Assembly: GCA_030704615.1 (NCBI GenBank)
Contig: CM060733.1
Span: 57,350,001-57,414,000 of the forward strand
Origin: Takakia lepidozioides
Lineage: Eukaryota > Plantae > Bryophyta
Reading direction: 5' to 3'
DNA: 64,000 nucleotides
Positions 1-64,000 of this stretch are shown piece by piece; within the stretch, counting starts at the first letter, position 1, and each line of letters starts with the position of its first letter. The translations under genes and the position numbers were made by a program. The notes under the pieces were generated by a model. The model ran no database searches. It was not told the origin of the DNA and worked only from the letters and a program-made list of their open reading frames with translations.

Positions 1-3000
1 TCAAAGATTGATCCAAAGGAAGATGCCTGGTCATCCACAAGTTTGGAGGGCAACCCCAAGCTGTCGAGCTCACTATCGACTCCTGAGCTCATAGAGACAA
101 GCTTACTGGTGCTAACAAGTTCAAGCACACCAGGGTTTTTTCCTCCTGATTCTGGCAGATTTGATGGTACTTGCAGAAATGATGCTTGGCAGGAGGCAAT
201 CTGAAATAGAAGATCAAGATCATGCATATCAAAGAGCACCATGTGGCGGTGGAGAAAGAGTGCAAGCAGGTGGTAACCACGGCAAGCTTGCATGTCATGA
301 GTGTTGCGGGGATTGAATTGAAGCACACTCTTTAAAACAGAAAGGGCCAAATGGAGCATTTCTCGTGTATCAGCAGCCTCCACCATAGCGAGGACAACAG
401 CCACCCCTCCCACTTTTCTCATATTTCTCCCAATACTGCTCGGGGTGCAGATCTGGATATCGCCATGGAGCCGAGCAAGTCGAGGTAGGCCTGATTGGAA
501 GCAAAAACCAACTGTAAGCAGGTTGCAGGGAGACAACTATGACTATGTATCAAGCCACGCAATAGTCAACGCCGGTGAAATAATGAAGAGGTTGACCTGC
601 AAACGAGGGGAACCTTTCTTTGACATACACAGATCTAAAAAAACACTGATGACTTTTCTGAGATCGATGTGGCAACAGGAATGGTGGAACAAAGGAGCAT
701 TCCCTCCAAAACTAACCCAGCTAGATATGAGTATATTTCCTAAAATTTGTAAATAATCTCCTGCACGTTGGGTGAATGACCACATACTTTAGACAGGTGT
801 GAAACACATCCATGCATCAAGGGATATACTGTACACAAATACATGCACACATAGTCAGTCCACTGCAATGTTGCCAATTCAGTAAACACAAAGAAAAGTG
901 GAGAACAGAAGTGGACTATATACCACCAAACGGGGAGGCCCCTGCAGACATGGGATCAACCAGATTGACGGTGGAGAGAACTGCTGATGGCACACAAGCT
1001 TTTGGATGAGAGCCATCAAATGCAAAGATCAGCCGCCGGCCAGACAGTGGGGAAGAATCCAGCAAGCTTTTCCAGATCCCATACAACTCCACTTCCCTCA
1101 GACAATGCCCCACCCACACCTGCCCTCGCTGCCCCTTCTACCTTCTGAGCTGCAGACAGCAACTCTGTATCCAAACTTTCCAAAATTGCCAGATTTCCTC
1201 CACCACAAGCTTCATATGATATAAATCGCAGCATGTCAGTGTCCTGAAAAGGTCCACGGTAGCCACGCCCCAGTACATACATGAAAAATACTGCAGGAGC
1301 TGGGAGCACTTCCTCAAACAGGTAACAAGGTCCGAGCCGCCATGTCAGTGGACACACCTCTGTTAATGAAGAAGGAGTTCCCACTGTAACCTGTAATAAT
1401 ATGAAATCCTTACTGAGTCAGATCATCAATACCAGTATACTCCCAAATAAAAGTAAAAAAGATTCCAATGTAATAGAAAACTGGGATCCAACATTTCCAT
1501 ACTTTCACGTCTCCAAAGCAGCGCTTGCTCATTTGTAAGGATGATTCTTTAGAATGTACTCAAGAGATGTTGTTTGCTGTAACTTTGTAGCCACAGACCC
1601 AATGATTATTTAGAAAGGATCTGAATGCCTATTGCATCAGACTTCAATCTCTAATAGACATCATACTGATTACTTATGGATATCAATACAACTGGCAAGA
1701 TAAATTGCAAACTAATAGTCCTGCTACAAAACCATGAAACTGATGCAAATTTTAACAAGTTGAATACCTGCCATTTAGTATCTCTGATTAAGACCTAGTA
1801 ATTACTGGAGACCCCAAGAAAACACCTACAACTACAAACAACCAAATTACCTGTAGCGGCTTTCCCGCTGGTGATGCCGCATACCCGAGCTTCCCAGTAT
1901 GCCGCAGGCTCCCATTCAAGTAAAGGTAGCGACCACAATCATACACCCCCAACGGACTGAAAAAGCCCTGCCCCTAGCGCCCGCTATTAGGGTTGTTGTG
2001 GACGACTAGCCAGGTCCCCCGCCGTACCCACATGCCCTCTTCTTTAATCGGAACCTTTTATAAAGATAGGATGACGGTATGAGCTGTTGTGGCCAGCGTA
2101 CCAGCAAATCACAGCATGTTCATATATAATTAGGATACACACTGTTGCCCTCTCTTCACGACAGAGCTAACTGAGAAATTACGAAGAACTGGACCAGCCT
2201 CCGCACCTGCTCCTCTAAAAGAGACATTGAGCCCCCCCGCCCCGTACGAATTTACGATTCGCACACTCCACCCAACACACGTCACCCCAGTTCGGTTACT
2301 CAGACCCGACCGGAATAGTTTTTCCAGCACAAACCAAAAGCGTATGCACAATGCTCCCGAGCGCCAGCCTTCGGTCACAAAATGGATACGCACAGACACC
2401 TCATGTCACAATGATGCCCCAGTGCCCGAACTTCAACAGCCATTCACCGGCGAGAGAGGCAAAGGCCTCACCCCCGGCCTTGCAAGAAGGCCTACGCGAC
2501 CCCATATCTCTACCATATCCCAGAAGTGTCATCTACCGGTTGTCCCCTGGACCACAATATCGGTTTCTGCATATTAACCTTAACAGTGGTCCTCCGAACT
2601 TCATGACCGGACAGAAAGAAAGCACTGGACCCGAGTGCAAATATAGAGCTCATGGGTTGGGAAGAGATAGATAGACTGACAGAACTGCAGATAAGTCAAG
2701 CTCCACTTAAGCAAAGGTAGAACATACTTCAAATGTAGCATGGACATCACAAAAGTAGGTTCTAGAACACGCATTAACCTGAGAAGTGCGTCACTTTTAA
2801 TCCCATTGGAGAACAATAAATGCATGTCCTGGCTGAAAGACCTTACATGACAAGAACACAAGAACCACTACAAAACCAGGCCTAAAGTGCTCCTCAAACA
2901 AGTAGCCCTTCAAAGTCCTTTTCACCTTCCATCTCTCACATGCATGGGGTGCAACATCAAATTGTATAATATAGTGGACTCAAGCAGGAAGACAATTCAA

Positions 3001-6000
3001 TGTCAAAGAGGCAAAAAGGAAAAGAGGAAATTGGAAAAAGGGTCAACTACCTGAATGCTCCAAGAACTTCAATGATCTGGAACACATATGTAAGTAGAGT
3101 AGAAGGGCTCAGCAGCATGGTGCGCATTGTCTCCAACAGAAAACCCACGCAGCCTGCAGCAAGCAACAAGTTCAGGAAAGTCTTATGCCTAACTTCATTT
3201 TGTTCGGACACTCTTCGTGCTTCCGCCATGGCCTTAGTCAATCAAGTCTTCTGCCTCATCCAATCACCCTGCACGGCTAAGAAGGTCTACCATGCAGCCA
3301 AACTGCTTCAGATTCCAACTCGGCTTCATCAAGCAGGGTCAGTTCTTCCTTCAGGTACTTGAAAATCCTCTACCTTTATCCACCAGACTTACCCTGTTTA
3401 ACAGGATGGTCTTACTTCCAAGTACAAAAAACTCTTCCTGAACAGCATGTTAGCTGTTCTAGAGCATGCTGACATGATCTCTTTGAACACCAAAAGCTGA
3501 ATGGATTCTAAAGTTATATCATGGTTGGAGTTGCCAATGCACATGGCACATGAGTACTTTAAGGTAGGCCTAATAATGTTGCAAAGCATGGTCCTCAGTG
3601 TTAATCCCTCTGCAGTGGAAAATTTGAGCGAGAAAGCTTCGTGGGGGGAGAGACGGGCCCTACAATCAAAATATTCACAAGTTTATAGAAGCTCTGGATA
3701 ACCAATTCAGAGCATACAAATTGGTTCGTGAATGCCCCTTTTCCCCACAACATTTTATTCAGAGCCTTTCTTACAACCTACATGGCCCAAATGGACAAAA
3801 CAAAGGCCACGCACCAATGACGATTATGCAAATCTTTTGGTTCAATTCAAATTCATCTTATGCACTCTGCTAATTGAGAGTTGTGAGATCTCAGATATAT
3901 ACCAACATCATAGACAGGAAGTGCCATATGCAAACACCTAAGGCCAAGAATCCAATCATTGCAATAGTAAAGTTTCAAAACAAAGTCATCCTGGCCACTT
4001 TCAAGGGAGCAACTCTGAACAAGCTGGGAAATCAAGCTTGATGAATAGCAGCTCAGCTAACATGAGAAAATACTAGACTGACATTGTGTGGCAAGTTGAA
4101 CCATGGATGTCCAATGCCAGAAGTCAGATAAATTATGTAGGGCTGTTAATGACTTTTTGCTATCCCAATCATACATCCTTCCATTAGATTTTCTGCCAGA
4201 AATCTTACCAACAGATGTCAGTGCAGCCTGGTTACGCGGGCCTGCCCGTGCCAGCCGCTCCACCCGAATGAGCACACGCAGCTGTAGTGTGGGCGAGAAT
4301 TGCAGTGAGCAGCACAAGAGAACCTCAATGGCGGCAGCATTATACACTTCCTCTTTCTCCACAACTTGGGCAGGATCAATGATGAAAGCCTGCTCACTCC
4401 CAGGAATCTGAAGGCTCCGGAAACTTCCGCTAACTTGCTCCTGAGGCAGTAACGCTGGGAGGCCCTGGGCATTTTGGGAAGGAGAATGAACTTTCTCCAA
4501 CGCCACATCAAAGAGAAGCTCAGCTATTCTCTCCTCAAATTCCACGCAAATGAGGCCAGATTCTAGCAACAAATCCTTGAACCTCTGTGATGATATATAC
4601 TGATGCAGCTCACCACGATTGATGGGTGTATCTGCTGCCCCCACAGTGACAACATGCAGCAAAGCATCAAATATCTCCATTCGTAAATCCAGTTCTAGAG
4701 GACTTGCTGACAGGTGATTATCTGAGGCTTGCGATTCATCCAGTGCACTTAAAACTCCTCCCAACCCCGAGCCTTCGTACTCAGCGTGCATACACTCCAA
4801 AACTGAGAGGATAAGTGCAAACCCCTTTGCCTCTCCAAATACAATCTTGGTTGCTGGATTGGCACCCAGGATTCGCCACAATGCCCAGAGAACATCTTCT
4901 TTAGCTTCTGCCCCCACTCGCCACTTTCTTCCCAAGTGACTTGTGACTACCCCACTGTTCACAACCTTGACAAGAACCCTCAATTCTTCACTGTGGACCT
5001 GGAATTACAAACACACGATGAGGACAAGACTCCATTTAGAAATGATTGAATTCCACTCTCATAGACTTTACAAACAGGGTTAATGCCGAGGACCTCATTC
5101 AGCTGTGGTCCCCTTCAGAAAAATTCATTCCAAGAAGTCCTGTCCAATGTATCATTCCAATCAACACAGCTTCATACAGATGTGGTCTGCCATGCAGACC
5201 AGGAGGCCATGTCCTACATTACTGTTTGCTGTTAACTACCTTTTAACTGGTTCACCCTGGATAGTTGCTACAGAAAGGCTCTGTTTAGTTTTCCAGTTGC
5301 AAATGTGGCGACTGAGATGGTCACACCTGAGTTGTGTCTTCACATATGAGACAAGAGAGCAATCGCAAAACACCCGGGCGCTGCATGGGGGACACCAAAA
5401 GGGGCAAGACTGCAACGACCCCATTCGCCTTTCGAAACACCATTTGGTTTCCTTCACTCCTTTTCAACAAAGAGAGAAGGCAATCCCATGCCAACCCGAC
5501 TGTAGCCCTGTCTTCAAAAATTTGAAACTCGGCAGGGCCCTGTCCAGGAACCCAGGGTGTCAATAGTGACAAAGCTTTCTTTGTCTCGAGGATGCCCACA
5601 CTGTTAGCCCTGGCTGGATTCTGGCTGACCATATGCCTGAGAGCAGCACCTGCCGGAATCTCACACCGCTTAATATCATCCAAGAGCAAGTCCAGCACAC
5701 CCACCTCCCGGAACACCTTCTTGTAGTGCCGGTCAAAAGACAAAAGCTTCTCAAAAAACGAGAGTACTGTTACCCGCAATGATGACACCAGTGGTTGCTG
5801 CAACAAGTAACAGAGAGAGAGCAGCTCTTGCTCAGGGACACAATTTGCGACAGTAACAGCATACTCTAAAACCTTCAATAAACTTTCTTGAAGAGTTGTT
5901 GCATAGCCGCCCATGTTCTGGATAAAAAGAGGCATAGTCCGCAGCTCCTGGACCAGCACATAATTGTCTGGATGGCTGGCAAACAACCGAAGCAAGCGGT

Positions 6001-9000
6001 CCAACAACTCAAGCTGCAGTGTAAGGTTCCTTGTCTTAAGGAAGACATCCTGAAGTATCTGCACACTGTCAATGTCCCGAACTTTTCCATCAACCTCTGT
6101 TTCTCCTCTGTCAACAACAGCCCCAGGACCAATGCCTTCAAGTAAGGGCAAACACTTTGAACCTGGAGGTGGCTTCCCAGACTTTCCACTGATCCCTGCC
6201 CCCAGATTTAGCTCTGGAACTCGTGTACCCGTTTGAGCAAGCTCCACGATAATGTCTAACAAACGCAGCAGTGGGGGAGGAAGACTGCTATCCTCCCTCT
6301 CCGTGGAGACTGTTGCTTGTTTCTCCCCCGGAGCAACTGAGGATGAGATCGTGTCCTCTGAGACAATCTGATCCCCTCCGAGAAAACCAGGAATCTCCCT
6401 CTCATCCAGGCTTACAGAAGATTCTGCGAGTTGTAATGCAAATTGCACTAGGTAATGGTACCCACGCCCCTTTCGGAAGTTGTCTTTGAGGCGCACACTA
6501 CCAGACTCTGCATACCATCCACATTCACAAGTTGGTCTAAAGTTCGACCCAAAGAAACGGCAAGTATTATTATGCGGCTGGTAAACACTCCTACATTTCC
6601 TACAGCATCCTCACACTCTAACTTCCAAAGGGAGGTTTAAACAATCCTAGTTTGGTGTTCGAGTCAAAACACAAAGTCACATGCCTCTCCTAGATTCGTC
6701 TTGCAGTTCTACTGTTCTTACTTTCCTTCTCATTACTTCCTCCCTCCCTGCTTCTTTGTTGCCTTGGAGTAGTTTTTTTGTTTCTGTGGTTCTATGGTTG
6801 TTTTCTGTGCTCTTCTCTTCTTTGTTCTACTTATGTCCCTTCCTTTAGGCCCCCCACTCCATAATAGATCTCTTTATTGCTCTTTCTTCTCATCCTCCCA
6901 TCAATACCTTGCCATTTCCAAGCTCTCATTTCTTCGGAACTCTCAAGAGTAAAGGCATGTCCTATTGACTGGGCTCATGCACATCCAAAATAGGGTTACC
7001 CTGGGGATCAACCAAACAGCAGCTGGCTGCATTTACACGTGTACACCATTCCAAAGAAACCCAGCTGAAAACGGAACTGGCAAATTGTACTCATCCAGAC
7101 AACTGTGGAAGGATAGCTTCTGCAATCACCCTGTTGCCTCCAATTGGGGCTGGAGCAACAGCTTTTTGGGCAGCCACCAGAACTTGCACAGGAGATGGGT
7201 CGGTTTGACTGAGGTAAGATAATCCTGGCTTTCTAGTGGAAAGTGGCCAGAAACACTAGGGCAAGTGTCAAACGCTGCAACACCATAAAACTCCCGACCC
7301 CTAGCTCCACTGGTTGACTGGATGAAGCTGTAGATAGAGACCAACATGGAACCACAGCATAGGTCTCATGAAAATAATGGAGATGAGAAGGATACCTGGC
7401 CGGCAAGATAATTGTATAGAACTCAAAATCAAAGAGACAACCCCAACGGTGTAGCTAGCATCCCCAGTGTCACCTTCGAAGTCCATCACTGGTGTGAGAA
7501 GCACTTCAACCTGCAACCAAACATAGAACTCAATCTTACGATAGAAATGGAGAATGACATGGGAGGCAACACCTGAGTTCTTTGGTTCTCCAACCCCCTT
7601 CAGATGGTATACACTTCCTCTGTTTCCGTTCTTTAAATTTAGTATTTGCTTACAAAGATTCCTCATCACTGCAGAGGCCATTCTTAGGATGAGAAAATAT
7701 CAAACTCAGAGATCTGACCTTCCTATGGTCAGAGGACTAACAGCAAATCCCATTTGGAGACTTTGTGCAGAGTTCCCACCTGCCAGGAACCCTCCTTTGT
7801 GCAGTGCTAAGGTGTGATCTTTCAACCTCTGTGGGTCTACTGTGTGCCATAGTCGTGTCCCTTGGGCCCTTTTGGCCTCCCACTGGCACAATAAGTCTCT
7901 ATTTTCTGTACCCTGTAGACCTCTTTCCTGCTAAATTGATTGTATCATCTCCAAGGATTAGCTTACCGAATCTGAACTTTGAAAGAGATCAGGTTTTTAG
8001 AATCCAAGATGCAACTCTTTTGGTCCCATGCACTCTTCAGGCTTGAAGTGTACACACAAAAATCACAAGAACACTAATTTCCACGTGTTAGAAAGGAAAA
8101 CAAAACAGCAGAATCCAAGAAATCACCAACCAATTCGTGTGTCTGAATGTACTGGGCTATGCTACCATCATCATTTGCCAGCAACAGCCCCAGTATCTGC
8201 AACACGCATTTCACACGGGGGTTAAGGGCGACAGAATAGAAACAACATAGAGGGATGCTCACGACTTCAGAACATGCCCTGCAAACTGAATCAATTGCAT
8301 TGTCAACCTGGCCTTGCCACAGCAAGAAAGAAACTCAGTCATGAGTCATTAGTACACTTGGTCCTGTTCTTTTCATCCTATATGGGAAAGGAGGCAACAA
8401 GCCCCACATTATCTTTAGCAAACCAAAACCTAGTTCACAACCTATCGAAGCAAGAAATGCTGAAAGGGCACTCTCCCTCTGGCATTCCCAGACATAATAA
8501 ATTTCTTTCTTTCATTCATTCTCTGTCCCACTCAGGGCCTCCAGTAGACATAATAGATTTTGTTGTTCCTCTCTTGGGCTCTACTTGTGCCTCCAGCAGA
8601 TGTAACAAATCTCTTTCTTTAAAGCTCTTGATGAAGAGTTGTTTTTGGGCTGCTTGTTGAGGGCCCCATGTTCTTTCTTCTACCGTGCCACCCCAGGCCA
8701 GCACAACACACAGAAAACGGGGCCTTTGACAGGGCAAGATGCCCATACTTCATATTGAAGATTTCAAAAATGAGCTCTCTCCCTCACACACTGACTGGCT
8801 TCTTGATCGGTGTGCACAAAGTTTTTGTTGTTCCGAAAAAGTGAGCAGAGGTGGGAGTGTTTCCCACCCACAGCATTCCATGCCTTGGCTAAGAAGGGCC
8901 ACAGTGAAATGAGGGGATTGGGGGAGGGGGGACACAGATGTATACATCTCTGATAGTTTATCAAACATGTCTGATGCCTATTAAAGAAGATACCACAAGC

Positions 9001-12000
9001 AATTCACTAAGATCAAGCAAGCCAAGGCTACAATAGCTAAGACATGTTAAATCTCTTAGAAGAAGAAATTCTGGTACTACTTTAGATAATAAAGCTTTAC
9101 AGAAAGTTGAGCTGAAATCTGTTAATGACCAATTAGAAGGAGATAACTTATTCCTTGGAGCAGTGCTTGATAATGAGTTAATAGAAATTGTCAAAGCATG
9201 GTCAAGATGTGGCAAGCCAAGGGAGGTTGGGCATCACCAAAGGAGAGCCCAAAAGGTATTGCATACTTTCCGGTGGCTTAAGGAGAAACACAGACAAGAC
9301 AATCAAGACCAGAATCAAATGGACAGTAGACGAAGGATCCAAGAAAAGCATCTAAGTGAGAACAAAGCACCCCAACCTGCACAACATGCCGGTGGAGCTG
9401 GGCCAGGTGGACTGGGGGTCTGGTCATGAGGTCCTTCGTGAAGCTTTGCAAGGGTGACAGAGAGGGTCGCGAACCCCCCATAGCCACCATGTGAAACATC
9501 AGCTGAAGTGAATCATCTTCTGCTAAGCTTTGTGCTGCTCCCGGGTGTTGTGCCAGAGCCTTCATAATGTGGACTACCCCTCCTTCCACCTATAGTCAAT
9601 GCAAGGCAACAATTGGGGTTTTGCGATGCACTCATGTGTTCTGGCTACAGGACTTCTGCCCCTTGACATAAGACATTTCTGTTCCTTTCTATAAACATGA
9701 ACTCTTGAAACTGAAATACCGAAGCCAGTAATCACAGAAACAGTTCATGACTAGAGTTCTATTGTTGACAAAACCATCTGCAGAGACCATATCCTGCCAC
9801 CATCATCAAGTAGCACTTCATCACATAATATTCAAAACTGAGACTGAAATCTCCTCTCATATATAAAATTGAAACTGGCAGAGATGGACCACAATGATTA
9901 TCAAAACAACACATGCTGAAAAGAATGGGCCAGATAGAATACCACAGCTCGACAATTTCCCTCTGTAGTTGCTTCACCGACACCAATCAGGTTTTCAGCC
10001 ACCCGGGACTTGTCTGAAGCAGTTGTGTCAACTGGGCCAGCCACGGCAGTGGCAACCACAGCAGAGCCAAGGAGGCGATACAGGACAAGGACGAGGGATG
10101 AGAGGAGGCCAGCATCAATAAGCGGCTGGACATCCAAGGGCTGCACACCATCCCCAAGACGCAAATGCAAGTTAATTCTGTGGATGCGATAAAGCTCTTT
10201 TTCTACATTGCCTTCCTTTCCAGATGAGAGGAAAGGCACCTAAGCAAGAAAAACCCCAGAGTAGCTCATCATCACAATCAGCACTATATATGAGAATGTC
10301 ATAGGCAGGGAAAAGCCGGTGGGGCACTTTGTGAGGAGGTCCATAGCAACATTGGCATGAAGCAAAGCTCCCCAATTTTCCTTGCACTTTTCAGCATTTT
10401 CATTCATCTGGGTTGCAGGTGGCTTTAGCAAACCCCTTGAAGGTTTCACACAGGCTGTCCTGCTATCCACAGATGATGTGGCTCAGTTAGCCCATTACGC
10501 CCAACAACTCCAGCAACATCTTGCTCTGCTGGGAGATTTGCACAGCAATCTTGAGCATCCCACAGTCTGAGGATGCAGACAGGCAGATGGGACAATCTGC
10601 AAGGTGCTCAACGCACTATCTTCTTGACAAGGATGCACCCTCTTGCAGTCCAGTTCGTGCTCTCACAACCTCTATGAGACTCAATGCAGCTGGTGTAAAG
10701 ACCTGTTAGTATGCTCCAGTCCCCAATTTCTTTGAATGACGGCCTGTCTATTGCATCCCTACTGCCCCGAAATCCAGATGGATTGAAAACTTCTTCCACA
10801 CAACAAGCTTATTCTACAGGACTTGATGGCACTCCATGTTAAACAAAGCTGCACTTCTATCACAACATTTCCTTGGTCCAGAAGAAGGAAAGAAGTGTTG
10901 ATGTGGGGTTTTTTCCTTCTCTAACTTGCAATTTTTCATGTCACTCTTTCTCAATCTCTGACCCTTCAGTTGTAGTGAGTTCTCAGTGAATTCAGTCAAG
11001 TTACAAGCTCTTGAATTATCGGAAGTGTGGAAAATAGCTTCTACAGCTTCATTCCTGGGTGTATCACAGTTGGTTCTCCCAGAAGAAAATATCCTATTGT
11101 GTTTCTTTCCCCATACCATCCACCCACAACAGTGGCACAAAGACAACAAGTATAAACATTTGGAGCACTTGACCAGGAATTTGATTATTTTGACCATGAG
11201 GTTGCAGGAAGCAGAAAGCATACTGGAGAGACAAGGCCTTCCAGGGCGAAGAGCAAGTTGGAGCCAATGCTGGAAGCTTCCTGCACATGCCAGATGTTAC
11301 TGAGGTCAACTTGGATTGCTACAAACCAGCTGAGAAAACTGTAGAACCCAGTGACTACGCAAAGTTACGGAGGTTCAAGAGTCAAGGAGGCATCTCCGCG
11401 GTGGAATTTCAAACCCTATTCCACCATAGGTAGGCCTAGACTTGGAAGCGTGTAAGAAAAACAGGATGTAATTGGGCCAGCTACTGAGACAGGGCAGAAA
11501 CTGTACTAGAGATGCTATAAGGTCCTCTCTCTCCTTGCCACCCATGGATGTTTTAGTTGGATTTTCCTTTCTTTCTACTTCCCAGGGCTTCCAGGATGTT
11601 GTAAAATTGCATACTTGTCTTTCTCTTTCTATGTGAGCCCTCTTGAAAGCATGAAACACACTGCCACTGCAAGAACCTCAAGCCAACACTAAAAGTTGTG
11701 GGTGTGAAGTATTACATGAACAGTTTAATATAATTGATGCTGAAGTGAAGAGCTTTCTGATTCTGGACTACCAGAACAAACTTTGTCTTTAGGTGAGTCC
11801 TCCTATTCAAGCCAGCCTTGCACGATTGTAGTGCTCTTGATTCTGCTTTCCTCCCCCCGTTTTCTGCTCTCATCCATTAAGGCGGGGCGGCCTATTTCTG
11901 AAAGGCTTTGGGAATCTAAATCTAAATCTAAATCAGAACGTCAATCAAAGTCAAAAGTGAAGGATCTCCAACATCAACTGTGAGCTTCTTCACAGCCTTT

Positions 12001-14298
12001 GACGAACGAGTGGGGCCCAAGCACTACCTAAAGGGCCTTCTCATGCTGTGTACCAAGCTGCAGATCGACGTAAGAGTAAGTTGTCTACCCCTGTCCAAGA
12101 AGGTAACCCAGCTGTGAAAGTGCAGCCACATGTCCAAATCCAGGGCATGAGAATTTCAAATTTACTCTACTGAACAAAAAGCTCGTACACAAGGCCAAAA
12201 GTTCTGCAAATCCTCACGTCTGAATTCCTTGGTGAGTACAGTGACTTCATTCCATAGTAAAACGCCAGAATCAACTTCAAACTTTTACTTAAGATACTGG
12301 GGCAAAATGGTAGTGAGCCACATCGCCAGACTTCTGACAGCTATGCATGACGTGAACAGTAGGACTTCCTCAAAAACCCATTGCCTTTAGGCTCTCTTGG
12401 TCCTCTCATCCTGCCTCACCTACACTTTTCTGCTCAATCCAAACCAGAAATGTGATATATGGCCATGAGCTGAAGAACTTCGTTTCATGCAATCTTTCTC
12501 TAGTTGAACAGAAAAGGTGCGGAGGGAAAGGGGAAGAGTGCAAGAGGCTGGTATGCAGCTTAGAAATCCAGCTATGAACATAGTTAACCTTCTGCCCTCC
12601 TCCAAAGAGGTTGAGAATGTCATTGGGCTGCAGCTGACCATTTGGGCTAGTCCTCCGCAACTTTTCTATGTCATTCACAAGTGCCCGTGCCACCACGAAT
12701 GCAAACACACGGACATCCACCAACCTGCAAACCCATTCCAACCTTCTCAAAAATTGACTGGACTGGGCTTTGAGTTATTAACCACACAGATATATAAAAT
12801 CTTAAGTGCGACATTGGCATTGGATAGGGTTATTAGTTGTGGGAAAACTTTGGTAACTTCATTTGGTCGCTAGTAGTAAAAATCTTTCATCTTCATAACT
12901 GATTTGTATAAACATGCATATGCATCAGTTTCAAGATTCTGCAACAGCTCCTTCTATGCAGTTAGGTCCAGTGGCATCAACTGAGGATATAGAAGTTTTA
13001 TACGTGCTTTCCCCTTGCCTTCCCATCAATATATTAAAGGATCCATTGTAAGGGTACCCCATTTCCACATGAGAATGTTTAAAGAATGTGAGTTTCATCA
13101 AATAAGATCAGCACAGGACAAAGTAAGTAAACAAGCCAAGAGGTGGAGAGAAACATGAAAAAGAAGAGCCAGAGAGAGTGAAGGAGAAAGACGGACAAAA
13201 ACATAACAGAAGACCCAACATACGTAAGGGCAAGCTGAGCAGGGTCGCCATTTCGTCTGGAAATCTTACAGAACAGGTCGAGCGCCACTTCCAAGGCTTC
13301 CTCCTTCTCCTGAAAAGGATATCAAGATCAAACTTGTCCGCAGTGAAACCCTCAAACCAAAAAGAATAAACACGTGAAGATATGAACCACGAGAACCAAG
13401 TAGTTTTGTCATAAATATTGATGCTTACCACTGATGAAGGAGGGGAGCTAACCTTGTCAGAATGTGAAGAACGGAAATCCTCCCATGCTTTCCTGAAATC
13501 CTGCTCAGAATCATTCCTGTCTCTGGAAATCCAAGCACAATCCAAACTCTCCAGTTAAGCTAAAGAATCCAAGCTCGTTCACAAGCAAATGTAGCCCTTC
13601 TGACACTCACTACTGCTCCCAGATGAGTTCTCTGTCATAAGGTACTGCAGTTGCACCAATTGCAGAAAACCTAAACGCAAATTACTAGGAAACAAACATG
13701 TTTGTCGAAAACCAATCCATACGAAGGGAAACCCTGATCTCAAGTTAAACCCTAAACCCCCAGCCCATGTCCAAAATTATTTATTTTCTAGTTCAGACTC
13801 TACTTCCACATCACAACTCCTACAAAGAGCAACATGGCAATGAGTCGTAGTCAAGACTCCTTCCTTATAGACAGGGAAAGGTAGTAGAGAGAGAAAGAAT
13901 GAATAGGAATTAAAACCGTCCAGCAGAGACAGAGGAGAGTAGAGTGAGACAGCACTCAATTAACCATTCCCTGCAGAGAGAGAGAGGGAGAGAGAGGTCC
14001 GTAAGGTTTCAGCCGCAAGTAGGGCAAGGGGCAGGGGGGCAATTGCAAGGCACAGACAGTGAGAGGTGCTGGAAGTTATAGTAGCATTCAGCAGTGCCTT
14101 CCTCTTTCAATTCCCTGCCTTCATTTCCTCTACATTGAACCCAGAAAAACCCTCTCCCATATACCTGGGTTTAGTGCCTGCGGCATCTTCACGAAGTTGA
14201 GGGGATGGTCGCTGTGGGGATGGTGAAAAGGAAGAGTGGGTGACTTTCTCCTTGAAGCGCTCAAGCCATTTCATGGTTGCTCTGCCCACAGTATCCAC
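1..14298 (-). CDS. SPI: BEACH-domain protein, SPIRRIG/WDFY3-like, N-terminal part; multi-exon, runs off the left edge
   Basis: GT-AG exons read by eye: 14298(or 14274)-14165 (MKWLERFKEKV), 13522-13453, ~13310-13225, ~12724-12588, ~11280-11224 (SNLLFALEGLVSP), ~10140-9943 (PLDVQPLIDAG), ~9589-9377 (VEGGVVHIMKALAQHP), ~8196-8130, ~7510-7397, ~6508-5327, ~5000-4208, ~3152-3051, garbled ~2690-1851, 1390-924, 490-1 (LPRLARLHGDIQIC). The peptides are collinear with Arabidopsis SPIRRIG as I recall it. BEACH/WD40 domains would lie outside the window. Confidence 0.88.
4208..5000 (-). CDS. SPI: Internal exon of the BEACH/SPIRRIG-like gene
   Basis: ORF 4057..4983 contains LWALWRILGAN, VFGEAKGFALILS, EVYNAAAIEVLL; there is an AG acceptor before VHSEEL and a GT donor after TSV. 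Confidence 0.88.
5327..6508 (-). CDS. SPI: Large internal exon of the BEACH/SPIRRIG-like gene
   Basis: ORF 5321..6496 contains GYHYLVQFAL, HPDNY, LEYAVTVANCVPEQELLSLC and ends at a GT donor after EDTTQ. Confidence 0.9.
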
Positions 14299-15803
14299 CT
14301 TCTGGACATCTGTGCCTCAGCCACCATCACCAAACTGTGCTCTCTCTCTCTCTCTCTCCTTGCAGAGTTGATCACTACTCAGGAAGTGGAACCGAAGATG
14401 TCAGACTTGTGTGCCCTGATTTGAATACGCTCCGAACACAGCCTCCTTCACTCAACCAGGCATGTAAAATGTACTGAAATGCCACTTGAAACTCACCTCA
14501 GCAGGGCTTAGTCAACAACCAAATATGGAGGATATGTGGAAGAAACTTTGATTGTGTTCCCCCTCTGTTTCAGTGTGACACTCAGTGGATCAACGGTATT
14601 CATAAGTCAAGATAGGAGAGGGGTGAATTCACATTGCAACCATGTCCCCTGGATATAATAGCCTAACCTCCATCCCTGCATTTGCAGCCAAAACCTTCAC
14701 AAGGAGCAGTGCTCTGATATCCTAGTTCCCCCTCAGTCCGTTCTCCTGCAACCATGTCCTTGAGCTGACAATGAACATTATTCCCCTTCTGTAACTGGAC
14801 TTCCCACTTTGCTATAGCAGACCCACTCCTCACTCATGAAATGATCCCATGATTTCATGAGAGTACACCCAGACCCACTTCCCACTTTTGAAGGGATCTC
14901 ATCAGTGTACACCCTATATCCACTTGTAGCTTCCGAACTCATATGTTGCCCTTGTGCTCAGTTGGATCACCACCTGAATCAAACGCCAAAACTGCCCTTT
15001 AGCACTCCCTCCCTCGGCTAATAGCACTGCAATTTTGACGGGTTAGAGGAACACTGCGGGAATTGACATGGTTTACGCCATTTCGGTTCTCGAAGACTTC
15101 TTTTCTTCAATCTGCGAAAAACTCTTTTGCTGATTATACAGGTTCTCCTTTTAGATTCAAATCCTTGCAAAGGATAGAAGGTGGAGATTTTTTCTTGCGG
15201 AACTACGCGACCACCGCGTTAGATCGCTTGATGCGAACACGCCACTGTCCACAGGAGAATACACCATTCCCTTGGGCTGATCACCGAGAATGCTCAACTA
15301 TCAAGAACCATCAGCACAAAGACAGAGGGTGTAGCTAGAAAATCCACCACAAACAATCCTAACTCAAATTTTCAAATAACATCCACCACCATACCTTTCA
15401 ACTCCCACTCCGACTAACCCTTCAGAAAACTCAGCACATTCTTTCACTCGACCAACGCTCTGCAGAAGCTTGACCCATGCACAGATTCCGCTTCCCAAAT
15501 TCCGAACCCAGATTCGGAACATCCACCGAAAATCCAAAGCCCTTCCGTTCAGATCGGTCGCAGCCCAAATCTTCTTGCTACTCCACACTCCAGCTGCAGA
15601 CGTGGGAAACACAAAACGCAGAGAGGAGTGAAGACCTATGGGCCCGGCCCCCGGGTCCTCCGGCCCTCATGTGAATCCCCGTGCTAACGCCCCGCCCTTC
15701 AAAGATAGATACCCGCCGATTCCTCGGTCCATAGTAAAGACCCGGCCGGTGATGCCCTGCATCTGTGTCTCTGGAGTTTCTGGCACGAAGGGGATTGTGG
15801 AGA

Positions 15804-16457
15804 ATGGAACAGCGCTGGCAAGAATTCCTTCACGATCCTTCACAATGGTGGGACAATCGCGTTGGCAAGGTGCGGCTTTCTTCATGTATGATATGAAGGA
15901 GTTTGTCGGTTCTGCAAAAGTGCCGCTTACTGTCGGTATGATAGCTTGTTCTCCCCAAGCAGGCCATGAGATTGCGTTGCCCACGGGTTTTCCTGGTGTT
16001 TACAAGCTACTTGGGAGGGTCGGCTTGGCCTTAGGAGGCTGTGTTAAAAACTATAGCTGCCCAGCTGCACCCCGGTGGTTTCCACAGACCAATCCAAGAT
16101 CACCGGACTACAGACATTAAGCAGGGAGCTGAAGAGGTCTTTTGGATTGGGGGTTGGTTTGATCCTCCTTGGGTGAAAGACAAGCTAGCTGCTGCCATGA
16201 CACAAGTTCAACCACAATGTGGTGAGGGCACCTTCGTCTTCAACACTTTTGGTCGTATCATTACTCCCTGCATTTTCACCTTGGTTTCGGTAAGTTAGCT
16301 AGTCAGATGGACGTTTGGTCATTCCGAGTGTTCTCAACGTGTTACTGCCAATGGGATTGCAGGCAAATACCCGAAAACGGGAAATAGGGACAAGGAGGAG
16401 ATTTGGGACGAATATTTTTCAAACACCAGTCAATGGTGGGACAATAGCGGCAGAAAG
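15804..16457 (+). CDS. 5' exons of the PPR-DYW gene encoding OSB-type PDF motif halves
   Basis: Exon A 15804-15869 MEQRWQEFLHDPSQWWDNRVGK|GT. Exon B 16088(or 16125)-16221 TNPRSPDYRH../GAEEVFWIGGWFDPPWV..QC|GT. Exon C 16363-16457 GKYPKTGNRDKEEIWDEYFSNTSQWWDNSGRK|GT. Splice phases of B(16125)-C-D are compatible. Confidence 0.75.
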
Positions 16458-16742
16458 GTAAACCCACGTTATTTGAAAGCAGGAGCAAGAGCAGAAAGAA
16501 AGATGCATCGAAAACTTTCTTGGAAACTCTCTGTCTCCGTCACTCTGCTTGTTTCTGTTCCTATGCTTTTATTTTGTTCCAGTCTGTCAATGGATGAAGA
16601 CCTTAAGGATGACCTGAGGGCCTACATACCCTTGGCACTCAACTAAAATTCAAAATCCAGGGCAAAGAGTCTACCTTTGAACAATAAACAGATGCAGAGA
16701 GGAAAGGGAGATTGTCAATGCCTGATGTGCGGGCAGCCTTAT

Positions 16743-17100
16743 TGAGCCCTCACAAACGAAGTGTCTGTTCGTTTTTCTGCCCTAGCTGAGTGTGGGTTTA
16801 TGGCCACAAGGCTATCTCTATCACTTTCTTTCGAGGCTGAGCCTAAAGCCCTGGCCCTGTTGGGGGTCTAACTTTCTAGGCTGATGACACACAGCAGATT
16901 GATGCTTGTGTGAAGGGCTTTCTAGAGGATATCTGGAAATCCCGAACTAATTGTTTATATCAAGGTAAGTCATACTACTGCAGTGAGCCCCTCACAAAGG
17001 TAGTGCCTATTCCCTATGTTTCCGTCCGAACTGGGTGCAGAGTTTATGGCCACAAGGCTACGGCAAACAAAGTCTTATGAGTACATTCTATCACTTTCTT
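16743..17100 (+). mobile_element. 5'-truncated LINE 3' end in a PPR gene intron, with a short partial duplicate at ~16743-16830
   Basis: Similar to 47805-48200 (CAGCAGATTGATGCTTGTGTGAAG...GGCCACAAGGCTACGGCAAACAA.GTCTTATGAGTACATT). Confidence 0.7.
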
Positions 17101-17399
17101 TCCATGGGCCCTTTTCCTAGTATGACTCGCAGTGCAACCATATCCATCTCTGCTGCCAGCTAGAGCGCTAGTGGAGCAATGTGCAATTAACCTCTCTCCT
17201 TATACTATGTAGAGGTATGCCCACACACTTAAGGATTTATACTGGACCTCTCTCACATGCACACCCTACACCTCTGGTTGTGAGGTATTGCTTGGTAAAA
17301 TTCTTAGTTTGTCAATGTAAGCTCTAAGTGGCCAGGGAAGGATCTCTTCATATGTAGGGAGGGATAGCTTAAGGAGGCAGGGAGGGAGTGGGGTGGCAG

Positions 17400-19511
17400 A
17401 TCAATCCCCAAGGACCAGATTTCAGGCACAAGAACACGAAGGAGGCACTGTGGATTGATAACTACCTGACATCTGCATCAGTAGATGGTCAACTTAGAGC
17501 AGCAGTACAGTTATGTGAACCAGGCACCTCCTCCATGATCACTGCTTTTGAAAGAGGACCAAGACAGGGAGCTCATAACAATTCTTCTCGGGTTTGTGGG
17601 GATGTGAAGACACTCTGTAAGGCAGGTCAACTGAGAGAAGCGTTGCACATTTTGCAGCAAGCCTGCATTTCCGCAGACTCCAGTACATATGTCTGTCTCT
17701 TGCAGCAGTGCATCAAGATGAACTGCGTCACAGAGGGAAAGCAGGTGCATGCCCACATTATCCAGAGTGGATTCAAACCAAATGTTTTTCTACTCAATAC
17801 CCTCGTGAATATGTATGCCAAGTGCGGGAGCTTGGTGGATGCACGCTTAGTGTTTGACAAAATGCCTGAACGAGATATGTTTACATGGAATATGATGATG
17901 GCAGGATATGCCCAGCATGGGTGTGGTAGGGAAGCCTTTGAGATCTATGAGCATATGAGAAGGGAAGGAGTAGTGCCCACCAATGTCACATTCACTTGCA
18001 TTCTCAAGGCATGTGCAAGCATGGCAGCCCTGGAAAGGGGCATAGAGGTCCATGCTGACATCATCAAAGCTGGAATTAAGCCAGATATTATTCTGAAAAA
18101 CTCTCTTGTTGACATGTATGCCAAATGTGGTAGTTTAAAAGATGCTCGTCAAGTGTTCGACAACATGGATCAGCGAGACGTAATCTCATGGAATGCAATG
18201 ATCGCAGGATATGCTCAGCATAGGGGCGGTAGGGAGGCCCTCAAAGTAGTTGAACAAATGAAACAGGAAGGCTTCAAACCAAACATAGTTTCATGGAGTG
18301 CAATTATTGCAGGATATGCTCAGCATGGATGTGGTAGAGAGGCTTTGGACACCTACGAGCAAATGATTCAGGAAGGAGTGACACCTAACCAGGTCACATT
18401 TGTTTCTGTTCTCAATGCATGTGCCAGCCTGGCAGCCCTGGAAAAGGGCAAAGAGGTCCACGCTGACATCAGGAAAGCCCAATTCCAGCCAAATTTCATT
18501 CTCAAGACTGCCATTGTCAACATGCATGCCAAATGTGGGAATATGAAGGATGCACGTCAAGTCTTCGACAGTATGGCTCAGCGAGATGTGGTCTCATGGA
18601 GTGTGATGATTGCAGGATATGCTCAGCATGGGAGTGGTAGGGAGGCCCTGCAATTATTTGAGCAAATGCAAAAGGAAGGCTTAAAGCCAGACAGTAGCAC
18701 CTTCACATGTGTTCTCTCTGCCTGTAGCCATGTAGGTCTAGTGGATGAAGGCTGTCACTACTTTAATTCCATGACTCAAGATCATGGCCTCGCTCCCACA
18801 ATGGAGCATTTTGGCTGCATGGTTGACCTCCTTGGTCGTGCAGGACAATTGGACAAGGCAGAGAACTTCATTAACAAAATGTCAATTGAACCAACTGCTG
18901 CAGTGTGGCGGACCTTGGTTGGAGCCTGCAGAGTTCATGGCAATGTGGAGGTGGCAGAACATGCAGTGAAATGCCTTCTCAAATTGGATCCAGAGGAGGC
19001 TGGAAGCTATGTGCTACTATCGAACATCTATGCAGCAGCTGGCAGGTGGGAGGATGCTGCAAAGGTGAGACAAATGATGGAGGACAGAGGAGTCAGGAAG
19101 GAGGCAGGACACAGCTGCATTGAGGTGGACAACCAAGTGCATACATTCATTGTAGACGACAAATTGCATCCACAAATTGAGGAGATCCACGCTGAGCTAA
19201 ATAAATTGTCTTGGCAGATGAAGGAGGTCGGGTACATGCCTGACACTCGCTTTGTTTTGCATGATGTGGAGGAGGAGCAAAAGGAATCTTCTCTTTGCTA
19301 CCACAGTGAGAAGCTGGCCATTGCTTTTGGGCTGATTAGAACGCCCCCTGGGACGTCTCTCCGTATCATCAAGAACCTTCGGGTGTGCGGTGACTGCCAC
19401 ACTGCCACCAAATTCATCTCAAAGATTGCCGGGCGAGCAATTGTTGTACGTGATGCCAATCGCTTTCACCACTTCCAAGATGGGCTTTGTTCCTGTGGGG
19501 ATTACTGGTGA
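17400..19511 (+). CDS. PLS-class PPR protein with E1/E2 and intact DYW cytidine deaminase domain (C-to-U RNA editing factor), main exon
   Basis: AG acceptor at 17398-17399, then INPQGPDFRHKNTKEALWIDN. Repeats L-S-P-L-S-P-P-L-S-P2-L2-S2-E1-E2 are followed by [14 protein letters not shown] and C-terminal CSCGDYW*. Confidence 0.96.
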   Translation: MNPQGPDFRHKNTKEALWIDNYLTSASVDGQLRAAVQLCEPGTSSMITAFERGPRQGAHNNSSRVCGDVKTLCKAGQLREALHILQQACISADSSTYVCLLQQCIKMNCVTEGKQVHAHIIQSGFKPNVFLLNTLVNMYAKCGSLVDARLVFDKMPERDMFTWNMMMAGYAQHGCGREAFEIYEHMRREGVVPTNVTFTCILKACASMAALERGIEVHADIIKAGIKPDIILKNSLVDMYAKCGSLKDARQVFDNMDQRDVISWNAMIAGYAQHRGGREALKVVEQMKQEGFKPNIVSWSAIIAGYAQHGCGREALDTYEQMIQEGVTPNQVTFVSVLNACASLAALEKGKEVHADIRKAQFQPNFILKTAIVNMHAKCGNMKDARQVFDSMAQRDVVSWSVMIAGYAQHGSGREALQLFEQMQKEGLKPDSSTFTCVLSACSHVGLVDEGCHYFNSMTQDHGLAPTMEHFGCMVDLLGRAGQLDKAENFINKMSIEPTAAVWRTLVGACRVHGNVEVAEHAVKCLLKLDPEEAGSYVLLSNIYAAAGRWEDAAKVRQMMEDRGVRKEAGHSCIEVDNQVHTFIVDDKLHPQIEEIHAELNKLSWQMKEVGYMPDTRFVLHDVEEEQKESSLCYHSEKLAIAFGLIRTPPGTSLRIIKNLRVCGDCHTATKFISKIAGRAIVVRDANRFHHFQDGLCSCGDYW

Positions 19512-20164
19512 AATGCGCAACAGGTAGGGAAGAAATCACATCACCCAGAAGTACAGGAGAAACGAAAAATTCATTGGTGCACTAGCAAAGGGTGGGGTTG
19601 AAATGGAACTTGACAGTTCGTACTACACCTTTTATTCTCATGAGTCAGTCACACATGATGGCTATTCAGAAGAAACCCTCCATTGAGAGTCATCCAACGG
19701 ATCGAGATCAAGTTGGGAACATGAGGGGCCTGAAACAAAAAGTGTAGTACACACAACCTGATACACTACATGAGTTTCACAGGACATTTTGTCTACCTCA
19801 AAAATTAGGCAGGCCCAGTGGGAAGCCAAATGTATTGGCCAAAGGAGTGTATTGTCAGGCAACTACACACAACCAGATACACTAGACTACATACATTGGG
19901 CATGCAAATACGGTCCATATGGGGATGAGATTGCAAAGTATGAAGCCAAAGGCTATGAGTTGTCAGGTGCCAGGGATAGGCACAGTAGTGTAGCAATAGC
20001 TGGTGGTCAGCTTTGTGAGTGCGAGCAGAATGGGATATTTATCATATTCTGGGAATATCCAGAGAATATGCTATGGCGAAATGGAAAAATGAGCACGCCA
20101 GAAAATTGTGAAACTTATTGCAAATCTGAGCAGAAGCCATCCAGTACCAACCACTGTTAACTTT

Positions 20165-20770
20165 TTTAATATCCGCTAGTTCCGGATATTAAATAATAGA
20201 CATATGTCTGTCCCGGGTATTACCAACATGACAAACAGCAGATCATCCAGTTATTAATTTTAGGGGTTCCTTGGTGGTGCTCCATTCTCACTGTGAAAGA
20301 GGTTATTTTCTCCTCTCACTATTGAGGGGCCTGATTTGTGAGCTGTCGCTCCCAGGTGTTTCCCTTTCTTTAAAAAAATAAAAAAAATAAAAAAATAGGA
20401 CAGATATCTGCCGGGTATTGAGGGGTATTGGCTGGATATCTGTGGGTGTAGAATAATTTTTCACATTTCATATCCATCGGTTATGCATCCGACATTGGAC
20501 CTAAAAATGCCGGTTCCATGTCCGGATACCTTGATATCCGGATTGATCTACTGCGTTGATGACTCTATCCACTGTTGATGACTATGGTACTATCCATTGG
20601 GAGGGTATTGGGTAGGTAGAGGGTATCAACACAGGTTTCAATGCGGGTATGTGGACCCGGACACGTAGGTACATTGTTGGACAATACCAGGTTCATATCC
20701 TGCCCGCTGGTTAAGTGCTGAGTTGATATTGATGCTGAGACCCGGACCCTCGGATAAGGCTTTGGTGATA
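20165..20770. repeat. Degenerate non-autonomous DNA-transposon-like sequence
   Basis: Dense short motifs (CCGGATA, GGGTAT, ATCCG) in both orientations, resembling subterminal repeats. Ends and TSD were not resolved. Confidence 0.3.
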
Positions 20771-23319
20771 TTAATATTGATGTAGGGGTGAATGTTCCAT
20801 GTTTTCCAGTCTGGCTTCCTGCATTCTCCAAAACAAGCGATTGTACTAGGAGTATCCTCTAGGCTGCAACAGGCATCTTAGTCCTAGCAATGATACTACT
20901 GGTTCATTGTGTCTTATTTCTCACTTATTGATCGAGAGTTATCCAGCACGGCTTACCGTATGAACACGCCTTATGGCAACCTGCGGGCAATCAAGGGTTT
21001 TAATTTTTCCCCCTTCAATAACCTATAATAAAATTAAAACCAGGGCATCCCCCTGTTCTCCCAAAAAATAAAATTCTAGCGACGACCAAAGGTCGGAAGC
21101 TAGTTTAGCGTAGAGCAGGAATAGGGTGTCATAGTGCCACGTCATCGTTGCCACGTTTCGTCGCCACGTCATCGTCGTCGTCAATTTCTTTGGAACCTGC
21201 CCGAAATGCCCGAAAAGCAGCGTGGGGAAGAGATGCCCCCGCGTGCTCGAGCTTCTGAAAGAGGATCGAGAGAGGGAGTCCACAATGCCTCTTCTAGTAC
21301 TTCTATGCATGTGAAGATGCTTTGTGAGGTAGGCAAACTGACAGAGGCTCTACAAACTTTAAACCAAGGAGGCATTTAGACACCTATGTCTGTCTCTTGC
21401 TTAAGTGCATCAAGATGAAAGGTCTGGAAGCTGGAAAGCAGGTGCACACGCACATTATCCAAAGTGGATTCACGCCAAATGTTTTTCTACTCAACACCCT
21501 TGTCAACATGTACGTTAAGGGCGGGAGCATCATGGATGCTCACCAAGCATTGAACAGAATGCCTCAACGATCTTGATCACGTGGAATATAATGTTGGTAG
21601 AATTTACCAAGCATGGGTGTGGTAGGAATGCTTTTGAGACCTATGAGCAGATTATGCGCAAAGGGGTGAAGCCCAACCACATCAGATTTGTTTGTGTTTG
21701 CAATGTGTGTGCAAGCCTGGGAGCTCTGGAAAAGGGGAAAGAGGTCCATGGTGACATCGCCAAAGCTGGAATTATACCATATGTCATTCATATGTCACTC
21801 ACGATGGTGGGACAACCGCAATCGCAAGGTGTGGCTTTTTCTTAATGTATGATGTGAAGAAGTTTGTCCATCCTGCACATGTGGGCTCTTGGCTCCTGTT
21901 AGTACCATGATTTGATATTCTTCTTGATTATGTTACAAGGTTCTTGGGAGAGTCAGCTCGGTCTTAGCAGGCTGTGTTTCAATCTATGTCTGCTCAGCTG
22001 CACCGTGTTGGTTCTCACAGACCAATCAGACATCACTTGACACAAGCAGCACACACAAGGGGTCCTTTTGGGTTGATGGTCAAATCCTCCATGGATCATG
22101 CTACAAGGTCAAGGACAATGTGGTGAGGGCACTTCTTCTTCGACCTATTTCAGCCTGTTTTGCCCTCTCATCAGACTCGGCCCTGAGATGCATATTGAAT
22201 TTTCAAGGACTCAATGTGGTGAGGGCACCTTCTTCGACCTATTTCAGCCTGTTTTGCCCTCTCATCAGACTAGGCCCTGAGATGCATATTGAATTCTGCA
22301 AGTTAGGTTGTTGGGTAGATGGTCAACTGGAAACAGCAGCGACAGTGACACAAATGATAGAACAAGGCACTGCTAATGTTCAGGCACCTTCTTCAACACA
22401 TTTCACCCTGTTTTTCCCTCTTGTCAGAGTCGGCCCTAAATTTCCATGTTGAATTCTGCAAGTTAGCTGGTTGAATGAATCTGGTTTGGAGTGACTTTGA
22501 CATGATACTGCCAATGTGATAACAGGAAAGTATCTGAAAACAGGTAACAGAGAGAAGGTGTGGAATGAATACTTTGTTGACCCCAGTCAATGGTGGGACA
22601 ACCGAGGCAAAAAGTTGAATCCTTGTTAGATCAGCAGACGCAATTCAGCATAGGAACTAGTGTGATTGGGTGTTTCCTAGGTTGTCATTGTCAGCTGCTG
22701 GCAGCAAGGGAAAAGATGAATGCATGATTTGTGCAGAGGCATGGATTTTGGCATTTGATGACGAAATGCCGAAATGAGACGTGGTCTCTTGGACTGCAAT
22801 AATTGCAGGATGTATTGAGCAAGGGCATGGTGAAGAGGCATTTGAACTCTTTGGGCAAATGCCACAAGAAGTTGTAGAGCCCGACAAGGTCACTCTCATT
22901 TGCATCCTCAAAAGATGTGCCAGCCCAGCAGCTCTAGGGCAGGGCAAGGGGCTTCATGCCCACATTGTCAGAGCTGGATTTGAATCAGATGTTTATGTAG
23001 GAACTAGCCTTGTCCATATGTATGCCAAGTGTGGGAGTTTGGTGGATGCGCGAAAGATATTTGAAAAATGTCTAGGCGAGATGTGATTTCATGGAATGCT
23101 CAAGGAAGAGGCATTTCAGCTCTTTCGGCAAATGCAAGTAGAAGGCGTGATGGTCCATGCCCATATCATTGAAGTTGGCTTTGAGTCAGATGTCCGTGTG
23201 GGAAACACCCTTCTCAGCATGTATGTCAAGTGTGGAAGTCTGGTGGATGCATGCCGAGTCTTTAACAATATGCCTGAACAAGATGTGGTTTCATGGAATG
23301 CAATGATTGTAGGATACAT

Positions 23320-23773
23320 TCAGCCCTCATCAGCCTCTTCACCCCGCATACCGGTGGGTGACCCCGCAGCTTGGCCCACCCATCGGTGGGGGAAATTGAA
23401 AAGACGTCGGCCACCAACAAAGGCGAACGACACCAGGATGGCCAACGTTCTTGCAATGCCCTGCATAGTGCAAGGTTGCAGGGATGTTCCTCACCCGAGG
23501 ATGGGGCGCATATTTCAGTTGTCAACAGCCGGGTCTGCTACACGCAATGTCGTGTATGCAATCACAGTTTCTCAGTACCCAACTTGCAACTGTGAGGACT
23601 TCATTGTTATGGAATCGAAGAATGCAGCATACGTCCCCTACAAACAGCTTTATTACATTTTTCTGAAGCGCATGAGTTGCATATCCGCAATGGACGTCTT
23701 TATCCATGCTCCAACACTAAGCTTCAACGAGCTGCACAAGGCCCTACGACAAGATACAGGTCAGACTGCTTGA
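23320..23773 (+). other. SWIM zinc-finger-like fragment embedded among PPR fragments
   Basis: YAITVSQYPTCNCEDF...YVPYKQLYYIF fits the SWIM pattern CxCx(n)CxH with the last two ligands decayed. Confidence 0.6.
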
Positions 23774-26700
23774 CATTCCACATTCGGGAAGGAGAAAGTG
23801 GCAATTATATTACATTCATCTTCTTGGACCCTTATTTTTTGTGAGGAATCATACAGTTGGTGGTGCCGCACCGCCATGGCTTCAGGTGCATTTCGGTGCC
23901 GCAATACATGAGAATGTGGTTTTTGGCCGTGAATGGCATGGGCATGCTTTTTTTATTTTGGTTATGTCTATTAATGGATCCGAGGAAAGCATACGTGAGG
24001 CTGGATATAGATCACACCACAAACAGGGGAGATCTTTCCAATCTTGAAACATTGTGGAAGGGGATGAAAGAGAGGATATGCTTTTGACACATTTTGTGTT
24101 GCGTACTCTGGATCAGGTGCAGAAAATGGTAGTCTGCATATGTGGAGTCCTTGCATGGACCTTGTCTGTGATGGTCAAAAAGAATACAAGGCCTATGCAG
24201 GTTGTAGCCTGAAGACAAGGCTTTTGGATCACCAATTTTTACTCAGGCGAGGAGAAGTTGTGGAATGAATACTTTTCTTACCCCTGTTAATGGTGGAACA
24301 ATCGAGGCAAAAATGTAAATGTCTGTTGGATAACAGAGAGTAGCATATGCAATTGAGCATAGGAACTAGTATGATAAGTTGAGTTGGGTGTTTCGTAGAA
24401 CAAATCTAGGCTGTCATTGTCGGCTGCTAGCAGCAACGTAAGGATGTATGCATGAGTGGTCGAGCGAAGGGAGTCTTTGACAATGCACGGCTGAATGAAA
24501 TGTGGTGTCGTGGAATGCGATGATCGCAGGATATGCCCAGCATGGTTGTCAAGGTCCTGCAACTATTTGACGGAATGCGAAAGAACGGCTTGAAGCCGGA
24601 CAATATCACCTTTATATGTGTTCTCTCTGCATGCAGCCACACTGGCCTACTGAAATCCAGATGTTGTGGTGTGGAAGGCCTTGCTTGGTGCCTGAAGAAT
24701 CCATGGCAATGTGGAGATGGCGCGACTTATGTGTTGCTATCAAACATCTATGCTGCAGCTGGCAGGTGGGATGATACTGCAAAAGTGAGAAGAATGATCA
24801 CGGTCACAGGGGTTAGAAAAGAGCCAGGAGCCAGGTCGCTGTTGCATTGAGGTTGGCAACAGGGTGCACACCTTCGTTGTAGATGACAAGTTGCATCCCA
24901 CAATTAAGGAAATCCATGCTGAGCTGAGAAGATTGTCTGGGTGGAATGACTTTGACAAGTAACTGGTAATGTGGCAGCAGAAAAATATCCAAAAACAAAT
25001 AACAGTGTTCAACAATGTGGCTGAATGAACTGTGGTGCCGCGGAACACCATGCTTATGCACAATAGGGGTGTGGGATGGAGGCTTTGGAGACCTATGAGT
25101 AAATGATGGTAGAAGGGGTGAAGCCTGACCACATCACGTCTGTGCGTTTGCAAGCCTGGCAGCCCTAGAAAAGGGCAAAGAGGTGCATGGTTGCATCGCG
25201 AAAGCAGGAATTGTACCAGATGTGATTCTGAACAATACCCTCGTGGACATGTATGCCGAATGTAGGAGGCATTTCAGCAGATTCAGATACGTTTGTCTGT
25301 CTCTTGCTTAAGTGCATCAAGATGAAAGGTCTGGAAGCTGGAAAGCAGGTGCACACTCACATTATCCAAAGTGGATTCACGCCAAATGTTTTTGTCCTCA
25401 ACACCCTTGTCAACATGTCAAACCTGGGAGCTCTGGAAAAGGGGAAAGAGGTCCATGGTGACATCGTCAAAGCTGGAATTGTACCAGATGTCATTCTGAA
25501 CACTGCCCTGGTGGACATGTATGCCAAATGTGGGTGCATTAAGGATGCAAAGGGAGTTTTCAACACTATGGCTGAACGAGATGTGGTGTCATGGAAGACG
25601 ATGCTTGCAGGGTATGCACAACAAGGACGTGGTATGAAGGCTTTGGAGACCTATGATCAAATGATGGGGGAAGGGGTGAAGCCCGACCACATCACATTTG
25701 TGTGCATTTGCGATGCGTGTGCAAGCCGGGCAGCTCTGGAAAAGGGCGAAAGAGGTCCATGGCGACATTGTCAGAGCTGCAGTTGTACCAAGTGTCATTT
25801 TGAACAATACCCTCGTGGACATGTATGAAGGGAGTGTTTGACAGTTTGGCTGAAAGAGATGTGGTGTCGTGGAGTGCGATGAATGCAGGATATACACAGC
25901 AAGGGCGCGGGATGGAGGCTTTGGAGACCTCTGAGCAAATGATGTGCGAAGGGGTGAAGCCCAACCGCATAACGTTTGTTTGCATTGGCAATGTGTGTGC
26001 AAGCTTGGCAGCCCTGGAAAGGTGCAAAGAGGTCCATGGTGACATCGTCAAATCTGGAATTGTACCCGATGTCATTCTGAACACTGCCCTGCTGGACATG
26101 TATGTCAAATGTGAGTGCATCGAGGATGCAAAGGGAGTGTTCGACAGTATGGCTGAATGAGATGTGGTGTCATGGAGTGCGATGATTGCAGGATATGCAC
26201 AGCAAGGATGCGGGATGGAGGCTTTGGAGACCTATGAGCAATTGATGTGCGAAGGGGTGAAGCCCTACCGCAACACATTTGTTTGTGTTTGCAATGCGTG
26301 TGCAAGCCTAGGAGCTCTGGAAAAGGGGAAAGAGGTCCATGGTGACATCGTCAAAGCTGGATTTGTACCAGATGTCATCCTGAACACTGCCCTGGTGGAC
26401 ATGTATGCCAAATGTGGGTGCATGAAGGATGCGAAGGGAGTTTTCAAATGGCTGAACAAGATGTGTCGTGGAACGCGATGAGGCGTGGGATGGAGGCTTT
26501 GGAGACCTATGAACAAATGATGGGGGAAGGGGTGAAGCCCGACCACATCACGTTTGTGTGCATTTGCAATGCGTGTGCAAGCCTGGCAGCCCTGGAAAAG
26601 GGCAAAGAGGTGCATGGTTGCATCGCCAAAGCTGGAACTGTACCAGGTGTGATCCTGAACACTGCCTTGGTGGACATGTATGCCAAATGTGGGAGCATTG

Positions 26701-28431
26701 AGGATGCGGAGGGAGTGTTCAACAATATGGCTGAACGAGATTTGTTGTCATGGAACGTGATGCTTGCAGGATATGCACAGCAAGGCATGGGATGGAGGAC
26801 TTGGAGACCTATGAGCAAATGATGGGGGAAGGGGTGAAGCGCGACCACATCACATTTGTGTGCGTTTGCAGTGCGTGTGCAAGCCTGGCAGCCCTGGAAA
26901 AGGGCAAAGAGGTGCATGGTTGCATCGCCAAAGCTAGAATTGTACAGATGTGATTCTGAACAATACCCTGGTGGACATGTATGCCAAATGTGAGAGCATT
27001 GAGGATGTGGAGGGAATGTTCAACAATATGGCTAAACGAGATTTGGTGTCATGGAACGCCATGCTTGCAGGGTATGCACAGCAGGGGCGCGGGATGGAGG
27101 CCTTGGATCATACCTATGAGCAAATGATGGGGGAAGGGGTGAAATGCAACCACATCACATTTGTGAGCATTTGCAATGCCTATGCAAGCCTGGCAGCCCT
27201 GGAAAATGGCAAAGAGGTCCATGATGGGGGAAGGGGGGAAGCCCGACCACATCACGTTTGTGTGCATTTGTAATGCGTGTGCAAGCCACATTCATTTGTG
27301 TTCTCAATGTTGGTGCCAGCATGGTAGCCCTGGAGAAGGGCAAAGATATCCATGCTGACATTATCAAAGCTGGAATTTCGTCATACAGTAATTGGGAGAC
27401 TGCCCTTGTTAACATGTATGCCAAATATGGGAGTGTAAGGGAGGCCTGTCTAGTGTTCAACAATATGGTGGCAGGATATACCAAGCATGGTTGTGGTAGG
27501 AATGCCTTTGAGACATATGATCAACTGATACAGCAAGGGGTGATGCCCGATCAGGTCACATTTGTTTGCATTCTCAAGGCTTGTGCGAGACTGGCAGCCC
27601 TGGAAAACGGCAAAGAGGTCCATGCTGACATATGAAAGCTGGAGTTGTACCAAATCTGATTTTGAACAATAGCCTTGTTGACATGTATGTGAAATGCGGG
27701 AGCATGAAGGTTGCAAAGAGAGTATTTGACAACATGGCTGTCGTGGAATGCGATGATCACAGGATATGCCCAGTGGGTGTGGGATGGAGGCTTTGGGGAC
27801 CTATGAGCAAAAGATGCGGAATCATTCAACAGAATGCCTCAACGATCTTGATCACGTGGAATATATTGTTGGCAGGATTTACCAAGCATGGGTGGGGTAG
27901 GAATGCTTTTGAGACCTATGAGCAGATTCTGCGCAAAGGGGTGAAGCCCAACCACATCAGATTTGTTTGTGTTTGCAGTGCATGTGCAAGCCTGGCAGCC
28001 CTGGAAAAGGGCAAAGAGGTGCATGGTTGCATCGCCAAAACCGGAATTGTACCAGATGTGATTCTGAACAATACCCTCGTAGACATGTATGCCAAATGTG
28101 GGAGCATCGAGGATGTGGAGGGAGTGTTCAACAATATGGCTGAACGAGATTTGGTGTCATGGAACGCCATGCTTGTAGGATATGCACAGCAGGGGTGCGG
28201 GATGGAGGCCTGGGGGAAGGGTTGAAGCCCGACCACATCACGTTTGTGTGCGTTTGCAATGCGTGTGCAAGCCTGGCAGCCCTGGAAAAGGGCAAAGAGG
28301 TTCACGGTGACATCATCAAAGCTGGAATTGTACCAAATGTCATTCTGGACACTGCCCTGGTTCACTTGTATGTGAAATGTGACTGCAATGAGGATGCAAA
28401 GGGAGTATTTGACAATATGGCCGGATGAAAT

Positions 28432-29283
28432 GTGGTGTCGTGGAATGCGATGATCGCAGGATATGCCCAACATGGTTGTCATAGGGAGGTCCTGCAACTA
28501 TTTGAAAGAATGCAAAAGAAAGGCTTGAAGCCTTATAGTATCACCTTTATATGTGTTCTCTCTGCCTGCAGCCACACTGACCTACTGAATGAAGGAAGAT
28601 GCTACTTCGATTCCCTGAGTGAAGATCATGGTATCAATCCGACAGTAAAGCAATTTGGCTGCATGATGGACCTTCTTGGACGTGTGGGACAACTGGATGA
28701 GGCCGTGGACCTGATTAATAAAATGCCAATCAATCCAGATGTTGTGGTGTGGAAGGCCTTGCTTGGTGCTTGCAGAATCCATGGCAATGTGGAGATGGCT
28801 GAATGTGTGGCAACATCTATCCTCAAGTGGGATGAACAAGATGCCACGACTTATGTGGTGCTATATCAAACATCCATGCTGCAGCTGGCAGGTGGGATGA
28901 TACTGCAAAGGTGAGAATAATGATGAAGGTCAGAGGGGTTAGGAAAGAGCCAGATGACAAGTTGCATCCCAGAATTAAGGAAATCCATGCTGAGCTGAGA
29001 AGATTGTCTGGGCAGATGAAGGAGGCAGGGTATGTGCCTGACACACGCCTTTTATTGCATGATGTGGAGGAAAGGAATTTTCTCTTAGCCAGCACAGTGA
29101 GAAGCTGGCCATTGGTTTTGGGCTGATCAGAACGACTCATCAAGAATCTTCGAGTGTGTGGAGACTGCCACACCTCCACCAAATTTATCTCAAAGATTGT
29201 TGGCCGATCAATTGTTGTATGGGACGCTAACTACTTTCCACCACTTTGAAGATGGGATTTGTTCTTGTGGTGATTACTGGTGA
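28432..29283 (+). pseudogene. P2-L2-S2-E-DYW terminus, frameshifted with PG-box deletion
   Basis: [55 protein letters not shown] and final CSCGDYW* are present in shifting frames. Confidence 0.9.
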
Positions 29284-30169
29284 AAGGATGTTTTCTTGGA
29301 AAGATGCTAGTGTCTTGCTTCATTCATTGATCTGTGTAGCTACTCAGACCATCCACCATTTCCTGATAGTGGGGTCTACCCGGCATAGGTAGGAAGTCAG
29401 CCCACAATTGCACTTGATTGAAGGGGTGATTTTTGACTGATTGATAGTGGATGGAAATCAGAGTGCTGTCCTAATTCTGGGTTTGGGTGGTGGAGCTTTT
29501 CCAAAGCTTGAAGATGGAAGTGAATACGAATTTTTAATGAGCTGGATGAGAGGGGCAGCCCTGTACACAAGTTTGTTCAGCATCTTAAATTTGGACATGT
29601 TTGTTTGTTTCTTGTGGTGTGGCTTTGGATGGAGCCCTTGATGAACATTGTCAAAAGCTAGCGTTAACCCACCAAGATCCAATCCATGGTGGATGCTTGA
29701 AAGTTCATATAGTGAATGGAAGGGTATTTGGGTATGTTGATATTGATTGATGCGGCTTGTGAAAATTGAACATTGAAATGCAGATCCGCCATTTTTCTTC
29801 CAGAAAAAAACACAGGATCTTTGCATGTAACACAGTGGGGATGACCCACCCCTTTTTTGTGAAAAATTGAACGTAGTTTTCAGAATTCGTCGCAGTAGTG
29901 CGGAGCAACGCGAAGCCTTAGTATATTCTAGCGACGACCGAAGGTCGGAAGCTAGTTTAGCATAGAGCAGGAATAGGGTGCCATAGTGCCACATCATTGT
30001 TGCCACGTTTCGTCGTCAAATTTTGTCAGTCTGCCCGGACTGCCCGACCAAAATAAGCCAATAAAAATTGTTGCGCCAACGTTTTCGGAACTGCCCAAAA
30101 TGCCCGGATCTTGATCTTCTTGATCTGCATTTTCCGCCATCGTTCACCTTGCAAGCTGCAAGCTCTCAA

Positions 30170-31363
30170 CGAATTGAGGAAATCCATGCTGAGCTAAAGA
30201 CTTGCTGAAGAGATTGTCTTGACAGATGAATGATCAAGCAAATGATGGGGGAAGGGTGTCGCTTTTTCTTAATGTACGATCTGAAGAAGTTTGTCCATCC
30301 TGCAAAGGTGGGCTCTTGGCTCCTGTCAGTACCATGATTTGATATTCTTCCTGATGTTTGCAAGGTTCTTGGGAGAGTCAGCTTGGTCTTAGCAGGCCCT
30401 GTTCAATCTCTACCTGCTCAGATGCACCGTAGTGGTTCTCACACATCAATCCGACATTACCTGACTACAGACACAAACAGCACACACAAGAGGTCATTTT
30501 GGGTTGATGGTCGGTCAAATCCTCCATGGGTCATGACACAAGGTCAAGGACAGTTTGGTGAGGGCACATTTTTCTTCGACCTATTTCAGCCTGTTTTTCC
30601 CTCTCATCAAACTCAGCCCTGAGATGCATTTGTTAGTACCATGATTTGGTGTTCTTCCTGATGTTTACTGCAAGGTTCTTGGGAGAGTCAGCTTGGGTGC
30701 TTCAATCTCTGCCTGCTCAGCTGCACCGTGGTGGTTCTCACAGACCAATCCGACCTGACTACACACACAAGCAGCACACACAAGAGGTCCTTTTGGGTTG
30801 ATGGCCGGTCATATCCTCCATGGATTATGACACAAGGTCAAGGACAATGTGGTGAGGGCACCTTCTTCTTCGACCTATTTCAGCCTGTTTTGCCCTCTCA
30901 TCAGACTCGGTCCTGAGATGCATATTGATCAATTCTGTAAGTTAGCTCGTTGGCTGGATCTGTGGTGGTTTGGAGCGACTTTGACAAGTTACTGCCAATG
31001 TGGCAGCAGGAAAGTATCCAAAAACAGATAACAGAGATGAAGAGAAGCTTTGGAATGAACACTTTTTCGACCCCAGTCAATGGTGGGACAATGGAGACAA
31101 AAAGGTGAATGCTTGTTGGACTACAGAGAGAAGCAGATGCAATTTAGGATTGATAGAACAAGGCACTGCTAATGAAGGCATCTTCTTCAACATATTTCAC
31201 CTTGTTTTTCCATGTTATCAGAATCGTCCCTAAATTATCATGTTGAATTTTGCAAGTTAGCTCGTTGGTGGATCTATGGTGGTTTTGGAGTGATTTTGAC
31301 ATGTTACTGCCAATGTGGCAACACGAAAGTATCAAAAAACAGATAACAAAGACGAGGAGAAGC
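30170..31363 (+). pseudogene. Duplicated PDF-exon/intron fragments of the PPR family
   Basis: Copies of intron 1 plus exon B (PDYRHK..FWVDGRSNPPW) occur twice, then exon C (EEKLWNEHFFDPSQWWDNGDKK|GT at ~31040-31103) and a second exon C cut by the LTR. Confidence 0.85.
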
Positions 31364-31551
31364 TGTCGTGCGCATACATATCGCTACACAACTACATCGC
31401 TGTCCAAAACCACACAACACATGTGCACGCCACACACTAGTATATCACTAGTCCACCACTAGTCCAGCCACCAGTCCAACCACTAGGCTACAACTAGTCA
31501 GTCACTAGGCTGCCACTATGCTGTCCACTATGGCAGTCACTAGTCCACACA
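31364..31551 (-). repeat. Putative 3' LTR (TG...CA) with adjacent polypurine tract at ~31554-31562
   Basis: TG starts where the host exon sequence breaks. AGGGGGGCG on the minus strand lies 2 nt before TGTGTGG. No 5' LTR is available for comparison. Confidence 0.6.
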
Positions 31552-31819
31552 ATCGCCCCCCTAGCTGGTGCTTAGGTCCCTCTAAGTCCAGGTAGCCACA
31601 AGATGTGATAGTGACCATAGCCTCACTAAGTCCTCCACCACTATCCCTACTACACTCAAACTCAATAGATCAAGAGGCCGGGTGCAAGAATTGCTCCATC
31701 GTTAGTCGTCGTCTTGCAACCTGTGAACTTGAGCTTGGGATCTCATGTATTGACTCCTATGAGCTTGGCCTCCCATGTCTTGTTAGCTGCCTCCAGTCAT
31801 GTCCACTACCACTATCCCA

Positions 31820-31965
31820 AGCAGTGTGGACACAACCAATCTCCGTCAGGAATCTTCTCAAGAGGTGGTGTCAAGCCTCCCATATGCTAACCCCTTGAGC
31901 ATCGATCACACACCAGCATGGTGGCTGCCCCTTTGGCAGACCCACAGAGCATGCACCTCAAACCT
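31820..31965 (-). pseudogene. PHD finger at the integrase C-terminus
   Basis: Manual translation: CMLCGSAKGAATMLVCDRCSRG*HMGGLTPPLEKIPDGDWLCPHC (C4HC3 pattern with one stop and one lost Cys). Confidence 0.8.
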
Positions 31966-33532
31966 GCAGGTACCACTGCCAGTTTGGGTCAACTCTGCCA
32001 TCGACATTGGGAAGGTGACATGGCGCACAATTACGCACATGGTCTTTCCAAGTCATGCCATCTCGACCCTCCAAGATCAGGACTCCTGAGGGCAACACCT
32101 CTCGAACCCTCAGAATAACACGCCTTGCAGTAACATCCAGGGTCATAGGAGCAGTCTGCTGCAAATAAACATAGTCACCAGGGCTAAACCTCCGAACCCC
32201 AGGACGATATCTTCCACCACGTATAGTGGCATACCTCAACGTATCACGATGCTGTGCAATGACAAGGTTCTCAAAAGCCATGGGCATGACTTTCTTGAAC
32301 AACTCTGCACGCTGACCACATGCACGTACCCACACGTCCGGATCGTCAAGGTTAAGGACTTCAGCAGTGTCCCTACAAATGGCTGCAGGCAAATCCTGCT
32401 CTCAGCCAAAGAGAAGGAAATATGGTGAGAAGGAGGCAAGTGATGCTTGTTTGCTGAACCTGTAGTCCATGGCTAACCAAGGAACCAAAAGATCCCAATC
32501 TCCTAGGTGTCCCTTCTGCAAGCCATACTTGCGCAAACCCCTCTTCACCGTCTGAACAACTCTCTCTGCCAAGCCATCGGCCTCAGGATGATCCCGAGAA
32601 GTGGTGCGGTGGTCTATCAAGGCTTTATCACTCAAAGCCTGAAACTCCCCCAAGAACTCTCTCCCTTGGTCCGTGAGTACCTCAGCTGGAGCACCAAATC
32701 GGCTAAGCACACGATCCAAGAATGCATACGCAACCCCCTCACTAGCCTTGTCAGGCAATGGAACCAACTCAATCCACTTGGAGAAGTGCTTCACCATCAC
32801 CAACACATATCTGTGGTGGAGCATAGTCGGTGGCAACGGTCGTGCGAAGTCAAGACTCCACCTGTAGCCCAATCCCATGATTGGTAAAGGATGCAACTGT
32901 GGTGTAGGGGCGTTGAATGAAGCACGCACCCTGTCACACACTGTGCACCTAGCCACAAACTGTTGCACCTCTGTATGCATACCACGCCACCAATACTGCC
33001 CCTGCAGTAAACTGTGAGTGCGTCGCACTCCAAAATGCCCCAACTCCTCATGGGCATGCCGCACTAACCGTGTACACTGTGTGGGGTGAGGCACAATCCT
33101 CACCCGACCATCCTCCCACACTCGAAGCAGGTGTATCCCCTCCCACTTGAACCTCTTGGCTCGTTGTAGGATCCGATCCCTCTCCTTGGCAGTCACACTA
33201 GCTGTCGTGTCTCCAGTGCGGAGGTAGTCCAACACAACTGAATCCTCATGTATATCTCTGGTACCACCTGGCTCATCACTAGCCTCAGGGTCCTCAGACA
33301 CTCCGTCTACAATCATCCCTGTTGTAGGTCCAACCTGACCTCCCGATGCCAAGATACACAAAAAGGAAGATGGATGCCATCCCGACACCATCTCCTCGTC
33401 CGTCTCACCATGCCACCGAGCTCCAAAGTCATCCTGCTGGATCGTGCATGGATTGCGACTCAATCCATCCGCATCCCTATTGACCAAACCCGGTCGATGC
33501 ACAACCTGAACATGTCTCTCATACTCCTCCAC
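31958..33532 (-). pseudogene. RNase H tail plus integrase (frameshifted)
   Basis: ORF 32402..33532 has HEELGHFG..CTVC, WSLDF, LTDQGREF, ADGLAERVVQT. ORF 31958..32392 is the C-terminal SH3/GPY-F-like region. Confidence 0.92.
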
Positions 33533-33696
33533 CGTAGCACGAGAGGCAAAGCAATTCCTGTAAGCCTCAGGAACCGCCGTATACGTTGTCTCTCTCCTCT
33601 AGTGACAATAGGTCCAATGTCAGGCTCCCAATTGCCCTTCGTAACTGCAACCTTAAGTCCAGCAGACTTAGAGGTAGAGGACGTGTCCCGTGGTTG

Positions 33697-35073
33697 CTAT
33701 GCCGCAACCTCTTGAGCAGTACTCCCTGCCTGCTCAGTCAATGACAAGGCCTCATCCTGCCCCATCATCTCATCCTTGAGGACCTCCTCAACCCGAGAAG
33801 AATCCCCAACCTCATCCATCACGACCACCTTGGCTGCCAACTCCCTCTCAACCTTGAGCACCTTCCACGTGTGCCATGGATGTCTACACCCTGTGGTCCT
33901 CACTGGCTCGCCCCCACTCACTGCCTGTACCGTCTCGGTAAGCAGAGTGACCGTCAAAGGAAGTGCACTCTGCACTCTTCGTTGCTCAGCCATAGCCAAG
34001 CTGATAATCCACGTCAAGCAATTTAGATCCATTGCTTGCCCCAACACCTGACGACGTGATGCCTCAGAAAGAGAAGGCACCGCCGTGGTCCCAGTGGAAA
34101 AACCCATAGCCCGCTCTTGCTCGTCGGCATTAGGCTCCACTAATTGCTGCAACTGAGCATCCCACAAGAGGCTAGGTCCATTATCCCGGAAAGTATGCGA
34201 TCCTGGGAAGCTGAGCAGTGTAGGTAGTGCTGCTCGTGGTTGACCCACCTTGTTGACCACTGACAAAGACGAACGGTCATCGTGTCTCACACGCTGAGAC
34301 TGCCTCCATGTGTCCAAAATGCTATCCACTGTGAGGTGTGCCCGCCGCTGCACCCCATCAAATGCACGCTTAAGCAGTGCGGGTGGTATCAAGTTAATCA
34401 ACCATAACCGTGGACGATGAGCCCGTGACCCCACTACAGCTACATCCAGCAACACTGCTGACCCAAGCCACGACCGGACTTGATGCACACTGGCCATCAC
34501 CCTTGCCCGAGAATCGCCCATCAGTGGCACATTCTCTAAGATGTATGCTGGAGATACAGCCTGATGAAGCTGTAAGTGGCGCAAAACCCGCACCATCTCC
34601 CAAAACAGACCCGACCTCGAGTCTCGCAATCCATTGCCATGCCCGGCTGATGAATACCCTTGGCAGGGCCAACCTGCCACTACCAAATCAATGAAGCCAA
34701 CCCGCTCCAAATCCTGCGCCCCCAGCAAAGAGATGTCTGCTGGCAAGGCCTGCTGATATCCACGAACCGCAGACACCGGCAACAACTCAGGGTACTGCTG
34801 CACCAACTGAGCAATATGACGGAGTGAGATGCGTCGTGCAGTCTCATCCCTCTCCACATACAGGTAACGCCGAACTCGTACACCTGTCTGTAACACAGCA
34901 GCCAATCCGATGCTGATCCCGCCAAACAAGTCCAGAAGACAAATGCCTTCATCCGGATACTGCCACACAATAGGTGTGGTATCCAATGGAGACAACTGAG
35001 GTGGTCCTGGTGCAATCCCCACACTCTCATCCTCTCCTGACGGTACAAAAGCCTCCACCCAGGCTTGTTGCAC
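33697..35073 (-). CDS. Retrotransposon-encoded C5 DNA cytosine methyltransferase (DNMT3-like)
   Basis: Motif I LDLFGGI, IV AGWPCQG (catalytic Cys), VI LENV, VIII AHRPRLW and X LGQAM lie within one 458-codon open frame. Confidence 0.9.
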   Translation of the reverse strand: MQQAWVEAFVPSGEDESVGIAPGPPQLSPLDTTPIVWQYPDEGICLLDLFGGISIGLAAVLQTGVRVRRYLYVERDETARRISLRHIAQLVQQYPELLPVSAVRGYQQALPADISLLGAQDLERVGFIDLVVAGWPCQGYSSAGHGNGLRDSRSGLFWEMVRVLRHLQLHQAVSPAYILENVPLMGDSRARVMASVHQVRSWLGSAVLLDVAVVGSRAHRPRLWLINLIPPALLKRAFDGVQRRAHLTVDSILDTWRQSQRVRHDDRSSLSVVNKVGQPRAALPTLLSFPGSHTFRDNGPSLLWDAQLQQLVEPNADEQERAMGFSTGTTAVPSLSEASRRQVLGQAMDLNCLTWIISLAMAEQRRVQSALPLTVTLLTETVQAVSGGEPVRTTGCRHPWHTWKVLKVERELAAKVVVMDEVGDSSRVEEVLKDEMMGQDEALSLTEQAGSTAQEVAA

Positions 35074-35112
35074 CCGTCGATCAACATCCCGCTACAAATC
35101 CTTGCTCGTGCC

Positions 35113-36342
35113 CTATAATGGAGTCTGAGCAACCATGGTAGGCAACTCCACCATACCATACATGTCATCCTGCTCTCCCGGAGGTGGCACATCCTCTAAA
35201 TGAGCGTTGCCCTCAAGCAACTCTCCAGGCCAACTCACTGCCACTGTGAATGCTGCTAGTGTCGGCATCTTGCCTCGCTGGGCAACCGCAACTCCTCCTA
35301 TGAACGTCACAGGGAGCTGCACACGCCGGCCCTCCCCTGACTGCCATCTAGGCCTATAAGAAGCTGACTCCTCCCAAAAATCCAGGGTGAAGCCCATGGG
35401 GTACAACACTGCCCCACCAACAAGGACATCGTACGAGACCGCGTCTGTCACAATGGCCTTGGCTCTTATCACTGAGCCATCTGTAGGATGATCCAGCTGT
35501 AGTCTGATAGCCAACTCACGCCGTGTCATGCCCTGAGCCTGCTCTGATCCTCCTAGAGACGTCTGTATCTGGAAAGGACAAGGCTCCATATTCGCCTCCG
35601 TGAGGCCCAAGCCTGCAATAGCAGCTCTGCCCAGCATCAATGGTTGAGCTCCGGAGTCCAACAAGACCCGCAGTGGCCGGTACCTCTTGCCTGCCAATCC
35701 ACTCAAACAGAAAATGTCATCCTGGTTGTCCAACATGACAACTCCAGGTGTCACCATGGCGCGCTCAATGGCTGGCCTAGTTGGCAGCTCCATCAACCTG
35801 GCAGCTGCAGCTTGGCATGGCGCCGCCGTGGTAGTCTTGACCCTCAAATCCGAGGATCCCTCCGGCACTACACCTCCCACTATCTCCGCAGAAGATGAAG
35901 TAACCTCCCCACTATCACAGAGTGTAGCTACCAGCCTGAACACCTCAGCTGGTCTTACCCCTGGCGTCGCAATCATGGTAGCCAAGAACAATGGAGCCTG
36001 ACACATAGATGTGGCCGCTCCCAGCAGCACACTAGCTACCGTAGCCTTGGCAACACTAGGTAGTGGTGCTACCCGTGTAGCTCTCCCCAATGGCATAGTA
36101 ACCTCTGCCTCGGTAACAGTCGGGCGAGAACTAGGTGCTATGGATGGCGTCAACACTGTCTCCGCCAATGTGAGTGACTGAGGGAGCCTAGCCTGACGGC
36201 TTGCCTCCCCACGCTGTGGATCCAACTCCACCTCTGCACCTCGTGGCTCAGGAACTCGTGCTTCTCCTCGAGTAACGGCTGCAGCAGACTCCGCCTGCAG
36301 TAGTGGTAGTGCTGCTCCGCACATGAATCCCATGCCTCCCAT
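35113..36342 (-). pseudogene. Retroviral-type aspartic protease region of pol
   Basis: RVLLDSGAQPLML and SYDVLVGGAVL. Confidence 0.8.
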
Positions 36343-36399
36343 ATCTCATCCTTCAGGAGCAGGAGGTAGACCATCCGGCCTTGGAGCCGGTACCACCTG

Positions 36400-36775
36400 A
36401 GCTGTAGCCATGGCAACGAGCCTCTGTTCTAGCTGCTGAAGCCGGTTGGCCATGCCTTGGTCAACACCCTGACCTCCGCATCCTTGGCCATGTTGAGCTT
36501 GCCTTTGGCCTACACCTCATGCCTGGCCACCTCGTCCTTTCTGGGCTGCTCCACCTCGCCCCCGGCCACCATTGTTCCCTTGGAACTGGCCTGGGCGCAA
36601 CTCAGGGTGCAAACCATAACACTGGGCCTCTCCATGCCCGCGCTTGCCACAATGCCCACACTGCAATTGTGCAGGTTGTGCATGTGCCGGCCCTTTGCCT
36701 CCCTCTGGGCAATCCTTCTTGATATGGGGTCCTCCACATGTCCAACACACCACATCCGCCCGTTGTTGGCCAGCA
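36400..36775 (-). pseudogene. gag nucleocapsid with two zinc knuckles, 5' truncated
   Basis: CWTCGGPHIKKDC and CGHCGKRGHGEAQC. Confidence 0.8.
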
Positions 36776-37674
36776 CAGCTTCATCAAGCTATATCTCTAG
36801 CATACATCTTGGAGAATGTGCCACTGATGGGCGATTCTCGGGCCAGGGTGATGGCCAGTGTGCATCAAGTCCGGTTGTGGCTTGGGTCAGCAGTGTTGCT
36901 AGATGCAGCTACAGTGGGGTCACGGGCTCATCGTCCACGGCTATGGTGGACTAACTTGATGCCACCCGCACTGCTCAAGCATGTATTTGATGGGGTGCAG
37001 CGGCAAACACATCTCACAGTGGATAGCATTCTGGACACAGGGAGGCAGTCTCAGCGTGTGAGACACGATGACCGTTCGCCTTTGGCAGTGGTCAACAAGG
37101 TGGGTCAACCACGAGCAGCATTACCTACACTACTCAGCTTCCCAGGATCGCATGCTTTCCGGGATAGTGGACCTGGCCTCCTGTGGGATGCTTAGTTGCA
37201 GCAGTTATTGGAGCCTAATGCTGACGAGCGTGAGCGGGCAATGGGTTTTACCACTGGTACCACGGCGGTGTCGTCTCTTTTTGAGGCATCACGTCGTCAG
37301 GTGTTGGGGCAAGCAATGGATCTCAATTGCTTGACCTGGATTATCAGCTTGGCTATGGCTGAGCAACGCAGAGTGCGGAGTACACTTCCCTCGATGGTCT
37401 CTCTGCCTACCGAGACGGTACAGGTAGTGAATGGGGGCGAGCCGGTGAGGACCACAGGGTGTAGACATCCATGGCACACGTGGGAGGTGCTCGAGGTTCA
37501 GAGGGAGTTGGCAGCCAAGGCCGCTGTGATGGATGAGGTTGGGGATTCTTCTCGGGTTGAGGAGGTCCTCAAGGATGAGATGATGGGGCAGGATGAGGCC
37601 TTGTCATTGACTGAGCAGGCAGGGAGTACTGCTCAAGAGGTTGCGGCATAGCAACCACGGGACGCGTCCTCTAC
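36773..37674 (+). pseudogene. Inverted, diverged second copy of the C-terminal half of the methyltransferase
   Basis: YILENVPLMGDSRARV...LGQAMDLNCL...AQEVAA* parallels 33697-34575 in reverse with many substitutions. There is an internal stop near 37193. Confidence 0.92.
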
Positions 37675-40600
37675 CAAATGTGGTCAGGCTTCACCCCTTC
37701 CCCCATCATTTGATCATAGGTCTCCAGAGCCTTCATACCACATCCTTGTTGTGCACACCCTGCAAGCATCGTCTTCCATGACACCACATCTCGTTCAGCC
37801 ATAGTGTTGAAAACTCCCTTCGCATCCTTAATGCACCCACATTTGGCATACATGTCCACCAAGGCAGTGTTCAGAATGACATCTGGTCCAATTCCAGCTT
37901 TAACGATGTCACCATGGACCTCTTTCCCATTTTCCAGAGCTCCCAGGCTTGCAAATGCATTGCAAACACAAACAAATGTGATGTGGTTTCGTGGAGGGTG
38001 ATGATTGCAGGATATGCACAGCAAGGGCGCAGGATGGAGGCTTCGGAGACCTATGAGCAAATGATGGGGGAAGGGATGAAGCCCAACCGCATAACGTTTG
38101 TTTGCATTTGCAATGCGTGTGCAAGCCTGGCAGCCCTGGAAAGGGGCAAAGAGGTCCATGGTGACATAGTCGAAGCTGGATTTATACCAGATGTCATCCT
38201 GAACACTGCCCTGCTGGACATGTATGTCAAATGTGAGTGCATCGAGGATGTAAAGAGAGTGTTCGACAGTATGGCTGAACGAGATTTGGTGTCGTGGAGT
38301 GCGATGATTGCAGGATATGCACAATAGGGGCGCGGGATGGAGGCTTTGGAGACCTATGAGCAATGATGGGGGAAGGGATGAAGCCCGACCACATCACGTT
38401 TGTGTGCGTTTGTAGTGCGTGTGCAAGCCTGGCAGCCCTGGAAAAGGGCAAAGAGGTGCATGGTTGCATCGACAAAGCTGGAATTGTACCAGATGTGATT
38501 CTGGACAATACCCTTGTGGACATGTATGCCAAATGTGGGAGCATTGAGGATGCGGAGGGAGTGTTTAACAATATGGCCGAACGAGATTTGGTGTCATGGA
38601 ACGCCATGCTTGCAGGATAGGCACAGCAGGGGCGTGGGATGGAGGACTTGGAGACCTATGAACAAATGATGGGGGAAGAGGTGCATTGAGGATGCAAAGG
38701 TCAGAGGGGTTAATTAGAAAGGAGCCAGGTCGCTGCTGCATTGAGGTTGGCAACAGGGTGCACACCTTTGTTGTAGATGACAAGTTGATCTTCTTGAACG
38801 GCAGTAGGGGTTTCACACGCCGATCGCAGATGGGCAGGAGCTCGCACGATGGTGGGACAACCGCAATCGCAAGGTGTGGCTTTTCTTAATGTACGATGTG
38901 AAGATGTTTGTCCATCCTGCAAATGTGTGCTCTGCAGGATATGCCGAGCATGGGTGTGGGTTGGAGGCTTTGGATATCTATGTGAAAATGATGCAAGAGG
39001 GGGTGAAGCCCGACCAGGTCACTTTCATTTGTGTTCTCAAGGCATGTGTGAGCCTGGCAGCCCTGGAAAGGGCAGAGAGGTCCAGGCTGCCATTGAAAGC
39101 TGGAATCATGCCAACTATCGTTCTGGACACTACTCGTCAGCTTGGTCTTAGCAGGCCGTGTTTCAATTGGTTGAGTGAATCTTTGATAGTTAGGAGTGAC
39201 TTTGACATGATACTGCCAATGTGACGACATGAAAGTATCCGGAAACAGGTAACAGAGACGAGGAGAAGCTGTGGAATTTTTAGTTTTCTGACCCCAGTCA
39301 ATGGTGGGATCACAACTGGGGCAAAAAGGTGAATGCCTGTTGGATTACAGAGAGTAGCAGATGCAATTGACCAACTCCCATCTTTTGGTGAATGGCCAAC
39401 CAACACTGCCCACTATCATAACAAATGAGTAGGAGTATCCCAGTCATGCAGGCTAAGTCCGCCGTTGAGTTGCATCAAATGATTGTATATACTCAGTCAT
39501 GAACCCCATGGCCTCATCAGGTGTGGACACTCAAAACACCCAGCTGTTTGGCAAGCTAGTGCACTGCCCTCATAACCATATGTAGATAATTTACTCGTAA
39601 GATGTTGTTTGTTGTAGACTTGTGGCCATAGACCCCACACCGACTTTGGGCAGAATTAAAGGGAACAGACAGTTCTTTTGTAAGGGGCTCACTCTGGTAG
39701 TGAGGTTCACCATGGTATATACAATTAGCTCTAGAGAGCCCTTCACACTGCATCAACTTGATGTTGGTGACTAGCTACATGGCAATTAGACCACAACACA
39801 ACCACGGCTTCAGGCTCAGCCTGAAAAATTTCAAAGTTGATGAACAGAGGTGCAAGGACAATGTTCTTGATGTTCCTGAAAAGAGTCACTTTCTGGTGAG
39901 AATATCCCGGATAGTGTAACAGAAAATGAATACTGTCCTCAGGCGCCTGCACATCGGGCAATTACAAGTTCATTTTCCTATCTGCATTTGAATATTGTTG
40001 AAAGGCACCCTTGTCAACATGTATGTTAAGTGCGGGAGCATCATGGATGCTCACCAAGTGTCAACAAAATGCCTCAACGATCTTTGATCACGTGATAATG
40101 TTGGCAGGATTTACCAAGCATGGGTGTGGTAGGAATGCCACGTTTGTGTGCATTTTCGATGCGTGTACAAGCCTGGCAGCTCTGGAAAAGGGCGGAGAGG
40201 TCCATGGCGACATTGTTAGAGCTGCAATTGTACCAAGTGTCACTCTGAACAATACCCTCGTGGACATGTATGAAGGGAGTGTTCGACAGTATGGCTGAAC
40301 GAGATGTGGTGTCTTGGCTTTACTTCTTGTTACTATCATTGTACTTACTTCTGGTACAACACATGGCCTAATGCTTGCAGGGTATGCACAACAGGGGTGC
40401 GGGATGGAGGCTTTGGAGACCTATGAGCAAATGATGGGGGAAGAGGTGAAGCTTGACCACATCACGTTTGTGTGCATTTGCGATGCGTGTGCAAGCCTGG
40501 TAGCCCTGGAAAAGGTCAAAGAGGTGCATGCTTGCATCACCAAAGCTGGAATTGTACCAGATGTGATTCTGAACAATACCCTCGTGGACATGTATGCCAA

Positions 40601-41175
40601 TTGTGGGAGCGTTGAGGATGCGGAGGGAGTGTTCAACACTATGGCTGAACAAGATGTGGTGTTGTGGAACGGGATGCTTGCAAGATGTGCACAGCAGGGG
40701 CGCGGGATGGAGGCTTTGGAGACCTATGAGCAAATGATGGGGGAAGGGGTGAAGCCTGACCACATAACGTTTGTGTGCATTTGCAGTGCGTGTGCAAGCC
40801 TGGCAGCCCTGGAAAAGGGCATAGATGTGCATAGTTGCATCGTCAAAGCTGGAAATGTACCAGATGTGATTCTGAACAATACCCTTGCGGACATGTATGC
40901 CAAATGTGGAGGGAGTGTTCAACAATATGGCTGAACAAGATTTGGTGTCGAACGCGATGCTTGCAGGATATGCACAGCGGGGCGCGGGATGGACGCCTTG
41001 GAGACCTATGAGCAAATGATGGGGGAAGGGGTGAAGCGCAACAACATCACGTATTTCAGCTTGTTTTGCCCTCTCATCAGACTCGGCCCTGACAAGTTAC
41101 TGCTGATGTGGCAGCAGGAAAGTATCCAAAAACAGCTAACAGAGATGAGGAGAAGCTTTGGAATGAATACTTTTT
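37675..41175 (+). pseudogene. Mosaic of PPR/PG-box/PDF fragments; 37675-~37985 is inverted
   Basis: PPR-type ORFs 37914..38327, 38363..38620 and 40314..40934; KEPGRCCIEVGNRVHTF at ~38720; WWDNRNRK|GT at ~38850; exon C copies at ~39240 and ~41120. Confidence 0.9.
39590..39960 (-). mobile_element. 5'-truncated LINE 3' end
   Basis: PEDSIHFLLHYPGYSHQK..AEPEAVVVL; same family as 47805-48200. Confidence 0.7.
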
Positions 41176-44100
41176 TAATCTTGAAAACTTCTGGTTTAGA
41201 ATAGACACAATTTGGACCAGGAGAATTTTTATCCAAGACGTTACAACCACTATAGATAGACAAGTTGAGCATCACCAACATCATTGAGCGATGGCTGTAA
41301 ATCTGTCTGCCATCTGAGCTCAACCTGGTTGTTTACAGCTTCATTTAAATCTTGGTTTTTTCTGTAATGTGCTGTAGGATACAACTATAGCTCACCAATG
41401 CTTTTGGATGTCTGACAAGAAGCAGACACTCTACTAATATGGGAGGACTTTATAAGAAACAGCTCCAGTTACTTAATTTCTGAGGTACAGCCTGTGGCAT
41501 GTTAACGGTAGATCTGAACGCAAGGAAGGTGAATGCCAGAAACCTTAAGGAAGTGTGGGATGGTGGACCGGGAGGTTTTGAGCAGATCATTATTAAACAT
41601 GAACTCGCCCTCAACATCGTAACTGAGCCGGGATGCATTTAACAAGTCTTGCTTAATCTTGCCAGGAGTTTTTGACCAGAAATTGCTTAAATCACTGCAG
41701 AAAATACGGATTAAATTAAAACCGAAGTTTGGTAAAGATAATTATCTTTTATCAAGATGATCATGACAATAAAATTAAATGATGAGAGACAAATGATGAT
41801 CTAGGAAAAAGATATAAACAACCGACTTTTGATCCAAACGAAACATACGTTAAACGATGGGCAAAATACAGAGAAAGGGGTTCAACTCCCCTTCACTTCT
41901 TGGGCATAGATAGGTAGCTGCATCAAACACTGAAATAGGGAGACGTGACATGGTAGCTTTGGCAACACTCCTCCATTCTTTCTTGCGCAAAACAATGAAA
42001 CATGGCATGTGTGTATATAACATCATGTGGATGACCCCGCCCTTTTTGTGAAAATTGATGCTAGTTCTCAGAAGTTGTTGCTAGTAGTGCGGAGCAACGC
42101 GAAGCCCTACTGAATTAAAATAAAATAAAATAATGATCCATGTTCATTGTTTTGAATGCGATGTGAGTCGAACCCTCGACCACCCTAGGGAGGATGGATG
42201 TTCTGTATCATCCGAAAGATGGAATAGATGGATGAAAGGAGAGGGGTATGTGGACGAAGGGAAGGTACGTGGCAGAGCTGCAGCCGTCACAGCGCCCGCT
42301 TCGACTGGAGACTGGATACGCGACCCGGTCGACTACCGGCTGGCAGGTGAGGGAAACAGGCTGGCGCCCTGATGCAGGGCCGGGCTACCGGTTGTAGCCG
42401 GCGCGACATACCCCTGCCACCAGTCCAGACTCCGTAGAAAGGTATTTTTTGGGCCCGCGTGATTTATCCCATATCGATAGCCGCCAAAGTGCCCCGCCTT
42501 TTGGACTATATAATACGCGGCATGGCCTGCCCTCCGTTGGATGGCACGCTGATGGAGCCCACCCTATCGGCGACCTTGTCGATCTGTGAAGCTGGCGATG
42601 GCGGTAAAGGAAGAGTCTGGCTGCTGGCGAGACATGCGAGGCGATTGCATCTGGAGATGGAGCGAGTGATTAGCAGGGCTGGATCGTGGCAGCGGCGTTG
42701 TGGTGGTCGGTGGGGTGTGGGAGATGGGGAGATCTGAGATGAATCTCAGGTTGTTGAGGAGCTTATGCTGTCGACGTTGTTTTATAGGGCACTGTTGATG
42801 CTCTTCTACTTTCTAACGTGGCCGTGTCGGGGCAATGTCGTTCAATTCAATCCATGCAGGAGCTTGCTTACAAGCTATTGTCGGGGTCACCGACAAATGG
42901 GACCAATTGGCAATGCCTGCCCTGCTGGGCGGGTCGGGCAACAAAATAGCAATGATGCAGATGGCCAGATCTAGAGTGAGCTTGATTCGACAAAGTTAAC
43001 CAGTGGTCAGGTGAAATTGAGTACTTCTGATCTATCACAAGACCGTGGGCTTTTTAGTTGCATCAGTTGCACCTACTGTACATACGGCATTAATGCGGAA
43101 TCACGTGGGCTCACACTGAGCTGATCCAAATGGCCCGATGATGCTTTGCAAGTGTCTGTCTTCATCGCGCCAGCAGTGAGTAGACCATTGTGTTTTCGAA
43201 GACCCGAGAATCAGACCGTCGTGGACCTTTTAACGTCACTATCTTGTCAGTGTCAAATCACAATCCATGGAGCACCCACCACATCCAAAGAACAAATCGA
43301 TGCCTCTAAGGTTTCCTAAATCCCATGATCAGGTTTCAAGCATCCAATGTCCAGTTAGTAATTCAGTTACATATCTGTAGTCAGTTAGAAAGAAAACGAT
43401 TAGTCCACTGCATTCAAGTATGACATGTACACCTTACCAGATCAATCGCTGGATTTAACTTCTTACATCGTACCTCTGGAAACTGCAATAATTTGCATAT
43501 TCTGTAAGTATGTTCAGGATCAACTTTAAAACTGATCCAGGCACTATGTAGCTCAATGGGGAGCTCAATGGGGAGGGATTGTATGAAGTTAAGACTTTCA
43601 ACGACCCAAAAGGCCCACGCGCAACATGACGCCTGTACTTTTCACGGGTAGCCAATCCCTGGAAATGGTCGGCCTGTGGGCCCAAGTTGGTTGTGCGGGG
43701 GGTCGTATCTCTGCATGCACCCTCTCTCTCCCCGGAGACAATATAAGACTTGTAGCTCCCTTATTCTCAGCATCTCAAGTGGCGAGCTACGCTCGAGCTA
43801 CAGACCGCTGTAGCTTTTTCGGACAATCTTTTGACTTGCGGCTCTATCCCTTGAAGGCTCAGGTTCTTCACTCCACCGACGTGTCTATCTCCTGGAGCCT
43901 GGCACCTGATCGCATCATCACTCACCCGCGTGTCGTCCCCGTATTATCATTTTGTTCGACCCATGTGTGATTTGTGGACCGTTTAATTGAGTCATCCAGT
44001 GTTCTATTATACTGCTCAGCAGCATTTAGTTGGCCTTGTCCGAATCTTATGATCTAGAGAGTCAGGGATCACCCACTGTGCTCTCTCTTGAGAGCTGCTG

Positions 44101-47100
44101 TCGCTTCATACCTTTGCTCAACATAGTTTCCTCTGCTTTTCGTGTCTATGGTTTCCACGAGAAAGTGGGTACATTATGCAATGTTGGACTACATCCGGAT
44201 GAGAGAGCCTGAAGCATGGCTTAAAAGATGGGTAGCAAATTGGAAGAACGGGTTGTCAATGGGAAACTTGACAAGTTCCCAAAGCTTCTCTAGGTTTGAT
44301 GTGTTTTAACTGCTGTACTAGATGTGTTTCTCCTGTCCGCAGCCTGTTGTTTATATCATCAAGTTACAGTTTTCAACTAGTACCACGAGTTGGTTTTACA
44401 TAACACTGTGGAGACGTGCTTCAGATGATCACCACTAACACTAGGCGACTATGAAGACGTTCATGTCACTGTGTAGACGTGTATTAATCCTCTGAGCTCT
44501 TTATATATCCAGACTGTATATTTTGAATACATGTAACTGCTGGCAGAGTCATGCATGCACGTTGGCACCGAGGAGGGAAAGCGCTGCAATGTCGTATGTC
44601 TGCATTTGCACCTGCACCATTCGACCTACTCAGCATACATTTTCTCTTGGAGAATCCCTCGAGGATAAGAACTCACACTTATCACACAAGCTGATATCGA
44701 CTTGCTGGTTTCATGCGTACGAGTTGGGGGTCCAACGTGGTGCAGGTGTAAGTGCAGACACATTGCATTGTAGCTGATTATCATGGTTTCCCTTCGGAAA
44801 TCTTGAACTTTGGTGGGTAGACGACATGTCTCCTTCACTTGTTCTGACAGTTCCGACTGCAGTCCGACAAATTTCCAGATGATGATCTCAATTTGTCCCA
44901 GTGAACGGCGGATGAAATAATATTGGTGTGTGCCTATACTCCCCTAGTATTAGTATTATAGCTGATTGAAATAGATCTTCGTTGCTTAATATATTTTGTC
45001 GACACATGATCTATGGGAAAAGGAGTCCATTATCTAGGTGTATATATAATTTTGCCCAGGGTATGTAATGTACTCTCAACACAATCAAGGGGGGTGGGCA
45101 ACTCTGGTTTCGCCCGGCATTTGAGTCTGAAAGTCTGGCTCAGTGCGAATTCTGGGTCAGCCCTCCAACGATTGGTCCAGGTTTGGATGAGCTAGTCTGT
45201 TGAAGTCTTTCAAGTTGGAAGCTTGCTGCATTATGACTTGGGTAAGTGTTTCCGAGCTCCATAACCAGTGCAGCGCCTACAACTAGTCTGATCTAATGAC
45301 TGCCTCTGATTGAAGAGCTGAAGTCGGAACACTAAAGGTGGGAGTAGTACAGCTAGCTCTATTTTCTGATCGTTCACGTCGTATCTTTGCTGACTAGTTC
45401 CGAACCGGCTGAGATGAGGACTTAAGTTACATCGACGTGCTGGGACAGATGCTGCGAAGTGTTGAAGGGCCGCCATGAAATGGAAAGCTTGGGTTACAGT
45501 CTGGCATGTCGCCAACCGTGCATTGAACTTCCTCTAGACATGTACAGACCGTCTACAATTTCAAAGGAGTAGCAAGTTCAGTTTCGTCATTCTTCTATCC
45601 TTCTGTCGGTTCAGAACCTCTAGCTGGACAGTACCTTGTACATATTGATTGCTTTTGCAATGTAGACTCCAGATACATATGCAAACAGATTGTACATACA
45701 AAAGAGGATCCGGGAAAGAAATCTGCATTGGAGATAGAGACGCTACTTAGAGTACTGTGTGAACGAGCAGCTCTAGAGAAAAAGCAACATTGTGACTGCC
45801 CATACTTACCCCAACATATTAAGCTGCATTTCATTTATGAATCCACTACAGTGTTTACTGCTCAAGCTGTGATCACTCGGAGTTTACCACCCTTTCTTTA
45901 CTATTACTAGTATTACTATTTACTAGTATTGTTAAATACTAGTATCATAGTTATAATCATGTTTATTATTAATATTACTTTGCATTACTATTTATTAGTA
46001 TTATTAAATTTATTATTGCTTTGCATCTTTCAAAGATGCAAAGCAATAAAGGTGCAGTTGCATACATGAGGGTGCAGTTGTTTCCTGAGTATTTCTCCCA
46101 CATATTCACCTTCTGTGGTATGTAGGATGAACCCCTGAGGGCTCCTCTGTAGTACGATTTTGGGGGTTTGAAAAACATTCCATAGCTGAAAGCTTCAAAC
46201 ACACAATGTCCATCCAAACTTCTCCCATATCTTTTGCAAATTCCCCTTGTGAACACCCGTCCATGGAACAGACTTGTGGATCTTCTCTTATCACCGTCCC
46301 CTGCAACCCATAAGGACCCATTCTTCTTAATGACTGGAGCTGCACACAAGAGAGACTTTCGGCAAGGTTCTAAGGGCAGGCCACATACTTTCCCCAGAAA
46401 CTACTTCACCGGAAGCCAGACCTGTGGCTTTGTCCTGCGTTTTGACCATCCTCATCCCGTGAACTTGCCATCGGCGCTCTAAACCAACCACCCACCCTAA
46501 AACCTCACCTTGTTTGCATCCCAGAAACCCTCCGCTGTTGGCTTGCCCGGAAGAACCACCATCCCGATCCCCCGACCATCACCACCACCACAGCGACCTG
46601 ACCTTAGACTCAAGGAAAAACACTCAAGCCCATACAGACTGACACACCCCACACAAAACTGGACAAGTCATTGAAAACTGTCAAACTCAAGATATCACTG
46701 TTGTTTTGGTTTGACAGATTGGGTGAGGTTCATCTTCCTGGAAAAACCTGATGATATCTACCTGATCTAAATTCAGAAACCCTGATGGACTCAGTAGTAT
46801 AGAACAACCCTGGCCTCACATGTTATAGGGAAGAGAGCATAATTAAACAACTTGTTGGGAGAACCCTGCAACATGGCTGGAAAAAGTTGTGATGCTCCTG
46901 TGTCCACTCATATCGGATATTCAAACTAGGAATAGTGAAGAGGAGGAAAGACACAAGCAATGTCAACTGAGTGAATAGAGTAGTCAAAATATGGATCGAA
47001 AGATACCAAACAGATTGCCATTCAATCAGATTGACCTCCACGAAACTCATGAGTCACAAGCTGCTATAATGACAGCTAGTCACTAATCTCAAATGATCAC

Positions 47101-47338
47101 ATGTTCACAACCCTCTTTGACATTTGATGTCTTCCCCTTCTGGTCTGCTGTCTGTGAATTGCACTCCTCTGCTCAAACCAATATCAACAGTTCTTTCTAC
47201 ACGTACTACATAACCCACTCCCAACAAATAGCTGAGATCAAGAAATGAAGACTGTATGCAACCTGCAGGTAGGGGAAGCTCCAGTTATGTTAACAACAGG
47301 GTAGATCCCCCAGGGCATGACTTCGTGCCAGGCAGGCT

Positions 47339-50170
47339 CTAGTCGGACAAAATAGCTTGGGAAGATTGAGAGAGGGAGGCAGCATCCGCTAGTGGAGGGG
47401 CCTTGGGCACTGTGGTTTGCAAAGCAACAGTGCGGTTGAACTTGGCAACATAGTAGCTCAAGGGAGGTCCTGAATATGCTGTCTCTGTTGAATTTTCTGG
47501 GGCTTTCTTCCCAAGTGAAAGAAGGATGGAGGATGCACTTGCAATTGCAATTAAGCCCAACCCAAACGCGACGGCTAGTGATTCGTCACTGCCTTCACCA
47601 GACCTGCCAGCAGTTCCTGTACTGATAGCACTGTCTGCTACGTACACAGTTGGCTGTCACCATCATCGCCAGCAAACACACCATTGTATCTGTGAGCAAC
47701 AATCACCTTTTGCATTCCTGGCAATAGATTTCATCAAGGAAGCTATCATGCAACCCAGATTCTCTCTCCCACTCTCTCTCTCTCTCTCTCACACACTCTC
47801 TCCACCCGACCCGTTGTGTGAGCAACCTGAAGACAATATTCATTTTCTGATTCGATGTCCTGGGTACTCTCACGAGAGAGATGCCCTCTTCAAATCCATC
47901 AAGGGAATTGTGCCTGAACTTCTGTTTACCAACTTTGAAAGTCTCGAGGCTGAGCCGAAAGCCCAGGCCCTTTTGGGGCCCTGGTTATTGGGCAAACCAC
48001 ACACAGCAAATTGATGCTTGTGTGAAGAGATTTCTAGAGGAAACCTGGAAAACTCGGATTGATTGTCTGTTCCAAGGTAAGTCATACTACCGGCGTCAGC
48101 CCCTGACAAAGGTAGTTTCTGTCCCTTTGTGTTCCGCTCAAACTGAGCGTGGGGTCAGTGGCCACAAGGCTACGGCAAACAATGTCTTATGAGTACATTA
48201 TCTCTCCACCCTTTCTGCTACGTCCAACCAGACACACGGTCCACAAAGCTACAAGCTATGTCTACTGGGCACGCTCTCTCTTTACAGCTTTCGTCAAAAG
48301 ACAGCTCTGAACAGCCTGGACATGGCTCTATGGGAGATTGATCGCCAAGCAAAGAGTAATCACTCGCTAGTGTGAAAAGAAAATATAAGGTCTTTAAGCA
48401 ACCACTAATTCTAAATCAGACAGGTGATTACAATCTGATTTTGTGGCCAGCCATCTACCAAGGTCCCCCAACATTACATACCTATGTATTATTCACTTCA
48501 GCACCTACCTGATGAGACATGTATTGTAGCTGCTAGGACAATTCGGCATTAAAAAAAAACATGTTCTTTGGAAGGTATAAGCTTATGAAAATTCAAATCA
48601 ATACACCGGTTAAAGCAAACTCGTTCAAGCCCTGCAACACCCACTTTCTTCCTGGAACCCACTAATCTTCCAGATTCTGTTGGTCGCAGAGAAGCGAAAG
48701 GTAACAGTACAAGGTGGTCCATCCTAGGAATTCTAGCAGCCACATATTTTGTATACATCAAACAAGGAAACATTCCCCCCGAGTGAAAGTTGAACCAACC
48801 TCAACTGCATAGATGTTTGTCTGTCCAGCAGTATCCTTCTCCACATAGCCTGTCCATTTTCGCTCGGTTCGTGCCAGTGGAGGATAGGTGCCTGCAGCCT
48901 GGGTCTTGTCTTCTGCCACCCAGTCCATACTCAACTTCCCAACCTGCATATCCAGGTCCAACAAATCCAACGCTAAATCGGGACATGTAATAACAGAGTA
49001 GCACAACCATGTCTCAGATATACAGGAATACTATAAGATGCTTTGTATTGCACAGATATCTAACTCTGCTTCTCAGCTTCACCATACAGGCAACCACATT
49101 GCAACACATTCTGTTGACAAAGGCAGCGAGCCGAAGAAACAAAGCAATTACAGTCTCTACGCATTCAAAATCATGACTCTTGCACCTCAGACTGAGATTA
49201 AAGTTTCACAATATGATGTAAAGCAAAAAAGGGTAGTGGAGTCTGGTAAGCCTACTTGAGATGGATCAATGAGTGGACCAAGCATGTGGCAGGTAATACA
49301 TTGAAGCACATGTGGTCTCCTTCTACCAAAAGAGGGAGTGATTACTCTGATGGTCACTACCAAACTAAAGCTAAAACTGATTTCAGATATATCTCTAGTC
49401 CTTTACCTCACTACTGCAATATTAGCTGCTTAAATCTCTTTTAAGTCACTCTAAGCAACAGAGCGACTGGAAGTCTCACAATGGCAGCCGTTGAATGAAC
49501 TTGTGTCTTCTAGCATGAGGTCAATAATGGTTCGTACATCACATGCTAACTCCCCTAACTGAAGTGTTATTGGCTACATTGCAGAAGCACCGTGGAAATT
49601 TCGGGATTTGTCTCAGATACTGTCAGGATGAACCCAACAGAACTCCAGAAGAGTTCAATTGTCCGTAAGGTATGAGCTTAAGAGTACGTTGGCCAACATT
49701 CAAAAGGACAGTTCCTTGAGAACATCTTTGTTTGTAATCTTCATTAATTCTGTTAGAAGACGAAAAGCTTAATGATCGTAGGCTACTTCACTCGCAGTTT
49801 GTTCCCAGATGAAATTACCAGAAGAAGCTGAGGTAAGCGAGATGTAGGTGACACCTTCCTGATCAACATCAGCCATTCTAATCAGAAGGGAATACCAAAT
49901 TCAAAGACTCGACAGATAGACCAATCATCTGGGTCTGTGCGCACGGGGGAAAGCATGGGGGTGGGGGGGCGAAGATGGTACCTCCTTGGCAGCCTCCTCG
50001 TTGCATTCCTCGGGGGCCTTGACTGCGCTTATCCTGGGCAGACGAACACTGTTGGACCTTCTGTGGTGTGTAGAAGGAGGCGTCTGGAGAGCGATACTCT
50101 TCCCACAAGCAGCTTTCCTCGTCACATAGTAGCTGCTACTGCAGGCCATGGTGTGTGCCACTCCCGCCAT
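47339..50170 (-). CDS. MPH1: MAINTENANCE OF PSII UNDER HIGH LIGHT 1-like thylakoid protein, 3 exons: 50170-49982, 48943-48800, 47653-47339
   Basis: Ser/Arg-rich transit peptide, then KEVGKLSMDW..GTYPP..WTGYVEKDTAGQTNIYAVEPTVYVADSAISTGTAG, a TM helix and YSGPPLSYYVAKF. Introns are phase-0 GT-AG. Confidence 0.9.
47805..48200 (+). mobile_element. 5'-truncated LINE 3' end in MPH1 intron 2, next to a (CT)n tract
   Basis: PLCEQPEDNIHFLIRCPGYSHER...QQIDACVKRFLEETWKTR resembles the C-terminal zinc-binding region of LINE ORF2. At least four related copies occur in the window. Confidence 0.75.
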
Positions 50171-51283
50171 AGCTACTTCCCTCCACCTCCAAGCGAACTC
50201 GGTATTACACACCTCCACACCCAAAAGGCATGTACCCAATTCAGAACTCCTGCTGGGAGCCTTGAATCTTCACCTCTCCCTCTCATGATCGTCTCCATGC
50301 AGGTTGTTGGTTTATGGGATCTCCACAGTTTGCTGTGCGTGTGCCGTGGGTGGTAGACGTCCACAAGGACCCTTTGTCATCCATGAGGAACCGGGGCCCT
50401 GTTGTTGTTTTTTCTTGTTTTTTCTTAGTTAGTACTTAGAGGGTTGCTCTTCATACCTTTTTTTTGTCTTCTTAAATGCACCAGCTCCAGAAGGGCCCCA
50501 CCCCATCTCGTCAAAATCTCTTCTCCCATAGCTCTTGAGAAACAAGTAACGACCCTGATCAGATTTGGACTGACAGACACTGGCAACCAGGCAAATCCCC
50601 ATGTTGTGGATGATCATTTGAAAGCGCCAATCTGGTAATCTCGTCTGCAAAAAATTCAGAGACCTGTACTAGAATATTCCCACACTGTAGGAGCATCACT
50701 GCTCACTGGTTGAAGCGAGTACACCAATTGTAATACTCCATCCAACTGTGCACTGACACTCCAAGCAACCCTTCACCGCTCTTCATGAAAGAAGAAATTC
50801 AAGTAGGCCAGGAGACTCTTTGGCACTAAGAGAGAGCGCTCACAGAGATGGAGCAGGAGTGACACAGACACACAGACAGAGGGAACGCATTACAACGGGA
50901 TCTGTGGGGGATCGAAGGCAATCAAAGAACAGAAGCCGCTCAAGCTCCTCTCTTTGCATCTCCATCTCAACCCTCTGTGCACACCAACACGCACATTTCG
51001 CACGAGAGAGGCAACCGAGCTACGGGGACGCAGACAATACAGAAAATCCTTGGCGCGATGCCGTGCCCTAGCTCATGTCCTCGCTCATTCCCATGTCCCG
51101 GGCCGATGTAAGTGTATTGGTGCTGTGCATATTGCTGGAGAACTGAGAGGTCGAAGGAGAAAGATGAGATGCTGGGTGTGTGCGTGACTCAATGATTACA
51201 AGGAGAGAGGAGACAGTATGTTAGGAGGCAGGTGGGTTTGAGCAGTGGAGGGAGGAGAGCAGAAGTTGAGTCGAGGAATAGAA

Positions 51284-52599
51284 ATGAGCGGAGAGGAGAC
51301 TAGGCAGGGAGAAGGGCAGGCGACGGACGGGGAGAGATTGATAGCACCCACACGCCGGCCTGATGGGAGTTTTCGTAAGGAGATTCGCATCCGCTCCGGC
51401 TACACTCCACAGGATGAAGTCGCCATCTACAAATCCAAGGCCGCCCTCGTATGTGATCTTTTCCTGTACTTAACTATAGGGAACATCAGCCGAGGAGTTG
51501 ATTTTAGCTTGTTTTTCTACAGCTCATAATCTGGCAATACAGTAAGCGATATATCATTGCAGAACTGATGCACACCTGTTGATTTGACAAATTCTTGAAC
51601 AAGTGAGCAATTGTGCCTACTGCACTCAGTTTCGAAAGAGCGTGAATTGCTTCGATGCTAGATTGTGTTTAAGAGTTTCAAACGTTCATCTTCTGTCTGT
51701 GTCGCTTCTTGGAATGCAGTTCAAGAAAGGTGTAGAAGTCCCCCCTGGTTATGACCCAGAGGAGGCCTCAAAGCCAAAGACAAAGGCAGCCAAGAAAAAC
51801 GAAAAGAGGAAGGAGAAAAAGCAACAGGTGCCGGCTTCTGTCTCATCTAAGTGAGCCCCTTTTTATTCATATCCGGTGAAACTGTTGTGAAATGCAGTCA
51901 TGATGGATTATGAAAGATGTCAATTTATTTTCCTCCCGGATATGACCAGTAATTATAACCAAGAGAGAGGTTGAACTGCCACACCTCATGACTCATGTTG
52001 ATGTTCTAATTCTCTGGTGGGTTTGCTCAATCCACTCAGTCTACAGCAACTGGGATCTCATCTCAAGGGGGTACGCCAATATCAAATGAAGTTGCTGTGC
52101 AAGAGAAGGCTGCTTTACCTGGGAGACCTGCAACGCATACGAGTCATGAATCCAATGTCTTTGCACAACAATTGGGTGCCCTGAAAGTGTCTCCTGCAAC
52201 CACTGAGATACAGCAACTAGCAGAGAGCAATACTGGCAAGGGAGATCTCGAGAAACGCATTCGGGCCTTGAAGAAAAAGGTGATATTCTTTGCCAACAAG
52301 AGCAATTACCACTCACACATGAGAGAGCAAGAGAGACATCATATGTACTGCTAACTGTTAATCTTTTCCATTATAAGATGCAGTAGCAGCCATTGGGCCT
52401 TAGTGTACACCTCTGGATTCACCAGAAGCTTGGGCCTGATGGGGAACTGTGAAAATGGCAGATCCGGTTGACAGAGGCGATGCAAACATCACAATCTAGC
52501 AAGGCCACATTAAGTGATGAGCAGACCGATAAGCTCTCCAAGTTAGCCAAATGGAGACAAGAACTCCTGGGTCTGGAAGTCCAATTGGCTTCGGTTTAG
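51284..52599 (+). CDS. PYM: Partner of Y14 and Mago (EJC disassembly factor), 4 exons: 51284-51448, 51720-51827, 52040-52279, 52462-52599
   Basis: IAPTRRPDGSFRKEIRIRSGYTPQDEV (Mago-binding motif), KTKAAKKNEKRKEKK, EKRIRALKKKIR..EQTDKLSKL. All exon lengths are multiples of 3. Confidence 0.93.
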
Positions 52600-53698
52600 T
52601 TGTAGATTGAGGAATATGAAATTTCGAACTTTTAAGGTGTTTGCTTCTTTGTAACCAGGCTGAACAAGAGAGTCATGTCGTGCAGACTATTAGCCATAGC
52701 CTTTTGGCTGTGGACCCTGTCCCCATATGGACACAGCAGACAGAAGGGGAATGTTTTTATCTAGGTCTTAAGAGAGATGGCAATTGGAGTTATTGGAGGA
52801 GGTGAGCACTTGGATGGTTGACCATAGAATCTGAGAATGACCAAAGTTCCAGTTGAACCAGCTCATTATTGACAGAGTTAACAACTGGTCCTGAGAGTGA
52901 TTGTGTGTTAGACTCTCTTTTCTTGCTGTTGTTTGTGTGTGTGCATTGTGTAAGGTTGGCTTTGTGTTACACGGTGGTAGGGAGCTTTCTACTTCCTACT
53001 TGGCTACTCTTATTATTTTTCATTTAGATGCTAAATCAAAAGAAGCCTTCCGTCATAGCTTCGATTTGAAGAAAAATAATTTGTCAGGAAGGAAGGAAGC
53101 ATGTCACAAACAAGGATCCATCCACAGCCTACTTTCTAAGGTACTGCTCGAGCTGGGCAGGTGCTACTTTTATATACTGATTAAAATCAGCTCAGAACTG
53201 TCATTAACCTGATACCAGCTCATACCTGTGTTGGATTGAAACTCTACAAAGCTGTCAAGGGGCACTGTGTTTCAGCAGAAAATGGCCGATGAGTATACAA
53301 ACCCGGACGCGCACTCTGTTTGAGTCAGGAACTACTGTTGAGTTCCGGGGAATGTGGCAAAGTAGCTTGCTTCAATTGAGTTCAAGCCCTACTGTCTTGG
53401 GAAATGGTTTCAATACAAGATTTGAAGTGTGCCCTTTACAAACTGTCACCTGCACATAAACACAAATTCGAGAAACAATAACATATCCTCTTTGGAGTCT
53501 AAACATCAACTGAATCAACATTTTTCAGGTCTCTGATTTCAAGCCAAGATCCTATGTACCTCCGTCCTTGTGTATCAGGGCACTAACAAACTCTCTGGAG
53601 TACCATCAACCATCTTATTAAACCCAAAATGACCTCTTTTTACAAAAATCAAGTAAAGTAGAGCAATAACAACCACAAGATTATATATCTTTTAATAT

Positions 53699-54081
53699 AG
53701 ACAACCAGCACAGTGGTAATGGGCACATACCACGTTGGATGTGGTTGTGGGTTCAAACCACCGGCTGTCAACGTTTCGTGCTAGATGATGAAAAAAAAGT
53801 GTTAAGTAATAAAATAGATATATATACGCTTGCATCGAGATTTAAAAATTGTCGTCGAATTTCAGAAAATGTTTGGCAGACTAAAAAACTTATTCAAAGA
53901 CAAAAAGCCATTATTTTGAAGCTTAGAAAAAAAACAAATAAAAAACAATCTGACTTTTCCAAACAATTACACATATGTAATTCGGAACCTAAAGGCATGT
54001 CATGAAGGTGTCCACCTTCCTGCTAGAAGGCAGTAGCCCTTCGGGGTCAAGTGACACCATAAGTTAAGCTCCCTTCGGAGG
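53699..54081 (+). mobile_element. tRNA-derived SINE-like element, interrupted by an AT-rich insert (~53771-54003) and a MITE
   Basis: A-box-like AGCACAGTGGT and B-box GGTTCAAACC; the body (AAGGTGTCCACCTTCCT...CAGTAGCCCTTCGGG...GACACCATAA) is shared with 58953-59125. Confidence 0.6.
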
Positions 54082-54367
54082 CAGTGTTTTTATTTCTGGC
54101 AAAATTTCGCACTTTTTCGACCTCAAAAATCAAAATCGAATATTCTGTCATAAATTCCCTGTTTTCTCATGGATGAAATCGCCAAAATTCGCAAAAACAA
54201 ATATAAATCTTGGATGAATTCGCCTAATATGGATGATATACATGGATGAAAGTACAGAGGAGGATGATTCTGTCCAAATTTCAGTGGATGGGCAGAAAAT
54301 ATGGCTATTTCCTGCAAAACTCAGTAGCCAGTCCTGTTCTTTTCAAAATTTGAAAAAAAAAACACTG
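54082..54367. mobile_element. hAT-type MITE
   Basis: TIR CAGTGTTTTT...AAAAACACTG; perfect 8-bp TSD TTCGGAGG at 54074-54081 and 54368-54375. Confidence 0.88.
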
Positions 54368-55439
54368 TTCGGAGGCGTCATACTTTTTTCTTTTTTCTTT
54401 TAATATATCCTTTTAGGTAAATTATATACCCTTATCGTCCCTTAGAAAGATATTCGCCTTTATCCTTTACCCGAAGGATAACTAAAATCACTGGATTTGT
54501 ATCTATCCTTACCCATAGGATAAATAAATGACATATACCTAAATTACCCAGATAACAACGACGATTAAAACCAAACAGCTCATTGCATTTTGAATTTGAT
54601 AGATGTGATAATTATCTTCCTTATGAGGATATGAAGTTGCGTGCATAGATGCCATAATTTGATACATCTCCAATTTTCTCAATCAATCCCCTACAGATTT
54701 TGATTTACAATTTTTAATGTTGACATGCTCTTTGTGTCGTCTACATGCACACATGTTTAGTTGCCTTACATTCATGATTGCGGTGTAGGCTTGAGGCCAT
54801 GTCAAGACATTTTTCGCTTGCATTAACAGTCCTCAACTTTAGTTTTTTGTGACCAAGTTCCTCAATCCAAGGATTTATCGAAGCAGCATGTACTCAAAAC
54901 TCCAAAGAGATCTGTAGAGGGATTTTAGATTGGGCCAGACTAAACTTCACCAACTACGTTAGTCTAATAAAGTTGTTCGAGAGTTTGTGGCGTAGCTTTT
55001 TGCACATGAGCTCACTGAGGAGCAGCTAGGTTGGAGTTTAAACACCTCAACATAGACAAAGAAATGTCTTGTAAGCTAGTGATAATGCACAAGCAATAGA
55101 CATATATGAATGTTTACAATTGTTGGTATTTGGCCCATTAGTAGCTTACATGCCTACTCAATCCCCGGTATTTGAATCAAGAAAGCACATGGCCTTGTTT
55201 TGAAATATCAAAGGTAGGCTTCATGTCCTGAGTTTAAATTTCAGTCTAGTGCCGAGAGTGGGTGGACCCTTGAGGTCATCCAAGACGTCCTCCCCCATGT
55301 CACTGACTGGAACAAGTTCAGGGAAGTTTTATGCCTTACTTCATTTTAATCAGACAATCTCATAGCAACAGACATGGCTTTGGACATTGCTGCCTCTAAG
55401 TCGGATTTATCAAGCAGGGTCAAGACTTGCGGATCCAGG

Positions 55440-55610
55440 TGCAGGTCCTTGAGAATCTTTTCTACTCTGGTGTTGGGAAAACACCTTTTGATCTCAGTCC
55501 AAACCAGGAAGTGGTCAGAGGTACCAATATCAGTTCTGTCGATCAACACATTGGCACACTGGGGGAACAAATTTTTGTCCATTATAATATAGTCCACAAT
55601 GGAACGTTTA
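55440..55610 (-). mobile_element. LINE endonuclease (APE) remnant
   Basis: DYIIMD...TDIGTSDHFLVW matches the C-terminal DY..SDH motifs of APE domains. Confidence 0.6.
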
Positions 55611-55869
55611 GGGTTTGGGATTTCTCACGAGTCCACTGCACTTGGTCACCTACAGTTGAAGTCCTTGCCCTTGGTTGTCTTCCTAGAGCGCGCCCCATTG
55701 AATCACCAATGTGTAAGACCGCTCTCCAGCCAGTCAAGGGACGAACTTCTTTGAGATTGAATTGATGTGGGACTATATTAGAAGCACTTTTGGTCATTGC
55801 AACCTTCAACGTACACCTGTTATCAATGAGAGAACCCCAGACAGTGTATCAGAAAATGAATATTGTCTT

Positions 55870-58830
55870 CAGCTTGCAATAGCGACACAATTGATAAAAT
55901 CAGGCATTGCTGATGAAGGCACCTTCTTCAACACATTTCACCCTATTTTCCCCTCCTATCAGAATCGGCCCTAAATTTTCATGTTGAATTATGCAAGTTA
56001 GCTGGTTGAGTGAATCTAGGATAGTTTGGAAAGACTTTGACATGATACTGCCAATGTGACAACAGGAAAGTATCCAGAAACAGGTAACAAAGACGAGGAG
56101 AAGTTGTGGAATGAATATTTTTCTGACCCCAGACAATGGTGGGACAACCGAGGCAAAAAGGTGAATGCCTATCAGATTACCAGATGTCATTCTGAACACT
56201 GCCCCTGCCCTGGTGGACATGTAGCCAAATGTGGGTGCATCGAGGATAAGGGATCAGTGTTCAACTCTATGGTTGAACGAGATGTGGTGTTGTGGAGTGC
56301 GATGCTTGCAGGGTATGCACAGCAAGGGTGCGGGATGGAGGCTCCAACCTTTGAGCAAATGATGGGGGAAGGGGTGAAGGCCGCCAACATAACGTTTGTG
56401 TAAGTTTGCAGTGGGTATAGCAGCCCTGGAAAAAGGCAAAGAGATCCCTGGTGACTTCATCAAATCTGCAATTGTATCAAAATTTGTTATCCTGAACATT
56501 GCTTTGGTGGCCATGTATGCCAAATGTGGGAGCATTGAGGATGCCAAGGGAGTGTTCAACACTATGGCTGAATGAGATGTGGAGTCGTGGAACGCGATGC
56601 TTGCAGGGTGTGCAGAGCAGGAGCGCGAGATGGGGCTTTGGAGACCTGAAAGCAGATGATGGGGGAAGGAGTGAAGCTCGACCACATCATGTTTCTGTGC
56701 GTTTGCAGTGCGTGTGCAAGCCTGCAGCCCTGGAAAAGGGCAAAGAGGTGCATGGTTGCATCACCAAAGCTGGAAAAGGGGAAGATCTGATTATTAACAA
56801 TACCCTTGTGGACATGTATGCCACTGTGGGAGCATTGATGATGCGGAGGGAATGTTCAACACTATGGCTGAACAAGGTGGTATCGTGGAACACGATTCAT
56901 CCAAGAGGTCAATTTTAAACACAAGATTACTTTTGATTCCCTACGGATCAATAGCTACAAGAAAGCTGCGTGGGTAGATGGTCAACTGGAAATAGCAGCG
57001 GCAGCAGTGCATTTGATAGAACAAGGTGCTGCTAATGAAGGTACCTTCTTCAACACATTTCAGCCCGTTTTTCCCTGTTATCAGAGTTTTTCCCTATTTT
57101 TTCCTGAATGAGCATGGATAGAGTGTGGGTCCAGATTTATCCAAGAGGGCTGGACTTCAAGCTCCAGATTACCTTGATTCCATGTGGGGGTCAGTAGCTA
57201 TAAGAAACCTGCATGGGTAGATGGTCAACTAAAGGTAGTAGCTGCAGCGGCACAGTTGATAAAATCAGGCACCTCAACCATGACCACAGCTTCTGAAAGA
57301 GGATCAAGAGAGGGAGTCCACAATGCCTCTTCTGGCACTTCTGGGCATGTGAAGATACTTTAAGCGACAGCCTGACAGAGGCTCTACAGACTCTAAACCA
57401 AGGAGGCATTTCAGCAGATTCAAATATGTGTCTGTCTCTTGCTTAAGTGCATCAAGATGGACGGTCTCGAAGCTGGAAAGCAGGTGCACACTCACATTAT
57501 CCAAAGTGGATTCACGCCAAATGTTTTTCTACTCAACACCCTTGTCAACCTGTATGTTAAGTGCCGGAACATCAGGGATGCTCACCAAGTGTTCAACAGA
57601 ATGCCTCAATGATCTTTGATAACGTGGAATATTATGTTGAAAGGATTTACCAAGCATAGGTGTGGTAGGAATGTTTTGGAGACATATGAGCAAATGATGT
57701 GCGAAGCGGTTGAAGCCCAACCACATCACATTTGTTTGTGTTTGCAATGCGTGTGAAAGCCTGGGAGCAAGCTGGAATTGTACCAGATGTCATCTTGAAC
57801 ACTGCCCTTGTGGACCTGTTTGCCAAATGTGGGTGCGTTAAGGATGTGAGGGGAGTTTTCAACACTTTGGCTGAACGAGATGTGGTGTCGTGGAACGTGA
57901 TGCTTGCAGGGTATGCACAACAGGGGCACGGGATGGAGGCTTTGGAGACCTATGAGCAAATGATGGGGGAAGGGATGAAGCCTAACCACATCACAAGGCA
58001 TTTCACCAGATTCAGATATGTATGTCTGTCTCTTGCTTAAGTGCATCAAGATGGAAGGTCTGGAACAGTTTTGGACTGGTATATAGGTGAAGGACTGGTA
58101 CATAATACTGGTATATGCACTGGTATTAGATACCAGACCAGTCTGGTATCATTTGGGAGAATACTTGGTCAGATACTAGACCAGGCTGGTATCAGTTCTT
58201 TCATACCAGCCACAATACCCGTACTCCCCCATCGTCTTCCTCATTTACTCTGGTATGTATACTAAATTAATTTATGTGTACATATGCCTATATATTTGTA
58301 CTTATGTATATTTACTTCTTATGTATATTTTATTTGTTTTCACTTGATACTTGCCACTTGACAAATTTGTAACTCAAGATGGCTTTGGAATGATACCAGA
58401 GTTGATATCTCATACCAGCTGGTATTGTGGTCATGATACTCATATTCATACCAGTATCTGGAAAAAAATACATCCACCATTATAGAGACCAGACTGGTAT
58501 GAAAGTTTTGTGATACGCCTCGTACCAGGACCAGTCTGGTATGTAAAAAACTTGATACCAGTCCAACACTGGTCTGGAAGTTGGAAAACAGGTGCATACT
58601 CACATCATCCAAAGTGGATTCACGTCAAATGTTTTTCTTCTCAACACCCTTGTCAACATGTATGTTATGTGCGGGAGCATCATTGATGCTCACCAAGTGT
58701 TCAACAGAATGCCTCAACGATCTTTGATCACGTGGAATATAATGTTAGCAGGATGCAATGCGTGTGCAAGCCTGGGAGCTTTGGAAAAGGGGAAAGAGGT
58801 CCATGGTGACATTGTCAAAGCTGGAATTGC
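55870..58830 (+). pseudogene. Third cluster of scrambled PDF-PPR fragments
   Basis: EEKLWNEYFSDPRQWWDNRGKK|GT at ~56095-56160; PDF second halves near 56900 and 57135; PPR N-terminus at 57290ff similar to 21250ff; broken PLS repeats. Confidence 0.88.
58066..58571. mobile_element. hAT-type MITE inserted in a PPR fragment
   Basis: TIR CAGT(T/G)TTGGACTGGTAT; 8-bp TSD GTCTGGAA at 58058-58065 and 58572-58579; many internal CTGGTAT/ATACCAG motifs. The PPR frame resumes across it. Confidence 0.9.
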
Positions 58831-58952
58831 GACGTTCAAATCAATATCGGTCATCAATACCTTGCCCGCGTGTAGTTCGTCATGATGTCGAGCACACAGA
58901 GGGATTTGCTTCTTCCCATTGAGTGCCGACAACCACGCTACCTGCTCAAGTG

Positions 58953-59125
58953 TAGACAACCAAGTTGTAGCCTAATCTAATGGTCATGGGCACATACCAC
59001 CTCGGAAGTAGTTGTGCGTTCAATCCACCAATTGGTATCACAAAGGTGTCCACCTTCCTACTCGAACGCAGTAGCCCTTCGGGTCAAAAGACACCATAAA
59101 TTACGCTTCTTTGGGGATGTGTCAT
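58953..59125 (+). mobile_element. tRNA-derived SINE-like element, second copy
   Basis: AGACAACCA start, ATGGGCACATACCAC, B-box-like GTTCAATCC, and the same body as 53699ff. Confidence 0.6.
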
Positions 59126-59159
59126 ATATACACATATATATTATATGTTATGACTTGGT

Positions 59160-59661
59160 GTAGTGACAATGTATTTGCCATCTCACTAAATCATATGCCA
59201 TGCCATTACTCATCTGCGACGTTAGTAAACGTTTCATGTTTTGTGTATCGTATTATTGTTAGTTAGAGCCAGTGTTTTTATTGCTGACGAAATTTTTCTT
59301 ACCTCAAAAAAATAAAATAAAATATTCCGTCAAAAATTCCCTGTTTTCTCATGGATGACATCGCCAAACTTTTCCACATAAAATATAAATCTTGGATGAC
59401 TTCGCCAAATATGGATGATATACATGGATGACAGTACCAAGGAGTATGATTCTATCCAAATACCAGTGGATGAACAGAAAATTTGGCTATTTCCTGCAAA
59501 ACTCAGTAGCCTCTCCTGTTATTTTCCAAATTTGAAAAGAAAAAAACACCAGTAGTGACAATGTATTTGCCATGTCACTAAATCATATGCCACGTCATTA
59601 CTCCTCTGCGACGTTAGTAAACATTTCATGTTTTGTGTAACGTATTATTGTCAGTTAGAGC
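59160..59661 (+). repeat. ~110-bp imperfect direct repeat (59160-59269 and 59552-59661) flanking the MITE
   Basis: GTAGTGACAATGTATTTGCCAT...AGTTAGAGC occurs on both sides. Confidence 0.85.
59270..59551. mobile_element. Second copy of the 54082-54367 MITE family
   Basis: CAGTGTTTTTATT start, shared internal ATGGATGA repeats and GGCTATTTCCTGCAAAACTCAGTAGCC; the right TIR is slightly decayed. Confidence 0.8.
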
Positions 59662-61914
59662 TGCTTGTGTCACAAATAGCTAGGGCTGCTCTGAACCCAA
59701 ACGAATCCTTTTACTAACCCACCTTTCCTTTGTAAGCAGAAACCTACATGGGCCTGTCCGACTAGGCCTATGTTTTGTTCTACGCACCTACTACGTGAGC
59801 TGAGTGACAGCTGGCGGCCACCTCGCGGGCTAGGGCTGCTGCTTGCCTCTCATACTTTATTCCTCGAGACTGCAACAGTATCATTGTATGAGGAGCTTGC
59901 TTCAAGATCGGCCTTGTAAGTAGCAGGGGAGAATTCGTGTGCAGGGGGAAGCAAGTGACGATATGGATAGGATTCGCGATTGGCTTGTTGAGCACAAGTT
60001 GCGTGCTGTAGGTGAATTTTCAATCTTGCACACGCTTTCCTGTTTTCAGGTTGTCAGAGCGGTGGCATGATACTTGGTTCAATTTGTTTCATGAGAATTT
60101 CTCGGCTGCAGTTCGTCCACATCATACGTTTGATCCCTTACACTCACTTTGTAAATTCTTTCAGTAATTTCTGCCGTGTCTGGTACAGATGTGCTCTAAA
60201 CGGGAAGCTTCTTTTTTTTACTAGGGTGCTGATGTGCGGGAGGAAACTGGGGCAGGGACAATTTGGGCTACGTCGCTACTCGGATCTTTTGCTTATAACT
60301 TCTCCCAGCCTCACATGAAGACGAGTGTTAAACTTATCCATGCCCGGTACGCACCTCTCTCTGATGAGAACTCTAGATGTGGGTTCCTCTGGATATTGCC
60401 TGTAAGTCGCCCTATAGCTTTTAGCATTGTGTTATTCTAGACGAATGTGGCCGCTAAGTACGGCGGGTGGATTCATTGAGTCCAAATCTTGGCTACCGGA
60501 TACGGACATCAAGTATACCACTTCTTTGCGACCCGATCGTCGATATATCTTTTCCACCTAGCTCCTTTGGCTTGCAAAGGGAAGTATTTTTTTTTATCTT
60601 TCGTGGTCAGTTTGGATCTGAATGTTGAAAATTTTGGCTCCCGCTAGTTAGTGAAGAAGGAATCCAGGGGTGAATTCAGCAGGAGTAATCTTGCATCCCA
60701 TGATTGTTAGATTTGTAACTGCACAATAATTATGCAGCTGGATAAAGATCTGACTGCGTACAATTCTAAGGGGCCTGTGCTGTTTAGAGAAAAAGTGGGG
60801 AAAAACACTTTTACTCTCTTTTTATGGTCCCTAGGAGGTTTGATGGGATTTTACCTGTAGGGGTCCAAAATTGGAGGTGGAGGTGAGCACAAACTGCTGT
60901 ACACTCTGGTGTAAGCATGAATCTTGTCAAGGATAGCTTGATTTCTGTGGAACTGGTTTCATCCAGTAGGTTTTGTTGGGTTGAATCCATTATCACGCCA
61001 CTGGGTTACATGCTCAAGTTTGTACTAATAGATATTATTGGGTACTGCCAATAACTGTGAAGATTCTTTTGCACAGGCTCAAAGCCCAGCCACCCCCATA
61101 GCTGAGGGTGCTACCACATTGGCCGGTTTCAACCCCATCCTGGCAAAAGCATGTACCAGCTCCTGCTACCATGCTACTGCTGAAGAGTAGCCATGGGTTG
61201 CACCCAACTTGCTTGTGTGTCTCTTCCTCAGAATGGCTTCTTGCTGCAGCAACAACGCTGGACAGCTACTGGAACCTTTGTGCGGACTATACATCTTTTG
61301 TAACCCAGGCTTTTGGTCACATGAGAGTGGACTTTATGACGAGAGTGGTTCACTGATTACTACGGCTTTAGTGGCAGACATCACCACATGTGATGTTGGA
61401 GACATGCTAGAGTCATGGAAGGGATGATAGACTGATAGCAGCTGCTGCTCTGGCCCTGCAGAGCCTATCTCCTGTACATGCATCAGGTTGTTTGTGATGC
61501 TCTTGACAAGAAGTTGACTTCGACCTCTTCGTCTTCCATCATGTAACGTAGGTGATGCTTCTTGGGGATTGGTATTTTCCAGTGTGTGTAACCCTGCCAC
61601 CCCGCCCACAGGTCCTTGCCAGCATCCCTGACTCTTTGTTTGCTGCTGAGACGTGAACTAGCAGCACATGATACTTGTCATCGAGAGGCCATAGTTGCCT
61701 TTTTTCTTTGATTGCGTGGTACCTCTGTGGTCGCAATGCTTTGTACATCTCCACAGCGAGACAGAACCACTGATCCTCAAGGCCTTTTGAATTAATTCAC
61801 ACTCTACACGTTGTAGAGCAACTTGCTTGTAATGCTTGATAAATAGCTGTGTTGTCATATTTCTTACTAGGTTGTGAGACTAAAGGAAGGAGTCACAAAT
61901 GCTGGGCACTAAAT

Positions 61915-62026
61915 CTCTTCTTGGCCAGTAAGTCTCACTATTGGAACGAGCCCCTCACTAAGTGTCTGCTCCCTCTTGTTCCACCCAAACTGGCACAAGG
62001 CTACGGCAAACATCTTATGAGTACAC
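61915..62026 (+). mobile_element. Very short LINE 3'-end remnant
   Basis: GAGCCCCTCAC...CACAAGGCTACGGCAAACATCTTATGAGTACA matches the tails of the other copies. Confidence 0.55.
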
Positions 62027-64000
62027 TGTGATTTTCTCGCTTGGCCAGTTGGAAGTGCCTTTGAAGGACTCTGTCCTTTTGTGACACATTCTTAGAGTGT
62101 GAAATTCTTTGCCAGACGGCATCCAGCTGAGGCTGTGACCTCTAATCCATTAGGATATTGTTGATTTCAATTTCCAATACAAAAGATAATTGTATCATCA
62201 TGGTAATGTTCTGTATGGCTACATGCCTGAGCCTTTCATGTGCAAATGTTAGGTTACCCTGCTTTTGTTTCCGTATTTTAGCTATGTAATTGACCAGTGG
62301 GTACCTCAGGAAATGTTCAGTGTGCAAGAATCCCCTTTAGCCATCCTTCCAGCAATGTCTTCAAGCAGTTTAGTTCAAATGTTTACTTGTCAGAAACTCA
62401 GATTTATATAATGGTATGCAACCACGAAGTATAGTCGACGTTGAGTATAGTCTTATACGTGATCTACAGCCACGGTCATGCTGAGAAGTCATTGCGGAGT
62501 GTGGCAGCTTGTCACTGCTGCAGATGAAGCTGATGGTTAAGACTTTGTAATTGACAACACAATGTTAATGAGTTGCCTAGTTTAGGGTTTAACTCGGACT
62601 GGTGCAATATCTGGTCAAGTTACTATATGGAGTTGGAACGTGCAAACGATTCATGTTTAAGGATAGATATGTGTTCTGTAGGGTAGCAGTAGGAGAATCA
62701 AAGTCCTGTCCTTCAGTCCCTTATGGCTGAGAAGACTGAAAGTGCAGAGGCCAATTTTGGCTTGTGCAGAGCAGTCACGGGATCAATTTGCGAGTCTGCC
62801 CTGAATCTCATAACAACTGATTATTCCCTGCTGTGTGAAATGCCTCATATTGCTTGATAGTATGATTTCGCAGTCTACTGAGCTGTTGGTGGGTGGTTCA
62901 TGCTGGTTCTGATGGTTGTGCTGGAGTGTGGCTGCGCCTAGTCCAATTTCATATTTGAATTTAAGAGTTTGGGAAACAGTAGATTTGACTACTAGGTTCT
63001 GCTGTAAGGGTGTCCTCACACATGAGACATTATATTAGGGTGTTAGGTGTAGTGGGCAGATTCCTGGAAGCACAACTCATGCTGGCTGGTACAAGCTCAG
63101 ATCAATACCAATTAACAGCTTGCTTCCAAACAAGGACTTTTTGCAGAATTTCCACCATGTGGCCCAGACCTCGTCCCACTCACACATGAATTTGTGTTGT
63201 GGAAAGCTTGAGTGGACTGGTATCAAACTTTGGTAGAAGTGCAATTCAATCAACCTTTTTAAGACTCCACAATGTGACCCCTAGAATTAAGTGTCTCAAT
63301 CTTGTGGAGGATGTGGAGGATGTGGCACGTGCCACTTTCTGGAGAGCAAGTCTTTACCATGGTATTAACTAGTTCTGTGCCATCTATGCTTGTGAAATTG
63401 CCTGGATCAGGCTCCATGCGCAAGCTTTGACACTGGCAGCCCTGGCTGGAGCTGCAGTTGTGGAGTATTACGAGCATCAAAGTGGAGACAAGGCCAAGCG
63501 GTATGAGAAGCACATTCAATAAAACTTGTGTTAAACATCCAATGTTTAATAGAGGCTTTGGACCCGAAGAAGATGTGTGGCCAATTATAAGGTGCATGTG
63601 GTCATTTGTGTCGAAAGTGTGGGTGAGGGGAACTATCACCATGCTCAACACCCATGATTAAATACATCAGTATCATGTTATTGCTTTTGTTTGGCATAGA
63701 ATGCCATCAGTTTTATTGGAGCAAAAGTTGTAGTTTCATCACAAGTGCCAAAGTGGGTTTCCTTTTCTTTCTACTCATAAAAGCACATCAGATGTGACAG
63801 TCTATCTGGTTTGTATATGACCAGTAATAAACATAGCAAGTTTAACACACATAACAAGGTTCTTGACGAATCTACCAAAAAACAAGCTTACTGATAATAG
63901 CAAAATGAGAAGATAGCAGCATAACAACGAAAGTAAAGTTAGAACTACTACTGATATTCCCATGATTTTGAAACCCGCATTCAAAATAGAAGTCCACCTG

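Follow-up and report, generated by a model that had tools for sequence, protein, structure and literature searches.

PPR-DYW proteins combine a PPR array, which reads a specific organellar RNA, with a C-terminal DYW zinc deaminase, which converts cytidine to uridine. They are usually described, cloned and engineered as the PPR array, the E motifs and the DYW domain, and PPR genes are usually taken as single-exon open reading frames (ORFs). The N-termini of PPR-DYW factors have been treated as transit peptides and trimmed in heterologous assays, as for PPR56 (PMC10482289). OSB proteins lack PPR and DYW domains and have an SSB-like OB fold with PDF motifs C-terminal to it; the PDF module spans ~50-55 aa (W..FF..P..WWDNR..K.NP..PDFKHK..GEALW...P.WV). 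According to reviews, the PDF motif of AtOSB1 is sufficient for binding single-stranded DNA (ssDNA) (PMC6963530, PMC4166229), OSB1 and OSB2 were reported to prefer ssDNA over dsDNA or RNA (PMC4166229), and AtOSB2 was reported to be a tetramer (PMC6963530).

Here we report a locus of Takakia lepidozioides in which an OSB-type PDF module and an intact PPR-DYW protein are joined in one reading frame, as confirmed by the analysis of the whole 64-kb stretch of DNA that contains it (referred to as the window in the rest of the text). The gene is made of the following features, with positions counted from the first letter of the window.

15804..15869, plus strand: exon A1, which begins at an ATG and encodes the N-terminal half of PDF motif A (MEQRWQEFLHDPSQWWDNRVGK); 36.5 bits at PDF profile positions 1-21, 29.9 bits with the OSB-only profile.
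15870..16087, plus strand: intron A, GT..AG, interrupting motif A where the other intron interrupts motif B (read from the sequence).
16088..16221, plus strand: exon A2, the C-terminal half of motif A with a 1-nt frameshift; contains ATG 16197 (profile, sequence).
16222..16362, plus strand: 5' intron of 141 nt, GT..AG, phase 1 (read from the sequence; its removal fits the length sum of X1 record 3, see below).
16363..16457, plus strand: exon B, the N-terminal half of the intact PDF motif B (ending in KYPKTGNRDKEEIWDEYFSNTSQWWDNSGRK); 31.7 bits at PDF profile positions 1-26, 24.3 bits with the OSB-only profile.
16458..17399, plus strand: intron of 942 nt, GT..AG, splitting PDF motif B after the conserved Lys (read from the sequence).
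17400..17501, plus strand: start of exon C, the C-terminal half of PDF motif B (beginning with INPQGPDFRHKNTKEALWIDNYL); 29.3 bits at PDF profile positions 23-55, 29.4 bits with the OSB-only profile.
17400..19511, plus strand: exon C, with the remaining PDF module, a linker, ~12 PLS-type PPR motifs, E1/E2 (E, E+), DYW and the stop codon (Pfam, ORF).
17388..19511, plus strand: intact PPR-DYW ORF (ORF list, Pfam).

Inspection of the sequence placed the 3' end of the 95-nt exon B at EEIWDEYFSNTSQWWDNSGRK followed by gt; the other half of the motif comes from the opening 100 nt of the PPR exon, where the acceptor ag precedes ATCAATCCC at 17399/17400 and the sequence continues as INPQGPDFRHKNTKEALWID, in frame with the PPR ORF. 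Splicing yields a longest ORF that begins with ATG 16197 inside exon A2, reads MTQVQPQC up to the phase-1 donor (g before gt) at 16221/16222, and ends at 19511; its 743-aa product has a single intact PDF module. The exons were searched one by one and the joined reading frame was verified by arithmetic: the 25 and 95 nt upstream of exon C (16197-16221 and 16363-16457) make 40 codons, so that exon C begins in phase 0, and the 2.2-kb frame is stop-free across both splices.

A 583-nt contig from public run X1 (record 3) aligns to 16090-16220 and 17398-17755 with 94 nt in between. Its length exactly equals that of exons 16090-16221, 16363-16457 and 17400-17755 (132 + 95 + 356 nt), and its middle piece was assigned to exon B by this exact length arithmetic; both introns, of 141 and 942 nt, thus appear to be spliced out in the transcript. 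The sole traceable mismatch of this contig is T>A at 17724, 32 nt from its end, and record 7 of the same run spans 19487-19700 with no differences. Zero depth in intron and intergenic bins indicates that the runs behave as RNA. Within the 942-nt intron, read depth is zero at 17198-17354, whereas a high-copy repeat at ~16884-17197 draws very deep coverage and many diverged contigs. An earlier note on this DNA had proposed the splice of 16363-16457 to 17400 in frame with the PPR-DYW sequence, and this splice holds, as the GT-AG sites keep the frame and the contig fits. The note was also right that ORF-only annotation misses the fusion, since the two motif halves are visible as a fusion only after splicing; the locus also shows that ORF-only annotation of PPR genes passes over short upstream exons.

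Pfam analysis of ORF 17388-19511 revealed PPR repeats over ~440 aa (10 stretches of PF01535, E 6e-72; 8 stretches of PF13041), an E motif (PF20431, E 1.6e-21), Eplus (PF20430, E 1.1e-5) and a DYW_deaminase domain (PF14432, E 1.7e-45) that covers profile positions 1-93 of 93 and lies at ~19230-19508. The zinc and catalytic signatures HxE, CxxC and DYW are legible as HSEKLA, CGDCH and a C-terminal CSCGDYW. The E1/E2 motifs and intact DYW domain announced for this protein were thus recovered, and the count of 12 PLS repeats was roughly right, Pfam giving 10 PPR stretches. The best full-length homologues of exon C are PPR-DYW proteins with 45-55% identity. While the PG box nearly always reads PG.SWIE in the homologues, it reads AGHSCIEV here; among ~60 homologues, AG occurs in one and a residue other than W in a few. 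No organelle-targeting presequence was visible by sequence inspection upstream of either ATG 16197 or ATG 15804. A neighbouring gene has a minus-strand exon at 15395-15599, which leaves only ~200 nt upstream of the present gene.

A PDF profile matches the two halves of motif B at complementary positions, with no comparable match on the minus strand of the window. Searched against proteins, a PDF profile built from 17 PPR-linked motifs recovered 1161 representatives at E<=1e-3, with 1 to 13 PDF copies per protein among the profile matches. One of them is the poplar 'protein OSB1, mitochondrial-like' (P0171, E 6e-30), in which an SSB-like OB fold precedes two PDF motifs. Reciprocally, an OSB-only profile, derived from 70 motifs in non-PPR proteins at least 300 aa long, matches the window exons at 24-30 bits each, again at complementary profile positions. 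Since the PPR-derived profile finds OSB1 and the OSB-only profile finds the window exons, the window motif is, by homology, the OSB PDF motif; its earlier identification as such from the sequence alone is borne out by profile matches in both directions. In a quick tree with a single motif from each protein (126 rows; multi-motif proteins contributed only one of theirs), 11 of 12 PPR-linked motifs cluster together. The SSB-like OB fold (PF00436) has no match in any ORF of the locus, whereas the OSB-type proteins P0149 (E 4e-13) and P0171 do match. Judged by these domains, the present gene shares a module with OSBs but is no OSB.

AlphaFold2 modelled the PDF module as a compact, Trp-rich mini-domain of ~55 aa (pLDDT 90). 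No solved relative of this model was found: Foldseek against the PDB gave one non-significant WW-domain row (E 7), VIA-align reached a Z of 2.8 or less, the search against BFVD returned nothing below E 0.8, and the ESM Atlas feature search gave no result.

The upstream motif A has a different fate. Its splice borders are MEQRWQEFLHDPSQWWDNRVGK before gt at 15869 and ag before TNPRSPDYRH at 16088, so a second motif with an intron at the same position does lie upstream, as the earlier note had it, but the second half of this motif is not intact, a break concealed by the dots in the note's rendering of it. Exon A2 reads TNPRSPDYRH and then TAA at 16118-16120, continuing as KQGAEEVFWIGGWFDPPWVKDKL in the next frame, and its profile matches at 16085-16117 and 16125-16211 are in different frames. 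The RNA contigs that contain exon A2 (X1 record 3, 16090-16220; X2 record 8, 16084-16220) show zero differences from the genome over these positions. With no differing letters or gaps in both runs, the frameshift is present in the RNA too, and motif A therefore cannot belong to the long ORF. Intron A appears to be retained in RNA of the present copy, as record 2 of X1 runs uninterrupted and with no mismatch over 15731-16114, and so through intron A. In a contig derived from a paralogue, 15860 is connected to 16086 through AATCGCA, which gives WWDNRNRK followed by TNP. Two AUGs, at 15752 and 15804, lie upstream of ATG 16197. An alternative acceptor at 16121 or 16124, which would put ATG 15804 in frame and skip the PDF core, is unsupported because the RNA contigs contain 16090-16121.

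The remaining PPR copies in the window are dead, each with stops. Exon B has paralogous exons at 22552, 31042 and 56098, which belong to the following regions.

21382..29280, plus strand: decayed paralogue(s), with PDF exon relics at 21784, 22552 and 24252, many PPR fragments with stops or frameshifts, and a second DYW end at ~29263 (profile, ORFs).
30442..31110, plus strand: PDF exon relics of another copy, with frameshifted A2-type halves (duplicated, 30442 and 30745) and a B-type N-terminal half at 31042 (profile); a retrotransposon insertion follows.
37677..41282, both strands: a further region, of PPR fragments with stops, with weak PDF relics at 38844, 39284 and 41150 (profile).
56098..58876, plus strand: decayed copy, with a B-type PDF N-terminal half at 56098-56166 (34.8 bits), a weak C-terminal half at 56911-56991 and PPR fragments with stops (profile).

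The fusion is not unique to this locus. Sequence comparisons found an unnamed, seemingly old family of PDF-PPR proteins that is widespread among mosses, lycophytes and ferns, with the PDF + PPR architecture present in 23 of the 120 best PPR homologues and in 12 of the top 150 PDF profile matches. Fusions of this kind are indeed present in other seed-free plant proteomes, as the note had guessed: unnamed PDF-PPR(-DYW) proteins occur in Diphasiastrum complanatum (KAJ7558666.1 = P0193; O6H91_15G000200 = P0029), Sphagnum (KAH8950713.1 = P0211; CAM6033764.1 = P0208), Ceratodon purpureus (M758_7G001800, P0093) and Adiantum capillus-veneris (GOP47_0023879, P0147). A 4.7-kb Logan contig contains an unbroken ORF of 1371 aa with three PDF motifs and a PPR array, and three PPR/DYW clusters of the ESM Atlas (127, 57 and 63 members) contain the PDF fold (TM 0.84-0.92). 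The intron after the conserved Lys (profile position about 21) is found in the window at 15869/16088, at 16457/17400 and in the paralogous exons, and a Ceratodon locus has an intron at the equal motif position (...WWDNTITK before RNYRAPDFKHK). In contrast, this motif-splitting intron is absent from poplar OSB1, which has both PDF motifs in one exon.

Funaria PPR77 (P0086) came out of the motif screen without a PDF motif and, with 42% identity, was rejected as an orthologue of the fusion protein from Ceratodon; when a characterised orthologue of the latter was sought in Physcomitrium, only two Ceratodon proteins were recovered. Residues 1-60 of the exon-C protein gave no match in a word search, as the half motif has too few exact words in common with its relatives. 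Searches of the accessible literature, which leaves out subscription-only work like the first OSB paper and large surveys of PPR proteins, turned up no report connecting the PDF motif to PPR proteins.

We consider it likely, with a probability of about three in four, that the locus is a transcribed nuclear PLS-class PPR-DYW gene of an old PDF-PPR family, with one intact N-terminal PDF module acting as a putative clamp and a second, decayed one. The PPR array would read organellar RNA and the DYW domain would deaminate cytidine to uridine. Because the N-terminus of a PPR array faces the 5' end of the bound RNA, the PDF module would lie on the 5' side of the recognised element. There it could serve as a clamp that grips single-stranded nucleic acid in cis and without sequence specificity, which may raise the affinity or on-rate for the RNA target or keep the factor near nascent transcripts. 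In seed plants, separate helper proteins assist editing factors, and the clamp might, by analogy, play a like role. Clamping RNA is not the obvious default, since OSB1 and OSB2 prefer ssDNA over RNA (PMC4166229). Moss editing factors such as PPR56, which may or may not carry a PDF module, work in E. coli with their N-termini removed (PMC10482289), so that an N-terminal module is dispensable for catalysis as such. Because of the upstream AUGs, the frameshifted first module, the lack of a visible presequence and the deviant PG box, translation and activity of the present copy are uncertain.

These same features could mean that the present copy is a transcribed, decaying gene, an expressed pseudogene in the making, whose protein is poor, absent or inactive, so that the PDF-PPR architecture would be real for the family but no longer functional here. 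We regard this as unlikely, albeit worth serious thought. It would account for the motif A frameshift with its TAA at 16118, identical in the RNA contigs, for the apparent retention of intron A (X1 record 2), and for the AUGs at 15752 and 15804 ahead of ATG 16197. It would also fit the P>A and W>C changes at nearly invariant positions of the PG box, the stops in every other PPR copy of the window, and the missing presequence, with only the ~200 nt up to the neighbour's exon to hold one. Yet the frame from 16197 to 19511 is free of stops while the neighbouring copies are all riddled with them, and HxE, CxxC and the DYW end are intact. PG box deviations are found in some annotated homologues too, and the annotated relatives P0015, P0029, P0147 and P0211 likewise start directly with the PDF module.

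A different role for the module, which we find improbable, is that it tethers the editor to nucleoid ssDNA, i.e. transcription bubbles, R-loops or replication intermediates, allowing co-transcriptional editing or bringing the DYW domain to ssDNA. The ssDNA binding and ssDNA preference reported for OSB proteins (PMC6963530, PMC4166229) and the clear homology of the window module to their PDF motif would suit such a tether. However, the PPR-linked motifs group apart in the tree and their specificity may have diverged, DNA deamination by DYW domains is not reported in searchable papers, and the present copy shows no targeting signal. Extended to a large class of seed-free-plant editors, the proposition would be that PDF modules provide ssDNA affinity for nucleoid anchoring, transcription-coupled editing or exposure of ssDNA to the DYW deaminase, as a cis counterpart of the seed-plant helpers; this, too, we see as a long shot.

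Still more doubtful is a module that, instead of binding nucleic acid, makes protein-protein contacts, for instance to oligomerise or to be recruited to OSB-coated complexes. The tetrameric state of AtOSB2 (PMC6963530), the compact, Trp-rich module without a solved relative and the 1 to 13 PDF copies per protein are compatible with it, but ssDNA binding is the only reported activity of the motif (PMC6963530) and no partner is indicated by the present data. Finally, although an ORF-only view shows the motif pieces in different frames and ~1 kb apart, the idea that they match by chance or belong to a separate gene upstream is refuted by halves that match complementary profile positions at 24-32 bits each, by GT-AG sites that keep the frame, by the spliced contig that connects them to the PPR exon, and by the equal architecture in other plants and the intron position in Ceratodon.

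If the PDF is a conserved nucleic-acid-binding module in many moss, lycophyte and fern editors, it would be an overlooked functional part of these factors. It could explain how such plants cope with very many editing sites, and would offer a small portable module for designer editors. The present locus adds an expressed member to the family, with one module decayed and the other intact.

The gene has the PLS array, E1/E2 and HxE/CxxC/DYW signatures in common with Physcomitrium PPR56, PPR65 and PPR77, which are canonical PLS-class PPR-DYW editors, and differs from them by an extra N-terminal PDF module from small upstream exons and by its deviant PG box (AG..C). In contrast to OSB proteins, it has its PDF module N-terminal to a PPR-DYW protein and lacks the OB fold. 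Its overall identity with the unnamed PDF-PPR relatives is only about 50%, its upstream motif is frameshifted, and it is devoid of the ~140 aa that precede the motif in many Diphasiastrum models. However, the order of modules is the same in these relatives, with 1-3 PDF motifs leading to a PPR array and often a DYW domain at the end. P0045 and P0071 carry two tandem PDF motifs of the same types as motifs A and B, and the opening MEQ.WQEF of exon A1 is alike in Diphasiastrum P0015 and P0029 (MEQLWQEFF...).

The plus-strand ORF at 17388-19511 runs without interruption and contains, according to Pfam, PPR repeats (10 stretches matching PF01535 and 8 matching PF13041), the E and E+ motifs, and a DYW deaminase domain that covers the whole profile (positions 1-93 of 93, E = 1.7e-45); the sequence shows HSEKLA, CGDCH and a C-terminal CSCGDYW. 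Within the deaminase only the PG box is unusual: AGHSCIEV stands in place of the PG.SWIE that nearly all of about 60 homologues share, one of them having AG and a few a residue other than W. Upstream of this ORF, and in part at its start, lie two copies of the PDF motif, a module of the OSB organellar ssDNA-binding proteins: motif A (exons A1 and A2, split by intron A) and the intact motif B (exon B and the start of exon C).

From 15804, plus strand: ATG and first half of motif A, opening MEQRWQEFLHDPSQWWDNRVGK, followed directly by gt
Intron A, 218 nt, plus strand: GT-AG; the exon resumes at 16088 with TNPRSPDYRH
16197-16221, plus strand: ATG opening MTQVQPQC; phase-1 donor (g/gt) at 16221/16222
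16363-16457, plus strand: exon B, reading (G)KYPKTGNRDKEEIWDEYFSNTSQWWDNSGRK and ending at a gt donor
17398-17399, plus strand: acceptor ag, then INPQGPDFRHKNTKEALWID..., in frame of the PPR ORF

The phase-1 donor at 16221/16222 is compatible with the acceptor at 16362/16363, and the pieces of 25 and 95 nt make exactly 40 codons, giving a predicted spliced ORF of 743 aa; database searches used the exons singly. Two AUGs precede ATG 16197, one at 15752, which is out of frame, and one at 15804. A TAA (16118-16120) directly follows TNPRSPDYRH and the expected continuation KQGAEEVFWIGGWFDPPWVKDKL is found in the next frame, indicating that motif A is broken by a single extra base. The earlier note had correctly described two motifs with an intron at the same position, but had missed this frameshift.

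The PDF motif has no Pfam model, and a word search with half of it found nothing. A full-length search led to PPR-DYW proteins of Diphasiastrum, Ginkgo, Cryptomeria and mosses that are 45-55% identical, and the complete W..FF..P..WWDNR..K..P.PDFKHK...LW stands ahead of the PPR array in 23 of the best 120 homologues. The A1 profile, derived from an alignment of 17 PPR-linked motifs and searched against 1.84 billion representative proteins, matched 1161 proteins at E<=1e-3, of which 516 reach E<=1e-10; many are 330-530 aa long and carry one or several motifs towards the C-terminus. Protein P0171 (E = 6e-30), named "protein OSB1, mitochondrial-like [Populus nigra]", combines an SSB-like OB fold (residues 74-167) with two PDF motifs. 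Both A1, scanned over the six-frame translation of the window, and a second profile, drawn solely from non-PPR proteins of at least 300 aa (70 motifs), match four pieces of the gene:

15807-15869, plus strand: A1 36.5 bits (profile positions 1-21); non-PPR profile 29.9 bits
16125-16211, plus strand: A1 26.3 bits (33-60); non-PPR profile 15.3 bits
16395-16472, plus strand: A1 31.7 bits (1-26); non-PPR profile 24.3 bits
17403-17501, plus strand: A1 29.3 bits (23-55); non-PPR profile 29.4 bits

Since a profile made from non-PPR proteins alone finds the same four pieces, the identification as an OSB PDF motif, already made in the earlier note, is sound.

Two small public runs of one organism (X1 and X2, labelled "RNA?") hold parts of the window. 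Both behave as RNA: exons are covered, and the intergenic bins 15000-15313 and the intron bin 17198-17354 have zero depth. A 583-nt contig (X1 record 3) aligns to 16090-16220 (record 453-583, no differences) and 17398-17755 (record 1-358) with 94 nt between, and the predicted exon pieces of 132, 95 and 356 nt add up to the same 583; its junctions follow from this exact length arithmetic, the middle piece being absent from the alignment table, and its 2-nt and 1-nt overhangs arise where bases at the splice sites are identical. This contig supports the proposed 16457/17400 splice, which is in frame. The one traced of its six mismatches, T>A at 17724, lies 32 nt from the contig end (contig depth 12.8), as a k-mer tip common to paralogues would produce. 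The frameshift at 16118 occurs in RNA too, X2 record 8 (16084-16220) being free of differences. Intron A seems to be retained in the window copy, as X1 record 2 spans 15731-16114 without a break; the homologous intron is spliced in other copies, given a paralogue contig that joins 15860 to 16086 with AATCGCA between (WWDNRNRK/TNP). The first exon of a divergent neighbour gene (15395-15599, minus strand) limits the 5' end of the PPR gene to about 15600-15800 and leaves only about 200 nt for a shared promoter region; X1 record 1 (1840 nt) passes out of the window at a GT donor on the minus strand near 15394. The 942-nt intron harbours a high-copy repeat (16760-17200, plus strand; thousands of diverged contigs at 16884-17197 in both runs) and two similar segments (about 16790-16835 and 17035-17100); a similar peptide lies at 47526-48014, where a related stretch (..EAEPKA.ALLG..) comes back near 47.9 kb.

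All other PPR pieces of the window (21.4-29.3, 37.7-41.3 and 56.2-58.9 kb) contain stops. These dead copies all around, the frameshift in motif A, AUGs ahead of the start codon, apparent retention of intron A, the unusual PG box and the lack of a presequence would fit a gene that is decaying though transcribed, but its 2.2-kb frame is clean, and we give decay of this copy a minor though real chance. In another copy, an A2-type half motif is duplicated (NPTLPDYRHKQHTQE / THKRSFWVDGRSNPPWV; 30442-30538 and 30745-30832, plus strand) and also frameshifted, at a place other than 16118, which suggests independent decay of the upstream module in several copies, with B-type N-halves well conserved. 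Within the array of dead copies lies a Ty3/Gypsy-type retrotransposon piece (32405-36342, minus strand; integrase, PF17921 and PF00665), adjoined by an ORF that matches the C-5 cytosine DNA methylase domain (PF00145, E = 7e-13) and, just downstream, a partial, inverted methylase-like copy (36644-37651, plus strand). Two long ORFs at 4060-6496 (minus strand; 308 and 391 aa) resemble exons of a large gene with armadillo/HEAT-like repeats; their only match, to Arm_4, is weak (E = 1.4e-4), and they have no relation to the PDF-PPR gene.

The guess that similar fusions exist in other seed-free plants proved right: a PPR array accompanies the motif in 12 of the best 150 PDF profile matches, and the named sources of PDF-PPR proteins are Diphasiastrum complanatum, Sphagnum species, Adiantum capillus-veneris and Ceratodon purpureus. 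In the sample of homologues listed, no Ginkgo, Cryptomeria or Pinus protein has the motif. A 4.7-kb Logan contig has the appearance of a spliced transcript, its uninterrupted 1371-aa ORF combining three PDF motifs with a PPR array. In Ceratodon, an intron splits the motif at the same place as in the window gene (...WWDNTITK/RNYRAPDFKHK). A quick tree of 126 motifs, weakly resolved on few columns, places 11 of the 12 PPR-linked motifs in one group of 29 rows (SH-aLRT 83), the rest being short fragments and none an OSB-length protein. Together, these findings point to one old fusion common to mosses, lycophytes and ferns. Public proteomes name these proteins "hypothetical" or plain "pentatricopeptide repeat" proteins, and a full-text search of the literature available without subscription found no paper linking the PDF motif with PPR proteins.

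AlphaFold2 on the 126 aligned motifs gave a compact, confident model (pLDDT 90) of a helix, three short strands and a helix. According to reviews, the AtOSB1 PDF motif suffices to bind ssDNA, and OSB1 and OSB2 prefer ssDNA over dsDNA or RNA (PMC6963530, PMC4166229). Structure comparisons found no solved relative, and a BFVD search no significant match. Fold searches of the ESM Atlas with the PDF model gave TM 0.84-0.92 for three PPR/DYW clusters (127, 57 and 63 members) and one cluster of the SSB family. Two further clusters of hypothetical proteins from tailed phages (Uroviricota; 199 and 187 aa, 54 and 122 members) match at TM 0.74 and 0.66 over 58 residues, a possible sign that the module is older or more widespread in origin.

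PPR arrays bind their RNA in parallel orientation, which would place an N-terminal PDF module 5' of the recognised RNA element. For the architecture observed here we infer, and favour, a role of the module as an unspecific single-strand clamp that would aid RNA capture or keep the factor near nascent RNA. Action in nucleoids, at R-loops or on ssDNA, as first imagined, is possible at a low probability, and protein contacts are a further possible alternative. The gene itself was rejected as an OSB: the PDF motif is common to both, whereas the OB fold, present in the OSB protein P0171, is absent from the window gene. The exon structure differs as well, since both PDF motifs of poplar OSB1 lie within one exon, whereas those of the window gene and Ceratodon are split by an intron.
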